DNA of 64,000 nt from a virus (taxonomy: Duplodnaviria > Heunggongvirae > Uroviricota > Caudoviricetes), in the IMG/VR virus record IMGVR_UViG_3300009784_000001, positions 118,418-182,417 of that record; one strand, given 5' to 3'. The position numbers were made by a program, and so were the translations under genes. How positions within the stretch are numbered: the stretch's first letter is position 1; the number at the start of each line of letters is the position of its first letter. The notes below the pieces were generated by a model. That model was not told the origin of the DNA and did not search any database. It worked only from the letters and a program-made list of their open reading frames with translations. Positions 1-64,000 of the stretch are shown piece by piece.

Positions 1-61
1 AACATTCATAATTCTTTAATTTGAAACTAAAATACTTATTTTATATTAAAAAAACAAAAAA

Positions 62-2563
62 ATGTCTATACAAAATTTATATTCACAAGATTTGATTCAT
101 GTTTTGAATTTAATGGAACATGAAATTATAAAAGAATATCCAACTTATACATTTGATATAACATATTTTACTTTTGCTATTCTTGAAAGCAGAAAATGTA
201 CTGCATTTAAAATACTTGATGAATGTGTTATATCAAATAACATTGAAACATTGAGAAATATATATGCTGATTTACTACATAAAAAATGTATAACTAATAA
301 TGTTCATATATTAAATCCAAATAAACAAAAAGAATATGAACCAAAATTAATAGAAGTTTTGACAAATTCTAATATTCAAAGAAATGAAGTGGGAGATAAA
401 TATATTGATACTACTCATGTATTAATGGCAATTTTAGCAGATGATAACATTGTTAAACAGGCATTTGAAAAAATAGGATTAGATTATAAAATATTAAAAA
501 ATAAAGTTCTTCAAAATAAAGGGGAAGAAGAAAATGAAGAAGAAGCCCAGAAAGAAAAGAAGAACAATAAAAAAGAAATGGTTTTAGTTTCCCCAAATAA
601 TTCAAATATGGTAAAACCAAACAAAAAAAGTAAAACCAATACCATTGAAATATATTCTACTAACTTAAATAAATTAGCCGAAAATGGTAAAATAGATGAT
701 TTAATTGGACGAGAAGAAGAACTAGAAAGTATTATTAAAGTACTATCAAGAAGAAATAAAAATAATATTGTTTTAATTGGAAATTCAGGTTCTGGTAAAA
801 CTGCCATAATTAATGGTTTTGTGAAAAGAATTATAAGTGGAAATGTTCCTATGAATTTATATAATAAGGAAGTTTTATCAATTGATATGGCTTCAATGAT
901 TGCTGGTACTCAATATCGTGGAGTATTTGAGGAAAGAATGAAAACTTTAATTGGTGAAATAAAAGAAGCAAAGAAATATATATTATTTTTTGATGACATT
1001 CATATTGCATTAAGTGAAAGGGGCAATAATACAGATGTAGTTAATATGTTCAATACTATTTTATCAGATAATGAATTACAGATTATAGCTACAACAACAT
1101 TTAAAGATTATAAATCAAGTATCGAAAATTATACAATTATATCCAGGAAATTACAAAAAATTATAGTAGAGCCTACTAATATTGAAGATACTATTGAAAT
1201 AATAAAAAATAATAAACATTATTATGAAACTTTTCATAATGTAATATATACGCCTTCTTCTATTGATACATGCGTCAAATTAGCAGAAAGATATATCAGT
1301 GAAAGATGCTTACCTGACAGTGCTATTGATTTATTTGATGAAACTGGGGCTTATGTAAAATTAAAAAATGAAAAAAATGATAATATTGTGAGTTTAAAGA
1401 ATAAACTAAATAAAATTGTTAGGAAAAAAAATGAAGCAAGTGAAATAGAAGATTATGAAAAAGCTGATTTATATTTACATGAAGAAAAAATGCTTGATAT
1501 TCAAATAAAAGATATTCAAAAATCAAATATAAATAATAAAGATATTGTAACTATAACTGATGATGATATATTAGAAGTATTAGCTAAATCAACAAAAATA
1601 CCTGTTCAATCGTTAAATAAAAATGATTTAAAATCATTAGCAAATATAAATAATGTATTAAAAAAAGAAATATTTGGGCAGGATGAAGCAGTAGATAAAG
1701 TTTGTTCAGCCATTAAGAGACAAAGAATAAATTTGAAATCAAATGTTAAAAGACCGATTTCCTTCATTTTAATTGGAACTTCTGGTACAGGAAAAACAAT
1801 GTTAGCTAAACAGTTAGCTAAAGATATTTTTGGTAATGAGAATAGCCTTATAAGAATGGATATGTCAGAATATTCTGAAAAACACACAGTATCAAAAATT
1901 ATAGGAAGCCCTAATAGTTATGTTGGTTATGGAGATGAAACATTTCTTTTAGGGGCTATAAAAAATAAAAAATACTGTGTAATTTTATTGGATGAGATTG
2001 AAAAAGCATGTACAGAAGTATTTAATATATTTTTAACTCTATTTGATGATGGATATTTAACTGAAGTAAATGGTAATAAAGTAGACTTTTCCAATACTAT
2101 TATCATAATGACTTCCAATATTGGAACTCGTCAAGCATCAGAATTTAAACAAATAGGATTTAATAATGACAATTCCAATTTGGAAACTCAAAAAGAAGAT
2201 ATATTAAGAAAAGAATTAAAGAAAAAATTTGCTCCTGAATTTATAAATCGTATAAATAATATAATATATTTCAAATCATTGTCAGAAGAAAATTTAAAAA
2301 AAATAATGATTTCTAATTTGGAAAAATTAAATGATTTGTTAAAAGAAAAAAAATATACTATTAAATATAATGATAAAGTAATTAATTGGCTATATAGGCA
2401 ATTAAAAGAAGAAGATAAAAATTATGGGGGGAGACCTATTCTTAGAATTATAGAAAATTACATAGAAGAGAAATTAACTGATTTATTGATAGAGAACGAA
2501 TATGAAGAGAATCATATATTTTTAATTACTGTGAACAAAAAGGATGAATTAATTATTAAATAA
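62..2563 (+). CDS. clpC: ClpC/ClpA-family Hsp100 AAA+ ATPase
   Basis: N-terminal Clp repeat region; two Walker A motifs (GNSGSGKT, GTSGTGKT); RYISERCLPDSAIDL; RMDMSEYSEKHTVSKIIGSP; LLDEIEKA; ClpP-docking IGF loop (KQIGFNN). Confidence 0.95.
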   Translation: MSIQNLYSQDLIHVLNLMEHEIIKEYPTYTFDITYFTFAILESRKCTAFKILDECVISNNIETLRNIYADLLHKKCITNNVHILNPNKQKEYEPKLIEVLTNSNIQRNEVGDKYIDTTHVLMAILADDNIVKQAFEKIGLDYKILKNKVLQNKGEEENEEEAQKEKKNNKKEMVLVSPNNSNMVKPNKKSKTNTIEIYSTNLNKLAENGKIDDLIGREEELESIIKVLSRRNKNNIVLIGNSGSGKTAIINGFVKRIISGNVPMNLYNKEVLSIDMASMIAGTQYRGVFEERMKTLIGEIKEAKKYILFFDDIHIALSERGNNTDVVNMFNTILSDNELQIIATTTFKDYKSSIENYTIISRKLQKIIVEPTNIEDTIEIIKNNKHYYETFHNVIYTPSSIDTCVKLAERYISERCLPDSAIDLFDETGAYVKLKNEKNDNIVSLKNKLNKIVRKKNEASEIEDYEKADLYLHEEKMLDIQIKDIQKSNINNKDIVTITDDDILEVLAKSTKIPVQSLNKNDLKSLANINNVLKKEIFGQDEAVDKVCSAIKRQRINLKSNVKRPISFILIGTSGTGKTMLAKQLAKDIFGNENSLIRMDMSEYSEKHTVSKIIGSPNSYVGYGDETFLLGAIKNKKYCVILLDEIEKACTEVFNIFLTLFDDGYLTEVNGNKVDFSNTIIIMTSNIGTRQASEFKQIGFNNDNSNLETQKEDILRKELKKKFAPEFINRINNIIYFKSLSEENLKKIMISNLEKLNDLLKEKKYTIKYNDKVINWLYRQLKEEDKNYGGRPILRIIENYIEEKLTDLLIENEYEENHIFLITVNKKDELIIK

Positions 2564-2605
2564 GAAAATATTGAATATTTATATACATATAAAATAAAAA
2601 AAGGA

Positions 2606-3037
2606 ATGTATCACAATACCAATCAAATTAGAAGTAGATTATTACAACTAGCTCAAAAAGTGTGTGGATTTAATGGAATTCCAAATGATACAGCATTTTG
2701 GTCTTTAGAGAGAATCATTTTATACATTATAGAAAATTGCAAATGTGAAGGTGGTGGAGGAGGTAGTGGAAAAGGTGTTAGTGGCATTAATTACAATCCA
2801 ACAACTAATGTATTAACAATAACATATAATGATGGTACTCCAACAAAAACCATTCAATTAACAGATAAATATTTAGAAAATGTAACAGTAGATACAGCTA
2901 ATTATTTAATACAATTTATAATGAATGATGGAGCAGAAATAGATGCAGATTTATCATTAATATTTGATGATTATTATACTAAATCAGAAGTTGATGAAAT
3001 GGCAATAGATAATTCAGTAATTTGGGGGAGTTTTTAA
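2606..3037 (+). CDS. Hypothetical virion-associated protein with beta-rich repeat; paralog of next gene
   Basis: 143-aa ORF, Gly linker then INYNPTTNVLTITYNDG; C-terminus YTKSEVD...WGSF; TATTTAT motif upstream. Confidence 0.6.
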   Translation: MYHNTNQIRSRLLQLAQKVCGFNGIPNDTAFWSLERIILYIIENCKCEGGGGGSGKGVSGINYNPTTNVLTITYNDGTPTKTIQLTDKYLENVTVDTANYLIQFIMNDGAEIDADLSLIFDDYYTKSEVDEMAIDNSVIWGSF

Positions 3038-3039
3038 TA

Positions 3040-3297
3040 ATGAATGTAACTAATATAGAATATAATAGTATAACTCGTACTTTAACTGTTTTTTACAGTA
3101 ATGGTTCTTCTATGGTCTTTAACTTAAAAGATTTATATATAACAAATGTTACTGTTAATAACAATACACAAGAAATTACATTTATATATTCAGATAATTC
3201 AGAAAAAACGTTCAGTATTGCATATTTATTTAATAATATGTATACTAAAACTGAAATTGAAACAATATTTGCTCCAATGGCTTGGGAAACATTTTAA
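3040..3297 (+). CDS. Hypothetical protein, tandem paralog of 2606..3037
   Basis: ATG at 3040 just after the upstream TAA is preferred to the track's TTG start; IEYNSITRTLTVFYSNG...YTKTEIE...WETF aligns with the previous ORF. Confidence 0.6.
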   Translation: MNVTNIEYNSITRTLTVFYSNGSSMVFNLKDLYITNVTVNNNTQEITFIYSDNSEKTFSIAYLFNNMYTKTEIETIFAPMAWETF

Positions 3298-3330
3298 TAA
3301 GAAATAATACAATTTAAACAATAAAACGAT

Positions 3331-3723
3331 ATGGCAACAAATTATTCATTAATACCAAAAGATTTTGCACCAGGGAATATTCCTCCTATGTATGGAGATG
3401 TTTATAATACTGTTGTTGAAGTTAATGGCTTCAAAACTGGGGGAACTATAATTGAAAAATTGAAAGAAGAAGCAGGATATACTACAACTTATCCAACATC
3501 AGATAAGGCTGTAAATACTGTAATCAGTATGCAAAATAATATAGAAAATATTATTAAAAATCAACAACCTCCTATTTTCCAAATGGCAGGATCTACTGTA
3601 TTTGAATGGGATAATGATGCCCCAACAAGCACAGCATCACATTTAGGTACTCCAGCAGTGGAAGTAACTCAAGCAGGTGGAGTATTTCCAACAACAACTG
3701 CAACAGTACCACCTATGCCATAA
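3331..3723 (+). CDS. Hypothetical Pro/Thr-rich protein
   Basis: 130-aa ORF, co-directional, followed by a terminator. Confidence 0.55.
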   Translation: MATNYSLIPKDFAPGNIPPMYGDVYNTVVEVNGFKTGGTIIEKLKEEAGYTTTYPTSDKAVNTVISMQNNIENIIKNQQPPIFQMAGSTVFEWDNDAPTSTASHLGTPAVEVTQAGGVFPTTTATVPPMP

Positions 3724-3750
3724 TTTTAATTTAAAAATACATTGGTAAAA

Positions 3751-3790
3751 AACACAAAAGCTCATCTATTTTAGATGGGCTTTAGTGTTT
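3751..3790 (+). terminator. Intrinsic terminator
   Basis: aaaagctcatcta-ttt-tagatgggcttt stem with flanking aacac/gtgtt and T-rich tail. Confidence 0.75.
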
Positions 3791-3846
3791 TGTGTTAGAC
3801 TTGAATCTCAACAAATGATATTTATATTATATATTAAAAGTAATTT

Positions 3847-6800
3847 ATGGAGAAGCATATAGTAATTACCTCTAAACAAAAAAATATAATAGAAGAATTT
3901 GAAAGAAAAAAAATATTTGAAAATGATAATTGGAACCAAGAGGGAGGATATAGTAAAGAATTATTCAATATAGTTAAATCTGAACAATTTAAAAAATGGT
4001 TTGGAGATTGGGAAAATAATCCTGATTCCTCATCAAAAATAATTGATGAAAATGGTTTTCCTTTAATTGTTTCACATAGTACTAATTCCAAATTTGATAC
4101 ATTTGATATGTCCCATTTTGGAAAAAGTGATCCAGGAATGTATGGAGCAGGATTTTATTTTATGGATGCCTTAGAAAATCACAGTTATGGGAATATATCA
4201 ATGGCAGTTTTTCTTAATGTTAGAAAACCATTTTATACAGATGCTTTTAATACAAAAGAAGAAATGGCTGATTATTTAGATATATCAGAAGATATTTTAA
4301 CACAAAATGAGGGGGGTTTTAGACCAAGCATTAATTATGCACAAACATTTAATTCTCATGTAAGAGAAAAAGGGCATGATGGAATTGTAGTAAAAAATGG
4401 AAGCTGGATTGGAGAAATAATAGTATTCAATCCAAATCAAGTAAAATCTGTAAGAAATCAAGGTTTTGATGAATATAGTGACAATATATATGAAAACTTA
4501 ATTTACATAAATGAAATGAGTTATGAGTTGCCTGGATTTAATACTACAAAGCTAAAAAATGATTATTTAAAAAGTCAAAAAAAATTATATGAAGGATTAA
4601 TAACTTCATATCCTATTGAAAATGTTATAAAATTTATAAATAAAAGTGGGATATTAAATGGTGGGAAAATATGGAAAGAGAGTGAATATAATACTTTTGA
4701 AAATACAATATTAAATGATTTATATAGCTTTTGTATTGTTTTAGAAGGAAATAAAATTAATGAAGAAGAAATAAATAAATTAATGGATAGTTATGGATAT
4801 TATCAGAATGGGAAAATTAATATAGATAATGGTAATATTAAATATTCTTATTTACCCAAATTTGATGTTGATGTTTCACAATTCATTAAAATTTATTTTC
4901 CAATTTTATATCATGTAACATTAAAACAAAAATTACCTAAAATAATGCAACAAGGTTTATGCCCTAAAGATAGTAATAATCAAAATTTTAAACATCCATC
5001 TTGTGTATTTTTATCAACAAATAAACAAACAGCATTAGATTTATTTAAAAAAGAAGAATATGGAATGAATGAAAAAGGGGAATATGTTTTATTATCAGTA
5101 CATATAACTGAAACAAGTGGTTATAAATTTTTCTTTGATCAAAGGGTAGAAAATGCTGTATATACTTATGATAATATTCATCCACAATTCATAACAGTAA
5201 AAGAAGAATTTACAAATGAAAATAATATGAAAAAAAAAATTATAATTACTACTGCTCAACAAAAATTGATTGAGCAATATGAAAAATACAGTAGTATAAA
5301 AGAAGATAGAAATCAACTTCAACTTCCATTTGATAATCAACCACAAGGAAAACCAAATTATTTACATTTTATTGATTTTTTAGAAAGTGTTGGAAAATAT
5401 GGTACAATAAAAGGAAATGGAGATATAGAAAAATTATATGAAAATGCTTTTGATGATGCCAGAGATCAATATGTTCAAGAATATCAAAGTTATACAGATA
5501 TAGAATATGAAGTAGAAAATAGATATCCCCAAGATGAATATCCTGAATATTATGATGAAAATGGAAACTTGAATGATAATGCAGAAGAAATTATAAATGA
5601 AATAATTGAGGAACAATTTGAGCCAGATGTAACAATAAACTTAGAAATAGATAAAAATAGAAATTTAATACATATATATAGAGAAATTACATTGCCACCT
5701 TTATTAGATTATACAAGTGGAGAAAATGATTTTTATCTTAAACTTAAACAACAATTTACAGGAGCAGGAATATATTGGAGTTGGGATAAACATGGAACAG
5801 ATGCATACTGGGGTTCTTCTGGTGGAAGTGATAATATTATTATGTATGGTTTAGTTTCTCCTGATAATGTTAATTGGATAGAAACTATTAGAATGAATGG
5901 CGATCCCACTTATAGAGATGAAAGGGAAATAAGGGTATTTAACAATGCTTCAATTGAGATATATATGATAATAGTTGATAAAACTAAACAAAAATTACCT
6001 TTACAATCTTCAATTATTGTACCAGGAGGAAACAGTGGAAGAGATTTGGCTGAAAGTACAGATATTAAATCAAAAATTAAAGTTGCTGAAAAAGAAACAA
6101 ATACAAATCCAAGTGATGCTCAAATTGATGCTGAAAATTATAAAAAGGGAAAAGTATATATAAATGGATTTAGAATTGCTATTGAACAGCCAAAAGGAAG
6201 CACAAGAAGTGGGACAGATAAAAACGGTAAGAAATGGAGTATTAAAATGAATAATACTTATGGATATTTTTTAACTACAACTAATGGATTAAATCCTGGT
6301 AAAGGGCAAGATGGGGATCAAGTGGATGTATTCCTTGGAAATAAACATAATTCAAAAAAAATATTTGTTATTGACCAGTTCCTAAATGGAAAATTTGATG
6401 AATCAAAAGTATTTCTTTTAGTTAATTCCAAAGAAGAAGCAGAAAGTGAATACCTTAAAAATTATGAAAAAGGGTGGAAAGGTTTGAAATATGTAACAGA
6501 AGTTAATGAAGAAACATTTAAAGATTGGTTATATGACAGAAAACATCAAATGAAACCTTTTGCTCATTATAAAGATATTAAATCAAATAAGATAAATGAA
6601 ATAAATTTACCTAAAATAGAAATAGGTGATGAAATAAAAATTGGCAGATTTAAAAATAAAAAAGCCACAATAGAAGATTATTATCTTGATAATAAGAGCC
6701 AACCAAAAATAAAAACTAATAAGGGAGATAAAAAAGTTTTTAACTTTAATATAAATGAAGCATTAGGAGTTAAGTTTGATTTAGTTCCAATCGCTGAATA

Positions 6801-9800
6801 TGTAACACAAGCAATAGTAGAAGATAGTAATTTTGAAGATTATATACAAGGTGCTGGTGAAGAAGATATAATAGGAGATTTGGAAGGACAATTTTTATTA
6901 GAACATACAGAAGAATTAGGTTTTATTGACAGTATTGTTGTATATTATAAATTATCAGAAAATGATTGGGACAGGGAAGATAGTTGGGCTAATGCTGATA
7001 ATGCAAAAATTAAAGATGGCTTGTTACATGGATTTTATGGAAATGAAGGGAGCGTTGAAATTTATATTTCTGCATTATATGATAAAGGCAATATATTAGA
7101 ATTGGTTACACATGAAGTCAAGCATTTATATGATTCTTATATTAAATTAATGAATAATAAATCAGATGATGCTTGGAATGATACAATGTATGGTAAAATA
7201 AAACAAGTTTCTGAAAATAATCCATTAAATGATGTATTTTATTTGACAGGAGGAACAAAAGAATTGGAAACATTTACACAACAAAGTTATCAGGAAATGT
7301 TAAATAACAGAGGGAATTATAAAGCAACAAGGTTATGGGGAAACTATGAAGATTTACTTAAAGCAAAAGAAAGATATAAACAATGGGATGAAGAAACATG
7401 GAAAGAAAAAATGTCATGGTATCCAGATGGTTATTCTTTTGAAAAAGCAAAAAAAGATTATATTTCAAGAATAGACAAAGGTATAGAAGATTACTTAAAA
7501 AATATAGGAAGATTAAGAAGTTTATATCAAAATAATAATGTTTCAAATGCAAATGAAAGTTTAGAATATTATCATGTAACAGATGCTTCTCCAGAAAGTG
7601 ATGAATATAAAATTTTAAAAGAAGGAAAAATATATAATAATTATGAAGAATTATTAAAAGATAAAAATGTTAGTATAGTAAAAAAAATAGGTGAAGGTAA
7701 TGATGGTTCAGCTTATCTTTTAGATAATAATATGGTTTTAAAATATACTACCTATACAAAAGAAGCTGCATTAGCACAACAATTATTGAATAAAAATCTA
7801 AAACATTTTGTTAATATATATGAAGTTGGAAGAATGAGTAATAATAATGTATATTATATTTTGATGGAATATGTATCAAATATTGATAAAAAATTAAATA
7901 AAAAATTTGATGAAATTTTAACAGAAAAAAGTATTGAATATCGTAAAATGGGAAATGATACGCCAAAATATTGGAATAATTTTAATAGACCCGCATTTTT
8001 ATTAGAATCTAATTTTATTAATTTTTTAAAAAATGATAAATTACTTGATAATGATTTTTGGAATATTGCAAAACAATTTATAGATGCTTTAAATGAATTG
8101 ATAAGTAATAATATTTTTCCTATATTAGACTTTCATTATGGGAATTTTGGATTTACAGAAGATGGTACATTAAAATTATTTGATCATTGGTCAGCAATAT
8201 CATATAATAATAAATTGGATGAAAATATTATCAATGAAAAATTTATGAAATATCATACAAGAGAAGAGATTAATGAAATATTTAAAAATTTAGTGAAAGA
8301 AGTAAAAGAAAGAATAATAAATAAAGAAATATTAAGACCTGGAAACCCTTATTTTTTAGAAACAGAAAATTCAAACAAAAGAGGAGTTTCATTTTATTTT
8401 GAAATTCCAATATTAGAAATTAAAATAAGAGTATCTGATCATCCATTACAATATGATATAAACAGAATGTGGAATGAAAATCATTTTGATTTAAGTGAAG
8501 ATAATTTAGCTGATAAAATTGCTAATCTGATAAATAGGAAAACAGAAAATGTAACTGTTCCTTCACCAATAAAACATAATTTAAAATTAGTTAAGAAAAA
8601 TATTATAATACCAGAAAATAAATTATATTTAATTAAAAATATATTAAAAGAAGCATTATCAAGTATAGTATATCATTTTACTTCTTTAACAAATTTTTAT
8701 GAAATAGCAAAGCATAATGAAATTTTATTATCATCATCAATAGCCAAAGATGCAGAATCAAAATATGATAAGGGTACGTTCTTTTTATCATTAACTAGAC
8801 AAAAAAATTCTGATTTAGGATATACTGCTGGTTGGAATGATAACTTTGTAAGAATTGAATTTGATGGAGATAAGTTAAATCAAAACTTTAAAGGTGAACC
8901 AATGAATTATTGGGGAGCGAGTATGGGTAAAGATTATTATATGAAAAGAAGAGATAATGTACGAGATTGGGAGCAATTACAAAAACAGAAAAGAACTGAA
9001 AATGAAGATAGATTATATTCCAATAATAATAAAATACAGAACATATATAAATATATTAAAAGAGTTGATGCCTTAGTAAAAATAGATAATATGTATAGAT
9101 ATATTTACCCACCAATGCTTAATTGGGATGGTAAAGTTTTTGTTTATGATAATTTAAATGAATTTAATAAACAATCAGAAAATACTATTAATGACAATTT
9201 AAAAGAATGGTTTAGATCAAGTAAAGAAGAAGATTCATATATGCCTATGGAAAAAAGTGGGGGAAATATAATTAATACAACATTGAATTATATTTTCAAA
9301 TATATGGCAACTTATGAATATCTCAAAGGAAATACTGATTTTAAAATAAAAGAAGCTATACCAAAATATTTACAAAATTATAGCCTAAATGATCATAAAA
9401 ATTTACTTTTAAGCACTTTTAATACAAGATATTTACCCAATAATGTGGAAATGATAGCAGAAGACCTTCAACAAAAATTAAGAGAACTTTCAAATTTTCC
9501 TAAAAATGATGATTCAAGAAAAGTATTACAATTATTTTCAGATTATGTAAGAAATAACAAAATAAAAGACTTGAAACGTCCATTGGTTAGGGAGAGTATA
9601 GAAGAAAATATTGAATTAGAAGTTGATGCCAATCAAATAAATCTTAAATCATTTGAAAAGAAAGATGAATTAAATCCGAAATTATTTCAAAATGATAAAC
9701 TTAATTCAAAAGTAAGATTAAAACTTCTCGAAATTGCTGATGATTTTGTTGATTTTCTTGAAATACCATGGACTGAACCAAGAGATATTGTTTTAGTTGG

Positions 9801-10362
9801 AAGTAATTCTGGTTACAACTGGTCAAAATATTCTGATATTGATTTACATATTGTTTACAATTTTAATGAAGTTTCAGATAAAACTGAATTTGTACAAAAT
9901 TACTTTGATTCAAAAAAAAGTGAATGGAATGATAGATATGAAGGCTTAAAAATTTATGGCTATCCTATTGAATTATATGTTGAAAATTTTAAAACTCCTG
10001 CAACATCTAATGGAAGATATTCATTAGAAAAAAATGAATGGTTACAATTTCCTTCAAAAGAAAATAATATAGAATATGATAAAGAATATGTAAAACAAAA
10101 ATCAGCAGAAATTATGACTAAAATTGATGATTATGAAGAAGAATTTAAAAATAATAAAGATTCTGCTGTTTTATCTGATTTAGCTGTTAAAGTTAATAAA
10201 CTTTGGTCGAAAATAAAAAATGCAAGAAAGGAAGATATAAGAATTCATAATGAAAATGGAATTTTTAATATGATTTTTAAAGTACTTCGTAGAAGTGAAT
10301 ATCTTCAAAAATTATATGAATTGAAAACAAGTCTTTTTGTGTTTTCAAATTCTTTAAGATAA
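3847..10362 (+). CDS. Large polyvalent multi-enzyme protein (ART-like x3-4, inorganic pyrophosphatase-like, HExxH peptidase, kinase-like, Pol-beta nucleotidyltransferase); putative internal head polyprotein
   Basis: FKKWFGDWE...SHST...GAGFYF (ART-PolyVal type); LYHVT; IYRE/GIYWS/DERE; DGDQVDV; THEVKH; IGEGNDG/VLK/DFHYGN/LFD; YHFT; VGSNSGYNWSKYSDIDLH. Confidence 0.85.
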   Translation: MEKHIVITSKQKNIIEEFERKKIFENDNWNQEGGYSKELFNIVKSEQFKKWFGDWENNPDSSSKIIDENGFPLIVSHSTNSKFDTFDMSHFGKSDPGMYGAGFYFMDALENHSYGNISMAVFLNVRKPFYTDAFNTKEEMADYLDISEDILTQNEGGFRPSINYAQTFNSHVREKGHDGIVVKNGSWIGEIIVFNPNQVKSVRNQGFDEYSDNIYENLIYINEMSYELPGFNTTKLKNDYLKSQKKLYEGLITSYPIENVIKFINKSGILNGGKIWKESEYNTFENTILNDLYSFCIVLEGNKINEEEINKLMDSYGYYQNGKINIDNGNIKYSYLPKFDVDVSQFIKIYFPILYHVTLKQKLPKIMQQGLCPKDSNNQNFKHPSCVFLSTNKQTALDLFKKEEYGMNEKGEYVLLSVHITETSGYKFFFDQRVENAVYTYDNIHPQFITVKEEFTNENNMKKKIIITTAQQKLIEQYEKYSSIKEDRNQLQLPFDNQPQGKPNYLHFIDFLESVGKYGTIKGNGDIEKLYENAFDDARDQYVQEYQSYTDIEYEVENRYPQDEYPEYYDENGNLNDNAEEIINEIIEEQFEPDVTINLEIDKNRNLIHIYREITLPPLLDYTSGENDFYLKLKQQFTGAGIYWSWDKHGTDAYWGSSGGSDNIIMYGLVSPDNVNWIETIRMNGDPTYRDEREIRVFNNASIEIYMIIVDKTKQKLPLQSSIIVPGGNSGRDLAESTDIKSKIKVAEKETNTNPSDAQIDAENYKKGKVYINGFRIAIEQPKGSTRSGTDKNGKKWSIKMNNTYGYFLTTTNGLNPGKGQDGDQVDVFLGNKHNSKKIFVIDQFLNGKFDESKVFLLVNSKEEAESEYLKNYEKGWKGLKYVTEVNEETFKDWLYDRKHQMKPFAHYKDIKSNKINEINLPKIEIGDEIKIGRFKNKKATIEDYYLDNKSQPKIKTNKGDKKVFNFNINEALGVKFDLVPIAEYVTQAIVEDSNFEDYIQGAGEEDIIGDLEGQFLLEHTEELGFIDSIVVYYKLSENDWDREDSWANADNAKIKDGLLHGFYGNEGSVEIYISALYDKGNILELVTHEVKHLYDSYIKLMNNKSDDAWNDTMYGKIKQVSENNPLNDVFYLTGGTKELETFTQQSYQEMLNNRGNYKATRLWGNYEDLLKAKERYKQWDEETWKEKMSWYPDGYSFEKAKKDYISRIDKGIEDYLKNIGRLRSLYQNNNVSNANESLEYYHVTDASPESDEYKILKEGKIYNNYEELLKDKNVSIVKKIGEGNDGSAYLLDNNMVLKYTTYTKEAALAQQLLNKNLKHFVNIYEVGRMSNNNVYYILMEYVSNIDKKLNKKFDEILTEKSIEYRKMGNDTPKYWNNFNRPAFLLESNFINFLKNDKLLDNDFWNIAKQFIDALNELISNNIFPILDFHYGNFGFTEDGTLKLFDHWSAISYNNKLDENIINEKFMKYHTREEINEIFKNLVKEVKERIINKEILRPGNPYFLETENSNKRGVSFYFEIPILEIKIRVSDHPLQYDINRMWNENHFDLSEDNLADKIANLINRKTENVTVPSPIKHNLKLVKKNIIIPENKLYLIKNILKEALSSIVYHFTSLTNFYEIAKHNEILLSSSIAKDAESKYDKGTFFLSLTRQKNSDLGYTAGWNDNFVRIEFDGDKLNQNFKGEPMNYWGASMGKDYYMKRRDNVRDWEQLQKQKRTENEDRLYSNNNKIQNIYKYIKRVDALVKIDNMYRYIYPPMLNWDGKVFVYDNLNEFNKQSENTINDNLKEWFRSSKEEDSYMPMEKSGGNIINTTLNYIFKYMATYEYLKGNTDFKIKEAIPKYLQNYSLNDHKNLLLSTFNTRYLPNNVEMIAEDLQQKLRELSNFPKNDDSRKVLQLFSDYVRNNKIKDLKRPLVRESIEENIELEVDANQINLKSFEKKDELNPKLFQNDKLNSKVRLKLLEIADDFVDFLEIPWTEPRDIVLVGSNSGYNWSKYSDIDLHIVYNFNEVSDKTEFVQNYFDSKKSEWNDRYEGLKIYGYPIELYVENFKTPATSNGRYSLEKNEWLQFPSKENNIEYDKEYVKQKSAEIMTKIDDYEEEFKNNKDSAVLSDLAVKVNKLWSKIKNARKEDIRIHNENGIFNMIFKVLRRSEYLQKLYELKTSLFVFSNSLR

Positions 10363-10441
10363 TGAAATAAAATAAATAACAAAAAATAAAGTTAAATACT
10401 ATTTATTAATAAAATAATTGAAATCTAAATAAATCATAAAT

Positions 10442-12088
10442 ATGAGTAGAGATAAATTAACTCCTGAACAACAAAAAGCACAAATGCTTCACCTTATGAA
10501 TTTTAGAGGAGAAGTTAATGAAAACAAAAATACAAAATTAGGAACAGTTGAATATGCTAAGTTGGGTCCTAATGATAAAACGTATGCAATTATCAAAGAA
10601 AACAATAGATTTTATATTGAAGTTGCTCCCAAAAAAGATAATGTAGTATTAGAAGATTATGAATATCTTGGAGGCTCAAAAATATATAAAAATTTATATG
10701 AATATACTTCTTATAATCATGCTTTAAAAATATTTGAAGAATATATGATGAATCTTAATAGTTCTCATGGTAAAGTTTTGAATGAAGAAAAAAAGCAAAA
10801 TGAATATCAAGAATTAATGACTGAATCTTCTCTTTCAATGAAAAAAGAAATAGAAAGACAAAGACAAATCATGATAAATGCTTCAAAGATTATGAATGAA
10901 AGTTCAGGAATGACTTCATATAAATTGAATGAAGAAAATGCACCAATGACAAAACATCCAGGAGATCCTGAAAGTAATGGAAAAGCAGGACCTTTTCAAA
11001 AACAAGGAGATCCATTTGTTATAACAGATAAGCCTGGCGATATGAATGATTTATCTAATAATGGTAATCCAGGCCCAGTTGCAACAGCAGGTGATCCATT
11101 TGATAAAGGGACAAAAGGTGAAAAAGCAGAAGATTCCACAGTTGTAAAAGATTTAGGAACAGCTGGTCAAGGAAAATCTATTGCTATGGCAGAACCTCCA
11201 ACAGAAGCAAAAGCTGTAAAAGTTAATGAAGGTGCATTAAATGAATTGAGTATTGATGATGATTCTATTTTAACAGATGAAATATCACCTGATGAAGATG
11301 AAATTTCATTAGATGATGATTTATTCAGTGATGATGATACTTCAATGAGTAGCAATGCTGCTATTGATACACAAGATGTAGATTTAGATAAACAAGACAT
11401 AGAGCTTGATTCACAAGATATAGAATTAGACCAAGAATTAATTGATAAAATTAGTGATTTAGAAAGTAAAATAGAAAATTTAACCGCTTTATTAAATGAT
11501 GAAGAAGTAGCAACTGATGAAATTGTTCCTGACACTGGTGAAGAAACAACAGATTTAGATATTGATGAAGTAACTCCTCCATTTCAAGAATCAAAACAAA
11601 AAATTAATCAACCAACATTAAAAGAAACTATCAAAAAAGCTGTTAATTCAGGAAAAGGTGCTTATTTAGTTAATGAAGATGGTACTGTATTACATGATTT
11701 TGGGAATCATCCAGGATATAGGAAAGTTCCATTTTCAACACCAGCTAATCAAGATCCAACTGAAAAACAAAGTTCAGACACAAAAGATTGGTTTGGTCCA
11801 TCAGCAGCAAATGATCAACCATTTGGACAAAAAATAGGAAGTGGCGATCCATTTGAAGAAAAAGTACAATTAATAACTGATGCAATTATGGCAGAATGTA
11901 TTAAAAAAGGTATCTTCAAAAAAGTAAATGAAAAAATGGAAGTTACTCCTGATTGGGAGCCTAAAAAAAAGGGTAATCATGAAAAGAGTTTAGCTATGAA
12001 TCGTTTGGATGCCAATGGTACAATACATGGAGATTTTGCTGATAGCCAAAAGGGGACGAAAATGTCAGAAAATAAAAAAAAAGTGTAA
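10442..12088 (+). CDS. Acidic putative prohead/internal head protein with GDPF repeats
   Basis: 548 aa, Asp/Glu-rich core, repeated GDP(F) motifs and x-N-E sites; TATTTAT upstream. Confidence 0.6.
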   Translation: MSRDKLTPEQQKAQMLHLMNFRGEVNENKNTKLGTVEYAKLGPNDKTYAIIKENNRFYIEVAPKKDNVVLEDYEYLGGSKIYKNLYEYTSYNHALKIFEEYMMNLNSSHGKVLNEEKKQNEYQELMTESSLSMKKEIERQRQIMINASKIMNESSGMTSYKLNEENAPMTKHPGDPESNGKAGPFQKQGDPFVITDKPGDMNDLSNNGNPGPVATAGDPFDKGTKGEKAEDSTVVKDLGTAGQGKSIAMAEPPTEAKAVKVNEGALNELSIDDDSILTDEISPDEDEISLDDDLFSDDDTSMSSNAAIDTQDVDLDKQDIELDSQDIELDQELIDKISDLESKIENLTALLNDEEVATDEIVPDTGEETTDLDIDEVTPPFQESKQKINQPTLKETIKKAVNSGKGAYLVNEDGTVLHDFGNHPGYRKVPFSTPANQDPTEKQSSDTKDWFGPSAANDQPFGQKIGSGDPFEEKVQLITDAIMAECIKKGIFKKVNEKMEVTPDWEPKKKGNHEKSLAMNRLDANGTIHGDFADSQKGTKMSENKKKV

Positions 12089-12153
12089 ATGAAGAAGAAA
12101 CTAAAAAAGTTCTTCGATTACCAAGAAAAAACAACCCTGAATCTGGCAAGGAA

Positions 12154-12546
12154 ATGATGGATATGTCACCCATGGATAATAACATGAGTAGTGAACCATT
12201 ACAAAATCAAATGCCACCAATGAATGATAATATTCCACCTACAGGAGATATGGGAAATGTGGAAAATTCAGAAATGCAAGAATTAATAGATTTATTAAAT
12301 GCAAATCCTGATAGAATTGAAGGAATAACAAATTATGCAAAAGGAATTATAGGAAATGATACAGTTCCTAAAGAAATGCAAAATGAAATGCCACCAGTAG
12401 GGGGAATGCAAGAAAGTAAAAATTATAATTTAGATGAAATTGTAGATGAAATTTTAAATAATAAAGATAGAAAGTTAAAACCTTCAATAACTAGACCACA
12501 AACACAAACGAGTGCAAAAGATAAATTATTCAAACCAAAATTTTAA
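12154..12546 (+). CDS. Met/Pro-rich hypothetical protein; possible -1 frameshift extension of the previous gene
   Basis: Frame is open back to the A9 run at 12074-12082 (SVNEEETKKVLRLP...). Confidence 0.6.
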   Translation: MMDMSPMDNNMSSEPLQNQMPPMNDNIPPTGDMGNVENSEMQELIDLLNANPDRIEGITNYAKGIIGNDTVPKEMQNEMPPVGGMQESKNYNLDEIVDEILNNKDRKLKPSITRPQTQTSAKDKLFKPKF

Positions 12547-12550
12547 GATT

Positions 12551-12580
12551 AAATCCTGAAGTAATTCAGGATTTTTTTTA
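12551..12580 (+). terminator. Intrinsic terminator
   Basis: aaatcctgaa-gtaa-ttcaggattt perfect stem followed by a T run. Confidence 0.8.
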
Positions 12581-12613
12581 TTAAAATATTTATGATAAAT
12601 AGAATAACTTAAG

Positions 12614-13003
12614 ATGATACAAAATTTTTTTGTCAATAAAGGAAGTACCTTACCAATATTAGAACTTAAATTAATAAATGATGGAAGGCATAATTCTGAT
12701 GAAGTATTTTTCAATAACTTACAAGATGCACAGTTATACTTTACAATGTCTGACCTTGACACAAGTGTAGTAAAAATAGCTCATCAACCAGCTATTATAA
12801 TACCAAATGATGATTGTGATGGAACATTTAATATTGGTTATGAATGGAAAGAAAGAGATACTAATAGGGAAGGAAAATATGTAGGTTTCTTTGAAATTAA
12901 CTTTAATGGTTCATTTGATAATAATTTTATAGGAAAAAATCTAATTATACCTATTCGTAACACATTAATAATAAATATAATGAAAGGATTAATAAAAAAG
13001 TAA
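12614..13003 (+). CDS. Putative virion structural protein (BppU-N/Ig-like type)
   Basis: FFVNKGSTLPILELKL...IGYEWKERDT...Y.GFFEI resembles small baseplate-associated beta-sandwich proteins; late-type motif upstream. Confidence 0.4.
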   Translation: MIQNFFVNKGSTLPILELKLINDGRHNSDEVFFNNLQDAQLYFTMSDLDTSVVKIAHQPAIIIPNDDCDGTFNIGYEWKERDTNREGKYVGFFEINFNGSFDNNFIGKNLIIPIRNTLIINIMKGLIKK

Positions 13004-13013
13004 AATATAAAAA

Positions 13014-13676
13014 ATGAGAGCAACACATGATTCATTATCAAGTTACAAAGTCAAATATTGGATATTAAAACCATTAAACTTTATGGCTAAATGTCAAACA
13101 AAAACATTAGAAGAACAATATAATGCAGGTGCAAGAAGTTTTGATTTAAGATTTATATATCACAGAAAAAAATGGTATGCAGCACATGGAATACAAATAT
13201 ATGATATTACATTAGATGAAGCATTAAAAACATTAAATAAATTATCAACAAAAGAAGATCCACTATATTTTAGAGTATTGTGTGAAGATACAATGATTAA
13301 ATCAGATTTACATTTATTATGTAATGCAATTTTAGATTGGTTAAATAATAATCCAAATACATTAAAACCTTTATATATTAATAGTAAGAAAACATGGGAA
13401 ACAGGTTATGAATGGGAATATGTAAAAGAAACTGCTAATTATGACAGTTATCCTTCAATGGGAAATGATAGAAAAGATCTCTGTCTACGTGTATCAAAAA
13501 TGTATGAACTTGAAACAAGTGATGATAAAATAAATTTTATTGGTTGTTATGAAAGTAGTGGAATACCAAGGTTATTTGGTTTACCTTATCCAAAAACGGC
13601 TGCCAATGCTTTAACTCCAATTGCATTATCAAAAAAATGGAAAATAAATGATTGTCCAGTTGTTGATTTTATTTAA
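13014..13676 (+). CDS. PI-PLC X-domain-like phosphodiesterase
   Basis: ATHDS...KCQ.KTLEEQYNAGARSFDLR...AAHG matches the two catalytic His regions of PI-PLC enzymes. Confidence 0.75.
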   Translation: MRATHDSLSSYKVKYWILKPLNFMAKCQTKTLEEQYNAGARSFDLRFIYHRKKWYAAHGIQIYDITLDEALKTLNKLSTKEDPLYFRVLCEDTMIKSDLHLLCNAILDWLNNNPNTLKPLYINSKKTWETGYEWEYVKETANYDSYPSMGNDRKDLCLRVSKMYELETSDDKINFIGCYESSGIPRLFGLPYPKTAANALTPIALSKKWKINDCPVVDFI

Positions 13677-13732
13677 TTTCTATTGATTTTACATTTATTT
13701 TTTTTATTTTTTTAAATAAAATTATATAATTT

Positions 13733-14818
13733 ATGAAAAAAGAACAAAGTAGTTTAATTCCTAAAACAGATTTAATAGAAAAAAACAATTCTGAAATAGG
13801 TATAAAAGAGAAAAATCCAATTATAACTATTGGTATTCCTCAATATAAAGAAGATGAAAAAAAGATTTATTCTTTATTATCAATGATTAATAATCAAGTA
13901 GGAATTGATTTTAATGATATTGAAGTAATTATTTGTAATGATGCTTCAGATGTGATATTAAATGATGATTTTTTAAATTCATTTTATAATTTTACTCCAA
14001 AATATATAAAACTAACAGAAAATGTTGGTCCTGGTTTATGTCGTCAAGCTGTATTAGATAATATGATAGGACAATATGTTTTATTTTGTGATGGGGATGA
14101 CACTTTACATTCAATTGCTGTAATAGGATTATATCTTAATCTTATTAAACAAAATCCAGAAATGAATATTATTTATACTTCATGGTTAGAAGAATTGGAA
14201 AAACAAGATGGTACTTTAATATATATTGAACATAAATCAGATGCGACATGGATGCATACAAAATTATTAAAAAAATCATTTGTAGATGAAGTTAATGTTA
14301 AATTCCATCCTAATTTAAGAGTGCATGAGGATAGTTATTTCTTGGGATTACTATATGAATTAACTGATAAGAGAGCATTTTTTGATATAACTACTTATCT
14401 ATGGAGATATGGTAAAGAAAGCATAACAAGAGTTAATAACAGTATATATACTTATAATTCATTACCAGTTTTTATTCAAGCAATTTTATTAGTAATTGAA
14501 GAATTAGAAAATAGAAATGCAGCTAAAGAAAAAATAAATTATAAAGTTTTACAATTACTTTTATATATTTATTTTAATCAACAATTAAGTATGTGGAACA
14601 ATGATGCTGTAAAAACATATAAAATCGAATGTGAAAAAATGTTGCAAATATTGATGGTTAAATATAAGGAGATAATTGAAAATTGTAATCCAAATGAATT
14701 TAATCTTATTTATAATGAAGAAAGAAAAAAAATATTATTACCTGTTAATGAAATAGAAAAAGAACCGTTTAATACATTTTATTTGAGAATTTTAAATACA
14801 AATTATAGAAATAAATAA
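13733..14818 (+). CDS. Glycosyltransferase family 2 (GT-A)
   Basis: ITIGIPQY, EVIICNDAS, GPGLCRQ, YVLFCDGDD (DxD), HEDSYF. Confidence 0.9.
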   Translation: MKKEQSSLIPKTDLIEKNNSEIGIKEKNPIITIGIPQYKEDEKKIYSLLSMINNQVGIDFNDIEVIICNDASDVILNDDFLNSFYNFTPKYIKLTENVGPGLCRQAVLDNMIGQYVLFCDGDDTLHSIAVIGLYLNLIKQNPEMNIIYTSWLEELEKQDGTLIYIEHKSDATWMHTKLLKKSFVDEVNVKFHPNLRVHEDSYFLGLLYELTDKRAFFDITTYLWRYGKESITRVNNSIYTYNSLPVFIQAILLVIEELENRNAAKEKINYKVLQLLLYIYFNQQLSMWNNDAVKTYKIECEKMLQILMVKYKEIIENCNPNEFNLIYNEERKKILLPVNEIEKEPFNTFYLRILNTNYRNK

Positions 14819-14878
14819 ACCTGAAAGGGTATATTTTACAACAAATTCATAATTATTATAACCGAAAAGGTATAAATT

Positions 14879-14911
14879 ATCCTGTTATTAAATTCAATAA
14901 CAGGATTTTTT
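14879..14911 (+). terminator. Intrinsic terminator
   Basis: atcctgttatt-aaattc-aataacaggat stem followed by a T run. Confidence 0.8.
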
Positions 14912-15000
14912 ATTTTTTCTAAATACAGTGAGATTGTCCAGCATCATAATATACAATTATATAAATATTTATTATAATAAACAAAAATATTTGATTAAAA

Positions 15001-16140
15001 ATGATAACACCTGAACAAGAAGAATTATTTGAATATATAAGGGTTTCATTAGGAGCACCAATTCTTGAAGTAGAACTACTTGATGATCAATTATGTGTAT
15101 TAATGAAATATTGTGTAAAAGATTATGCAAAAGAAGTTCAAAATTGGTTAATATTGAATCAATGGCAAACATTAGCTGGTAAAAATATATTAAATACTGC
15201 TGAAATGCAATGGGCATTAACAATGAGAACTTTTGATTATACAAAAGAATATTCATATTATTTTTCAAAAGACGCTGGTTTACAACAAAGAGGACCTTGG
15301 GAATTAAAAAAAGATTATTTCTCAATAGAAAAAGGAAAACAAAGTTATTTAATTCCAGCTGGTAGAGAAATAAACAAAGTTTTATATGTTACTCCTAATA
15401 CAACTGATGCTGCTTTATATGCAAATGCAGGCGGAATTATTGGTATGGGTGGTTTTGGAGGTGTTGGAATGGCTCAAGTTGGAGGTGCTGCGGGTTTTGG
15501 TGGAGGGTTTTCTGGCTTATTTGTATCCCCAGCTTATGATACTGCATTGTTATCTTCTGATTTAAAATATAAACAAAGTTTATTAGGTGGAGAATTGGTA
15601 TATAAAGTAACAGCAGGACCTGATGGCAGTCATATAGTACATTTATTATCAACTCCTGGGTCTAAATTATCATTCATGTTCAGTGGTCTTGGAACAAATG
15701 GAATATTTGGTATTAAAGGATGTGAAGTTTGGTATACTTATTATGATGTATCTCCTGATAATGCTGATCAATGCAAAAAAGATAATACAGATGTATTATT
15801 AACCCCAGATCAAGTTCCAATTGATGTAATGTCTTACGCTTTTTTTAATGAACCAACAAAACAAACAATTAACCAATTATTGTTAGCAAAAGCAAAACAA
15901 ACTCTAGGATTAATTAGAGGTAAATTCAGTGGAGCTGTATTAATTCCTGATGCAGAAGCAACATTAGATTATAATATGTTAATTCAACAAGGAATTGAAG
16001 AATACAAAACTGTAATGGATGAATTAAAACAAAGACTTGAATTAATGAGACCTGAAAATCTTTTGAAAAGACAAGCAGATATGGCTAATTCTATGATAGA
16101 AGTAATTAAAAATCAACCATTAGGATTGTATGTTATTTAA
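15001..16140 (+). CDS. gp13: Neck/head-completion protein, T4 gp13-like
   Basis: N-terminal LGAPILEVELLDDQL; C-terminal LLAKAKQTLGLIRGKFSGAVLIP...LIQQG.EE...PLGLYV pattern typical of gp13 homologs. Confidence 0.7.
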   Translation: MITPEQEELFEYIRVSLGAPILEVELLDDQLCVLMKYCVKDYAKEVQNWLILNQWQTLAGKNILNTAEMQWALTMRTFDYTKEYSYYFSKDAGLQQRGPWELKKDYFSIEKGKQSYLIPAGREINKVLYVTPNTTDAALYANAGGIIGMGGFGGVGMAQVGGAAGFGGGFSGLFVSPAYDTALLSSDLKYKQSLLGGELVYKVTAGPDGSHIVHLLSTPGSKLSFMFSGLGTNGIFGIKGCEVWYTYYDVSPDNADQCKKDNTDVLLTPDQVPIDVMSYAFFNEPTKQTINQLLLAKAKQTLGLIRGKFSGAVLIPDAEATLDYNMLIQQGIEEYKTVMDELKQRLELMRPENLLKRQADMANSMIEVIKNQPLGLYVI

Positions 16141-16151
16141 TATTTAAATTT

Positions 16152-16664
16152 ATGAGAAAGTTTATATTAAAAGAAAGCCAAATAAAATTACTGGTAGAAG
16201 ATGAAATGAATCAAAAATATATTGATTTAGTTAAAAATGCTAATATAGATAATATTGATTTTGAAGTTGCAGAAGATGATATTGGAAGAAGTATTACATT
16301 TTCAAACCAAAGTAGTAGATTATTTATATTACCAGTCATTAATGGAATTGAAATACCTATTGAATTGATTAGATTTAATGTTACTCCAAAAACACGTAAA
16401 ATAGATAGTGGTGAAACAATAGAAGTTTATGATACAGATATATATGTTAATCCAGCTTTAAGAGGTAATGATATATCAGTAAAAATGTTTTATGCTTTTA
16501 TAAAAATATATGGAAATTTAATGATTGTTAAATCAAGTATTCATAATCCAGATGGAATTGCTAAAATTGCATGGAGATTGAGTAAAATGTCCAATATTAT
16601 TTTTACAGAAGAAACAGATGATAATGGCAATTTTGCTGGATATTTATTTCGTTATCAATATTAA
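16152..16664 (+). CDS. Putative GNAT acetyltransferase with N-terminal KFILKESQ leader
   Basis: DIYVNPALRGNDISVKMF resembles GNAT motif A; leader MRKFILKESQIKLLVE. Confidence 0.45.
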   Translation: MRKFILKESQIKLLVEDEMNQKYIDLVKNANIDNIDFEVAEDDIGRSITFSNQSSRLFILPVINGIEIPIELIRFNVTPKTRKIDSGETIEVYDTDIYVNPALRGNDISVKMFYAFIKIYGNLMIVKSSIHNPDGIAKIAWRLSKMSNIIFTEETDDNGNFAGYLFRYQY

Positions 16665-17059
16665 TACATTTCAATATCAATATTATGTTCTTGCAATTTT
16701 TCATCTACTTCTTCAAAAGTATCTCCATAATGAAATACTAATCTGTTGAATGGATATTCTTCATAATCAGTAATATTTTCCCAAGCAAGGGCAACAATTT
16801 TATCTATACAATCTTGCATAGAAAAGCATGTATTATCTTGAGCAACATCTAAATTTAATTTGGAAATTACTTTTTTAGTTAAATCATAAGTTGAATTATG
16901 TGGTAACTTATCTACTTGAGAACAAATACCAGAAGGAATGGTTGACCAACCATCTCCCCATACAATACTAATATCAGTACTAAACATAAATTCATATTGA
17001 TATTCATCATCTGAATTTTTACCAATCTTATTTATAAAAATCAATTTATAATCTTCCAT
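16661..17059 (-). CDS. Hypothetical acidic protein
   Basis: 132-aa ORF downstream of the tRNA, same strand. Confidence 0.65.
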   Translation of the reverse strand: MEDYKLIFINKIGKNSDDEYQYEFMFSTDISIVWGDGWSTIPSGICSQVDKLPHNSTYDLTKKVISKLNLDVAQDNTCFSMQDCIDKIVALAWENITDYEEYPFNRLVFHYGDTFEEVDEKLQEHNIDIEMY

Positions 17060-17073
17060 AATTTATCTATTTG

Positions 17074-17147
17074 TGTTCCCGACCAGAATTGCACTGATAA
17101 CCTACTGATTATGAGTCAGTTGCTCTAACTGATTGAGCTACGGGAAC
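17074..17147 (-). tRNA. tRNA with CAT anticodon (likely Ile2/lysidine type, Met not excluded); no encoded CCA
   Basis: Acceptor GTTCCCG/CGGGAAC plus A; D arm TAGCTCAATCAGTTAGAGC; anticodon arm ACTGA-CTCATAA-TCAGT; T arm ATCAG-TGCAATT-CTGGT. Confidence 0.92.
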
Positions 17148-17222
17148 TTAATCATTTTTATAATGTAATTCTCTATGACAATTAGCACGTACTAATTTTA
17201 TTTCATTAGTTAATTCCTTCAT
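17148..17222 (-). pseudogene. 24-aa relic of an HNH endonuclease C-terminus
   Basis: MKELTNEIKLVRANCHRELHYKND resembles the CANCHRExH end of HNH nucleases; its stop abuts the tRNA 5' end. Confidence 0.45.
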
Positions 17223-17242
17223 ATTTATTGTATATAACAATA

Positions 17243-17274
17243 CAAAGATACAATATTATTTTTAATTATCCAAA
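17243..17274 (-). promoter_or_regulatory. Bacteroidota primary-sigma promoter
   Basis: Minus strand TTTG-N20-TATCTTTG, upstream of the tRNA unit. Confidence 0.75.
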
Positions 17275-17313
17275 TAGAAAGATATATAAATATTTATATA
17301 AAAATATAATTCT

Positions 17314-19710
17314 ATGAAATTAATAGATAAAAGTAAAATAAAGCTAAAAGAAGATAGCACCCCAGTTACATACAGCATTGTTCCAAAAAATCAAGATGCT
17401 CAAAGCAGAAATGCTGATCAACAAATTAGTGCTTTAAAAGGGAAAGTACAGCCTAATGATGATATAACTGTTGATCCACAAGCAGTAAATGAAGAAACAG
17501 AAGAAGAATATTACAATCGTTTATCTAAAAATCAAGATGAAGATTTTATAAAACAAGAAGATGAATATTTTAATAGTTTAAAAGATGAATATCAAAATGA
17601 TAAAAAAGTTCTTCCATATGGATATACCATTGATAAAGATGGAGTTGTATATAAAAATAGAAAACTTTATGGATATTGGTCTCCTATAGAACAAAGGATA
17701 AAAGGTATGTATGAAAGAAAAATGACAAAAGGTGAAATAGAAAGAAGTAAATTAAAGAACAAAATGAAAAATGAATCTGTTTTGATAAGTAAAAATAAAT
17801 TTAATAAATTACTTATTAAAGAAAATATAAATGACCCATATATTGATTATTTTAAAGATTTAATTGACACTGAATATGCTAAAAGTGGTGTTAGTAGAAG
17901 AGATTTAGCAAGATTAACTTCTTTAGGAATACCTTTCAATAATGTAGGAGAATTAATAAATTTATTTAATAATGATGAAACATATCATACTACACAATGG
18001 ATTGAAAGAGTATTACCTTCCTTAAAAATAATTAATAAAAAAGGACTTACTGATGAAGCAAATATAAAAAAGATACAAGATTTGGCTAATACAGTAGGAG
18101 CAAGTGGTATATCTAATAAATTTTCCAATAAAATTGATTATCATTTGGGAAATGAAGGCTCTTATGACCAGTTACAAAGAGGAGATGCTTCAAGTCAATT
18201 TAATGTTGGCGCAGTTCAATCTGCCGAAAAAACAAAAGAACAATCATTAAATGATTTTATAAAATTTCAAGTGGACAAACTTAAAAAAGGAGAAGAAATA
18301 TCTCCTGAAAGTAAAATGAGAATTATGCAACAAATTTCTTTAAATAGAGAAGACCCAAGAGCGTTAACAAGAAAAGAACCTGATAAAGCTACTCAACTTC
18401 AATTAAGAAAAATGTTAAATAATCCAAATCTAAATGATGAAACAAGACAATCTCTTCAAAATACATTAAATAGCTTAGAACAACAGCAAGGAGGAGCAGT
18501 TACTAAAAGCAATTGGGGAGAAGATAAAGTAGATCCTAATATATTATTACAATATGCGGCTTTAACAAATGACTTTGATTTAGTTGATAAAGCATTTAAT
18601 TTGATTAATAGAGATGTAACAGCAAATAAACAAGGGAGAGGACAAGGAGGAAGATTTGGTACAAAGTTATCAAAAGAATTATTAAATAATCCAAAAATAA
18701 GTGATACAATGAAACAAACATTAATAGGAAAAGGATTGAAGGAGCACAAAATTTTAATTATAAACAATAAGCAAGTTAAAGTATTAAAAGAACATTTTAA
18801 CAAATTAAATGAAGAATATTTTTCTCCTATTGATAAAGAAATTATGAGTGATATAAATACAGCTTTAAGTAATACTAATATGCAAGCAACATATATTACA
18901 AATAGTATGGAAAGAAATTCAGCTATGAAAATAGTAGATATTGAAAATATGTCAGATATTAATTCTTTAATGCCTCTTTTAAGAAATTCTTTAGGAGATA
19001 AATACAATTTTAGTGTACGTGATAGAAATTCTATTTTTGTTAAACAAAAACCAGTAATAAGTAATGAAGGTCCAAATGCTTGGAATAATATACCAGAAAA
19101 TAAAATGATTTCTTTATCCAAAAAACAATTGATTGAGAAAATATTAAGAGAACAGGAACAAACCTGGAAATATAATGATTTGGAAATAACTCCTGATGAA
19201 TTGGATAATGTAGCTTTAAATGCTGCTGAAAACTATTGGTATGATAAAATGAATGGTAATAGACCAACAAGTGCAATGAGAGAATTTTTTGATAATTTTG
19301 GAGAAACTGATCAAGATGCTACAATTTATGAAGATTTATTTCAGACATTTTTAAGTCTTTATGCAAAACATAAAAGTGATCCTGAAATACAAGAGAAATA
19401 TCAAGAACGAGATGAAGAAGCAGAATATGCAGAATTTTTAAGTAAATATGATAGTGATGAGAAAATAGTAGCAGCATTATCTCTTGATTTTCCTGATATT
19501 GATTGGCAACTTTTAGATGAAGTAGTAAAGTTTCATAATAAAATGTTCAATATGCCAGCATCTTATGAAAAATATGAAGCAATATGGAAATCATTAAGAC
19601 CAATGGTTAAAAATTATGAAGATATAAATACATTTCTTAGAAATTATTTAAATAGTTATAACAGAATAAATACTACTGAATCTAAAAAGATAATTAAACC
19701 AAAATTGTGA
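17314..19710 (+). CDS. Large modular hypothetical protein, putative internal head protein
   Basis: 798 aa; several x-K/N-E sites and internal leader-like segments (ILIINNKQVKVLKE, MISLSKKQLIEKILRE); TATTTAT upstream. Confidence 0.6.
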   Translation: MKLIDKSKIKLKEDSTPVTYSIVPKNQDAQSRNADQQISALKGKVQPNDDITVDPQAVNEETEEEYYNRLSKNQDEDFIKQEDEYFNSLKDEYQNDKKVLPYGYTIDKDGVVYKNRKLYGYWSPIEQRIKGMYERKMTKGEIERSKLKNKMKNESVLISKNKFNKLLIKENINDPYIDYFKDLIDTEYAKSGVSRRDLARLTSLGIPFNNVGELINLFNNDETYHTTQWIERVLPSLKIINKKGLTDEANIKKIQDLANTVGASGISNKFSNKIDYHLGNEGSYDQLQRGDASSQFNVGAVQSAEKTKEQSLNDFIKFQVDKLKKGEEISPESKMRIMQQISLNREDPRALTRKEPDKATQLQLRKMLNNPNLNDETRQSLQNTLNSLEQQQGGAVTKSNWGEDKVDPNILLQYAALTNDFDLVDKAFNLINRDVTANKQGRGQGGRFGTKLSKELLNNPKISDTMKQTLIGKGLKEHKILIINNKQVKVLKEHFNKLNEEYFSPIDKEIMSDINTALSNTNMQATYITNSMERNSAMKIVDIENMSDINSLMPLLRNSLGDKYNFSVRDRNSIFVKQKPVISNEGPNAWNNIPENKMISLSKKQLIEKILREQEQTWKYNDLEITPDELDNVALNAAENYWYDKMNGNRPTSAMREFFDNFGETDQDATIYEDLFQTFLSLYAKHKSDPEIQEKYQERDEEAEYAEFLSKYDSDEKIVAALSLDFPDIDWQLLDEVVKFHNKMFNMPASYEKYEAIWKSLRPMVKNYEDINTFLRNYLNSYNRINTTESKKIIKPKL

Positions 19711-20900
19711 AAAAAGTTATATTAACTGAAAATCAAAGAAAAATAATTCAAGAATACATAGAAAGTAACTTGAAAATAGGACTACCCAAAGAAATTGTTA
19801 AAGCCATTGAACTAAACAAAACTTCTTTGGGTAATCACCCTTCCTTCCCACCTGAAGATGAAAAAAAGTTTGAATATAAGTTATTATTAAAAAGATATGA
19901 ACAAGTTTTATCCAATCTAAATAAATTATATCCTGACCAACAAAATACTGATATCCCATTTTTCAAAACTGAATTAAGTAAGTTGTTAAAAGAATGTAAT
20001 GAATTGGAAAGACCAATTAAATCACAACTGGAAGAGTTATGTATTGCAACCATAAAAAAAATATTCAACATTGATAAAAATGATGTATTATTGAATGTTG
20101 AATTGGTTGATAGTATAACAAAATCGGATATAAAAATACCATTGCAACCAGAATCTGTTGATGATATTGAATTTGATGGTATTGAAGAAATACATGGGAT
20201 TAATGACGAAATATACAAAAGGAGAATGGTAGATTGTTTAATGGAAGGTATATCTGATTGGTATATTCATAATTCTATCCCAATTCAAGACATATATAAG
20301 TTAAATCCTAAATTGATATTTGTATATCCATCTATGTGTGTTATAAATGATTATTTGTCATATAATGAGAACATAAATTCATATAATGAACAAAAAATAA
20401 TGCAAGGAAGTACTTCTGAAGTGATAGTTAAGAAGAATGATAGAAGTGTTGTGAATGTAAAGGGAGTTAATTTTATTGCTTTATTGTATGAAACAATCAA
20501 AGCAATGTTCGATTTAATTTCATTTAATGGATTACCAAATAATACAGATAAAATGAAATATATTCTGAAAAAATCAGATTTTATGTTGGCTTCTGGTTGG
20601 GATATGTTGTTTGGTAGACCATTGTGGGATTTAATTGCAGATAAAACAACAGGATTAAAAGAAAACTGGGATGATTTAGTACCATTTTTATTTTATGAAA
20701 TAATAACAAAACCAGTCCCTGAATTTAATGAGGCTTTACAAAATATATTTGCTAATACAAAAAAAGGAAAAGAATTAGTATCTTCATTATGTGATGGTAT
20801 TAGATATAATTTAGATAAAGAAAATTTTGATGATAAGATAAATAAAGAAAAACAAATTTATCTTAATGATAATGAATATTATTCAATAAATGATTTTTAA
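19707..20900 (+). CDS. Hypothetical head-associated protein
   Basis: 397 aa; leader MKKVILTENQRKIIQE; GNHP motif shared with 10442..12088. Confidence 0.6.
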   Translation: MKKVILTENQRKIIQEYIESNLKIGLPKEIVKAIELNKTSLGNHPSFPPEDEKKFEYKLLLKRYEQVLSNLNKLYPDQQNTDIPFFKTELSKLLKECNELERPIKSQLEELCIATIKKIFNIDKNDVLLNVELVDSITKSDIKIPLQPESVDDIEFDGIEEIHGINDEIYKRRMVDCLMEGISDWYIHNSIPIQDIYKLNPKLIFVYPSMCVINDYLSYNENINSYNEQKIMQGSTSEVIVKKNDRSVVNVKGVNFIALLYETIKAMFDLISFNGLPNNTDKMKYILKKSDFMLASGWDMLFGRPLWDLIADKTTGLKENWDDLVPFLFYEIITKPVPEFNEALQNIFANTKKGKELVSSLCDGIRYNLDKENFDDKINKEKQIYLNDNEYYSINDF

Positions 20901-20911
20901 ATATAGAAAAA

Positions 20912-21187
20912 ATGAAAGCAAAAGATTTGCGTAAACTTGTAGAAGAAATAGTTGGAGAGTCTATTTTAAAAGAAGAAACATTAAAATTAACACAAGTTAT
21001 ACAAGAGGTATCACAAAGTTTAAGAGAATTTCAGAATACATTAAAAACTCTTAGTTCTATGACACAATCACAAGGGAGCTATGAGGGAAGTATGTTTCCA
21101 TTTTGTAATGAAATGATACAAGAAACTAATGTTAATCTTAATGGTTTAAGACAATGGTATAATTATTTTTCTAAAAAAGGAATGTAA
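20912..21187 (+). CDS. Small helical hypothetical protein
   Basis: 91 aa directly before the terminase; DLRKLVEEIVGESILKEE leader-like segment. Confidence 0.55.
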   Translation: MKAKDLRKLVEEIVGESILKEETLKLTQVIQEVSQSLREFQNTLKTLSSMTQSQGSYEGSMFPFCNEMIQETNVNLNGLRQWYNYFSKKGM

Positions 21188-21193
21188 TTTATT

Positions 21194-23134
21194 ATGCTAG
21201 TAGATGTAAAAAAAATACATGAAGAATATATCAAGTGTTACACTAATCAGAGTCGCATTTATATGATAGAGAATTATTTTAGAACTTTTGATGGCTCACA
21301 GGAAAATATAGTAGCATTTAATTTATTTCCAAGACAAAAAGAGTTCTTAACTAATATGACATTATATGATGGTAATATTACGTTAAAACCAAGACAAACT
21401 GGCTACAGTACAGTAACTTGTGCTAAAATAGCATGTGAAATGATTTTAGCAAATGAAGAAAAACCATTGAATATATTAGTTATAGCACAGAATCTTAAAA
21501 AAGCACAAGAAAATGCTGCATTGATAAAGCAATTTATTAAACAAATCCCTTTATGGTTTTTTGGTAAAGAATATATACCAACAACAAAAGCAGAAGAAAA
21601 ACAAATGTGGAAAAAAATTTTGGTAAAAAATACAATGACAGATATAGAATTGAATAACGGTTCAAAGGTATATGTTAGAGCAGCCACACCAAATGCTTCC
21701 AATGGTATATCAGCAGTTTCCATACTTTTCTGTGATGAAGCAGCATATTTTGAAAATGGTATGTCTGTTTTCACAGAAGCTATCCGAACAACATCTACTA
21801 TAAAAGATAAATTAGTCATAATGGTTTCTACACCAAATGGTAGAGATGAATTATACTATGAATATTATCATAATGCTTTAAAAGGAAAAAATGGATTTAA
21901 AGTTACTGAAACCAGATGGACAGATGATCCAAGATATAATAGATTTTTAAAATTTCATAAGGAAATTATAAAAATCAGAGAAAATGGAGAAGAATATATA
22001 GATACAGAATGGCTTGAAGAAGAAACAATAGATAAAAAAGGAAATGTTTTGTGGCAGCCAGAGAAATGGAAAAAACTTGAAGGTGAAGGATGGAAAGCAA
22101 CAAGCCCATGGTATATTAAATCTTGTTTAGAAAATAATAATGACAGAAGATCCATTGCTCAATCTCTTGAATGTAGTTTTATTGGTTCTGATGCTATTGC
22201 TGTTGAGCCAAAAATAATTGATATGCAAAAAAACTTAAATGTTTCTGATCAATATAAAACCGACCCTTTACAACCAGATACTTGGATATGGAAGCCTCCA
22301 ATTTCAGGACATAGATATATTATGTCAATAGATGGAAGTAGAGGAGATGCAGGAGATAATGCAACAATTGAAATTAATGATATAGATGCCATAGATGAAC
22401 ATAATAATCCATGTATTGAGCAAGTACTTGAATATTCAGGGAAAATGGCTATGGATTTAATTGGAGAGTTAGCATATAAATATGGCTTGTTATATAATAA
22501 TGCTTTTTGTGTTGCAGATGCGATTGGAGGTTATGGAGATGCAGCAATTTTAGTTATGTTAAGAATGGATTACCCCAATCTATATTATGATACTATTACT
22601 GGAAAAGATTATTTGATAGATACTAATTTAACTTCTTTCCAACCAAATAAAGATGGGCAATTACCAGGATTTCATTCAAAAGGAGTAAGAAATTTTATGA
22701 TACAAAATTTCATTAATAAATTAAGAGATAATGTAATGAAAATTAGATCAACAAGAGTTATCAGTGAACTTGAAACATGGATTATAAACAGTACTGGAAA
22801 AATTGAACATAAAAGTGGCAAACATGATGATACTTTAACTAATTTAGCAATGAATTTATTTGTTTATGAAAATAATTTTCTTAAATTAGAAAAGCAAAAG
22901 GAATTAGATAAAGCAATTATAAAAAGTTGGATAAACTCATTAAGCAATCCAGTTAAACCAATAAAAACAGAAGATTCAACAATAAAATATATTGAGCCAA
23001 ATAAGTATCTTGATTCAAAAATATATAATTCAAGTAATATGGGAATCAAAAAGAATCCTTATATGTGGGTATTTAGTAAAGATTTAAATAAGCAACAATA
23101 TAGAAATCCATATTATACTTATAGATATAAGTAA
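21194..23134 (+). CDS. gp17: Terminase large subunit
   Basis: LKPRQTGYST (Walker A region), ILFCDEAAYF (Walker B), MVSTPNG (coupling motif), nuclease YIMSIDGSRG and KHDDTL. Confidence 0.93.
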   Translation: MLVDVKKIHEEYIKCYTNQSRIYMIENYFRTFDGSQENIVAFNLFPRQKEFLTNMTLYDGNITLKPRQTGYSTVTCAKIACEMILANEEKPLNILVIAQNLKKAQENAALIKQFIKQIPLWFFGKEYIPTTKAEEKQMWKKILVKNTMTDIELNNGSKVYVRAATPNASNGISAVSILFCDEAAYFENGMSVFTEAIRTTSTIKDKLVIMVSTPNGRDELYYEYYHNALKGKNGFKVTETRWTDDPRYNRFLKFHKEIIKIRENGEEYIDTEWLEEETIDKKGNVLWQPEKWKKLEGEGWKATSPWYIKSCLENNNDRRSIAQSLECSFIGSDAIAVEPKIIDMQKNLNVSDQYKTDPLQPDTWIWKPPISGHRYIMSIDGSRGDAGDNATIEINDIDAIDEHNNPCIEQVLEYSGKMAMDLIGELAYKYGLLYNNAFCVADAIGGYGDAAILVMLRMDYPNLYYDTITGKDYLIDTNLTSFQPNKDGQLPGFHSKGVRNFMIQNFINKLRDNVMKIRSTRVISELETWIINSTGKIEHKSGKHDDTLTNLAMNLFVYENNFLKLEKQKELDKAIIKSWINSLSNPVKPIKTEDSTIKYIEPNKYLDSKIYNSSNMGIKKNPYMWVFSKDLNKQQYRNPYYTYRYK

Positions 23135-23145
23135 AAATTTAAAAT

Positions 23146-23274
23146 TTATTTTTTCTTTTCAACAGAACATCTATCTTTTTTCTTTTTTAAAAAATAAAAA
23201 TTATAAATAAGATATGAAATTGTAAGTAAAGAAGCTGTTATACTTAAAATAAGAGTAACTGTATTTATGGTCAT
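23146..23274 (-). CDS. 42-aa single-pass membrane peptide (not in ORF track)
   Basis: Manual translation MTINTVTLILSITASLLTISYLIYNFYFLKKKKDRCSVEKKK: hydrophobic helix plus basic tail. Confidence 0.4.
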   Translation of the reverse strand: MTINTVTLILSITASLLTISYLIYNFYFLKKKKDRCSVEKKK

Positions 23275-23322
23275 TTGTTTATTCTTTTTTTTATTTTAAA
23301 ATAAATATTTTGAAAATAAGTT

Positions 23323-23625
23323 TTATTTTTTTTCCATAAGTTTTATTTTTTTATTCAACTTTTTTATCTTTAATTGTTGTATTAAATTAACAATAAAATC
23401 TTGTTGTGTTCTAATTTCCATTCCTGGTTCATATTTTCTATAAAAATCAATTATAACTCCATCAATTTTATCAATTTCTTCAATAGTATCAACCAAATCT
23501 ATTGAATGAGATATTACTTTGGCTTCATCTTCAACTTTTTCAGCCCATTTTTGGTTTTTAGTTATGACATATACCATATATCCCATGACTAAAAATACAA
23601 CCGAAATAAATATTATATAAAGCAT
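23323..23625 (-). CDS. Small membrane-anchored protein
   Basis: N-terminal hydrophobic helix MLYIIFISVVFLVMGYMVYVI. Confidence 0.6.
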   Translation of the reverse strand: MLYIIFISVVFLVMGYMVYVITKNQKWAEKVEDEAKVISHSIDLVDTIEEIDKIDGVIIDFYRKYEPGMEIRTQQDFIVNLIQQLKIKKLNKKIKLMEKK

Positions 23626-23630
23626 ATTAT

Positions 23631-24524
23631 TTATTGTTTTTTATTTTTATTAACATATTCATTCCACCATCTTGAAAACATAAATGGTAATATTCTATCA
23701 TCATTAAATCCATATAATCCACAAGAGAAGAAATCATGTATTTCAATTATAGAAGTTAGATATTTTCTACTTCTTCCAATTGGCATAAATTCTTTTTTAT
23801 CCCTACCATGCGGAATCCATCCATAATCATAACTATCTAATTCATGTATTCCAACATCTAATGTATAAGCAACAGGAGCAGTTTTTTCATATACTTTAAC
23901 TATCTTTGTAATTATATCCTTATCAGGAAATAACCAATAATTACCAGCATAATGCTTTAATCCAACTATATCATTTTTATAAACAAATATTCTATATTCT
24001 GATTCAAAATCTACATATTCTGAAAAAAAGAACATATCATTTTGTTTATTTTCTTCAAAAATAATATCATTTGTTTCACCCCATTCTGTTGTTGGAACAA
24101 ACTCTTTTTCATTATGAATTATACCTGTATATTTTTTTAATTGTGATACATTTTTAACAAAAATAGGATAAGTAAAAAGATCAGGTTGCTTTATTCCTTC
24201 AAAGGGGTAAGTTTCATAACCTATTCTTCTATTTAAGAAATCAGATTTACATAATTCAAAAGGTATTTGAATGGGTTCATAAATAATTCCATATACTTCT
24301 TTTAGCCATTCAGTAACAAATTCAACACTTCCAACAGGAATTAATTCTTTCATTTTCTTGTCAGAAAAAGATGGAATATCATTATTACTTTTGGATTTAT
24401 ATAATTCGTATCCAATGGTACAATCTTTATCATTCCATCTTTGATAGCCAATAGAATCAATTAATGTTCTTGCAAAATCAAATGTAATATTTCCTAATAT
24501 ATCAGTTTCAATACAAAATTTCAT
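23631..24524 (-). CDS. ATP-grasp domain protein (DUF4343/R2K type)
   Basis: PVGSVEFV, IFVKNV.QLKKYTG, FSEYVDFESEYRIFV, YTLDVG, IIEIHDFFSCGLYG. Confidence 0.75.
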   Translation of the reverse strand: MKFCIETDILGNITFDFARTLIDSIGYQRWNDKDCTIGYELYKSKSNNDIPSFSDKKMKELIPVGSVEFVTEWLKEVYGIIYEPIQIPFELCKSDFLNRRIGYETYPFEGIKQPDLFTYPIFVKNVSQLKKYTGIIHNEKEFVPTTEWGETNDIIFEENKQNDMFFFSEYVDFESEYRIFVYKNDIVGLKHYAGNYWLFPDKDIITKIVKVYEKTAPVAYTLDVGIHELDSYDYGWIPHGRDKKEFMPIGRSRKYLTSIIEIHDFFSCGLYGFNDDRILPFMFSRWWNEYVNKNKKQ

Positions 24525-24715
24525 ATTTCAATTTTCTTAAATTTGTGTGTAAACTCATTCTTTTCTCTTACAAAAACACCACAACCATTATTATCTTTTT
24601 TATCTCCAATATAACAAACCATTATTTGTCCATCTTGTTCATTTGTAGCATTTATTATGTTATCTGATAATACATAATAAATTCTTCCTGACTTTATGTG
24701 TTTATACTTTTCCAT
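24521..24715 (-). CDS. DUF1653-like small protein
   Basis: MEKYKHIKSGRIYYVL...NATN...MVCY...VFVREKNEF; ATG at 24715 preferred because the track's TTG start lies inside the promoter. Confidence 0.65.
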   Translation of the reverse strand: MEKYKHIKSGRIYYVLSDNIINATNEQDGQIMVCYIGDKKDNNGCGVFVREKNEFTHKFKKIEI

Positions 24716-24736
24716 TTTTAGCTGAATACAATAATA

Positions 24737-24768
24737 CAAAGATACAGATAATTATTGAATTAACCAAG
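24737..24768 (-). promoter_or_regulatory. Bacteroidota primary-sigma promoter
   Basis: Minus strand CTTG-N20-TATCTTTG upstream of the DUF1653/ATP-grasp operon. Confidence 0.7.
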
Positions 24769-24804
24769 GAACTATTTATATTATAATTAAATAATCATTA
24801 TAAT

Positions 24805-26865
24805 ATGGCAGATAAAGAAATAAAATCAAATAGATTACAAACTATATATCAAGCTCTTAATAGAACATTAAATGGATGGAATACTGGTAGTTTTACAACA
24901 AATGTAAAAACAGCAAACAATTCCAATACTTATAATTATGGTCAAGATATATTATTAAAAACTACTGATAAAACAGAATATGATAAAACAAAACTCCAAG
25001 CAAAACAAGATAAATATTTAGCTAATAAATGGTACACAGGTAATATACAAACAAATATCAGTACATTGAATAATATGAATCTTGTTGATTTACTATACAG
25101 GGATGTAGAATTAATGTCATCAAGACCTGAAATCAGTGCTGCTCTAGATATCTTTATGGAAGAAAGTGTAAATATCGGTGCTGATGGTAATTTAATTAAC
25201 ATATATTCCAAATCACCTCGTATTAAACAAATACTGGAAGATTTATTCATTAACAGATTACAAATTCATATTACTTTGCCTACTATCTGTAGAACAATGT
25301 GTAAATATGGAAATGCTTTTCAACATTTAAATATAAACAGTAAAAATGGAGTTATTGCTTGGAGAGAATTACCAACAGTAGAAATAAAAAGATTTGAAAA
25401 TCAATATCCTTATGGTTTTGTTGCACAAAATATGGGTGATAAAAATAATGATGATTTAGCACCTCATTTTGAATGGATGGGTGCAGGAACTCAAATGCCA
25501 TTTCGCCAGTGGGAAATATCTCACTTTAGATTGCTAAATGATTCGTTCTACAAACCTTATGGATGCTCAGTATTAAATGGAGCTAGGCGCCATTGGAGGC
25601 TTTTAAGTTTAATGGAAGATGCTATGTTAATTTATAGAATAGAAAAAGCATTTGAAAGAAGAGTATTTAAAATAGATGTAGGTGGAATTGATCCATCAGA
25701 TGTCCAAGCATTTGTACAAGAAATTGCTAATAACTTTAAAAGAAGTATTGTAGTTGATCCTTTAACAGGACAACTTGATTTAAGACAGAACATAATGTCA
25801 GTGAATCAAGATTTCTTTATTCCTGTAAGAGGTACTAATCAAGGAACTACAATAGAATCACTTCCAGCGGGTACTAATTTAGACAAAATTGAAGATTTAG
25901 AATATATCCATAATCAAATGTTATCTGCTTTAAGAATTCCTAAACCATTTTTGGGATTTGAAGAAGCTAAAGGAAATGGAAAAAATTTAAGTACACTAGA
26001 TATTCGTTTTTCAAGAGTTGTTAATCGTATTCAACAAGCATTAATAATGGAAATGAATAAAGTTGCAATTATTCATTTATATTTATTAGGATTTGATGAT
26101 GATTTGAATAATTTCACTATTACAATGAATAATCCTTCTACACAAGCTGAAATATTAAGGATTGAAGAAATGCAAAAGAAAATCTTATTATTGAAAGATG
26201 CTTTGGGTGATAGTGGAAATGGATTGCCAATTATGTCTTATAGATATGCTTTAAAAACTATAATGAAATTTTCTGATGAAGAAATTAGTGATATGTTAAA
26301 TGATATAAGATTAGAAAAAGCCTTAAGTGCTGAATTAGCATTTACTTCTCAAATTATACAAAGAACTGGCATATTTGATAAAATAGATAAATTATATGGT
26401 GCACCAAATGCACAGTATAAAGGAATTGAAAATAGCGGAACAGATGGAGTTGAAGGCACTAACATTGGTGGTGGTGGAGGCGGTGGTATGATGATGGGAA
26501 GTGATATGGGTGATGAAGGTGGCGGATTAGGAGAAAGTGATTTTGGAACTGCTCCAGAAATTGGAGGAGAAACAATGCAAGGACAAACTGAAACTGCACC
26601 AGTAGGAGAAGCTAAAGTAAATTTGGATAAAGTAAATAAATTACTTGTTGAAAGAATAGAAACAATGAAAAAAGATATACAAAATAGTATATCTACAAAA
26701 TTGCATACATACACAGATTTATATATTAAAAAATTAAAAGAAAATAAAGAAGAAAAAATTGAAAATAAAATGACACAAAATGTGGAAATTTTTGACAAGA
26801 ATTTCTTGATGAATGAAGAATATAATAAATTGGAGAAAGGGTTAGACAAATATCTTAAAGATTAA
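24805..26865 (+). CDS. gp20: Portal protein, T4 gp20-like
   Basis: PEISAALDIFMEE, LMEDAMLIYRI...RRVFKIDVG, QDFFIP.RG..GTTIESLPAG.NL..IEDLEY, LRIPK. Confidence 0.93.
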   Translation: MADKEIKSNRLQTIYQALNRTLNGWNTGSFTTNVKTANNSNTYNYGQDILLKTTDKTEYDKTKLQAKQDKYLANKWYTGNIQTNISTLNNMNLVDLLYRDVELMSSRPEISAALDIFMEESVNIGADGNLINIYSKSPRIKQILEDLFINRLQIHITLPTICRTMCKYGNAFQHLNINSKNGVIAWRELPTVEIKRFENQYPYGFVAQNMGDKNNDDLAPHFEWMGAGTQMPFRQWEISHFRLLNDSFYKPYGCSVLNGARRHWRLLSLMEDAMLIYRIEKAFERRVFKIDVGGIDPSDVQAFVQEIANNFKRSIVVDPLTGQLDLRQNIMSVNQDFFIPVRGTNQGTTIESLPAGTNLDKIEDLEYIHNQMLSALRIPKPFLGFEEAKGNGKNLSTLDIRFSRVVNRIQQALIMEMNKVAIIHLYLLGFDDDLNNFTITMNNPSTQAEILRIEEMQKKILLLKDALGDSGNGLPIMSYRYALKTIMKFSDEEISDMLNDIRLEKALSAELAFTSQIIQRTGIFDKIDKLYGAPNAQYKGIENSGTDGVEGTNIGGGGGGGMMMGSDMGDEGGGLGESDFGTAPEIGGETMQGQTETAPVGEAKVNLDKVNKLLVERIETMKKDIQNSISTKLHTYTDLYIKKLKENKEEKIENKMTQNVEIFDKNFLMNEEYNKLEKGLDKYLKD

Positions 26866-26890
26866 ATATTTATATAAAATAATAAATTAC

Positions 26891-27835
26891 ATGAAAAGTT
26901 TTAATGAATTAAACAACATATTTGAAAATCATATTTCTCAACTTTATAGTACAGAAGAAGGAAGAAAAGTAATTACTAAATATTTAAAACTTATTAAAGA
27001 AAATGAAATATTAAAAGAACAATATAAACTATTCAATCAGTTAAAGGAGGGAGTTAGTGAAAATTTCAAAGCAAAAACAAATCTTGTTGAAGAATATGTT
27101 TCTTATATTCCTACTTTATTTGAAAAGTATACAAAAAAACAAATTGCAGAATCAAATGAAAAATTATATCAATTTTTGAAAGAGTATACCCCAGATTTCC
27201 ATGCTAATTATAGAGCAGATAGAGATAAGATAATGGGATTTCAAGGTCCTGTGAAAGATACAACTCCAGTAGGAAAATTAGATTATTTTGATTGGGCTGA
27301 TGAAATGGGGTATGACATTGCCAATAATGATTATCATAAATTATATAATGAATATTTAAATGAATCTAAAATATTAAAAGCTGCTGAATATCTTATTTAT
27401 GAAGGAAAAACTAATCTTGAAGAATATATTAATCAAAAAAATGTATTAATTGAAGAATTAAAAACAAAAAACAAAAATGTTCAAGAAGAAAAAAGAACAT
27501 TAGATGAAATGTTATCTGACTTTAATGAAAAATATGAAGGAAAATTAACAAATGAAGAAATATCAATTATTAAAGAATTAATATTATCTACTGACAAAAA
27601 TAAAAAGAAAGAAGCATTAAAAGAATATCAAAAAGATTGTTTGAAAGATTTGAATGTTGTATTACAAGAATGTTCTGATACAGATATTAAAGAACGATTA
27701 TTGTCTTTGAAAGAACAGGTTTTATTTGATAGAGATAATAGTCTAAATGAAAATATTATTAAATTAAATGAAATAAAAAATGTCTTGAAAGAGTTCAAAC
27801 TTGATAAAGATGAGGAAGATATGTCCAATGAATGA
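26891..27835 (+). CDS. Hypothetical helical protein, likely head morphogenesis
   Basis: 314 aa directly after the portal gene, with its own TATTTAT motif. Confidence 0.6.
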   Translation: MKSFNELNNIFENHISQLYSTEEGRKVITKYLKLIKENEILKEQYKLFNQLKEGVSENFKAKTNLVEEYVSYIPTLFEKYTKKQIAESNEKLYQFLKEYTPDFHANYRADRDKIMGFQGPVKDTTPVGKLDYFDWADEMGYDIANNDYHKLYNEYLNESKILKAAEYLIYEGKTNLEEYINQKNVLIEELKTKNKNVQEEKRTLDEMLSDFNEKYEGKLTNEEISIIKELILSTDKNKKKEALKEYQKDCLKDLNVVLQECSDTDIKERLLSLKEQVLFDRDNSLNENIIKLNEIKNVLKEFKLDKDEEDMSNE

Positions 27836-28376
27836 AAATCCACAAAAAATATCACAAAATACCATAAATAAATTCAAACAATCAATAGAGAGAAGAAAAA
27901 ATAAAGATCTTTATAGAATTAATTTAGAAAATAGAAAATGGTATTATTTCTCTTTATTTATAACTCCTCCCCAAAATTTAAATGGATGGGAAAATTATAA
28001 CTTCAACATTGATGTGATTTCAAAGGAAGAATATGATAGTATTCAATATAAATTTACAGGATTTATAAAATTTAAGGAACATTTAGAAAATAATCAAACA
28101 TTACTTAATTATTTAAATAATAATCCCTATATATGTGGTATAGCTTTTCAAGCTAGAGGTGATAATTCTCTAATAAATATAGAAACTAAAAAAAGTATGT
28201 TTAGAAATGTACTTAATAGATTTGGAAGAAATTATTTAATAAAAAATCCAGATTATATAAATAGAAATCTTCAAAAAAGATACACAAATCATCAATCATT
28301 TGTTGAAAACAAAATATTTGAAAATATTATAAAAGAAGTGTTTAAAAATTTATTTTATTCTAACAAAGAAATATAG
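27828..28376 (+). CDS. Hypothetical protein
   Basis: ATG at 27828 overlapping the upstream gene end is the likely start; in frame with track ORF 27801..28376. Confidence 0.55.
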   Translation: MNENPQKISQNTINKFKQSIERRKNKDLYRINLENRKWYYFSLFITPPQNLNGWENYNFNIDVISKEEYDSIQYKFTGFIKFKEHLENNQTLLNYLNNNPYICGIAFQARGDNSLINIETKKSMFRNVLNRFGRNYLIKNPDYINRNLQKRYTNHQSFVENKIFENIIKEVFKNLFYSNKEI

Positions 28377-28461
28377 TTAATTAATATTAATTTTTTTTCA
28401 GTAAAGCACTTGATTTTTTCAAAAAAAGTTCTATATTATATTTAGCTAATTTATATTAATT

Positions 28462-28884
28462 ATGATAAAAAGACCTTGCAAGGAAGTTAAAATAAAAACA
28501 AATCCTAATTTTGATATAAAATATGGGACATTTAATAAAGATAATCCCAAATCAATCTATATTTTGGGTAAATCATGGATAACACCAATCAATGAAAATT
28601 TCCTGGAAAGTATAGAAAATATTACCAGACAATCAAAATCATTTGTCCGAAATAATAGCAATTTTTCGGACAAAAGTATAGTCAATATTAATATTGCAAA
28701 AGATAGAATGTTATTAAATAAAAAAACATTACTTTCATTTGAAATTCATTTACTTCAAAATGAAACAAAAAATTTAAGTGATATAATCCTCATTAATGAT
28801 ATTAATAATGTGATAAAAAACTTCACAAATAAAATTGAAGAAAATTGTGAAGGATATTTAGAATTATTAAAGAAAAAAAAATAA
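28462..28884 (+). CDS. Hypothetical protein
   Basis: 140-aa ORF with KYGTFNKDNPKSIYI motif. Confidence 0.6.
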   Translation: MIKRPCKEVKIKTNPNFDIKYGTFNKDNPKSIYILGKSWITPINENFLESIENITRQSKSFVRNNSNFSDKSIVNINIAKDRMLLNKKTLLSFEIHLLQNETKNLSDIILINDINNVIKNFTNKIEENCEGYLELLKKKK

Positions 28885-28913
28885 AACATATATTTATATA
28901 TAAAAATATTAAT

Positions 28914-31447
28914 ATGGCACAAATTAACGTACCAACAAATTTAAAAGTAACTGGTCCCTCTACAATACAAGCAAATATTAATACAACGAGCCTTCTCAAA
29001 GGTGAAATGGTTTTCGGAAAAATAGGGGGGGGGGGGGTAATGTAAGATTATTCGTTAACTGGGATGGAACAGCAGTTAGTGAGCTACCTTTAGCCTATAG
29101 TTCAGATCCAAATGCTTTTGTTCCATGGGGTCCTGGCTCAACACCAGCAGGAAGTGGTTATGGCATTGGTTCAGGAGCTTGTGTACAAACTTCAAATTCA
29201 ACTGCTATTGGTTATGGAGCATCTACTACAGGTAGTAATTCAATTGCCATTGGTAATCAAGTTCAAGTTCAAAGTAATGGCATTGCTATTGGTATTAATT
29301 CATTATCTAATGAAGGTATTTCTATTGGTACTTCTAGTAATTCTAATGGAACAACATCTGGTATAGCTATTGCAATAGGACGAAGGGCAATATCAACTAA
29401 TAGTTCCTCAATAGCAATTGGAGAAAATGCACAAACAAATAGTACTGGGTCAATAGTAATTGGAGAAAATGCAACTTCAAATAATCTTGAAACAATAGCA
29501 ATAGGATTTCATCCAAATGCTAGTGGTGTAACATCAATAGCAATGGGATATTATACAACTTCAAATGGTCCTTATTCAACAGCAATAGGTTTTCAAGCAA
29601 ATGCACTTGCTTTGAATTCAATAACAATAGGAAATCAAGCAAATGTAGCAACTGTTATTTCAAATGGTTCGATAGCAATAGGTGCAAGTGCAAAATGTCT
29701 AGATTCAGATGCAGTGGCTATTGGTCAAACAAGTTCTGCTAATAGAGTAAGTGTAGCAATAGGAAGTAATGCTAAAGCAAATTGGCGTTCAGTAAGTATT
29801 GGATATAATGCTCAAACTGGTAATGATAGTGTTGTAATAGGAGATGAAATAGGAGATGGATTTGGCGGCCCTGCTGCTTCAAATAATATCATAGGAATAG
29901 GGCGAGCTGCCATACAAGGTGAAAATTCAATTGTTATATCTCCAACTTCTGCTTCTTCAAATTTTCCAAATTCAATAGCAATAGGTCATTATCTCACATC
30001 AAATGCAAATTTTGGATTAACATTAGGTTATGGTTGTCAAGTATTAGGAGATAATTCAATAGCAATAGGCGTAAATCCAGTAGTAAATGTTAACACATCT
30101 AATTCTATTGCAATTGGACATTGTGCGTCTGTTAGTGCTAACAATATAGCAGGTGTAGTTGGTGGTGAAATAGCAATAGGCGCTGGAGCTAATGCCATAT
30201 TAAATTCTTGTATAGCAATAGGAAATGGGGCAACAGCACAATTACAATATAGTACAATGATGCCTGCAATAGCAATAGGAAGTAATTCAAGTGCAACAAA
30301 TTCAGGAGGAATAGCTATTGGAAGTAATGCAACGACTTCTTATGGAATAGCTATTGGAAGTAATGCAACGACTTCTCTATCTCATGGTATAGCAATAGGA
30401 CATAATGTATTATTATATGGCGTAGCAAGTGATGATACATCAATAATAATGGGGTATACTTCATCTATAAATAATTCTATTGGAGCTAAAATAATAGGAT
30501 CATATTCAAGTGCTATAAATTCAACTTCATCAATTATTATAGGAGAACATACAAATTTAGCATCTAATGTCCAAAGTGGAATATTTTTAGGAGATTTAAT
30601 AGTAACCAATGTCAATACTATTGGTTCAATTGGAATAGGTGATAGTTGTATTACAGGAGCAACTGGCTCAATAGCGATTGGAATTCAAGCAAATTCTAAT
30701 GGGATAAATTCATTAGCAATAGGTTCTCAAGCAAATGCAATTGGAAGTAATGTTATTACAATAGGAAGTAATGCAACTTCAAATGCAGCAGGTGGAAATA
30801 CGATCTCAGTAGGCACAAATTCTTTGGGTTCTAGTGTATATGCAGTTGCTTTAGGATGTAATTCTGTTGCCAGTTCAGGTTGTGGAGCAACAGCAATAGG
30901 TGCTTATGCTTATGCAAATGGAGCGTCAATAGCAATTGGACATAGAGCAACTGCAAGTAATGGAATAGGTATTGGTTCTATAGTAATTGGACAAAGTACA
31001 ACTTCAACCACTGCTAATAGTATACAATTAGGAAGTTCAGCTTACACAAGTATATATTGGGGATCAGGCACATCAGCTTCTTTTAATACAACTTCAGATG
31101 AACGTATTAAAGAAAATATAGTTGAGGCAAATACAACAATATGCTTATCAGATGTTAATAGATTGAAAGTTAAACGTTTTAATTACAAAGATTTTGTTGG
31201 TAGCAATACAGATAAGACAGTAACTGGATTTATAGCACAGGATTTTAGAGAAGTATTCCCAAAGCAAGTAAATGAAATAAACAAAGTTTACAGTCAAGAA
31301 GGCAAAGAGGATATAGTATTTGAAGATTTGTTAAGCATTGATACATCGCAGGTTATTTATACATTGGTAGGAGCTATTCAGGAACTGACAAAACAAAATC
31401 AAGATTTAACAAAAAGGATAGAGATATTAGAAAATAAAATTCTTTAA
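28914..31447 (+). CDS. Tail fibre/adhesin with YadA-head-like (A-I-G) repeats and C-terminal S74-type intramolecular chaperone; frameshifted at a G13 tract in this sequence
   Basis: ATG 28914 (late motif at 28891) reads MAQINVPT...GKIGGGGVM* with G13; the frame starting GGT at 29036 has no stop through 29543 to 31447; C-terminal TTSDERIKENI...LKVKRFNYK...GFIAQ. Confidence 0.85.
29025..29037 (+). repeat. G13 homopolymer (candidate contingency locus)
   Basis: aata-GGGGGGGGGGGGG-taatg; the only long G run I found in this AT-rich window. Confidence 0.95.
30308..30376 (+). repeat. Exact 33-bp direct repeat with 36-bp period inside the fibre gene
   Basis: ggaatagctattggaagtaatgcaacgacttct at 30308-30340 and 30344-30376. 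Confidence 0.9.
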
Positions 31448-31476
31448 AAAAGGTTGGTATATTTATTAAAGATGAG

Positions 31477-31512
31477 AAAAAGGTAGAATTGTTTATTCAG
31501 TTCTACCTTTTT
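31477..31512 (+). terminator. Intrinsic terminator after the fibre gene
   Basis: aaaaaggtagaa...ttctaccttttt. Confidence 0.75.
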
Positions 31513-31561
31513 CAATTTTTTTATTAGTTATCATATATTTATATAAAAATTAAGTTTTTTT

Positions 31562-32281
31562 ATGATACTTAAAGAGATAAAAAAAAATCAATTAGGTACT
31601 GGTTTACTTATCGAAAATGATGGTTTTATTAGTATTAATGATCCTAACAACAAAATATTAAAAGAAGAATTAGATAAAGGAACTAATGATGGTAATTGGT
31701 ATATTCCTTATCCTTTTATTGTTCATGCTTTATTTCAAAGAGCTAATAAAGAAAATGCAAATGGTAGAATATATCCAAGAGATGTTCTTGAAAGGCAAAT
31801 TGAATTATATCAACAAAAAATACAGGAAAGAAGAGCATATGCGGAATCGAACCATCCTTCCGATATTGTATTAGACATCAATAACTTATCTACAAATGTT
31901 ATAGAATTACATTGGGAAGGAGATAATGTTCTTGGGCAAATGGAAATATTATTATCGCCTGGATATGTAAAACATGGGATAGTATCTACCAGTGGGGATA
32001 GATTAGCAAATCTTCTATATTTCAATAAAGTTAAATTAGGAGTTAGTTCAAGAGGAGTTGGTTCAGTTGAACAAAAATTTGGAAAAATATTAGTTCAAGA
32101 TGATTTTGAATTAATATGTTTTGATGCAGTTACTGATCCTTCTACTCATAATGCTTGGTTTGACTTGAAAAAAGAGGGGTTGTCGCCTTATTTAGAATCT
32201 AAAGAAAAAATAAATAAAAATAAAATTTATATAATAGAAAAATTAGATAAAATTATAAACAAAAATAAATTAATATTATGA
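31562..32281 (+). CDS. gp21: Prohead core protease, T4 gp21-like
   Basis: FQRANKENANGRIYP, YAESNHP (His), LGVSSRGVGS (Ser), FDAVTDPST. Confidence 0.93.
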   Translation: MILKEIKKNQLGTGLLIENDGFISINDPNNKILKEELDKGTNDGNWYIPYPFIVHALFQRANKENANGRIYPRDVLERQIELYQQKIQERRAYAESNHPSDIVLDINNLSTNVIELHWEGDNVLGQMEILLSPGYVKHGIVSTSGDRLANLLYFNKVKLGVSSRGVGSVEQKFGKILVQDDFELICFDAVTDPSTHNAWFDLKKEGLSPYLESKEKINKNKIYIIEKLDKIINKNKLIL

Positions 32282-32646
32282 AAATAACTGAACAACAACT
32301 TAAAAATTTAATTAAAGAAATAGTTAAAGAAAGTTTATTAGGATTTGGCTTATCAAATATAGGCAAAAAAGTTAAAAACGAATTAGAAAAAAATGGCTTT
32401 GAGGACTTTGAAATAAAAGAATCACCATCATCAAGTGATATTAAAATATTAACTGCGAATGGTGATTTTGATAATATTGGTAAAGTTTTAGTGAAATTAG
32501 CAAGAAGAGATTCTAATGGGAATCAACCATTAATAAGTGATATATTTAGATTACCAAATAATACAGGATATAAATTTAGAAAAAATATTGGACCAATACT
32601 TGGAACTAATGGGGTAAGTACATATCCTGGTTTTATGAAATTATGA
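32278..32646 (+). CDS. Small protein with MKITEQQLKNLIKE leader, putative internal head protein
   Basis: 122 aa, ATGA-coupled to gp21. Confidence 0.6.
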   Translation: MKITEQQLKNLIKEIVKESLLGFGLSNIGKKVKNELEKNGFEDFEIKESPSSSDIKILTANGDFDNIGKVLVKLARRDSNGNQPLISDIFRLPNNTGYKFRKNIGPILGTNGVSTYPGFMKL

Positions 32647-32779
32647 AATAAAAATTGCATAATAGAAAAATTAGATAATATTAATAATTGCCAATAAATA
32701 AAAAACACTTTATAAATATAAAAAATAAAGTAAGATACTATTTATAATTAAAAATAATCATTTCAAATTATTACTTAAA

Positions 32780-34177
32780 ATGAGTAAAGAAAAAGATAAC
32801 ATAGTTAGTAAACCATTAATTGCTGCACAAGAAATACAAGAGATGGTTAAAAAAAATACAGAAGATATGATGAAAAATATTATATCTGAAGCTGTTAAAA
32901 ACGAAATGAAAAAAATTATAACAGAAGACGAAGATTCTAAATACGAAGAAGAAGATGTGGAAGATGTAAATTCTGAAACTGCTCCTGCTGAAGATACAAC
33001 AGAAACCATAGATACTACAGAAGATGGTAATACAGTAGAAACTGACATTGATGTAGAAGCGGAAGATGGTGATTGGGCTGATGCAGATCAATTTAAGGTT
33101 GATGATGATACATATGATTTATCAGATGCGAATGATGAGGACATTATTAAAGTGTACAAATTAATGAAAAATGATGATTCAATTCTCGTAAAACAAACAG
33201 ATGACAGTGTTGAAATAACGGATAATGAAAGTGGTAATACCTATCTTGTCAAAGATGCAGATATGGAACCTGTTGATGATGGTGAAGCTGTATTTGAAAT
33301 AGATATGAGTAAAATAGGAAATATATTAAAAGAAGAAGATAATCTTGGCTATACAACTAAATATCAAGGAAGAACAGCTATGACAACTCCTCCTGTATCT
33401 CCAGAGCCATCTCCAACTGATGTAAATGACTGGAATGCTGGTATTCCAAGAACAGGTGATAATGTTCAAAGATTTGGAAAACCTGGTGAAGGAAGACCTT
33501 TTAATAATGCAGTAACAGAAGATGATGTAATGGGTGGAGAAGATATGATTACAGAGGATGAATTAGATGAAGCTGGTTTAACAAGAACAAAAGCTAATTT
33601 AAGACAAAGAGCAGGAGAGAAAGCTGAGCCTCAAATAGATAATACTGCTGAAAAAAGAGTTGCAGGTACAAGACAAGGAACAAAATTAGTTCCTCCTCAT
33701 ACTAGTACAACTGTAAATACCAATCAAACAAATACCACAACTGTTAGTGAACAAAAATTGAAACAATTGGAAAATGAAATTAAAGTTATAAAAGAAAAAA
33801 ATAAAGTATTGAAAGAAGCTGTTAAACAATTTCAACAATATGCTAATGATTATTACAAAACTGCACAAATAGCAGGAATTACCAATTATAAAATGGGTAA
33901 AATTGTAAAATTATTTACTGAACATTCTACTACTTTAAATGAGAAAAAAACAATTGTTGAAAGGTTTGACAAAGAAGTAAAAACAACCGATCAAATTAAC
34001 AATTTATATGAAACTATAAAAAGTGAATTGGATAACAAAAAAACAATCAATGAAGAAATAAACAAAACTAATAATTTATCAAGTACACAAAATAAAATTA
34101 ACGAAAGTTCAATTTATGTAAATGACGAAGTTAGACAAAGTTTAGATTTCATGAATCGTCTTAATAAAATTAATTAA
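32780..34177 (+). CDS. Prohead scaffold/core protein (gp22-like by position)
   Basis: Acidic N-terminal half, coiled-coil C-terminal half, between protease and capsid genes, many x-T/K/N-E sites. Confidence 0.7.
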   Translation: MSKEKDNIVSKPLIAAQEIQEMVKKNTEDMMKNIISEAVKNEMKKIITEDEDSKYEEEDVEDVNSETAPAEDTTETIDTTEDGNTVETDIDVEAEDGDWADADQFKVDDDTYDLSDANDEDIIKVYKLMKNDDSILVKQTDDSVEITDNESGNTYLVKDADMEPVDDGEAVFEIDMSKIGNILKEEDNLGYTTKYQGRTAMTTPPVSPEPSPTDVNDWNAGIPRTGDNVQRFGKPGEGRPFNNAVTEDDVMGGEDMITEDELDEAGLTRTKANLRQRAGEKAEPQIDNTAEKRVAGTRQGTKLVPPHTSTTVNTNQTNTTTVSEQKLKQLENEIKVIKEKNKVLKEAVKQFQQYANDYYKTAQIAGITNYKMGKIVKLFTEHSTTLNEKKTIVERFDKEVKTTDQINNLYETIKSELDNKKTINEEINKTNNLSSTQNKINESSIYVNDEVRQSLDFMNRLNKIN

Positions 34178-34231
34178 TTTTTAAAAGACTGATATATTTA
34201 TAAATAAATAATAAACAAAAAACTTAATATA

Positions 34232-36166
34232 ATGAGAGAATTTTTAGGATCTGCTCAAGTAGGAAATATAGAATTGAACGAGCAGAAAAAAGTTAAAAAA
34301 ATGATTCTGGAACGTTGGGATGGATTAGGTTTCACCGAAGGTTTACATGGACATTTGAAAGAAACTATCGCAACATTATACGAAAATCAAGCTAAATATT
34401 TGATGATGAATGAAGCAACAGACTCCGCTAATAGTGGTTCTTTTGAAACTGTTGTATTTCCAATCATCCGTAGGGTATTCAGTAGATTGTTAGCAAACGA
34501 TATTGTTTCTGTACAAGCTATGAATTTACCTATTGGTAAATTGTTCTTTATAATTCCTGTAACATCAGAAAGACAATGGAATGGTTTGGACGCACAAGGT
34601 AACACACAAGATGGTTCATCTGGTGGTCATGTTGGTTTAATGGGTTATGAAAGAGCCGATAGAAATTGGGAAAATACTGGAAAAGGTTCACAAGGTGTCT
34701 ATAACAATAGATATTATTTACCTGATGAAGTTATTACTTCAAATGTAACTGAAAGACCTGTTCCTACTTTTGATACTGTTGATCCTGTAACTGGAATGCC
34801 TACTTCTACATCTGTTAGAAATATTCCAGTAGTATCACAATATTTCAAAACTTCTTTATATGATTTATTCTATAATGATTTTCTGTTTGATAATTCAAAA
34901 GGAAAAATCTGGATTAAAGTTGCTGCAACTGCTACTCCTGTTATCTTAAATGATAGAAGAGAATGGGTAAATGTAAGTGGTGCTACTTATCCTGCAAGTA
35001 GAATGGATAATACTACAAGAAACGTGATTCTTGAAGTAACTGGCTTTAATAATTTCAATGCTGGTAGATTAACTGGTCCTGACGGAAACGAAATGGATAC
35101 AGAAGCATTTATTGCTTCTTTAAAAGTATTAACTGTAAATCCTATCGAAGATTCTGCTGACAAAGGTTTTACAACTTTTGCTCAATATGAATCAATTCCT
35201 TTCAGAATTATGACACAAAAATATGGTAAAGGAATCGTTGAATATAACGATATTTGTGATGCAAACGGTAAATTATATATCGAATTAGATATGACTAAAC
35301 CAACTGTTGATCAAGGTTTAACTATTGATGGATACATTGGTGTAGATAATACTATCAACTTTGACGTAGATTCTTTTGTAGTATCTTGGGCACAATATGA
35401 TAGCTTAGAATTGGAAACTGAAATTGGTGAAGTTTCTTTCAAATTAGATTCAGTTGTTGTTTCTGTTGAAGAAAGAAAATTAAGAGCTACTTGGTCTCCT
35501 GAATTAGCACAAGACGTTGCTGCTTTCCATAATATTGATGCTGAAGCTGAATTAACAGCTATCTTATCAGAACAAATCGCTGCTGAAATTGACAGGGAAA
35601 TCTTAAGAGATTTAAGAAAAGTTGCTCCTTGGCAAGCACGTTGGGATGTTAATGGTTGGAGAAGAATGGCTGCTTTCTCTACTAACTATACACAAAAAGA
35701 CTGGAATCAAGAATTTATTACTAAAATAAATCAGATTTCTGCTCAAATCCACAAATCTACTTTAAGAGGTGGTGCAAACTTTGTTGTAGTTTCTTCTGAA
35801 ATTAGTGCTTTATTAGATAACTTGGAATATTTCCACGTAACGGATGCTTCTGCTGAAAGTGATCAATACAACATGGGTATTGAAAAAATTGGTACTTTGC
35901 AAGGTAGATACCAAGTATATAGAGATCCTTATTCTCCTCACTGGTCAGCTATTATCGGTCATAAAGGAAAATCATTGTTAGATACTGGTTATATTTATGC
36001 ACCTTATGTGCCTCTGCAATTGACACCAACAATGTATAATCCGTTCAATTTCGCCCCAGTGAAAGGTATTATGACAAGATATGCCAAAAAAGTTTGCAAC
36101 AATAGGTATTATGGTCACGTTCGGGTGGACGGGCTTGTAACTTGGAACACAAATGAGTTTAGATAA
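34232..36166 (+). CDS. gp23: Major capsid protein, T4 gp23-like
   Basis: LLANDIVSVQAM, RKLRATWSPELAQDVAAFHNIDAEAELTAILSEQIAAEIDREI, GYIYAPYVPL, MTRYA. Confidence 0.97.
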   Translation: MREFLGSAQVGNIELNEQKKVKKMILERWDGLGFTEGLHGHLKETIATLYENQAKYLMMNEATDSANSGSFETVVFPIIRRVFSRLLANDIVSVQAMNLPIGKLFFIIPVTSERQWNGLDAQGNTQDGSSGGHVGLMGYERADRNWENTGKGSQGVYNNRYYLPDEVITSNVTERPVPTFDTVDPVTGMPTSTSVRNIPVVSQYFKTSLYDLFYNDFLFDNSKGKIWIKVAATATPVILNDRREWVNVSGATYPASRMDNTTRNVILEVTGFNNFNAGRLTGPDGNEMDTEAFIASLKVLTVNPIEDSADKGFTTFAQYESIPFRIMTQKYGKGIVEYNDICDANGKLYIELDMTKPTVDQGLTIDGYIGVDNTINFDVDSFVVSWAQYDSLELETEIGEVSFKLDSVVVSVEERKLRATWSPELAQDVAAFHNIDAEAELTAILSEQIAAEIDREILRDLRKVAPWQARWDVNGWRRMAAFSTNYTQKDWNQEFITKINQISAQIHKSTLRGGANFVVVSSEISALLDNLEYFHVTDASAESDQYNMGIEKIGTLQGRYQVYRDPYSPHWSAIIGHKGKSLLDTGYIYAPYVPLQLTPTMYNPFNFAPVKGIMTRYAKKVCNNRYYGHVRVDGLVTWNTNEFR

Positions 36167-36190
36167 TCTCAATAAATATCATTTAATGAC

Positions 36191-36226
36191 AAAAAAAGCT
36201 CTACTTAAAAAAGTAGGGCTTTTTTT
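36191..36226 (+). terminator. Intrinsic terminator after the capsid gene
   Basis: aaaaaaagctctact-taaaaa-agtagggcttttttt. Confidence 0.85.
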
Positions 36227-36320
36227 ATTTATTAACATTTATCTTTTGGGTAATTAAAATATTTTTTATATCTTTATAAAAAAATGTAAATAATAGATAT
36301 TTATAATAAAATACAGTTTT

Positions 36321-37331
36321 ATGGAAGGTAAAAGATTTACACAAGAAGAAGCTATTGGAAGATTTAAAGAAATCTTTCCAAATTACGATTATTCAAAAGT
36401 TGAATATAAAAATATAAAAAATCCTGTTTTCATTATTTGTAATGAAATTGGTCATAGCAAATTTAAACAAGTACCTGAATTATTATTAAAAGGAAGAGGG
36501 TGCCCTAAATGTGCTGGTAGAGAAAATATTAAATCTTATGGTTATTGGAATAATTTAGATAATTGCATTGAAGAAGCAAAAAAATATCGAAATAAATTTG
36601 AATTTAATAAAAAATCTTATGGCGCATATATGGCTGTTCAAAGAAATGGTTGGATGGAGAAAATAGATATATTATTTGATAAAACTATTTTATACAAAAA
36701 TTACAATGAAAAAATTCATTCCATTTACATTTATAAATTTGAAAAAGAAAAAACTTGTTATATCGGAAGAACAAATTCTTTGAAAAGGAGACATAGACAA
36801 CATAAAAATGGGACAAAGCATAAAAGTGGTATGATGACTTATGATGTTGTTTATTTATTTTGTGAAAATAATAAAATACAATTCCCTGAACCAATTATTC
36901 TTGAAGAAAAATTGGATGCAAAAGAAAGCCAGATACAAGAAAAGTATTGGGTAGATTACTTTAAAGAAAAAGGGTGGAATTTATTAAATAAAGCAAATAC
37001 AGGTGAAAATATAGGCTCATTAGGAGCAACTATAAAATGGGATTATGAAGCCTGTAAAGAAGAAAGTAAAAAATATAATTCAAAGCATGAAATGAAATTA
37101 AATAATCAAAGTGCTTATAATTCAAGTTTAAGAAATGGATGGATAGATAAATTTTTTATTCAAGTTAAAAAGCCACAAGGTTATTGGCAAGATATAAATA
37201 ATTGCAAAGAGGAAGCAAAGAAATATAAAAATATTAAACAATTTGCAGTGAATTGTGGAGGTGCATATAATATATGTAGAAAGAATGATTGGGTTAAACT
37301 TCTTGAATTTAAAAATACAGAAAAAGGATAG
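36321..37331 (+). mobile_element. GIY-YIG homing endonuclease-like gene
   Basis: SIYIYKF...CYIGRT...RRHRQH...QEKYW...LLNK; Zn-ribbon N-terminus; repeated GYW...C.EEAKKY modules. Confidence 0.8.
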
Positions 37332-37376
37332 TTAATAAAAACTATCCTTTATTTTTATAAGTATTTAATTATAAGG

Positions 37377-37868
37377 TCAATACGCAAGTATAGCATAATC
37401 AAAACGCAAAATTATTGCAATAGTTGCTAAATCAGAAGAAGCATAATCTAATTCTCCAAAACTTGTATCCCCAGAAAGGAAAGTATTAACTAAAATCCAT
37501 TTGGATACAACTACGCCAGTGGGATCAAGCATTTCTAATTCAACATTACGTTTATATCCAGCAGCATATCCTTGTCTTCCTGTTACTGATTCTGATTGTA
37601 AACGTACCCATTCCATAATAGCTTGTGAAGCTGAAGGCCCGATTGGATCTCTCATTGTTACATTTATAGTATTCCATGTATATCTACCAACAACCCATGT
37701 AGAAGTATTTAAGAATTGAATTTCAGTTTCATTTTGGTTAATTGTTGGTCTTGAGGCAGAAGCTACCCACCATTCTTGTATTCCCAAATCAGAAGGAAAT
37801 CTTAATAAGAATCTATTTTTTCTTAGGGGTTCGTATACAAGAGGCATTTTTATTAGTAAATCGCTCAT
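37377..37868 (-). CDS. gp19: Tail tube protein, T4 gp19-like
   Basis: RKNRFLLRF, RPTI, GRYTWNTINVT.RDP, EWVR, YKRNVELEMLDPTG.VVSKW.L. Confidence 0.85.
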   Translation of the reverse strand: MSDLLIKMPLVYEPLRKNRFLLRFPSDLGIQEWWVASASRPTINQNETEIQFLNTSTWVVGRYTWNTINVTMRDPIGPSASQAIMEWVRLQSESVTGRQGYAAGYKRNVELEMLDPTGVVVSKWILVNTFLSGDTSFGELDYASSDLATIAIILRFDYAILAY

Positions 37869-38012
37869 ATTTTTTTATATTTTAATTTTTTATTATTTAT
37901 TTATAAATATCTATTTTATTATTTTTCAGTTACAAAATTAAAAGGATCATATTTTTCTCCATAAAACATATTATATATTTTATCTAATTTCTCTGGATCA
38001 TATCCCCTTCAT

Positions 38013-38585
38013 TCAGCTTTTTTTACTTTCTTGAATACTATTATCAACATCAACAGTTTCTTCTTTTTGTTTTAATAATTTATCACATTTATCCAAAACA
38101 GTTTTGAAAAATTCATATTCAGGTGAGTTTGCATTATTAGATAATTCTTTAATAGCATCTATTGATAATAATCTCATTTTATCCATTAAATCTTTGAATT
38201 TAGGTTGAGGCATTCTTGATATTTCTCTATCAATTATTTTATCTCCTGTCTCATGTTGTGGAATAAGGCTATCTTCTTGAAAATTCAAATATTCTTTTAA
38301 TGATTGTTTATTTTCTTCCAATTTTTTAATTTGTTCATCAGAATAGCCATTTTTTTTCAAACATGCTCTTGCTTCTGATTTAGACATCCCACCCATTATA
38401 TTTGCACCAACATCGTTCATTTTAAGAGTTTTTTTAGCAATACTAATTTGATGTTGAGTTGGAACATCTTTACTTTCATTTATATATTTTTTCAAAACAT
38501 CTTTGTTAGATATATTTTCTTTAATAAACAAAAGTTGTTTTTTGTATTCATTTAGTCTATTTTTGATAACTTTTTTATTTGTCAT
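38013..38585 (-). CDS. Hypothetical protein, putative internal head protein
   Basis: Start MTNKK at 38585 preferred because the late motif lies at 38607-38613; several L/I-x-E sites. Confidence 0.55.
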   Translation of the reverse strand: MTNKKVIKNRLNEYKKQLLFIKENISNKDVLKKYINESKDVPTQHQISIAKKTLKMNDVGANIMGGMSKSEARACLKKNGYSDEQIKKLEENKQSLKEYLNFQEDSLIPQHETGDKIIDREISRMPQPKFKDLMDKMRLLSIDAIKELSNNANSPEYEFFKTVLDKCDKLLKQKEETVDVDNSIQESKKS

Positions 38586-38677
38586 AAAATTTAATTTTAT
38601 ATATTTATAAATATTCAATTTATCAAAATAAATAGCGTTTTATTAGATATTTATATAGTATAAAAATAGTTTTTAAT

Positions 38678-40000
38678 ATGGATAAAGATAAACAAACGAT
38701 AGAACAATTTTTTACCAAATTAACAGAAAGTATTTTCAAAAAAATGAATGAAGATGGGATGGCTTTTGCTGGCTTTGGTGATAATGCTTTTTCCGATCCT
38801 TATGGTTCTGATGATATACAAAATACTTCAATGGAAGATTATGATGTACCTCAAATAGGAGAAGATTTTAGTTCAGTAGATGAAGTTGAACAAGCATTTG
38901 CTAATGGAGATATTGATGAATATGATGCTGCAAGAGAATTAGCTTATTTCACAGGAAATATGGAATGGAATGATGCAATGGCATTAGTAAATGAATGGGC
39001 AAGAGAATATGGTATGAATGAAAATAAGATGTTTAAAAACAAACAAAAAATGGATGAGAATAAATGTAATGGAAGTTGTATAAGAAAAGTGGGAAATAAA
39101 TGGAGAGTAGTATCTGGGAAAACTGGTAAATTATGGGATGCAGAATATGATACAAGAGAAGATGCTGAAGCTGGGTTAAGAGGTTATTTTTTCCAAAAAG
39201 AATCGAAAAATAAAACAACTTCTAAAACAATAAAAGAAGCTATTAGACCAATGGTTGAAAAATATTTGAAAGAATGGGAAACACCTAAAAATTTATATAA
39301 GGGGGGAGATAATGATTTTCTTAATGATTTACCACCTGATACAGCAGGTCTTTCAAGAGGTGGGGAAGATACTAAAGCAAAAAGAGAATTTGTAAAAATG
39401 GCAGAAGCTGTTAAAAGTTTTTATATTGATTTTTGGGGTGGAATGGGATATAGTTTAGGAAGATATAGTAAAAGATATGATGTTTTAAAAAAGCCAATAA
39501 GAGATTTAATGACAGGTATTGGAGAAGTTTATCGTGATATTCATAATGAACATTATTTTAATAAACCACAAGAAAATGATGGTGAAATTGAAGAAGCTAC
39601 TACAATAGGCTCGGTTGGTGCTTTTTCTTATGATGCCCCTGCTTTTTCTGATGCAGCAACCACAAATCATCATAAGGTTAGTGAATCTCAATTAAAAAAT
39701 GCTATTAAACCACTAGTTGAAAAAATATTGAAGGAAAGTGAAGCCTCAATGGAAAAAGCAAGAAGATATGCTGAAAAAATGGCAAGACAAAAACAAATGG
39801 CTTCACAACAAGGTAGTATAGATAAATTAAGGGCAGAATTAGGAATACCTGAAGATGAAGAATGGACATTAGAAGAATTATTACAATTAAAGAAAATAGA
39901 AGATCAAGATAATGCATGGAAATCAAGAAAAGTTGATTTAGGCTGGGATACTTCAGGTTCTACATTAGATGTTCCAAGTGTTGGATTTAATCCAATGTAA
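38678..40000 (+). CDS. Modular hypothetical protein, putative internal head protein
   Basis: 440 aa; short modules bounded by MNE/MDE/LKE; IRKVGNKWRVVS.KTGK beta-hairpin; leader-like VSESQLKNAIKPLVEKILKE. Confidence 0.6.
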   Translation: MDKDKQTIEQFFTKLTESIFKKMNEDGMAFAGFGDNAFSDPYGSDDIQNTSMEDYDVPQIGEDFSSVDEVEQAFANGDIDEYDAARELAYFTGNMEWNDAMALVNEWAREYGMNENKMFKNKQKMDENKCNGSCIRKVGNKWRVVSGKTGKLWDAEYDTREDAEAGLRGYFFQKESKNKTTSKTIKEAIRPMVEKYLKEWETPKNLYKGGDNDFLNDLPPDTAGLSRGGEDTKAKREFVKMAEAVKSFYIDFWGGMGYSLGRYSKRYDVLKKPIRDLMTGIGEVYRDIHNEHYFNKPQENDGEIEEATTIGSVGAFSYDAPAFSDAATTNHHKVSESQLKNAIKPLVEKILKESEASMEKARRYAEKMARQKQMASQQGSIDKLRAELGIPEDEEWTLEELLQLKKIEDQDNAWKSRKVDLGWDTSGSTLDVPSVGFNPM

Positions 40001-40003
40001 AAT

Positions 40004-40035
40004 AAAAAAATCCTGAGTCTTTAATTCAGGATTTT
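40004..40035. terminator. Bidirectional terminator at the convergence of the two blocks
   Basis: aaaaaaatcctga...tcaggatttt; same AATCCTGA/TCAGGATT stem as at 12551. Confidence 0.8.
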
Positions 40036-40869
40036 AAATTTTAAACGATAGTATAAATTTATATAACCATTAATCATACCATTGGAATTGATTGTCCCGA
40101 CATATACATAACTGTTAAATCTTGGAATATATAAATTACCGCCGATCTCATACGCAGTCAATCCATTAAACAAATACAGTTGATAATTTCCTCTTGCTAT
40201 TTCATTTTTGACTTGATCGCCTGTTAATGGCGCAGTCAAAGAATAAGTTATGCTATATTGATTGTTGGTTTGCAGCCACAAATATTGACCATCAAATTCT
40301 TTTATTACTTCCAATACTAAATTAGTAGATTGTTGTGTACCATTATTGTATAAATTTACTTGAAGAATGTGATCATCAGGATTACGATATGTATATATGT
40401 CGCCAATTATATATTGAATAAGAAAGATAATATCTGATTTAATATACCAATAATTTTGAGTAATTGTATCATTAACGGTATTAGTTGAATAACTTGAGCC
40501 ATAACCATGTTCAATTGTATAACTATTTAGTGTATAAATCATTTTTGATATATTCCATATATCTCCCTGTCTTAAATCATATAATAAAAAGGCATCAGTA
40601 TAACTTGTAGTTTGATAGTTCAACAGATTAACTACTTCATTTCCACTCTTGAAACAATAATCTACATAATTATCTGAATTTGGTTGATTCATAATATAAA
40701 CCTGTTCTAATTGCATTTTGAAACCATTGATAAAGAGTTTGTCTAATGGACGTAATTCTATATTATTATTTTGAGGATTATCAGTATGGATATTTGGAAA
40801 TAAATCAATACATCCTGTTAAAAAGAACAATAAAAGAATTATTGTTAAGTATTTAAAAATTTTCATCAT
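40021..40869 (-). CDS. Lipoprotein
   Basis: Signal peptide II: MMKIFKYLTIILLLFFLTG|C. Confidence 0.75.
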   Translation of the reverse strand: MMKIFKYLTIILLLFFLTGCIDLFPNIHTDNPQNNNIELRPLDKLFINGFKMQLEQVYIMNQPNSDNYVDYCFKSGNEVVNLLNYQTTSYTDAFLLYDLRQGDIWNISKMIYTLNSYTIEHGYGSSYSTNTVNDTITQNYWYIKSDIIFLIQYIIGDIYTYRNPDDHILQVNLYNNGTQQSTNLVLEVIKEFDGQYLWLQTNNQYSITYSLTAPLTGDQVKNEIARGNYQLYLFNGLTAYEIGGNLYIPRFNSYVYVGTINSNGMINGYINLYYRLKFKILN

Positions 40870-41068
40870 TTTGTTTTAAATTATTAATATTATAAATTAA
40901 TAAACTTAAATATTTACTAAAAATAATTTTAGTTATTGGGTCTAAATCCTTTGTTATAAACAAAGTTATAACATCTTCTAAATCTTGTTCCCATTGTTCT
41001 ATTTGTCCTTTTTTAAGAACTTTTGATAAGTCCTCTAAATTATCAATTTCAAGATGAAATTTTAACAT
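40853..41068 (-). CDS. Hypothetical protein
   Basis: 71-aa ORF overlapping neighbours in an operon. Confidence 0.5.
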   Translation of the reverse strand: MLKFHLEIDNLEDLSKVLKKGQIEQWEQDLEDVITLFITKDLDPITKIIFSKYLSLLIYNINNLKQNDENF

Positions 41069-41504
41069 AACTCAAGCCTTTTTTAATTAATTCATACATA
41101 CTCCAACTTATTTCTGAGAATATTTGATCGAACCTGTTTTTAAAAGCTACTCTATTTTTTCCATTTTTATAAAAAGATATAACTTCAAGCCCTTCATCAT
41201 ATCTCATTTTTCCATTTGAATCTATATCAAAATGAGAATCTTTCATATATTCTGAATCATTTAACAATGGAAGAACAACTTGCTGGAAAGCTCTAATTGG
41301 AATTGTTACTTCTGTTTCATATCCAAGTATATTCATATGATCAATCATTAAATTTCCTTCAGTATATAAACATGAATGACCACTGAAACGAACATAATCA
41401 TGTGCAATTGTAACTTCAATATGAGTTCCTAAAATATCGTTCTTATCACACTCTTCCATGACAACTTCAAAAGTTTTGTCATCTATTTGTTTACTTACTT
41501 TCAT
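41049..41504 (-). CDS. Hypothetical protein
   Basis: 151-aa ORF in operon. Confidence 0.6.
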   Translation of the reverse strand: MKVSKQIDDKTFEVVMEECDKNDILGTHIEVTIAHDYVRFSGHSCLYTEGNLMIDHMNILGYETEVTIPIRAFQQVVLPLLNDSEYMKDSHFDIDSNGKMRYDEGLEVISFYKNGKNRVAFKNRFDQIFSEISWSMYELIKKGLSYVKISS

Positions 41505-41518
41505 TTTTTATCATTATT

Positions 41519-41983
41519 TTAATTATTTAATATATTTATTGCTTTTTTTACATTTTCTTCTGATAATCCATACATTTGATCTGTATTTATAAAAAATGGT
41601 AATTGTTCTTCAAGCATATCTCTATCATCATCTAAAATAGCATATTTACCTTTGTATTTATTAGCCTCAATCCATTTTTTTATTTCAGTTCCTCTACAAT
41701 CACTACTAAATCTCCTTAATCTATCAGTTATGCCAATAATTCTATCACAAAATGGAAACTTCATATGATTATTATAATAATCCATTTCATCAGATAATTT
41801 TTCAATAGTACTTGAAACATCATAACTTCTCCAAGAACTTGAAATAATAAGACTACAATCAGTAGCTTCAATTATTTTACCTAATAAAACAAGTTTATCT
41901 TTATTTAATCTAAAATTAGTATCCCATGTAGTTATTACTCCATCAAAGTCAAGAAAAATAATCTTATTAATATTTGTTATCAT
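41519..41983 (-). CDS. HAD-superfamily phosphatase (Swiss-army-knife RNA-repair type)
   Basis: IFLDFDGV, IISSSWR, RGTEI..W, YAILDDD. Confidence 0.85.
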   Translation of the reverse strand: MITNINKIIFLDFDGVITTWDTNFRLNKDKLVLLGKIIEATDCSLIISSSWRSYDVSSTIEKLSDEMDYYNNHMKFPFCDRIIGITDRLRRFSSDCRGTEIKKWIEANKYKGKYAILDDDRDMLEEQLPFFINTDQMYGLSEENVKKAINILNN

Positions 41984-42263
41984 CTTCTATATGATAATAA
42001 CCATTTCCACGTCCTGGTCTATAATTTTTCAAATAATCTTTCAACTTTTTATTACCATTATACAATATTGAATTGGTTGGTATTTTATCCTGTAATTCTT
42101 GTGGATATTCTCCAAGTGGTAATTTAACAGGCTTTACATTTGGTTCAATAAACCAATAAGCATATTTTTTACCAAAGTGTACATTAATTTGAACACATTC
42201 AGATTCTGAAAGCTGCACAAAATCTGATATTACTCTTCTGGGGTATTTTGTTTTTCTTCGCAT
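41967..42263 (-). CDS. Hypothetical protein
   Basis: 98-aa ORF in operon. Confidence 0.5.
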   Translation of the reverse strand: MRRKTKYPRRVISDFVQLSESECVQINVHFGKKYAYWFIEPNVKPVKLPLGEYPQELQDKIPTNSILYNGNKKLKDYLKNYRPGRGNGYYHIEDDNKY

Positions 42264-42820
42264 GTTGTTAATGAATCTATTATTTCTACATATTTTTTCC
42301 CAAATTTCATTTCTACATAATCAGATATAGAAACATTTTTCTTATCTTTATAAGTACATTCCTCTGCATTATAATCAGGATCTAATTTAGCTAATCTATC
42401 ATCAAAATCAATTACATCAAATGTATAAATCCCAAAACAAGATAGCATATAATCACATTTTAATAAAGCAAAAAATTCTACATCAGTTTCATTATTTTTG
42501 TCTAAAAGATGTTTGCATTTTTTAAATAAATTGAAATATCCTGTTATAGTTTGTCTAGCAACAATACCAGCAACTTTTGTATCAGCATATTCAGTTCCAA
42601 TTATCAAACCATATTTTTCAACAATATAACATATATCAAGCCAGGATAATTTTTCCCATCTATCAGGTAATTCTTCTTCAAGAACATCAAATTTTTTTAT
42701 TTTCTTATATCCTTCTCCATATATAAAATAAGTAAATGTATCTTTCTTTATTTCATTTGGAAATCCTAAAGGAAAATATAAATCCTTTTTTTCTTTGTTT
42801 TTAATATGTACAATTTTCAT
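42230..42820 (-). CDS. Hypothetical protein
   Basis: 196-aa ORF in operon. Confidence 0.6.
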   Translation of the reverse strand: MKIVHIKNKEKKDLYFPLGFPNEIKKDTFTYFIYGEGYKKIKKFDVLEEELPDRWEKLSWLDICYIVEKYGLIIGTEYADTKVAGIVARQTITGYFNLFKKCKHLLDKNNETDVEFFALLKCDYMLSCFGIYTFDVIDFDDRLAKLDPDYNAEECTYKDKKNVSISDYVEMKFGKKYVEIIDSLTTCEEKQNTPEE

Positions 42821-42987
42821 TTTTCATTTGTATTATTTAGTTCATCAAATAAATCTGCTGAAAATCCTGTACGCATTTCAAAACAATTTTTGAAATCTAA
42901 ATCTAATCCCCTATAAGATGGGTTTTCTACAAAATCTTTGCGGCATTCATCAAAAGCCATAAGCATAATTTCTTTCCAATCTTTCAT
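42817..42987 (-). CDS. 56-aa hypothetical protein (not in ORF track)
   Basis: MKDWKEIMLMAFDECRK...; first gene after the 43012 promoter, ATGA-coupled to the next gene. Confidence 0.55.
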   Translation of the reverse strand: MKDWKEIMLMAFDECRKDFVENPSYRGLDLDFKNCFEMRTGFSADLFDELNNTNEK

Positions 42988-43011
42988 AACTTTTAATTTT
43001 TAATTATACAA

Positions 43012-43042
43012 CAAAGGTAGAAAAATTATTTCTACCTTCAAA
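43012..43042 (-). promoter_or_regulatory. Bacteroidota primary-sigma promoter overlapping a hairpin/terminator
   Basis: Minus strand TTTG-N19-TACCTTTG; spacer forms the inverted repeat aaggtagaaa/tttctacctt (43014-43038) just downstream of phoH. Confidence 0.75.
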
Positions 43043-43066
43043 GTTTATAATGTTAAAAAATATTAA

Positions 43067-43852
43067 TTAATCCCATCGTTGAAGTATTTTAGTAATGATT
43101 GGATTTCTGACACATTCTGTTAGCTCAATTGTACCAATTTCTTCCAAATTTTTTAATTTATCAAGAGCATGTATTAATCCACATTCACTTTTATTTTTCA
43201 TTATTTTTGGATTATCTATTTGATCAATATCTCCAACCATAATTAATTTACAAGTTTCTTCATGCCTTGTTAATATCGTTTTTATAGAATGTTTTACAAA
43301 ATTCTGGCTTTCTTCACATACAACTAAAGAATTAGAAAAGCTAAAAGAACGCAAATAATTACATGGTCTAATTTCTATGAATTTGTATTTTATCAAATCT
43401 TCTACAATTTTATCTACATCATTGTTTCCACTTAATCTTAATATTTTTTTAATTGTTTGAACATGTGCTTCATAAAAAGGATTCATTTTATCATCAATTG
43501 TACCAGGTAATAAACCAATATCATCTCCACTTACAGAAGTTGGAACTATTAGAACTATTTTATTGTATTGATTATCCTCTTTCAATAATTCTAACAATGT
43601 AGAAAATACTACAAAGCTCTTTCCTGTTCCAGCACTTGAACTACAAAATACAATTTCTTTTTCTCTTATTAATTTATGTAATTCTTTCTGTTTTTGATTT
43701 TTACATTTAAGATTTACTTTAAAATTCAATACTTTGTTAATATAAGGAGGAGTATTGGAATATCTTTCATCAATACCATTTTTCATTTTTTCATCAATGT
43801 AAATTTCTTCATCTAAAGTAATGCCATTTTTAAGATTTTTTTGTTTTCCCAT
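43067..43852 (-). CDS. phoH: PhoH-like ATPase
   Basis: CSSSAGTGKS, IGLLPGTIDDKMNP, YLRSFSF, VCEESQN, LIMVGDIDQID, VRNPII. Confidence 0.95.
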   Translation of the reverse strand: MGKQKNLKNGITLDEEIYIDEKMKNGIDERYSNTPPYINKVLNFKVNLKCKNQKQKELHKLIREKEIVFCSSSAGTGKSFVVFSTLLELLKEDNQYNKIVLIVPTSVSGDDIGLLPGTIDDKMNPFYEAHVQTIKKILRLSGNNDVDKIVEDLIKYKFIEIRPCNYLRSFSFSNSLVVCEESQNFVKHSIKTILTRHEETCKLIMVGDIDQIDNPKIMKNKSECGLIHALDKLKNLEEIGTIELTECVRNPIITKILQRWD

Positions 43853-43881
43853 AATTTATAAATTAATTATTATTTAAAGCA

Positions 43882-43920
43882 AAAGTGCTTACACCAATTT
43901 TGTATTGATATAAGCACTTT
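43882..43920 (-). terminator. Hairpin/likely terminator
   Basis: aaagtgctta...taagcacttt perfect 10-bp inverted repeat. Confidence 0.6.
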
Positions 43921-43984
43921 CTTATTTCATAAACAAATGTAAGTTTATACATTTATAACTGAATTTACCTATAAATATTTTCTT

Positions 43985-44908
43985 TTATATTTTATTTCCG
44001 CAAAATGAACAGAATTTCCAATTCTTTTTAATAAGTTTCCCACAATCAGAACAATATTTATTCTCTTCAAAAATATCATTTGAAGTTAATGGTTTTTTAC
44101 TGATTGGTAATAATTTATATTCAACAGTTGCTATAGGGGATGATTCAGAAATAAATTCAGTTTCTTTAAATGATTGATCTGATTGACTTCCTTTGTCTAC
44201 TCTACCAGTTTCTTCCATTTTATTAGAAAGTAATTTTTTATTCATATTTGTACTTCTAACATTGATAGAATCATGATTAACTCCACTTGTTAGAGTTACA
44301 AATCCTAATGTTGCATTTGTAGTAGTTGTACAGCAATTTATATTTCCAGTTCCTGTAGAAGCTGTACTACTACTTAAAGAAGAACAATATATGGGAGTAG
44401 AATACCAAAATGGATTGTGTGGATAAGTTGGATAAACTGGATAAGGATTAATAGTAATATTTGGATAAACTGGATAATTAACAGTTATATTACTACTACA
44501 ATTCTGATAAGTTTTTTCTTTGTAAAATTCTACTTTTACATTTCCGTTATTTTTAATAGCTTTTTGTACATCACTATTAGTAGTACTTACTTCATAAACA
44601 TCAAATAATAGTTTTTTATTCTCATTCAAATGTCTATCCAGAAAGAAACGTTGTCCAGGTTTAAGAATAAAACCCTTTTCATTTTCCTTACCATTTAATG
44701 TCATAATAGCAAGAACTTTTTCATTTGTAGGATTAAATAATTCGATTTCAAATTCAGCTTGATTAGGTAAGTAAACAGTACCCGATTCATTACTTCCTGT
44801 GGAATTTGACATTAATTGATAGACTTTTTGCCTATTTTTTGAGATACTTATATAGGCTCGTGGTTGAAGATTATTGGTATAGCTACCAACATTAATTTTT
44901 TGTTTCAT
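43985..44908 (-). CDS. Hypothetical protein with C-terminal double zinc ribbon
   Basis: AEFEIELFNPT N-terminal domain; Ser/Thr/Pro-rich linker; YCSDCG...KFCSFCG. Confidence 0.7.
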   Translation of the reverse strand: MKQKINVGSYTNNLQPRAYISISKNRQKVYQLMSNSTGSNESGTVYLPNQAEFEIELFNPTNEKVLAIMTLNGKENEKGFILKPGQRFFLDRHLNENKKLLFDVYEVSTTNSDVQKAIKNNGNVKVEFYKEKTYQNCSSNITVNYPVYPNITINPYPVYPTYPHNPFWYSTPIYCSSLSSSTASTGTGNINCCTTTTNATLGFVTLTSGVNHDSINVRSTNMNKKLLSNKMEETGRVDKGSQSDQSFKETEFISESSPIATVEYKLLPISKKPLTSNDIFEENKYCSDCGKLIKKNWKFCSFCGNKI

Positions 44909-45070
44909 TTTTCAAAAAATTTAATTAATTATTATTAATTATTCTTACATTTTTTTATCCACTATAATCATTCATAGTAAATAATCCAAAGTCAATTTAA
45001 CTCAATGCAAAAATATATTTTTCAAATTTATATATAAATAAGATAAGAAATATATTTATTTTTTCAATAT

Positions 45071-45622
45071 TTAAGAAGTGGTTTTAATAAATTTAGCTAT
45101 TTCTACTGCTTTTGATTTTTGAGAAATTGGACAAGCAGAAGCTGCCCTATGAGTAAATGCAAAAAATACTTCACCATCTTTCTCATCTTTTGCTTTTCCT
45201 TTATGTATTAATTTGCCACTTTTGTTATTACCATCCCAATATAAAACACCTTTATCTTTAAAATAACTTTCTTCTTCTGGTGTTAATTCAACCTGGTGAT
45301 TTTTTAACCAATCTAATCCACCATATTGTTTTTGTTTAGATTCTTTCAAAGTAACATTTTGATGATTTCCTCCTAACATATATAATTTTTTGCTTGTATC
45401 CCATTTTGCTGGAACCCAATGTAATCCATTTGAGTCAGTATATGGTTTTCGTGTATCTTCTTCTTCATTTTCACCTATTAAACCTGTTGGATCAACATGA
45501 TTTAACTCTTTCTTTTTCCAAGGATCAGGAGGTTCTTTATAGCCCATTTTTTTCATAACATTTGAAGCTGCATTTTCTTCAAATAACCTATTATATTGAT
45601 TTTCACTTACTATAACTTTCAT
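45071..45622 (-). CDS. Hypothetical protein with MKVIVSENQYNRLFEE leader
   Basis: 183 aa; leader motif; ATGA-type coupling to the upstream gene. Confidence 0.6.
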   Translation of the reverse strand: MKVIVSENQYNRLFEENAASNVMKKMGYKEPPDPWKKKELNHVDPTGLIGENEEEDTRKPYTDSNGLHWVPAKWDTSKKLYMLGGNHQNVTLKESKQKQYGGLDWLKNHQVELTPEEESYFKDKGVLYWDGNNKSGKLIHKGKAKDEKDGEVFFAFTHRAASACPISQKSKAVEIAKFIKTTS

Positions 45623-47157
45623 GAATAATGCCCCTCTTTTTCTTTACTTATTATTTGAAATTTTAATGAATCATGCATTCTTACTTCCAAATTAGAAGAA
45701 GTTTTTAACCTTATATTGTACTCATTTGGTAAAAATGAATCAATATCTAATAAAAAGAAATTGTGATTAAAGGCTTTGTGAACTGGTTGCCAATTACACC
45801 AATCTATTTCTTTATTTCCATCTCTAATATATATCTTATATTCTAATATATCAATTATTTCAGATTGATTTTGAGTATATGGAATATCGCATCTTACAAT
45901 ACATTTTCTAATTTCTCCATTTTCTCTTTCAATTCTTTCATTATATTTAATTCCTGAAACTGTGGGGGTATATTGTTTTGGTAAAAAATCATTATTACCT
46001 ATTAAATAAAAATTATCTGCTGATTTAGTAGTAAAATCTAATTCAACTGGCTTTAATCTAATACCACTTTGAGTACTACAATTAAAATATTCTAAATTGG
46101 ACCATTCATCAAAAAACATCCTATTGTTTTCTATACCTCCTGCATTACCTGAACATAATAAAATATCAACATAATATATTCCTTTTGTTGCTTGTTTTAC
46201 TTCTGGTATTAAAGTATATTTAGTTCCATCTTCATAATTACCTGTAATGGTACATATAGGAATTTTATTCAAATTGGTAGGTTCTCCACCTACATTGGAA
46301 TATAGATATAATTTGTTCCATTTATCAAGATAAAAATTTGCTCTGTCATCATTGATTTGGATTTGATATTCTGTTTGAAGATAAGGCTCAAACCAAGTTG
46401 ATGTATTATTAGTAAAAAAATTGATTGTTTGTGCAGGATTCATATTTCTTGTTTCCAAAAATGGATCAAATGCTAAACAAAAACCATTGTTAGGAAAAAT
46501 ATCAGGCTTTATTATCATATTATTGATAATATTGGTTAAATCTATTTCAATATTTTCTGAACCTAAATCAAAATGAACTGTTGTTAATATTATTGAATTT
46601 TGACCACTTAAATATTTTGTATATTCTTGTTGTAAAAATTTATTATCGTAAATTCCATTTACAATTCCACCATAAGGTTCATCAGAAGTATGTTCATATT
46701 CGCCTAGTCTATTATATCCCCATTGAATACAAGTATGAGAGTTAAACCAATTTGAACCTTGATTAGATATATAACTATCACCAATAATATACCCATCTTT
46801 AGGGTGATCATGCCCTCGACCTTGGTCCCAATCAACAGGAATTTGAAATAAAATTAAATCAAAAGAAATGGCTCTTTGCATTTGTTTACCTGGTGAGCTA
46901 AAACCACAAGGTTGTGTCATTTGTCTGAAATCCAATGCTCCTGAATTGAACATTTTTAATGTGTGTTTCAGTTTACAAGTATCAGCAAATGTTCCATCAC
47001 ATATAAATTGTCTTATATAATCTAAATTGAAATGAAACAAATATCGAGAATACTTTTCATCTCCATAAAAAATATAAGTTATTGGGCTAAATCCTTGATT
47101 GATATGAGAATCATAAACAATCGTATTTGATTTATCCAGATAGGTCTTAATTAACAT
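45619..47157 (-). CDS. Putative virion structural protein (beta-rich)
   Basis: 512 aa, SRYLFHFNL, late motif at 47172-47178; no clear enzyme motif. Confidence 0.45.
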   Translation of the reverse strand: MLIKTYLDKSNTIVYDSHINQGFSPITYIFYGDEKYSRYLFHFNLDYIRQFICDGTFADTCKLKHTLKMFNSGALDFRQMTQPCGFSSPGKQMQRAISFDLILFQIPVDWDQGRGHDHPKDGYIIGDSYISNQGSNWFNSHTCIQWGYNRLGEYEHTSDEPYGGIVNGIYDNKFLQQEYTKYLSGQNSIILTTVHFDLGSENIEIDLTNIINNMIIKPDIFPNNGFCLAFDPFLETRNMNPAQTINFFTNNTSTWFEPYLQTEYQIQINDDRANFYLDKWNKLYLYSNVGGEPTNLNKIPICTITGNYEDGTKYTLIPEVKQATKGIYYVDILLCSGNAGGIENNRMFFDEWSNLEYFNCSTQSGIRLKPVELDFTTKSADNFYLIGNNDFLPKQYTPTVSGIKYNERIERENGEIRKCIVRCDIPYTQNQSEIIDILEYKIYIRDGNKEIDWCNWQPVHKAFNHNFFLLDIDSFLPNEYNIRLKTSSNLEVRMHDSLKFQIISKEKEGHYS

Positions 47158-47161
47158 ATTC

Positions 47162-48268
47162 TTAATTTATTATAAATATTTTATTATTTTTTAAAATTTT
47201 TTCTATTTTAAATTTTACATCTTCATCATAATTAATATAATAAAGTAAAATATTATTTTTTTTACATAATTTTTTTTTAATTTTATCTCTATAAATTAAT
47301 TTTTCAAATTCTTTTTCACCACCAAAATAAGAAATGGGAAAAAAATGTTGTATTCCTTGACATTCAATTGCAATATTATAATCAGGAAGATAAAAATCCA
47401 ATTGTAGTTTTCCTTTATCCTTTAACCATTCAAAAGGTTTACTATTGTGTTTAAATATTATATTTTTATCATTTAATATTTCCATTACTTCTCTTTCTAT
47501 TATTGAAGTTTTACAATGAGAACATCCTTTTCCTTGTATATGAGATAAAGGAGTTTGCCAAAATTCCCCATGTTCGGGACAAATGATACATACTTTTGTA
47601 GAATTATTAATGTAATTTACTTTGTCATAGTTATATCTATTTTTATGAATAAAATTAGCTTTTTCAATCCATTCTTCTGTTGTATAATTATAATTATTAG
47701 TACATTTAGAACAACCATATCCATGAAGATGAGCTATTGGTTTTTGCCAAAATTCCCCATGTTCAGGACAAATTATACAAACTTTAATATGTGTTCCCTT
47801 ATAATCAACTTTGGAGTAATCATATTTATCTCCTTGAATTTTTTTAACTTTTTCTATAAATTCCTTTGTTGTATAATTATATGTTCCACCACATTTATCA
47901 CATCCATGTTTACCAAAAAAATGATTATCAGGAGTTTGCCAAAATTCCCCATGTTCAGGACAAATGATACATACTTTTGTAGAATTATTAATGTAATTAA
48001 TTTTACTATAATCGTATTTGTCTCCATGTATTTCTTTAAATCTACTAATCCAATCATTTTGTGTTAATAATTTACCAGCACATTTAGGACATCCTTGACC
48101 TTGTAAATGTATTAAAGGTAATTGCAAAAAATCATGATTACAAATATTACATTTAATTTTAATTTTTTTTCTTGATATTTCATATTTAACTTTGTCATAA
48201 TTATATCTATCACCATGTACAAGATTAGCCCTTTTTATAAATTCTTCTGTTGTTAATTTTTTTCTCAT
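47162..48268 (-). mobile_element. Homing endonuclease-like gene: DUF723-type Zn repeats plus C-terminal PD-(D/E)xK/Vsr-like nuclease
   Basis: Repeated HGDKYDYSKV.Y....KVCIICPEHGEFWQ.P..H..G.GC..C; LQLDFYLPDYNIAIECQGIQHF. Confidence 0.8.
47550..47998. repeat. 68-bp near-identical direct repeats (47550-47617, 47931-47998) encoding the Zn-repeat unit
   Basis: ggagtttgccaaaattccccatgttc(g/a)ggacaaatgatacatacttttgtagaattattaatgtaatt, one mismatch; shorter copies near 47745, 63580 and 63961. Confidence 0.9.
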
Positions 48269-48374
48269 TCAATTTATTTTATATTAATAAATAGTATCTA
48301 TATTAAAATAAGTTATTATTAGCATAATAAAAATATAATAATATTTAATGAAAAACAAATTTATTAAAATAATT

Positions 48375-49268
48375 TTAATTTATTCTAATATTATTACTTA
48401 ACATTTTGCTATTTATATTTTCTCTAATAGTTCCAACAAGATTTCTATCTTCTGGACTAAGGTTTGGAGTTGATAAGTCTCCATTATGAACATGAGTTAA
48501 AAAAAGAGTCATCATTTGTCCCAAAATATCAACTAATTTTTCTCCATATGGTAAATGATAAGCATTTTCAAGAATATTTCTCATTTCAATATCAGTAATC
48601 ATATCATTTGGATCAGCTACTTTGTGTAACTGTTTAGCTCTATTACTACTAGATATTAAATTTATTTCTTCTGCAACTAATGTTGCACTTGTTTTGTAAT
48701 TAACAGTTTCTCTGAAATCTTCTGGATTTGAAACATTAGGTTGATATTGCCCATTAGGATTATTTTTTAACATTAAATAAGTTGGACTTTCACTAAATAC
48801 TTTCCCATTTGGAGTATCAATATAACTTCCAGCTCTTATCCACATTTCATTGTCTTTATGAATAATATCTGTATTTTTTCTACCCATGAAAGCTATTTCA
48901 TCTTCTTGAGGATATACACCATCTGATCCTCTTACTTGCCTTGGATTTGGATGAGGAGCAAGCATACCTTCATCTAAAAACGATTTTGCATATAATGTAT
49001 CTTCTTTATCAAGTTTATCTAATTGTGGAATAATTGGTCCAACAAAAAATCTATGACTATCATCATAACCTAATACAATAACAAATTCACCAACTTTTGG
49101 TTTAACATACAAATGTTTTGGTAATAATGGAAAAGAAAAAGGTATATTTGTATTATCCAGAGTTCTATCATTAAATGTTCTTGCTTGAATCATATCACCA
49201 CCTTGCTCATGAATTACATTAACAACTTTTGCAACCTCAAATATATGTTTTTTACTATCAACTGCCAT
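48375..49268 (-). CDS. Baseplate hub/spike protein, gp5 OB-fold-like, no lysozyme domain
   Basis: AKVVNV...PLLP...VKPKVGEFVIV; YPQEDEIAFMGRKNTDI; C-terminal LTHVH. Confidence 0.5.
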   Translation of the reverse strand: MAVDSKKHIFEVAKVVNVIHEQGGDMIQARTFNDRTLDNTNIPFSFPLLPKHLYVKPKVGEFVIVLGYDDSHRFFVGPIIPQLDKLDKEDTLYAKSFLDEGMLAPHPNPRQVRGSDGVYPQEDEIAFMGRKNTDIIHKDNEMWIRAGSYIDTPNGKVFSESPTYLMLKNNPNGQYQPNVSNPEDFRETVNYKTSATLVAEEINLISSSNRAKQLHKVADPNDMITDIEMRNILENAYHLPYGEKLVDILGQMMTLFLTHVHNGDLSTPNLSPEDRNLVGTIRENINSKMLSNNIRIN

Positions 49269-49287
49269 TTTATATTACTTTTTAAAT

Positions 49288-49659
49288 TTATTTAAAATTA
49301 TATGGAACATTTTCAATTAATTCTCTATAATCTTGTGTTAATTCTTCATTTTTTTTAATATTTTTAATAGCATATCCTTTCAATCCTGTTTCATCATTTG
49401 ATGTATTGGGCATATATGAATGATTAGTGAAAGTTGTATTATCAAAATACAACATTAGTTTACCATTATGAATTGAAGAAGTATGCCATATATATTCTTT
49501 TTCAACAGGATGAAGTTTTTCAAATTCCGACATTGGTAAAATTTTATCAAATCCTTCAGTAAATTCCCAAATCAATGTTCCATTTTGAATATCTTCGCCA
49601 GCAAATAAACCTAAGTTATCTATATTGGAAGGCGCAACATATGTTTTAACTTTAAGCAT
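49288..49659 (-). CDS. SET-domain methyltransferase
   Basis: S.IDNLGLFA.EDI.NGTLIWEF, FTNHSY.PN, AIKNI.KNEELTQDY. Confidence 0.88.
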   Translation of the reverse strand: MLKVKTYVAPSNIDNLGLFAGEDIQNGTLIWEFTEGFDKILPMSEFEKLHPVEKEYIWHTSSIHNGKLMLYFDNTTFTNHSYMPNTSNDETGLKGYAIKNIKKNEELTQDYRELIENVPYNFK

Positions 49660-49661
49660 AA

Positions 49662-49838
49662 TTATATTCCTCTTTTATTAAGTTCTTTTTCAGAATTATT
49701 ATATTCTTCTTCTAACAAATCTAACTCTGTGAGAATATCTAATCCAACTTGTTTCAATGATTCATAAGAATTAGATATATCTAATTGTTTTAATCTAATT
49801 TCTTCTGAAGTTAAATTTCCCCATTCTATTTTTTCCAT
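49662..49838 (-). CDS. 58-aa coiled-coil protein (not in ORF track)
   Basis: MEKIEWGNLTSEEIRLKQLDISNSYESLKQ...ELNKRGI; fills the gap exactly. Confidence 0.6.
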   Translation of the reverse strand: MEKIEWGNLTSEEIRLKQLDISNSYESLKQVGLDILTELDLLEEEYNNSEKELNKRGI

Positions 49839-49858
49839 TATAGTTTAATATATCTATA

Positions 49859-50263
49859 TTATTGTATAACTGCTGTTCCACTGGATGGCATTATATTAGT
49901 TCCTTGTGATACAACAGGTCCCCCTGCATTAGCCCCATTACTTACAATTGATAAAGAAGCTATTGGCATAGAAACATCTACTTTAGCTTCAAGACAAAGA
50001 GCATCAACTAATTTATCAACTACTAATGCTGTATATCCTTCCATTACATTTTGTGAACCATCAGGAGCAGGTCCATTTTTTAAACCTATTTGTGAAAAAG
50101 AAGAAATAATTCGTGAAGTTATTATTTCTTTATTTAATCCTGGTCTAAGTTCTCCACCTATAGATAACAATTGTGGAGGAATTTTTGGAGCGCCAGGGAT
50201 TACTATTTTGAAAACATTAGCTAATTTTTCCGCTATTGACTGGACTGAATTTTTACAAGCCAT
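49859..50263 (-). CDS. Hypothetical protein, possibly baseplate-associated
   Basis: 134 aa; C-terminal GANAGGPVVSQG; neighbours the gp5-like gene. Confidence 0.55.
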   Translation of the reverse strand: MACKNSVQSIAEKLANVFKIVIPGAPKIPPQLLSIGGELRPGLNKEIITSRIISSFSQIGLKNGPAPDGSQNVMEGYTALVVDKLVDALCLEAKVDVSMPIASLSIVSNGANAGGPVVSQGTNIMPSSGTAVIQ

Positions 50264-50275
50264 ATTTTATATTTT

Positions 50276-51742
50276 TTAAACATTTATTGAATAAACTTGA
50301 ACTGGAATTGAAGGTACTAAACTTTGTAAAATGCTCATATATTTTTTCATTTGTTCTTTTACTGCAAGGGCTCCCATTTGTAAAGCTAAATCTCCTGCCA
50401 TACTAACAATTGTATCCATTAATTTATCCATTATTACATCCTTAATTCCACCTACAATGTTTGAAACTAGATTAATATTATTTTTAATAAATGAAATTGG
50501 ATCATAATCAACATCAATACCCAATAATTTAAGATTTATAATTAATAATAAATAAACTTTTGGTGTCATTATTGACATGGTTAATAGAGAAGATAATTCT
50601 GTAATTAATGATTTTATAATATTAACTCTAAAATTAAATTTATCGGCTGTACTTGCTTGAGGATTACTTTGTAAAGCATTATTTATAAGTGAATCAATAG
50701 CATTAGAAAAAATATCTTGTTGTTGAACTAAATCAGAAGTTTGATTAAGCCCATTTAAAGCATTGAGAATATCCTGACTAGTTATATTAACTGTTATATT
50801 TTCATCTTTTGAATACTGAAAATCTCCACTTTTTTTTAATTCAGCTTCTCGTAACATTGCATTATAAGTAGTGTTATCAAAAGTAAAATAACTGTCATCT
50901 ATAGTTTCATTAACAGTACAATTAGCTAAATTATCAATAATTGCATTTAATTGTCCTTCAAGAAATATTTCATCTTGTGTTCTATTGATAGAAGCATCTA
51001 ATGAGCCAAATACTTTACCAAATACTTGCGCAATAAGTTGTTGTTTATCAAATAACTGAACACTATCTATAAAATCCGAGTTAAAATCAGTTAATTTTTT
51101 TGCATAATCAGGATATATTTTAAAATTAATAGTATTATCTTCTATTATTTCTCCTGTACAAACAGTTCCACTACTATGTTCTATAAAATCAATAACTGCT
51201 AAATTAGGGGTTTGATTTGGATTTGGGATTGGTCTCCAAACACATCCACCATTACATCCCTGATTAACAACATACCATAAAAAAACATTAAAATCATTTG
51301 AATTTATGAAATTATCGGAAGGAGGGTTTACATCAAAATAGAAATTAGCTGCATCAGGATCTAATGGAGATTTTCTCATTAAATTAAACATATCTATTGT
51401 CCTTAATGGAATAAATACACCACAAGTTTTCATATCTGACATAATAGAAGGGTTAATATTACAAGCAATATTTTCTTTTATTTGAACCTTTAATATTTCT
51501 TTAATAGCAAGTTCAACATAATCTATATATTGTATCATAATATTAGAAATTACATTTTTCAAATCATCTATTGAGCCTAAAACTGAAAATAAATCAACAA
51601 CAAAATCAAGTTGATTAGTTGATGTATTAATAGAAGGTAACAAACTACTAATATCAAATTTTGGATAATCATTTAATAATGTTTTAAAAGCTGATATAGT
51701 TCCAAAAACATCAGATTTTTGTTGTTGCAAATTTGCCATCAA
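50276..51742 (-). CDS. Hypothetical large protein, possibly baseplate/tail-associated
   Basis: 488 aa in the late-type operon starting at 52146. Confidence 0.55.
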   Translation of the reverse strand: MMANLQQQKSDVFGTISAFKTLLNDYPKFDISSLLPSINTSTNQLDFVVDLFSVLGSIDDLKNVISNIMIQYIDYVELAIKEILKVQIKENIACNINPSIMSDMKTCGVFIPLRTIDMFNLMRKSPLDPDAANFYFDVNPPSDNFINSNDFNVFLWYVVNQGCNGGCVWRPIPNPNQTPNLAVIDFIEHSSGTVCTGEIIEDNTINFKIYPDYAKKLTDFNSDFIDSVQLFDKQQLIAQVFGKVFGSLDASINRTQDEIFLEGQLNAIIDNLANCTVNETIDDSYFTFDNTTYNAMLREAELKKSGDFQYSKDENITVNITSQDILNALNGLNQTSDLVQQQDIFSNAIDSLINNALQSNPQASTADKFNFRVNIIKSLITELSSLLTMSIMTPKVYLLLIINLKLLGIDVDYDPISFIKNNINLVSNIVGGIKDVIMDKLMDTIVSMAGDLALQMGALAVKEQMKKYMSILQSLVPSIPVQVYSINV

Positions 51743-52146
51743 GTTCTAATTTGATAAATTATTTCTTCTTTTTCTTCATTGTTTTGAGATAATGACTTTT
51801 GTAATGACTTTAAATCAAAAGACTCTATATTATTAGTATTTTTATTCATACTATTAAGCGCATCTTTCTCATTTCCACTATATTTTAATACTTCTGATAA
51901 AAGTTTGGATATATCCATTTTTAATCTTAAAGCATTATTTTTGTCTGTAATATATGCGTGAATACTTTTAGCATAATCAGCCTTTTCTTCCATAATCGAA
52001 GAAGACAAATCAGTAGAATTTGATAGTTTATTCATTTCTGTTTGAATTTGTAACAACAACATTACACTTTCATTATATAATTCATTTAGGATATCACTTA
52101 AATTATTTTTATCGTTAAGAATTATTTTGAATTTTTTCTGTGCCAT
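51739..52146 (-). CDS. Hypothetical helical protein
   Basis: 135 aa; TATTTAT motif on minus strand at 52163-52169. Confidence 0.6.
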   Translation of the reverse strand: MAQKKFKIILNDKNNLSDILNELYNESVMLLLQIQTEMNKLSNSTDLSSSIMEEKADYAKSIHAYITDKNNALRLKMDISKLLSEVLKYSGNEKDALNSMNKNTNNIESFDLKSLQKSLSQNNEEKEEIIYQIRT

Positions 52147-52171
52147 ATCATATTTTTTTCAAATAAATAAT

Positions 52172-53026
52172 TTATAAGATACTTTTTTTTGTTGATAAAT
52201 AAATATTTTTATACTTTTTCATACTATCCCTTATTTCTTTATCATTTAAAAAAGTTGTTTCTTGTAAAAAAAATAAAATTGAACTTTTATTGAATTTTTG
52301 ACTTCCCATATGAGAAAATAAGGTATCCCAATTAGTTAACATATCAACTAAAGCATAACCAACTTTCATTTCATTTTTATTTAATTTAATATTTGAAGTA
52401 TTATTCAATATTTTATTAATATTTTCTATTGTTGCATTTATTAATTGATTAGCAACAGGTAATTCATCTATTGAATAAGTATAACTTTCATCATTATTTA
52501 ATTCATAAGAAACAATATCATAAGATGTAGTTCGTTCAAGTTTTTTTTGAAATTTAAGTGTTTTTAATCTCAAATAATTTTTAATTATCGTTTGATAATA
52601 TGAATAAGCTGTAACTTCTCTATCAGAATACTTTTTAGATTTCATTCCAGGTGTAAATTTATCAAATTTGGTTAAAAGAAATGAATAAGTATCATTTATA
52701 ATTTCTTCTGCATCTTCTTCAAAAGGATATTTAGCTTCTTGACCATCATAATATCTTCTATATATCGTACAAACCATATCATAGATTGGTTGATATAAAT
52801 ATTGATTGAAGATTTTATCCTTTTCTATTTTATCTTCAGTTTTTATATAATTTAATATATTATTCTCTACTGGACGAAAATAATCACCTCTTGCACCTTT
52901 TTTAACTCCTCCTATTTTAGGAGGTCTTCCTCTTTTTTTTGGAACTTCCACTATTTTAATATCTGGTGGAAAGTTGGAAATCATATCTTCATACGAAACA
53001 TTTTCTTTTTTAATATCTTCTGACAT
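52172..53026 (-). CDS. Putative phage late sigma factor (gp55-like region 2) with N-terminal AT-hook
   Basis: IINDTYSFLLTKFDKFTP...AYSYYQTIIKNYL resembles sigma region 2.3-2.4 of T4-like gp55 proteins; KKRGRPPK. Confidence 0.45.
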   Translation of the reverse strand: MSEDIKKENVSYEDMISNFPPDIKIVEVPKKRGRPPKIGGVKKGARGDYFRPVENNILNYIKTEDKIEKDKIFNQYLYQPIYDMVCTIYRRYYDGQEAKYPFEEDAEEIINDTYSFLLTKFDKFTPGMKSKKYSDREVTAYSYYQTIIKNYLRLKTLKFQKKLERTTSYDIVSYELNNDESYTYSIDELPVANQLINATIENINKILNNTSNIKLNKNEMKVGYALVDMLTNWDTLFSHMGSQKFNKSSILFFLQETTFLNDKEIRDSMKKYKNIYLSTKKSIL

Positions 53027-53146
53027 TTAATAAAATTTATCATTTATTTTTTTTGTCAGATATTTACTCTACATCATTTATATATGTACTATCACTTTTT
53101 TAATATTAAATATTCTTACTCAATTAAATATCTTTTGTTTAATATA

Positions 53147-53929
53147 TTACTTTTTAATATAAGTTTTGTTTCTATCTTCTTTATACCAATATTCTTTGGA
53201 ACATAAATCATAATAAAATTTTGCTTCATCAGCTTCCATTTCTTGTTTAAAAAGAATATGGTTATATAGAGATTTGGGAATTACATAAGCAGTTTTCTTT
53301 TGATTACAAAAACGTAACATAAATTCATACCAATAATATAATTTAATGCTTGGTTTTAAACTGCCCAGTTCAATGAAATCTTGTGTATTAATTATTCCTC
53401 CAGAAATATTCATATCCCACAGAACTTTTAAAGCATCTTCCGTTATAAAACCTAAATCATTAGAAGTAAATCCTTGTGCCCAATATTGTTCATTATAAAA
53501 TCTTAAAAAATCACCTGGTTCATTATATACATTTACAATTGGTAAATACATAGATATTTCTTTGTTCAAATTAATATGCTTTTCTACATTTTCAAGCCAT
53601 GTTTTTCCATAATAATCAGTATATTCTAATATAGAAAAGTACTTTGTATCTACTTCTTTTACTATTTGATTAATTTGTTCACAAAAATCAGTTTTTTCAG
53701 TTGGATAACAAATTGGTGTATCTATGCCTAAAGTTTTTAATTCTTCAAATGTTTTTTTAGAATATGGTATAAAATCATTTTCTATTATGGAAGATACAAC
53801 AAATATTACTTTAGAAGGTTTGACTGTACTTAATGCAATACTGTCAACTGCCCTATCTAGATAATCTTTTACTTCTTCACTCCATTTGTTTAATGGTATT
53901 ATAATTGTTAAATCTAAATTTTTATCCAT
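53147..53929 (-). CDS. Glycosyltransferase family 2-like
   Basis: LTIIIPL...LDRAVDSI...YFSILEYTD (degenerate DxD), GGIINT.DF..LG.LK. Confidence 0.7.
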   Translation of the reverse strand: MDKNLDLTIIIPLNKWSEEVKDYLDRAVDSIALSTVKPSKVIFVVSSIIENDFIPYSKKTFEELKTLGIDTPICYPTEKTDFCEQINQIVKEVDTKYFSILEYTDYYGKTWLENVEKHINLNKEISMYLPIVNVYNEPGDFLRFYNEQYWAQGFTSNDLGFITEDALKVLWDMNISGGIINTQDFIELGSLKPSIKLYYWYEFMLRFCNQKKTAYVIPKSLYNHILFKQEMEADEAKFYYDLCSKEYWYKEDRNKTYIKK

Positions 53930-53952
53930 TTGTATAATTTATATTTTAATTA

Positions 53953-54867
53953 TTAAAAAAGGGAGTAAGGCATTTGCCATACATGATTAATTCTTTCTTC
54001 AATATTTGTATTCCCATTTATATTTAATGCAAACAAACTGGTTAAAATAGCGCAAAATTCAGCTTCTTTATCAACATTTCCTTTATTATTCAATGTTTCT
54101 ACTATTTCAATTGCTTTCCATAATTTATTTCCATATTTTGTGAAAAATTGAATTAAGTCGAAAGAAGCATACCCTGTTCTTACTGGGTCAAATACTTTTT
54201 CTTCATTATCATCCACATAATATTGTCTATATTCTTTTGTTAACTCATCAACTTCATTCCAAAATTCGGTGTTTGAGTTGCGAAGTCTTGCTGTTATTGG
54301 AAAAACAATTGTTTGGAAATTAAGTTTCTTTTCTAATTCAATAAAATCAAATAAGAATAACAATGTTTTTGCCATATCTTCATATCTGTTAGCTAGAATC
54401 ATTTTATCTGTTTCGATACTTTCTTTGTTTCCAAAAAAATGTTCAGGTAAAAAAGATAAATTTTCCCAACGTTCTAATATTTGTTCTAGTGTTGGATTTA
54501 ATTCCCATTGAAATTGTTCACCTTTTAATACATCCACAACAAGACAAAATAATTTATCTTTCTTTTGTTGAAAATCTGGTAATTCTTCAAATGGTACTAA
54601 ACATGGATGAGTTTTCTTTTCACCATCTTTTTCTTCACCATATACCCAACCTTGTTCTAATTTATCTTTCATCCATGTATCATGTGATGCAGAATCTTTT
54701 GCATTTGGATTATCTAACCTAAATTTTACGCCAGTAATCGCAGCTTCTCTTTGCCATTCTTCTGCTTCTTCCCATGATTTTTGCGAAAAATCATCATTTA
54801 TTTCACACCATTTTTTATTAACCTCATGGCATAATCTTGCTATTTTTTCAATTTGTTCTGTATTCAT
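53953..54867 (-). CDS. RyR-domain protein fused to a truncated major-capsid-protein paralog
   Basis: N-terminal HDTWMKDKLEQGWVYG.EKD...KTHPCLVPFEELP (RyR); C-terminal ILERWENLSF / FQTIVFPITARL / NVDKEAEFCAIL match gp23 segments; ATG 54867 preferred. Confidence 0.75.
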   Translation of the reverse strand: MNTEQIEKIARLCHEVNKKWCEINDDFSQKSWEEAEEWQREAAITGVKFRLDNPNAKDSASHDTWMKDKLEQGWVYGEEKDGEKKTHPCLVPFEELPDFQQKKDKLFCLVVDVLKGEQFQWELNPTLEQILERWENLSFLPEHFFGNKESIETDKMILANRYEDMAKTLLFLFDFIELEKKLNFQTIVFPITARLRNSNTEFWNEVDELTKEYRQYYVDDNEEKVFDPVRTGYASFDLIQFFTKYGNKLWKAIEIVETLNNKGNVDKEAEFCAILTSLFALNINGNTNIEERINHVWQMPYSLF

Positions 54868-54890
54868 ATTATTTTTTACTTTATTATTTA

Positions 54891-55148
54891 TTAACATCGG
54901 AGAGTACATGGGAAAACATGTTCAAAAGATAATAAATTCCAATCTATTTCAGAATCATCACAACCTGATTTATTTGAAACCTTAGCCCATTTTAATGAAT
55001 TTGGAATTTTTCCAAATGGAGTATCTTCACCATTTATAAAAACACCACAATCTTCTCCTTCATATCCCTGTAAATCAGCTAATGAGATTGTTACACTTTC
55101 ACCTGTTTTTGTGTTTGTAACTCTAAACATAAAATCTTTTGCTATCAT
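54891..55148 (-). CDS. Hypothetical protein
   Basis: 85-aa ORF in operon. Confidence 0.5.
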   Translation of the reverse strand: MIAKDFMFRVTNTKTGESVTISLADLQGYEGEDCGVFINGEDTPFGKIPNSLKWAKVSNKSGCDDSEIDWNLLSFEHVFPCTLRC

Positions 55149-56287
55149 TATTCATTGTTTAATTTTTTATTTTCTAAATCTTTTTCAAACAATTTTATAG
55201 TTTGATTTATTTCACTTCTTCTTTCTTCAATATATTCTTCAAATACTTTTTTAACTTGTTCTTTTTGTTGTTCCCTTGTAAATTTATCTTTAAACAATAA
55301 CATAGAATTAGTTAATTTTTCAGGAACATTATCGTTCATCCATGCTTGAATAACACTTGCAATAACACGAGGCACATCAATCATTTTATCTACCCATATA
55401 ACAGCATTAGTTAAAGTTTCTCCATCTTTTTCTAATGCCCAGTCAGGCATAATCTCAGGCATTTTAGCAATTACAATTGTATTAGATTTAATAGCTTCAA
55501 TAGGACTATATCCAAAATTTGTATCATTATCAATCCATACTAAAATTGCTGAATTTCTTATTTCTTCTGCATAAGTTTCTTGTGGCAAAGAACGTAAATC
55601 TTTGAATGTTAAAAATTTATATAATGGATATTTTAAATAAAACGGCTTTACAATTCTATTAATATAAGATTGATCTTTGGAAGCAATAGCCACAAGTAAT
55701 TCTTTTTCTCCTATTCCTTTATAAAAATAAGAAGCAATACTTGGCTCTATTATTTTTGTTTTAATATAAGGAAATACATCTTTTAATAATAATTCTTGTC
55801 CTTTTGAAGTTGTAATAACATCCAGTATTCCATATTTCCCAAATTCACTCCCAATAGGTAAAAATTCATATAAATAATTATATTGTTGGCATAATACAAT
55901 TCTTTTACAAGGCAATTTAGAAGTTTGAGATTGTACATTACTAAATAATTCAGGAATAATTAAAATATCACTTACATTAATAGAAACTTTATCTTTTTCA
56001 ATATTGGCATGTGGTAATTTGCCATATTTTTCACCCATCCATTCACTAACCCCTTGAAATTCATTATCACTATGAAGCATTAAAATTTCGTATCCTATTT
56101 CCTGTAACATGAAAGCCATAACATATATATTTGCCAATGATCCATTTGGATTTCCTTTACTATCAAGTACATAAAACATTATTTTGAATTGATTATTTTC
56201 TATTTTTTCTAATTCAATTTGTAATCGTTCTATTGGTTTTAATTTAATTTCTTCTTTTACTTCTATATTTTCATTTTTTTTACTCAT
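55148..56287 (-). CDS. Glycosyltransferase, GT-B fold (GT4-like)
   Basis: DILIIPELF, KRIVLCQ, AEEIRNSAILVWID..TNFGYSPIEAIKSNTIVI. Confidence 0.75.
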   Translation of the reverse strand: MSKKNENIEVKEEIKLKPIERLQIELEKIENNQFKIMFYVLDSKGNPNGSLANIYVMAFMLQEIGYEILMLHSDNEFQGVSEWMGEKYGKLPHANIEKDKVSINVSDILIIPELFSNVQSQTSKLPCKRIVLCQQYNYLYEFLPIGSEFGKYGILDVITTSKGQELLLKDVFPYIKTKIIEPSIASYFYKGIGEKELLVAIASKDQSYINRIVKPFYLKYPLYKFLTFKDLRSLPQETYAEEIRNSAILVWIDNDTNFGYSPIEAIKSNTIVIAKMPEIMPDWALEKDGETLTNAVIWVDKMIDVPRVIASVIQAWMNDNVPEKLTNSMLLFKDKFTREQQKEQVKKVFEEYIEERRSEINQTIKLFEKDLENKKLNNE

Positions 56288-56304
56288 AATTACTTTTTTT
56301 TGTT

Positions 56305-56691
56305 TTATTTAATTTCAATTAAAAATCCCATTACTAACATAGTATTCCACACAATTGATTCACCAATTGTAATATCATCCAAGTCAGTATTTTTATTTAA
56401 TTTACCATTTTCTTCTTGTTTTTCACCCATAGTAAATAATATTTCAAACATTCCTCTAAAAAAATCGTATCTTAAATTATCACTTCCTTTTAATGCTCCA
56501 GCTTGAGTCTTGTGTTCATCTATCTGTTTTTGAATTAATTTAAGATTATCATCAAATCCTGCCTTATACATTTCAGTAACAGAAATTTCAGACATTTTTT
56601 CGTTGCTAGTTTGGGAACAATATTCAATGATTTTTTCTACATTAAGAACATATTTTTTACCATTCTCTAATTCTATATAATTTCCAGTCAT
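56305..56691 (-). CDS. Hypothetical protein
   Basis: 128-aa ORF, stop-start coupled. Confidence 0.6.
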   Translation of the reverse strand: MTGNYIELENGKKYVLNVEKIIEYCSQTSNEKMSEISVTEMYKAGFDDNLKLIQKQIDEHKTQAGALKGSDNLRYDFFRGMFEILFTMGEKQEENGKLNKNTDLDDITIGESIVWNTMLVMGFLIEIK

Positions 56692-57434
56692 TACATTTTA
56701 CCTTGAAAATTTATTGAAAATCCAAATATGTCATTATTTCCATAATTTAATGGTGGAATATTTAGAGAGGTGCTATACATTTCATTTACATATTCATGTT
56801 TAACTTTAATTATTTCTATTGTTTCTCCTTTTTCATCTAATAAACTAAGTGTATAATCAAAAGAATAACCTAATTTTACTGCATTTTTAATAATGTTAAA
56901 AACAGAAGAATATTTAGAATTTTCTAAAACTAAATCTCTAAAAAATATTTCAGTATAAGTATAACTTTCATCATAATTTATTATTCTTGGCAATAAAACA
57001 GATTGAATTACCATTGGTTCTAATAAATTATTTAATTCTTTATTTTCAAATTTTAATATAAATCTAGTATTTCTTAATACTTTTTTAATATTAATTTCTG
57101 GATTTATTTTTATTTTAGATTCATAGGAAATTTCAGCTTTATCTTTGAAATAATCAACATAACATTTTTCTTCATATACATCAAGTTTATTTTCTTTTTT
57201 ATATTTTAACAAATCACATTCCATTTGCAACAATTTTTCATATTTTTCTTCTTGCTCTTGATTTTTTGGATCAATTATTCTTTGGTATGGAAGCTCTAAT
57301 TCTTTTTCATTATTTTCTATTTCATTAATTATATTACCAGTAATTGTTTTAATAAAATTTTCATTATTTATCAATTGTAATATTGATTCAGTTACACTCT
57401 TAGCAACTATAACATTTAAATTTTCTTTTTTCAT
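56691..57434 (-). CDS. Hypothetical protein
   Basis: 247-aa ORF, stop-start coupled. Confidence 0.55.
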   Translation of the reverse strand: MKKENLNVIVAKSVTESILQLINNENFIKTITGNIINEIENNEKELELPYQRIIDPKNQEQEEKYEKLLQMECDLLKYKKENKLDVYEEKCYVDYFKDKAEISYESKIKINPEINIKKVLRNTRFILKFENKELNNLLEPMVIQSVLLPRIINYDESYTYTEIFFRDLVLENSKYSSVFNIIKNAVKLGYSFDYTLSLLDEKGETIEIIKVKHEYVNEMYSTSLNIPPLNYGNNDIFGFSINFQGKM

Positions 57435-57448
57435 AATATATATTTTTT

Positions 57449-58048
57449 TTATTCTTCTAATTTTAATAATTTAATCCACACTTCTTTATCGCTCAAAAAT
57501 TCAGTTAACTTATTATAAGTATAATTAGCATTACAATTTTCATTATATTTTGTATTAATTTTAATTACAATTTTATTTTCTGGTTTTGTATTTAAAATAA
57601 TAGGATTTGCTGTTATTACTATATCATTATTATCCCATATTTCTTTGCTAGAAGTTGGAAATGTAATTTCTCTAACTCTACTTGCACTTTTTGATAAAAA
57701 ATACAAAGTAGATTGAATAGCTAAATTATATTCATTTGGAGCAACAAAAGAAACTTTTGGTTGTTCTCCTTCAAATTCTTGTAAATTATTCAACCATATA
57801 TTGAATAAAGGAGAAGTATTTTCTTCCATTGTTTTATTACATCCAAATAATTCATAAGGATAATCAACAAACATAAATTCATTTAATTCTTCTTTATTAT
57901 CAAATTCAAATGCACCGAGTACTGATTCATCTGGATAAATTAAATTATCTATGTCTAATGCGCCATCCTTTTCTTTTTTATAGTAAGTTGCAAACTGATG
58001 TGTAAAATTTCTATAAACATCATTTAAATCTATTGCTAATTTAATCAT
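57449..58048 (-). CDS. HAD-like 5'(3')-nucleotidase homolog, degenerate motif I
   Basis: LAIDLNDVYRNF; STLYFLSK; IKINTKYN. Confidence 0.55.
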   Translation of the reverse strand: MIKLAIDLNDVYRNFTHQFATYYKKEKDGALDIDNLIYPDESVLGAFEFDNKEELNEFMFVDYPYELFGCNKTMEENTSPLFNIWLNNLQEFEGEQPKVSFVAPNEYNLAIQSTLYFLSKSASRVREITFPTSSKEIWDNNDIVITANPIILNTKPENKIVIKINTKYNENCNANYTYNKLTEFLSDKEVWIKLLKLEE

Positions 58049-58412
58049 TTTCTTTATAATTTTTAATATTTATTTTTCCATATATTGTTTCATCTTTAAA
58101 TATACAAATTGTACTACTCTCCCCCTGTTTAATATATACATCATAAAGGCAACCACAAGGCGTTTTTACTATTCCAATTTTTTCTTCATTTTCATCTATG
58201 ATATCTTTAAAATAATTTGTTCCACAATGAAATAATGAGTAAAGATTTTGTGAAATATATAAAATATTTGCTAACCCTAAACCAGTTTCTATTGCTTTAT
58301 CATAAGAAATCAGATCAATTTTGGCAAACAAAGTACTATTATATTCACTTTGTTTTATACCATTATTTCTTATATAATTGATACCATAAAAATCCCACAC
58401 TTTTTCGATCAT
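58041..58412 (-). CDS. Hypothetical protein
   Basis: 123-aa ORF, overlapping neighbours. Confidence 0.5.
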   Translation of the reverse strand: MIEKVWDFYGINYIRNNGIKQSEYNSTLFAKIDLISYDKAIETGLGLANILYISQNLYSLFHCGTNYFKDIIDENEEKIGIVKTPCGCLYDVYIKQGESSTICIFKDETIYGKINIKNYKEND

Positions 58413-58678
58413 ATAATATATTTTTTTAATATATTATAATATTCTATTAATTCTTCAAGAGTTCTTTCTCTTTTAATCCTAAACCAGTTCCAATTTGTAT
58501 TATCAGCTTTATCAAGAGTATATAACCTATTGGGAGGTTCACCATAATTGAATGAATCAACTATTTTTTTACCTTCTGGATATTTTTCCCCCAAAAATGG
58601 ATCACAATAATCTTTAATTAGTGGTTCTAATAAACGCATTATATCATCTTTTGTTTGAATATCAATTTCTATTTTCAT
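58409..58678 (-). CDS. Hypothetical protein
   Basis: 89-aa ORF, overlapping neighbours by 4 nt. Confidence 0.55.
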   Translation of the reverse strand: MKIEIDIQTKDDIMRLLEPLIKDYCDPFLGEKYPEGKKIVDSFNYGEPPNRLYTLDKADNTNWNWFRIKRERTLEELIEYYNILKKYII

Positions 58679-59712
58679 ATTTCAACTAATTTTTTACCTA
58701 AACATTTTATACACATTCCTCTTCCATATTTTTCCTTTGTAATATAATAATCATTTATGGCAAGTCCTTCAATTTTATCTCCACATATATCACAATATTC
58801 TATTTTTTCTTCTCCAAAAAGATTGAATATTCCGCCATTAGCATTTATTCTTTTCTCATGTTCTTTATATTTTTTATCTATAACTTTTGAAAAATATTTA
58901 TCAGTAGTTTTCTCTCCAAAAATTAAAGATTCAGATGAAAATTTCAAGATATAATATCCATTAAATTTACTACATTCAACACAACAATAAGTTTTAAATT
59001 TATATTTTTTATTATTATCACTTCCCCATGCTTTATTTGTTACAAATTCAATTGTTTTAATATCTACTATATCGCTTGTTCTTATTTTCTGGTGATCATT
59101 ATATAATTTTTCAATTTCATTGGTAAACATTCTTTTAATTCTATTAATTGTATCTGGGTAAATGGTAAAATACAAATCTAATTGATATGTATTAACTTTC
59201 TCATTATGTTCTTTTACAACTATTTGATAACAATATTTTTCTATTGAAAAACGGCTTCTACAATCTCTTTCTATTGTAAGAGGAAGATATTCATTTATTT
59301 TATTTACAAAACCATTTTTATCTTCTATATTATCAGTTATACCAGTACTTATTGCTTCTACATTTTGAACAATAATTGTTTTAAAATCTGTTTCTAATTC
59401 TTCAATATTTGGTTTATTAAATTGGGCAGGTATAGTAAAAGATTCCATATCATTTTCTCCAATACCAATAACCTCATTTTTACCACTTTCTTCTTCAATC
59501 AAATAAGTTCTATATCGTAAATCTTCGACTTCTTGTGTAACTTCACCTTTTATTAATGCTCTTGCAAGCTCTCCACCTTGTTCTTTTTGTGTAACTATAA
59601 CAACATTTGAATCCTGACCTTTATTGGAAGAAAATACAGCAGAATCCGCACCAGCAATAGAAATTCCAACACCATACTTTATTTCATTAATAATATCTTT
59701 TATCCTACTCAT
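58675..59712 (-). CDS. Hypothetical protein with C-terminal Cys4 zinc finger
   Basis: 345 aa; YCDICG...MCIKC. Confidence 0.6.
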   Translation of the reverse strand: MSRIKDIINEIKYGVGISIAGADSAVFSSNKGQDSNVVIVTQKEQGGELARALIKGEVTQEVEDLRYRTYLIEEESGKNEVIGIGENDMESFTIPAQFNKPNIEELETDFKTIIVQNVEAISTGITDNIEDKNGFVNKINEYLPLTIERDCRSRFSIEKYCYQIVVKEHNEKVNTYQLDLYFTIYPDTINRIKRMFTNEIEKLYNDHQKIRTSDIVDIKTIEFVTNKAWGSDNNKKYKFKTYCCVECSKFNGYYILKFSSESLIFGEKTTDKYFSKVIDKKYKEHEKRINANGGIFNLFGEEKIEYCDICGDKIEGLAINDYYITKEKYGRGMCIKCLGKKLVEI

Positions 59713-59717
59713 AACTT

Positions 59718-60449
59718 TTATTCTGATTGATATACAGGTTTATCACTAAAATAATTTGCTGTTTGTAAAATTTTATCTAGTTCTCTAATCCTTGCTTTAT
59801 TACAAAATAAATTTTTATAAAATTTATATTCCTTTTTAGTAAATTTATGTTGTTTAGATATTTTCCTAAATTTAAAATAAGATGAAAAAATTATGTACCA
59901 TCTTGTTATAAAATCTTCTATTTTTTTATAAAGTTTTTTAAATTCTTTTTTTAGATTAAATTTAGGTTTCAAATTAAGTTTTGTTAAATTAATTCTAAAA
60001 TTATCTAACATCAATTTTGAATCTTGATACATTCTATTTGTTGTTGGATTAAAATCATTGACATTAGAAAATCTTGTTTCATTTAGAAAAGAATTAAAAT
60101 TTTTCCAAATTTCTCCTGCTGTATCAGTTTCAATATTTTTTTCTTTTTTTATTTTTTCATTTTCTAAATAATTAAGAGTTTCAGTTATTATATTTGTTTC
60201 AAGAAAACTAGAAATATTGAAAATTTTGTAATCATTTACATATTTACTAACTTTAAAATCATTTATAAATTTTGAAACCCCTTCTATATCTATCAAAAGA
60301 ACTGGTGAAATATTCCCGCCTATTATTATAGGTATTCTTATATTACCATATATTAAAATTTGTTCAATAAAAATTTCATAATCTTCTCTAATCATTCCTG
60401 TAATAATTGTTGATTTAAGAAATTCATTTAATTTTTCTTTATTATCCAT
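59718..60449 (-). CDS. Hypothetical protein
   Basis: 243-aa ORF in operon. Confidence 0.55.
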   Translation of the reverse strand: MDNKEKLNEFLKSTIITGMIREDYEIFIEQILIYGNIRIPIIIGGNISPVLLIDIEGVSKFINDFKVSKYVNDYKIFNISSFLETNIITETLNYLENEKIKKEKNIETDTAGEIWKNFNSFLNETRFSNVNDFNPTTNRMYQDSKLMLDNFRINLTKLNLKPKFNLKKEFKKLYKKIEDFITRWYIIFSSYFKFRKISKQHKFTKKEYKFYKNLFCNKARIRELDKILQTANYFSDKPVYQSE

Positions 60450-60450
60450 A

Positions 60451-60666
60451 TTATATAAATTTTTCTATTCTATTATTCATTTCATTATCAAATGCTTCAT
60501 ATATAGTTCTCCACTTATTAAATTGAGATTGATATTCTTTTTCTCCATGAGAATGACCGATATTTGAAGGCATTAACCTTTCATATTTTTCTAAATTTTC
60601 TTTTGCCTCACTTTTATATGTACTAAGTTCACTTAAACTTAATTTTGTAATTTCATTTATATTCAT
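60451..60666 (-). CDS. Hypothetical protein
   Basis: 71-aa ORF in operon. Confidence 0.55.
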   Translation of the reverse strand: MNINEITKLSLSELSTYKSEAKENLEKYERLMPSNIGHSHGEKEYQSQFNKWRTIYEAFDNEMNNRIEKFI

Positions 60667-60721
60667 TTTTGTAATTTATATAAACAATAATAAAAGAATA
60701 ATAAGTTTCAATATTTAAAAT

Positions 60722-60754
60722 AAAAAAATCCCTAAATCAAATGATTTGGGGATT
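60722..60754 (-). terminator. Intrinsic terminator after the guaC-like gene
   Basis: Plus strand aaaaaaatccctaaatc-aaat-gatttggggatt gives hairpin plus U tail on the minus strand. Confidence 0.7.
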
Positions 60755-60801
60755 CCTATCAACTATTAAGAAAATAATATTTTCTTAAATAAAAGCAGGT
60801 T

Positions 60802-61812
60802 TTATTTATTAAAACTTTGAGAAGCATTTTGTGTTAAATGAAGAATATCTACATTTCCAACAAATTCATTTAATGTTCTTTTTCCTGTATAAGACATGGC
60901 TGATTTTAAATAATCTACAAAATTATCTCTCCATTGTTTCATTGTATATTTTATTCTGATTTCTCCAATTTTTCCTTCAGATGTTTTTAATTCAGTCTTA
61001 CCAGTAAGTTTCTGTGCAATTTTGGAAGACATTCCATACATTTCTTTTTTAAGAAATTTTTTTCCATTTTCATCAAAATCAATAACATTTCCTGGCGTTT
61101 CTTCCATTTGTGCAAATAATGTTCCACACATTGCGTAATCAGCACCTAATGCCAATACTTTAATAATATCAGAATAATTTTTTAATCCCCCATCAGCAAT
61201 TATTTTTGTTGTAAATTTATTCTCACATTTGTATTGATATTTTATTTTGTCAATTTCATGAATTAAACTTCCCATAGGATAATAAATTCCTGTATTTGAG
61301 GAAGTTAAGCAATACGATCCACCGCCTATTCCGCATCTAACATAATCAATTTTATATTGGCAACATATTTTATATGTATCAGGATTTGCTATGTTTCCAA
61401 TCATTATTACAGCAGAAGAATTTATTTCTTTAATTTTATCAACTAAATCATATAAAATTTTCATATTACCATTTGCGATATCTATTAATATATGAGGTGT
61501 ATTAATAAGAAGGTAAGTATGTTTTTCCTTTATCAATTGTTTTATTTCCTCTAATCCAAAAGCTACCCATTGATTATCATTTAATAAATTTAATCTTTTT
61601 TGATAATCAATAGTTCTTGGCATAATTGGTATAATGTTATTTTCATGAAATAACATATAATTATTTTCATCAACTACTGTTGGCATAGGTGCAGTAAATA
61701 ATGGTAATCTCACATCTTCATAAAATGGATTACATTCATTTCTACTTTCAATATCACTCAAAATAGCAGGTTCTATTGATATATCATTTAATGAAAATTT
61801 TAATTCACTCAT
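60802..61812 (-). CDS. guaC: IMPDH/GMP reductase family, GMP-reductase-like
   Basis: PLFTAPM, IDIANG, GIGGGSYCLT (catalytic Cys), IIADGG, DIIKVLALGADYAMCG; MYGMSS...SEGK as in GuaC rather than IMPDH YRGMGS; no CBS domain. Confidence 0.75.
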   Translation of the reverse strand: MSELKFSLNDISIEPAILSDIESRNECNPFYEDVRLPLFTAPMPTVVDENNYMLFHENNIIPIMPRTIDYQKRLNLLNDNQWVAFGLEEIKQLIKEKHTYLLINTPHILIDIANGNMKILYDLVDKIKEINSSAVIMIGNIANPDTYKICCQYKIDYVRCGIGGGSYCLTSSNTGIYYPMGSLIHEIDKIKYQYKCENKFTTKIIADGGLKNYSDIIKVLALGADYAMCGTLFAQMEETPGNVIDFDENGKKFLKKEMYGMSSKIAQKLTGKTELKTSEGKIGEIRIKYTMKQWRDNFVDYLKSAMSYTGKRTLNEFVGNVDILHLTQNASQSFNK

Positions 61813-61821
61813 ATTTTTAAT

Positions 61822-63174
61822 TTATTTAATGCCAGTAGAACCAAATCCACCATTTCCTCTTTGACTATTATTTTCTATTTCATCTACTTCTATTAATTCA
61901 GTATAAGTTTCACTTGAAACAGGGCATAATATAGCTTGTGCAATTCTATCTCCACTATTAATAAGAAGATTTTGATTTGACAAATTAATTGCAATAATTC
62001 CTACTTCCCCTTTATATCCAACATCAATTGTTGCTATTGAATTAGCCATCCCTAATCCTTGTTTTAATGCAGTACCAGATCTTGGTCTTACTTGTAATTC
62101 ATAGCCATCTGGAATATCAACATATATTCCAGTATGAATTAATCTTCTTTCAAATGGTTTTAATTCAATAGAATATTCGTAATTATCTTCGCCATCATCA
62201 ATACCATTTGCAATAGCTCCCTTATCCTCTAAAGTTATCCATGCTCTTAAATCAAAACCACTATCCCCAGCATTTGCATATTTAGGGAAAGGGTTGGAAG
62301 ATTTATTAACAATTTTTAATTTATTTTTTTCATAATACTTAAAAAAATTCTTACTTTCCATAAATTTTACTGCTTCATTAATTAAATTTATAAATTCTTG
62401 TGGTAATCTTTTTTCAACAAAATTATGTATTTTTTCTGGTATTTCTTTGTAATAAGCTGCTGATATAGAACCACCCATCGCCAAAATTGTATCCGTATCA
62501 CCCGATATGGAGATTCCTAATCTTAAAAAATCTTCATAATTTTCACTTTCTAAAAATGCAACAACTGCTTGTGGAACACTTCCTTGACAAGTTTCTTCAA
62601 ATTTATATGTTGGTCTTATTTCATCTAATGTGAAATCAAGATTATATTTGAATTTTCTTTCTATCCAGTCTTTAATATATTCTTTAGAATATCCATTCCA
62701 AGCAAGATAAGCCGCTCCAGCAATACATTGTGCGCCTTTTACTCCTTCTTCATGTGAATGTGTTACAAATGCACTGTATTTAGCAAGTGTAAGACATTCA
62801 CTTAATGAGTTTGCTAACATTGGAACAGGGGAAACTCTCATAGCTGAACCATTCCCATAAGAATTGTATGGTAATTTATCAGGTTCTGTTAACCATTTCT
62901 TAAACATACCACCAAAACCAGGTTTTACATCAGTTCTATTTTTGAACTTATTACCCCAATCCCAATAAGCATCTGCAAAATTTTTTTTATGTAATAAAGC
63001 ATCTAATGTAGCAAATGATAAAATACTATCATCTGTTACTTTACAATCTTCATTAAAAAGTTCTATTTCTTCTGGTTTGTTATTTTTTGAATTTATAAAT
63101 TCGTATGGGCAACCAATTACATCCCCTATAATACTACCAAGCATTATATCAATTTTATTTTCTTTTATATTCAT
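61822..63174 (-). CDS. dut: ADP-ribosylglycohydrolase (DraG/ARH) fused to trimeric dUTPase
   Basis: GSIIGDVIG.PYEF, TDD, SYGNGSAMRVSP, GDTDT (ARH); GDSGFDL, RPRSG, TIDVGYKGE, GDRIAQ, RGNGGFGSTG (dUTPase motifs 1-5). Confidence 0.92.
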   Translation of the reverse strand: MNIKENKIDIMLGSIIGDVIGCPYEFINSKNNKPEEIELFNEDCKVTDDSILSFATLDALLHKKNFADAYWDWGNKFKNRTDVKPGFGGMFKKWLTEPDKLPYNSYGNGSAMRVSPVPMLANSLSECLTLAKYSAFVTHSHEEGVKGAQCIAGAAYLAWNGYSKEYIKDWIERKFKYNLDFTLDEIRPTYKFEETCQGSVPQAVVAFLESENYEDFLRLGISISGDTDTILAMGGSISAAYYKEIPEKIHNFVEKRLPQEFINLINEAVKFMESKNFFKYYEKNKLKIVNKSSNPFPKYANAGDSGFDLRAWITLEDKGAIANGIDDGEDNYEYSIELKPFERRLIHTGIYVDIPDGYELQVRPRSGTALKQGLGMANSIATIDVGYKGEVGIIAINLSNQNLLINSGDRIAQAILCPVSSETYTELIEVDEIENNSQRGNGGFGSTGIK

Positions 63175-64000
63175 AAATTTTATTTAATAATTCATTTGTA
63201 TCTGTATATATTTCAGAAAAATAATTCTCTGGTAAATATATATTTTTTTCTGAAAAATACAAAATATCTATACCATTTTTTTTACATAATTCAAATTTTG
63301 TTTTATCTCTTTCTACATTTTCATTATATGATTTTACTCCTCCAAAATAAGAAATGGGGATGAAATGTTGAATTCCTTGACATTCAATACCAATATTATA
63401 TTCTGGAAGATAAAAATCTAAAGGTATGGGATTTTTATATTTCAACCAAACATCATACCACTCTTTTATATTTATTATTTTTTTACTTTTTAATAAATTA
63501 TATATTTTATTTTCTATTTTAGAACTATTACAAATTAAACAACCATGTCCTTGTAAATGGTCATTTGCAATTTGTAAAAATTCACCATGTTCGGGACAAA
63601 TAATATGCACTTTTGTTATTGCATTAATATAATTTACTTTTGAATAATCATATTTATCTCCATGCATTTTCTTTGCTTTCTCAATCCATTCTTTTGTTGT
63701 TAATTTTACATTATTAGCACATTTAGGACAACCTTCTCCTTTCCAATGTCTTTTTGGAGTTTGTTTAAAATTACCATGAATAGGACAATTTATAATTATT
63801 GGGGTATATTGATTTATATAAATAGAATTTGAATAATCATATTTACTTTCATGTATTTCTTCGGATCTTTGTAAAAAAGTTTTTTGAGAAAAGACTAAAA
63901 ATGAATGTTGTCTATTTTTATAACAATTAGGACAACCATGACTATTTAAATGATCCTTTGGAGTTTGCCAAAATTCCCCATGTTCAGGACAAATTATACA
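63155..64000 (-). mobile_element. Second DUF723-repeat/PD-(D/E)xK homing endonuclease-like gene, 5' truncated by the window edge
   Basis: Frame is open from 64000 (CIICPEHGEFWQTP...) into the track ORF; IPLDFYLPEYNIGIECQGIQHF. Confidence 0.8.

Follow-up and report, generated by a model that had tools for sequence, protein, structure and literature searches.

A phage polyvalent protein with head-protease-type sites at its module joints: a probable head-loaded and cleaved enzyme array

The uncultured phage examined here (genome, 359,943 bp; 25% GC), which carries genes for a T4-type portal, an S77 protease, and a gp23-type capsid protein, encodes within the analysed stretch of 64,000 nucleotides (the window) a protein of 2171 residues, raising the question of what this long chain is and whether it acts whole or in pieces. 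The gene (P0001; nt 3847-10362, on the + strand of the window, as are all features below) is a single ATG-to-TAA open reading frame in the standard genetic code (TAA 45, TGA 10, and TAG 2 among the stops of 57 large ORFs). Its product belongs to the phage-type polyvalent proteins (Iyer et al. 2017) and has about ten effector/enzyme modules in one chain, ordered, from the N- to the C-terminus, as ART-PolyVal, two uncharacterised modules, InPase, a small unit, an HExxH module, a protein kinase, a second small unit, a Tpt1/DarT-like ART, and a pol-β NTase-like module. The beads-on-a-string array proposed in an initial annotation is borne out by the single frame, the Pfam ART-PolyVal and InPase domains, and module families with standalone homologs. 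More than 100 classical polyvalent proteins have the same two domains, and separate adjacent genes encode the modules in a T4-like contig. [quoted passage not shown]

The chain begins with leader 1 (residues 1-25; nt 3847-3921), MEKHIVITSKQKNIIEE|FE, which contains the sites I-I-E and I-E-E and is of the type found in the ART4 family and at residue 461. Module 1 (residues 40-217; nt 3964-4497) is an ART-PolyVal ADP-ribosyltransferase (PF18760; E-value, 1.2e-14, over residues 67-205), whose BLAST matches are ART regions in classical polyvalent proteins, and is followed by the junction site INE|M (nt 4507-4515). Module 2 (residues 247-452; nt 4585-5202), of the YHVT...TYDNI family, has standalone homologs (P0125 and P0126) that end at the module end, and is followed by VKE|E (nt 5197-5205). 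Leader 2 (residues 461-486; nt 5227-5304), MKKKIIITTAQQKLIE|QYEKYSSIKE|D, is an internal copy of the N-terminal leader; in a regex scan of the genome, this leader pattern occurred only at residues 1 and 461 of the polyvalent protein. Module 3 (residues 524-711; nt 5416-5979), of the IYR...YWSWDK...EREIR family, has standalone homologs of 195-213 residues (P0121-P0124) and is followed by LAE|S (nt 6046-6054). Among the modules initially labelled ART-like, the label holds for module 1 (by Pfam) and module 9 (at the fold level, below), whereas modules 2 and 3 show weak ART-type leads only. Module 4 (residues 738-915; nt 6058-6591), as initially proposed, is a pyrophosphatase of the InPase type (PF18823; E-value, 2.8e-43, over residues 757-895). 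It is 82% identical to P0002, in which the junction is IDE, and matches PHROG families annotated as minor head protein, virion structural protein, and DarB-like. The following INE|I (nt 6592-6600) and INE|A (nt 6751-6759) bound a small unit (residues 919-968; nt 6601-6750), the putative "SH3-like" piece of the initial annotation.

Module 6 (residues 972-1236; nt 6760-7554) contains the HExxH motif expected at nt 7111, as HEVKH (nt 7111-7125), with H121, E122, H125, and D128 invariant in four sequences (conserved HEVxH). If this module were a metallopeptidase, the chain might cut itself, whether ahead of packaging, inside the head, or once in the host, with the head protease uninvolved. Such self-cutting would be consistent with the invariant HEVxH and downstream Asp/Glu in the four homologs, the predicted topology of a β-sheet and then a long helix bearing HExxH, the other HExxH-type modules borne by relatives (HEMIHH, in the G004 protein), and the processing by an MPTase domain proposed by Iyer et al. 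(PMC5512222). We nevertheless consider it very unlikely, since the module matched no peptidase family by Pfam, PDB profile, or two fold searches (with an AF2 model of low confidence; pLDDT, 67.9), most of the relatives that share the junction sites lack this particular module, and the junction motif is the capsid protein site and no known zincin site. After the module, the junction peptide LEYYHVTDASPESDEYK (residues 1239-1255; nt 7561-7611), flanked by ANE|S and LKE|G, resembles a conserved capsid-protein segment (14 of its 17 residues match capsid residues 531-547, but the DNA is only 68% identical), which is near-invariant across 80 clade capsid proteins.

Module 7 (residues 1260-1461; nt 7624-8229) is the expected kinase module, being protein-kinase-like with conserved G-loop, VxK, DxHxxN, and FD motifs; the PDB matches of its profile are Ser/Thr kinases only (best E-value, 5e-4), and its homologs give APH/ABC1 matches. 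INE|K (nt 8230-8238) separates it from module 8, the "IRVSDH" unit (residues 1465-1575; nt 8239-8571), which is 37% identical to residues 1001-1146 of P0002, the one homolog that was found. The fold labels are putative for module 2, module 3, the HExxH module, the "SH3" piece, and the IRVSDH unit, although each of these is a real unit.

The C-terminal region opens with leader 3 (residues 1576-1602; nt 8572-8652), KKNIIIPE|NKLYLIKNILKE|A, which is conserved in the ART4 family: [LIVM]-x-E precedes VYHFT by five residues in all 91 members with a locatable YH.T motif. The three leaders (residues 1-25, 461-486, and 1576-1602) are relics of the N-terminal leaders of formerly separate genes, and in a relative the same leader is joined to an unrelated domain. 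In the AF2 model, leader 3 is coil and a short helix (pLDDT, 57-75), and module 9 (residues 1603-1900; nt 8653-9546; pLDDT, 84.5; pTM, 0.80) is predicted as a Tpt1/DarT-like ART fold plus a helical domain, similar to Tpt1 (PDB ID: 7yw4; Z-score, 10.2; rmsd, 2.2 over 107 residues) and DarT (Z-score, 8.4 over 140-143 residues), which supports the fourth "ART-like" assignment as a modelled fold. The ART fold starts at model residue 37-40, and the alignment with solved ART folds sets in at the residue that follows the conserved Glu; the [LIVM]-x-E sites inside module 9 are located in confident helices. The junction VRE|S-IEE|N (nt 9586-9606) is conserved in homologs of the final module, with [LIVM]-x-E directly before that module in 15 of 16, fused or standalone; among them are standalone proteins that start with MENHYKLHE|N and MNLNE|L. 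This module 10 (residues 1921-2171; nt 9607-10359) is a pol-β NTase-like conserved "anchor", and the NTase expected here is seen in the invariant GS..SDIDLH, although PF01909 scores 20.7 bits, just below the cut-off of 21; DrrA/ANT matches are weak.

A prohead protease of the T4 gp21 family (S77) is encoded at nt 31562-32281 (PF03420; E-value, 4.5e-19), in agreement with the gp21 homolog assigned there initially; it can be aligned with 5JBL and retains the T4 gp21 motifs NHP and GVSSRG. The capsid propeptide site MMNE|A (capsid residues 58-62; nt 34403-34417), to which the junctions had been likened, is also present, with the downstream VVFPIIRR aligning with T4 gp23, and in the aligned 80 clade capsid proteins the site reads [LIM]-x-E|[ASGTN]. 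The clade rule is aliphatic-x-Glu, and the restriction of P2 to Asn, Lys, or Arg in the initial annotation did not hold. The motifs listed there occur in the polyvalent protein (YINE at residue 220, SIKE at 483, LAES at 734, KINE at 303 and 915, NINE at 968, NANE at 1234, IINE at 582 and 1461, ILKE at 1256 and 1599, and LVRE at 1913), mostly at boundaries as claimed, except KINE at 303, within the module 2 core, and IINE at 582, within the assumed module 3 core.

[LIVM][NKR]E occurs 22 times in the polyvalent protein versus 9.8 expected (z, 4.2), ranking top among the 34 ORFs of the genome with at least 550 residues, and no such enrichment was found in the control genes for the ClpB-like ATPase, terminase, and portal. 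With core limits that we set from homology and models, not blind, the density of [LIVM]-x-E is 0.045 in linkers versus 0.022 in cores (p, 0.0085; composition-matched shuffle, 0.003). Site density in linkers is 2 to 3.7 times that of domain cores, and 8 of 9 linkers bear at least one site; the HExxH/kinase junction has A-N-E only, the P3 of NANE being the non-aliphatic Ala. In 22 related proteins, 61 of 99 homology breakpoints have sites, versus 39.1 ± 4.8 at random positions, so that the Glu motif is enriched at boundaries both here and among relatives, in which modules, fused or standalone, have conserved sites at their N-terminal edge, with P2 free.

It is possible, though doubtful, that the protein works, and travels if packaged, as one uncut chain (cf. 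N4 virion RNA polymerase and P1 DarB), the motifs being by-products of composition, of amphipathic linker or leader helices, and of the leaders of fused genes. Aliphatic-x-Glu is common proteome-wide (ratio, 1.18-1.37, in a proteome rich in Asn, Lys, Glu, and Ile), and the motif alone is no predictor of cutting because 38 of its 59 [LIVM]-x-E copies sit in cores. The Glu before the ART4 fold could be structural, since it ends a predicted short helix and the motif suits amphipathic helices. Moreover, Iyer et al. cite packaged or transferred polyvalent proteins that stay uncut (N4 vRNAP, ArdC, and TraC1; PMC5512222), and the known cuts in T4 and SPN3US cargo remove N-terminal propeptides and do not separate enzymes (PMC9958956, PMC10052503). 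An intact chain is, however, harder to reconcile with a linker enrichment that persists after composition-matched shuffling, with large control proteins that lack enrichment, and with edge sites conserved, P2 free, in distant homologs, including the 5-9-residue N-terminal peptides of standalone proteins.

The gene context bears on packaging. The promoter-like motif ATATTTATA (nt 3818-3826) lies 21 nt before the start codon of the polyvalent gene; it occurs 20 times versus 10.9 expected, and 10 of its 11 + strand copies start 24-38 nt upstream of start codons, including those of the protease, capsid, and fibre genes. Downstream lies the gene for a 548-residue acidic protein (nt 10442-12088), a candidate multiply cut head-core/internal protein in which [LIVM][NK]E occurs ten times versus 1.9 expected (z, 5.5); at least five of these sites are conserved in five clade homologs (27-35% identity). 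This gene is syntenic in four relatives, and the NTase module in relatives, standalone or fused, is always upstream of it. The polyvalent gene itself is 14-21 kb away from the head gene block, on its upstream side, and has a gene for a ClpB-like ATPase as its upstream neighbour, a position that speaks against the head-loaded reading. That neighbour, which is not a head gene, together with the lack of a detected structural domain, portal, or MuF anchor in the protein and an NTase "anchor" that could be just another enzyme, would suit a late cytoplasmic multi-enzyme protein, no virion cargo, that alters the NAD, nucleotide, RNA, or protein chemistry of the host or shields progeny DNA or RNA. We regard this as unlikely, since takeover enzymes expressed late would be odd unless packaged, InPase and ART-PolyVal are found in phage-type polyvalent proteins that are considered to be packaged, the gene has a conserved place beside that of an acidic protein rich in sites, as is typical of head cores, and the leaders resemble cleaved targeting peptides.

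In the reading that we prefer, that of a head-loaded and cleaved array, the protein would be transcribed late, together with the head genes, and enter the prohead core guided by its N-terminal leader, its conserved C-terminal module, or both. The T4 gp21-type protease would then cut after Glu at aliphatic-x-Glu sites exposed in linkers, and the pieces would stay in the head, enter the host with the DNA, and act before any phage gene is expressed, on targets that we infer for each enzyme. The packaged, cut, and injected polyprotein of the initial annotation thus stands as regards the protease, the capsid-site rule, the site enrichment, and the edge conservation, from which we infer the cutting, packaging, and injection. 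A search of relatives for a virion proteome or a cultured member found none.

The array shares with the polyvalent proteins of Iyer, Burroughs, Anand, de Souza, and Aravind (2017; PMC5512222) the many unrelated effector domains in one polypeptide of a portal/terminase phage, the ART-PolyVal and InPase signature, a domain order that differs strongly among relatives, and the proposed role as packaged, injected conflict weaponry. It differs in that the paper invokes processing by an embedded MPTase, whereas none is recognisable here and the junctions have the site of the head protease itself; in resting on a conserved pol-β NTase-like C-terminal module, a domain that the paper lists only for conjugative-element proteins; and in having no LPD, MuF, or PBECR domains, unlike classical members. 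In T4, gp21 trims IPI-III, which, like Alt, carry a capsid-targeting sequence, and the ART Alt, all of them injected (PMC9958956). The T4-family S77 protease, the aliphatic-x-Glu rule, the short leaders ending in the motif, and an ART as head cargo delivered with the DNA recur here, but each T4 unit loses one short N-terminal peptide, whereas in the present protein as many as nine internal junctions would be cleaved, setting separate enzymes free. The ejection proteins of SPN3US are cut by its own prohead protease (PMC10052503), and SPN3US, phiKZ, and 201phi2-1 (PMC5694885, PMC7411985, PMC10052503) offer jumbo heads, a large mass of ejection or inner-body cargo, a Glu-cut three-residue motif, and site-rich propeptides that are cut several times; their motif is A/S/G-x-E, their lineage is different, and the reported cuts remove propeptides, none separating an enzyme chain. 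That the cargo precedents in T4 and SPN3US are all N-terminal cuts is a point against the main reading. Large multi-enzyme anti-defence or toxin proteins in the head, as we propose here, are also represented by phage P1 Dar (DarB and DdrB) and MuF-anchored polymorphic toxins; they differ in head type, in protease, and in anchoring, and the homology is limited to the shared domain, the InPase region with its DarB-like PHROG match.

The polyvalent proteins of a phage are believed to be the earliest weapons that it launches into a cell. The one described here is encoded on the + strand by a single open reading frame (ATG at 3847 to TAA at 10360–10362; 2171 aa) within a virus record consisting of one sequence of 359,943 bp with direct terminal repeats and a GC content of ~25%. 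The window covers positions 118418–182417 of this record. The ORF is real, and its initial annotation as one multi-module frame was borne out: ten units were delimited, at least five of which were identified by independent means; the class is defined by 2–15 distinct effector domains in one polypeptide (Iyer et al. 2017). Both signature domains of the class, ART-PolyVal (aa 67–205; PF18760; Pfam E-value, 1.2e-14) and the previously proposed pyrophosphatase, InPase (aa 757–895; PF18823; E-value, 2.8e-43), exceed their curated cut-offs and are confirmed. The portal–terminase packaging system that belongs to the definition of the class is also present, with a T4-type portal (PF07230) at 24805–26865 and a large terminase at 21194–23134, and the gene is that of a phage-type polyvalent protein. 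The sole nucleotide-level match in the phage collection (5971–6133; 77.5% over 163 nt) runs from the last part of module 3 into the first part of InPase and leads to the Prevotella Lak megaphages. Because of this megablast match, Lak-like recoding of TAG was considered; it was rejected, since the polyvalent ORF ends with TAA TGA and stop usage in 57 large ORFs (TAA, 45; TGA, 10; TAG, 2) is that of the standard genetic code.

The modules of the C-terminal half were folded singly; a single MAFFT alignment of the whole half was discarded, as it stacked together fragments of different modules. An exhaustive search with aa 960–1900 retrieved 1087 proteins, mostly from one unannotated family covering aa ~1580–1900, with at least 145 members among the 150 matches listed of the 1087 found; matches in cultured jumbo phages were weak and unannotated. 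The module in question (ART4; aa 1603–1900) gave an AF2 model (pLDDT, 84.5; pTM, 0.80) that resembles Tpt1 (Z-score, 10.2; root-mean-squared deviation, 2.2 over 107 aligned residues) and DarT (Z-score, 8.4; 140–143 aligned residues), with an additional helical domain C-terminal to the ART fold. His45, Ser83, Arg86, Glu153, and Glu155 are invariant in 40 sequences, which supplies the conserved first-motif His and the downstream acidic residues of an ART. In the model, ART4 is a Tpt1/DarT-like ADP-ribosyltransferase fold with predicted activity, confirming at the fold level the fourth ART-like module of the initial annotation.

Among the other modules, the kinase (aa 1260–1461) is confirmed as first proposed: the Gly-rich loop, the VxK lysine, the DxHxxN catalytic loop, and the metal-binding Asp (FD) are all kept in seven sequences, and in the PDB its profile retrieves no proteins other than Ser/Thr kinases (242 kinase sequences at E ≤ 1; best, 5e-4). 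Modules 2 (aa 247–452) and 3 (aa 524–711), also annotated as ART-like, represent real families, with standalone homologs of 195–257 aa, for which the ART leads, from atlas look-alikes, are weak; an hhalign comparison of module 2 with the ART4 profile was confined to the YH.T motif (probability, 0.4%), and the module 3 profile retrieved nothing meaningful from the PDB. The C-terminal module (aa 1921–2171), initially called an NTase, carries an invariant GS..SDIDLH motif, and scores 20.7 bits against NTP_transf_2 (PF01909), just below the cut-off of 21, with weak PDB matches to DrrA and ANT (E-value, 0.004–0.14); judged from these sequence features, it is probably a pol-beta NTase-like module. 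The IRVSDH unit (aa 1465–1575) is real, with a single homolog, and the unit first labeled 'SH3-like' (aa 919–968) is flanked on each side by an aliphatic-x-Glu motif, a putative cut point of the T4 gp21-type (S77) head protease (hereafter, a site). The HExxH module (aa 972–1236), a possible peptidase, keeps HEVxH invariant in four sequences; no match was found in Pfam or, by profile, in the PDB, and a word-indexed search with alignment found no homolog of 146–595 aa. Its AF2 model has a pLDDT of only 67.9, and with this low-confidence model a wide fold search returned only generic helical bundles (Z-score up to 7.4), and Foldseek returned nothing under an E-value of 0.04 in the PDB.

The gp21 homolog noticed at the outset was verified as a gp21-family S77 prohead protease (31562–32281; PF03420; E-value, 4.5e-19). 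Its NHP and GVSSRG motifs, which we take, after T4 gp21, to be the catalytic His and Ser motifs, are kept in an alignment with T4 gp21 (PDB ID: 5JBL). The major capsid protein of the gp23 family (34232–36166; PF07068; 644 aa) matches T4 gp23 only at aa 73–108 and 399–618, indicating that ~290 residues constitute a clade-specific insertion; the clade meant here comprises uncultured jumbo phages with a related capsid protein, which is common to over 80 contigs, ranging up to 412 kb in length. A search for cultured relatives with proteomes gave as the best capsid match one of 41%, to an uncultured phage. When 80 clade capsid proteins were aligned with T4 gp23, the propeptide site read [LIM]-x-E followed by Ala, Ser, Gly, Thr, or Asn, and the P2 position was free (Tyr, Asn, Ser, Thr, Lys, or Arg). 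The likeness first seen between x-N/K/R-E segments of the polyvalent protein and the capsid site therefore holds for the Glu site, and not for a restriction of P2 to Asn, Lys, or Arg. Directly 3' of the capsid gene lies an ORF (36321–37331) with GIY-YIG and DUF723 matches, which may be a homing-endonuclease-type gene.

The polyvalent protein contains 22 [LIVM][NKR]E motifs where 9.8 are expected (z, 4.2) and ranks first among 34 ORFs of at least 550 aa. The other top scorers are the acidic protein encoded next to it, a capsid-adjacent protein, a protein at the scaffold position, and the product of the gene following a second array (see below), and no excess is seen in the ClpB-like ATPase, terminase, and portal genes. 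When cores are delimited by means of Pfam, models, and standalone homologs, linkers exceed cores twofold in the density of [LIVM]-x-E (p = 0.0085; 0.003 with a composition-matched shuffle) and 3.7-fold in that of [LIVM][NKR]E, with a site in eight of the nine linkers. The main rival explanation, which we consider rather unlikely, holds that the protein remains uncut and that the site motifs are structural or compositional. In a test independent of our own domain boundaries, 61 of 99 BLAST breakpoints in 22 related proteins had a site within −20 to +6, as compared with 39.1 ± 4.8 at random positions. The enrichment of Glu motifs at module boundaries over background, on which the proposal of proteolytic processing had been made to depend, is upheld.

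Sites also recur at fixed positions of individual modules. Just before the C-terminal module, aliphatic-x-Glu with a free P2 occupies the same aligned position in 15 of 16 homologs, among them standalone proteins beginning with MENHYKLHE/N and MNLNE/L (the slash denotes the proposed cut point). The YH.T motif could be placed in 91 ART4 members; every one of them has a site five residues before VYHFT, and most have a second one nine residues upstream, within a leader of the form M.K.I.I.E[SN]Q...L[LI].E. Solved ART folds align with ART4 from the residue after the pre-fold Glu onward; in the AF2 model the leader is low-confidence coil with a short helix, and the motifs internal to ART4 sit in confident helices. 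Besides the leader preceding ART4 (aa 1576–1602), the same type is found at aa 1–25 and 461–486 of the polyvalent protein and, in a relative, joined to an unrelated domain, while kinase homologs carry [LI]-N-E at the N-terminal edge. A 183-aa ORF on the − strand (45071–45622) begins with MKVIVSE/NQYNRLFE/EN, a leader of the ART4-family type, and may encode another cargo protein.

Where the HExxH and kinase modules join, a peptide of 17 residues, LEYYHVTDASPESDEYK (7561–7611), is identical at 14 positions to the capsid segment LEYFHVTDASAESDQYN (35822–35872), at a DNA identity of only 68%. Across 80 clade members this capsid segment is near-invariant, but T4 gp23 does not share it. Related cassettes, ESDxYx[IL]GxE...Y[YF]HVxNE/S, occur in polyproteins of relatives (the homologs P0002, P0132, P0005, and P0197, and proteins of the relatives' genomes G001 and G004); when extra copies of the capsid-like peptide were sought in five other clade genomes, the capsid gene alone matched. 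By copying the capsid segment, the junction cassette may serve as a linker docking cargo on the usual partner of that segment (shell, core, or protease). As a tentative generalization, which we hold to be doubtful, the clade might use a plug-and-play cargo grammar, in which an enzyme gene provided with the site-ending leader or with the cassette becomes head cargo, and tagged genes are strung into polyproteins of any length to be cut apart in the prohead.

Module order varies widely among relatives. The long relatives belong to the classical polyvalent proteins and have InPase and/or ART-PolyVal alone in common with the present one, whereas the closest relatives (P0002–P0008) have the C-terminal module in common and vary in the others. 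In four complete clade genomes, this module stands alone in two (as proteins of 275 and 303 aa), closes a 903-aa protein in another, and lies in the middle of a 1999-aa protein in the last, and in all four its gene is directly upstream of a homolog of the acidic, low-complexity 548-aa protein that directly follows the polyvalent gene (10442–12088). This acidic protein contains ten [LIVM][NK]E sites against 1.9 expected, at least five of which are conserved in five homologs of only 27–35% identity, and has the appearance of a head-core or internal protein that is cut several times. The gene pair is mirrored by another in this genome, at a distance of 166 kb (288574–293107 of the record, outside the window; 8575–13108 of the stretch L001), in which a second array of 824 aa, with HExxH and ART4 modules, precedes a 605-aa protein that shows strong enrichment in [LI]-x-E (19 observed, 6.9 expected). 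Elsewhere, ART-PolyVal and ART4 are separate adjacent genes beside a T4 gp13-like gene. The site-rich proteins encoded at 38678–40000 and at L001 11291–13108 have a common motif, CNGSC[IV]RKVGN.WRVVS.KTGKLW, and are possible paralogous head-internal proteins.

Polyvalent proteins, especially those bearing InPase, have been argued to be packaged and injected, with embedded metallopeptidases proposed as the processing enzymes (PMC5512222). The sequence evidence collected here favours instead the T4-type head protease, which would cut the polyvalent protein between its enzymes. Action of the head protease on cargo has parallels in the T4 IPs and the ART Alt (PMC9958956), and in the SPN3US ejection proteins, acted on by the prohead protease (PMC10052503); in those systems the known cuts trim only an N-terminal peptide, whereas the cuts proposed here fall between enzymes, and our literature search found no paper describing such cutting of a polyprotein by a head protease. 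The sites at the module edges match the capsid rule, as the initial annotation had supposed; for its full reading, in which the protein would be packaged, cut by the gp21 homolog, and injected, we estimate a probability of about one half. The finding bears on the loading of a 250-kDa chain of unrelated enzymes and its conversion to working units. If the head maturation protease cuts it, capsid maturation and effector activation would be coupled by one readable sequence rule, genome sequences could suffice for predicting the cargo sets of this very large clade of uncultured jumbo phages, and the leader or junction motifs might be usable as tags that bring foreign proteins into T4-type heads. 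Two groups join the candidate injected effectors: the large unannotated Tpt1/DarT-like ART family and the conserved NTase-like module.

Finally, the sequence ATATTTATA is located 21 nt before the start codon of the polyvalent protein. It is present in 20 copies against 10.9 expected, and on the + strand 10 of 11 copies (2575, 3818, 17290, 26866, 28890, 31535, 34194, 36297, 38601, and 38647) precede a start codon by 24–38 nt, among them the copies at the protease, capsid, fibre, and polyprotein genes, making it a candidate late promoter element of the phage.

Follow-up and report, generated by a model that had tools for sequence, protein, structure and literature searches.

Among the systems described to date, the closest to the locus reported here are the Fletchervirus phages of Campylobacter, in which receptor-binding protein genes are reported to contain runs of 7-11 Gs (Sørensen et al. 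2021, Cell Rep 35:109214; PMC10579305, PMC10877375), and these tracts reportedly create subpopulations able to infect in the absence of the phase-variable receptor (Sørensen et al. 2021; bioRxiv 10.1101/2025.10.21.683753). Contingency loci with reversible frameshifts at simple repeats have also been reported in phages T2 and T4 (Gomez, Barrick & Waters, bioRxiv 10.1101/2025.10.21.683753); the same work also names polyG tracts in a methylase gene of BPP-1 and a baseplate gene of PB1-like phages, and finds short repeats under-represented in the tail-fibre genes of BASEL coliphages.

The window that we analysed, a stretch of 64,000 nucleotides, comprises bases 118418-182417 of an IMG/VR virus record of 359,943 bp that carries direct terminal repeats and has a G+C content of 26%. 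Shortly after the start codon of a fibre gene in this window lies an uninterrupted run of 13 Gs, which we consider probably to be a slipped-strand contingency locus, shown here in the OFF state. The features of the gene are the following.

28890..28898, plus strand: ATATTTATA, candidate late-promoter motif, 16 nt upstream of the start codon
28914..29024, plus strand: first 37 codons including the start codon, making up the opening half of the shared N-terminal fibre module (MAQINVPTNLKV...GEMVFGKI)
29025-29037, plus strand: G13 homopolymer, candidate slippage switch, out of frame here
29038..29045, plus strand: where OFF-state translation ends, reading (G)TA ATG TAA (stop at 29043-29045)
29027..31447, plus strand: downstream frame, fibre body, 806 codons plus stop, reached only with G11 or G14
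29150..31090 (approximate bounds), plus strand: Ser/Gly/Ile/Ala-rich AIG repeat region of YadA-head type (Pfam YadA_head)
31094..31270, plus strand: Peptidase_S74 intramolecular chaperone domain (Pfam PF13884), starting at SDERIK
31331..31435, plus strand: MYRF_ICA-like C-terminal helix of the chaperone (Pfam PF13887)

The locus resembles the Fletchervirus case in that polyG lies in genes for predicted virion fibres or for receptor-binding proteins of a low-GC, T4-like myovirus with several tracts per genome, and in that tract length would decide protein production and should give mixed progeny. The likeness is one of analogy only, since megablast and N-terminal tblastn revealed no sequence homology in the phage collection. 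The present phage differs further in being uncultured and 360 kb in size, in having runs of up to 13 as opposed to 7-11, in having the switch at either of two sites in a shared docking module (polyG at the hairpin turn or polyC 16 codons in), and in an apparent exchange of cassettes. With T2 and T4 it would share reversible simple-repeat frameshifts in phage genes, proposed as bet-hedging, but their repeats are short (at least 6 nt) and of ordinary frequency, whereas those described here are long, rare for the composition of the genome and concentrated in fibre genes.

The arrangement is also reminiscent of bacterial phase variation in the surface and modification genes of Campylobacter, Haemophilus, Neisseria and Helicobacter, with a 5'-proximal G or C run inside the reading frame at several independent loci of one genome and putative slipped-strand mispairing as the ON/OFF control; here, however, the carrier is a virus, and switching would take place in phage DNA replication with the virion population as the unit of selection. 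The invertible G/C segments of Mu and P1 and the diversity-generating retroelement of Bordetella phage BPP-1 also diversify the receptor-binding end of the virion within a lineage, but they use a site-specific invertase or a reverse transcriptase, while the present tract would need neither enzyme and implies neither inverted repeats nor a template repeat.

The G13 tract starts 111 nt from the ATG at 28914. The frame of this ATG reads MAQINVPTNLKV...GEMVFGKIGGGGVM and ends after 43 codons at the TAA at 29043-29045; the other wrong frame meets a TAA directly after the tract, and both wrong frames therefore terminate no more than two codons past it. The displaced frame is open from 29006 to 31447, and given that its first in-frame ATG, GTG or TTG is at 29543, the 806-codon frame is accessible from ATG 28914 only with 11 or 14 Gs. 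With G14 the product has 844 aa and with G11 it has 843 aa, while G12 gives four GGG codons and then TAA at once. There are no internal stops in the 806-codon frame (chance ~2.5e-28), whereas the two alternative frames have 92 and 75, and the fibre gene has no lesion other than the tract, so that a 1-nt change of length toggles between the full-length ORF and early termination. The first-pass annotation had proposed a homopolymer switch at the gene start with a 43-aa OFF peptide, an immediate stop with G12 and joining to the open frame with G11 or G14, and our reading of the frames bears out the peptide and the frame relations. The protein database entries for this gene consist only of pieces of 634 aa and 43 aa.

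The same annotation had placed a late motif ahead of ATG 28914, and ATATTTATA is indeed present at 28890-28898. The motif is found 10-30 nt upstream of the portal, prohead protease and major capsid protein (MCP) genes, of all the sister fibre genes and of the fifth polyG gene described below, and it occurs 20 times in the window as against 10.9 copies expected, a count reached in 0 of 100 shuffles. From this distribution we infer that ATATTTATA may act as a late promoter. Shine-Dalgarno sequences are lacking upstream of the genes inspected for the late motif, and the nearest cultured MCPs belong to Flavobacterium, Microcystis and Rhodothermus phages (35-41%); taken together, the missing Shine-Dalgarno sequences and the distant MCP relatives give faint hints of a Bacteroidota host.

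The downstream frame encodes a recognizable fibre. YadA_head matches in four stretches (E 1e-21, 77 bits against a Pfam cut-off of 25), and Peptidase_S74 (PF13884) matches at residues 690-748 (E 5e-13, 49.6 bits against a cut-off of 22), with SDERIK at downstream residue 690; the A-I-G repeats and S74-type chaperone noticed earlier from the letters are thus both present, the former as 24 AIG motifs. We take SDERIK to be the Ser/Lys arrangement expected at the S74 self-cleavage site, as in the endosialidase chaperone, and on this basis the fibre is predicted to cleave itself. The C-terminal match to PF13887 (E 1.8e-4, 21.1 bits) is slightly under the cut-off of 24.1, and the frame also matches PHROG tail-fibre families. 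The product is therefore like S74 fibres of the K1F endosialidase type in its above-threshold S74 match and its Ser/Lys motif, and like the YadA trimeric autotransporter adhesins in its above-threshold head repeats, but unlike the YadA family it has no membrane anchor: the Pfam YadA_anchor domain is absent from the product and S74 stands in its place, and we therefore rejected identity as a trimeric autotransporter.

The combination of YadA_head and S74 is common to hundreds of metagenomic and phage proteins, but none is close to the body of this fibre. Identity to the body peaks at 32% among proteins from outside the genome, the best match of all being a paralogue at 44%. Protein searches returned neither an in-frame version of the gene nor an orthologue of its body elsewhere, the locus had no megablast match among deposited phages, and the fibre body, the N-terminal alignment and a gapped DNA pattern had no matches among viral contigs, where the exact pattern GGAAAAATA followed by G9 was found in unrelated contigs only. 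The gene sits in the head module, with the T4-type portal gene upstream (24805-26865) and the prohead protease (31562-32281) and MCP (34232-36166) genes downstream. Related phages have the homologue of ORF 28462-28884 immediately next to the protease gene, indicating that the head module gained this 2.5-kb fibre gene by a lineage-specific insertion.

Contingency loci are recognized by an uninterrupted mononucleotide run of ~8 nt or more in the 5' part of a coding sequence, and G13 is such a run. We counted runs over the whole genome. G-runs fall off smoothly in number over lengths 1-6 (with 8 runs of six), there are none of 7-8, and then come five single G or C runs of at least 9, with lengths 9, 10, 10, 11 and 13, where extrapolation predicts 0.06 for G and 0.006 for C; A and T runs decay smoothly, without such a gap. 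The occurrence of the tracts is above chance. All five long runs lie 47-116 nt after a start codon, in genes with an upstream ATATTTATA motif, and are located as follows.

Genome position 27757 (T1): C10 on the coding strand, 16 codons after the ATG, out of frame, with 267 codons downstream
Genome position 101520 (T2): G11, in frame, 512-aa YadA_head/S74 fibre, P0001
Genome position 147442 (T3, the gene under study): G13, out of frame, 843/844 aa if G11/G14
Genome position 207771 (T4): G9, out of frame, with 157 codons downstream
Genome position 311991 (fifth run): G10, in frame, unrelated 284-aa late gene

Four of the five runs lie in a paralogous fibre family with a shared N-terminal module of ~55 aa (consensus M(x)IPTNLKV...G(Q/E)(M/I)AFGKI-loop-N(I/V)RLF), in which G9, G11 and G13 share one codon site and C10 occupies a different one. 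The module also occurs without a tract, in two further copies: one in a 263-aa short fibre, whose loop is encoded by GGG GGA GGA, and one at the C-terminal end of a PI-PLC-X-like ORF. The corrections that would restore the frame are -1 for G13 and C10, +1 for G9 and none for G11, and such differences fit random lengths and not a programmed recoding signal.

It was reasonable to ask if the glycines encoded by the tract are needed for the protein. GGG accounts for 8.9% of Gly codons in 241 long ORFs, and among 33 runs of three or more glycines, GGG GGG GGG occurs only in the polyG genes; the other Gly runs to which the earlier reading had pointed, near 2750 and 26467, do use mixed GGT/GGA/GGC codons. 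The N-terminal module of the gene aligns with those of five paralogues and of metagenomic homologues, and between its conserved AFGKI and IRLF.N segments the loop varies from 2 to 10 residues, the tract-less homologues having NGTG, PSTG, PTTG, GTEDE, GGG (as GGG GGA GGA) or IGTATVATG. Given that homologues carry other residues in the loop, the four glycines appear dispensable. The first-pass annotation would have counted a Gly run in mixed codons in relatives, if found, as evidence against a switch. Distant homologues do show mixed codons, but we read this to mean that the run is not required for coding, which favours the switch.

An AF2 model of the first 110 residues of the paralogue P0001, confident over residues 1-50 (block-mean pLDDT 72-90), has strands at 26-31 and 37-42. 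The model places the tract in a β-hairpin turn, and such a turn can, as modelled, take one Gly more or fewer, as ON lengths in steps of three would need. The modelled N-terminal module had no significant Foldseek match in the PDB, and the module had no tblastn match in 50,697 deposited phage records.

Relatives of the module are few. Intact homologues numbered only two among 5.8 billion clustered proteins, a metagenome scan for the module yielded twelve loci, and a protein search for short N-terminal stubs returned only the one of this genome. Three metagenome contigs (LSPZ01...), from another sample, are ~80% nucleotide-identical to this genome. Related contig L119 has a gene that opens MNIPTNLKL...GEMAFGKI, continues as GGGNVRLFVNWDGTAVSELPLAY in the following frame and has an out-of-frame tract of G9, together with a T1-type gene on the minus strand with C10, also out of frame; L120 has a T1-type gene with C12, again out of frame. 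The comparison of tract lengths among relatives that the first-pass annotation had suggested thus shows that they differ, being, with the paralogues included, 9, 11, 13 and 9 at the G site and 10, 10 and 12 at the C site. The tract genes of L119 occupy the loci that in this genome hold T4 and the tract-less short fibre, and their bodies differ, that of the T3-like gene in the related contig being shorter (39% identity over 170 aa). From these arrangements it seems that the module and its switch are exchanged among fibre bodies and loci.

Neither the fibre family nor comparable tracts were present within 10 kb of the MCP gene in 80 related phages, and more distant MCP relatives (50-70% identity, 300-410 kb) are without the fibre family near MCP. 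Long runs as such do recur: 4 of 10 whole related records have G or C runs of at least 9, and in 3 of those at least one run is intragenic. In these related records a G11 splits an N6-adenine methyltransferase gene, a G9 lies in frame in a glycosyltransferase-like ORF, another G9 splits a further ORF, and a G10 and a G9 each split a BspA-type LRR protein gene ~37 codons after the start; relatives in the clade, then, also have polyG-split LRR-protein and DNA methyltransferase genes.

The reading of G13 as a contingency switch is supported by the five 5'-proximal tracts, by the differing lengths at shared sites and by the intact downstream ORF. In this mechanism, the polymerase copying the DNA would gain or lose a G in the run. 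A genome with G11 or G14 would then make an 843/844-aa trimeric fibre with a docking module at its N terminus, adhesin repeats of YadA-head type and an S74 chaperone predicted to cleave itself, while in one with G12 or G13 translation would end within two codons. With three sister fibre genes under the same switch, each progeny genome would have its own combination of optional fibres. We infer replication slippage, incorporation of the fibre into the virion and an effect on adsorption or host range, as well as the switching itself, from the arrangement of the genes and the lengths of their tracts.

A second assembly of the genome, made with MEGAHIT and deposited at ENA as a 359,962-bp contig (ERZ27257292 k141_1583612), matches the record letter for letter over 7.9 kb around G13 and 7.5 kb around G11; a co-occurring fibre homologue points to sequencing run SRR10512953. 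Given that the second assembly also has G13, the OFF state is at least the assembled majority, and the assembler is unlikely simply to have erred; the same reads probably underlie both assemblies, however, so that a bias of the sequencing itself is possible.

Six of the seven family tracts, related contigs included, are out of frame (P ~0.26 for at most one in frame at random), which is compatible with random lengths, with systematic miscounting of long G-runs, or with expression through slippage at the RNA level. The last of these would mean that the DNA tract is stable and that the G13 allele gives rise to full-length fibre by RNA polymerase stuttering or a -1 ribosomal slip, with the tract setting a low, fixed level of expression and not a heritable switch. 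Transcriptional slippage is established as a means of rescuing homopolymer frameshifts for A/T runs, in AT-rich endosymbionts, and 13 identical bases would permit perfect re-pairing of the nascent RNA, or of tRNA-Gly in the -1 frame; moreover, -1 is the exact shift needed by G13, and the majority of the family tracts are out of frame. We nonetheless consider this account unlikely, given that the paralogues need -1, +1 or no correction at the same site, that the 90 nt downstream of the tract form no stable RNA structure, their predicted folding not surpassing that of shuffled sequence (z = -0.46), and that lengths vary among relatives, so that the DNA does change. A programmed ribosomal frameshift is unlikely because the direction of the slip is not conserved and because of the same folding result. 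RNA-level rescue and DNA slippage could act together, and putative stuttering of RNA polymerase may well make the OFF state leaky. Separately, a G-quadruplex role was discarded by reasoning, as a single G13 run lacks the loops that would have to separate four G3 legs.

Long G runs are error-prone on several sequencing platforms, and every OFF tract is one base off an ON length, so it was not unreasonable to consider that short reads miscounted the homopolymers, that the true lengths are G14 here and G8 or G11 and C11 in the sister genes, and that all of the fibres are constitutively ON. We regard such a consensus error as quite improbable: G13 and G11 are letter-identical in two assemblies, two of the five tracts are in frame, so that miscounting is not constant, and out-of-frame lengths are also found in independent contigs of another sample. 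Even an off-by-one count would leave hypermutable runs of 9-13 Gs, encoded in the rare GGG and without a coding need. The gene might instead be a recent insert between a head-module gene and the protease gene that is now being lost, with the frameshift as its first inactivating mutation, and both its lineage-specific insertion and a body without a known close homologue would agree with this. Decay is nevertheless very improbable, given that the sole lesion falls exactly at the homopolymer with 806 codons still open (P ~2.5e-28), that the sister genes show the same single lesion at a like site, and that the promoter motif and start codon are intact.

If the contingency switch is accepted, a broader proposal can be made, tentatively and with less confidence. 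Given that the module appears to be swapped between this phage and its 80% relative, the N-terminal module and its homopolymer switch might together constitute a portable cassette that is recombined onto varied receptor-binding bodies and swapped between conserved loci, providing four independent switches and 16 states, with a SAM-lyase-like counter-defence gene toggled as well. Were this true, phase variation would be a genome-wide strategy of a whole clade of large uncultured phages.

The principle of phase variation by polyG is already published, and the locus represents no new category; what makes it worth the attention of specialists is the multi-locus design and the jumbo phage that carries it. 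The design would be a clean one, with the switch set in an apparently permissive β-hairpin turn of a shared docking module. Metagenomic gene calling splits such genes and hides them. If the tracts do switch, phase-variable virion proteins would reach from Campylobacter phages to a distant clade of uncultured phages of 300-400 kb, and a single genome could hedge among up to 16 fibre combinations; this would bear on the way in which jumbo phages maintain a broad or shifting host range.

The G13 fibre gene is an insertion between a conserved gene for a 140-aa head-module protein and the prohead protease gene, as was apparent when window positions 28462-31562 were compared with the corresponding loci of related phages (L043 and L045); this gene is missing from that position in each of the 80 related loci examined. 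Comparison with metagenome contigs of a relative of about 80% nucleotide identity (L119 against genome positions 207153-214140, and L120 against 25121-27816) revealed conserved loci at which different members of the fibre family are in place, on either strand and with differing bodies, while the flanking genes are still collinear. The common N-terminal module appears to be the site of recombination between fibre genes.

This docking module (MTIPTNLKL...) also occurs, without a tract, at the C-terminal end of a PI-PLC-X-like ORF located elsewhere in the genome, on a stretch (L010) that also carries the fifth polyG tract:

L010:2876-3727, + strand, late gene of 284 aa containing the fifth polyG tract, unrelated to the fibre genes
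Genome 311991-312000 (outside the window), the tract itself, G10, in frame, encoding KGGG (residues 38-41)
L010:8103-9185 (genome about 317100-318185), + strand, PI-PLC-X-like ORF of 361 aa (domain E 2.9e-7)

An amidase-like gene follows the 361-aa ORF, and the order of ORF, docking module and amidase-like gene is kept in the related contig L117. The protein could be a lipase or phosphodiesterase attached to the virion.

For the 284-aa product, ESM Atlas features and structure indicated the S-adenosylmethionine lyase/DUF3293 family (score 0.91, TM 0.57), and the only Pfam match was a weak one to DUF3293 (E 0.0037). On these predictions, the G10 gene may be a candidate for phase-variable counter-restriction.

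G10 tracts were also encountered in unrelated IMG/VR contigs of 31-34% GC (L013, at 2730 and 6562, and L014), inside a repeated 190-nt element (...ttattcggaaaaaata-G10-atctttatattg...); these are chance matches of a sequence-pattern search.

Many structural genes are preceded, 10-30 nt upstream, by ATATTTATA, a candidate late-promoter element present in 20 copies in the window (10.9 expected), at 26866, 28890, 31535, 34194, 36297, 38647 and other positions. The genes that it precedes lack Shine-Dalgarno sequences.

Related 300-360-kb phages (L099 and L102 in record G002, L103 in G008, L104 and L106 in G009) likewise have runs of 9-11 G or C towards the 5' end of other genes. G11 splits an N6-adenine DNA methyltransferase (DEFYTQ...TNPPF); two BspA-type LRR proteins are interrupted some 37 codons in, one by G10 and the other by G9. 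A further G9 splits an ORF without an assigned product, and another G9 lies in frame inside a DUF4422-like glycosyltransferase. PolyG tracts near the 5' end are recurrent in this clade of phages.
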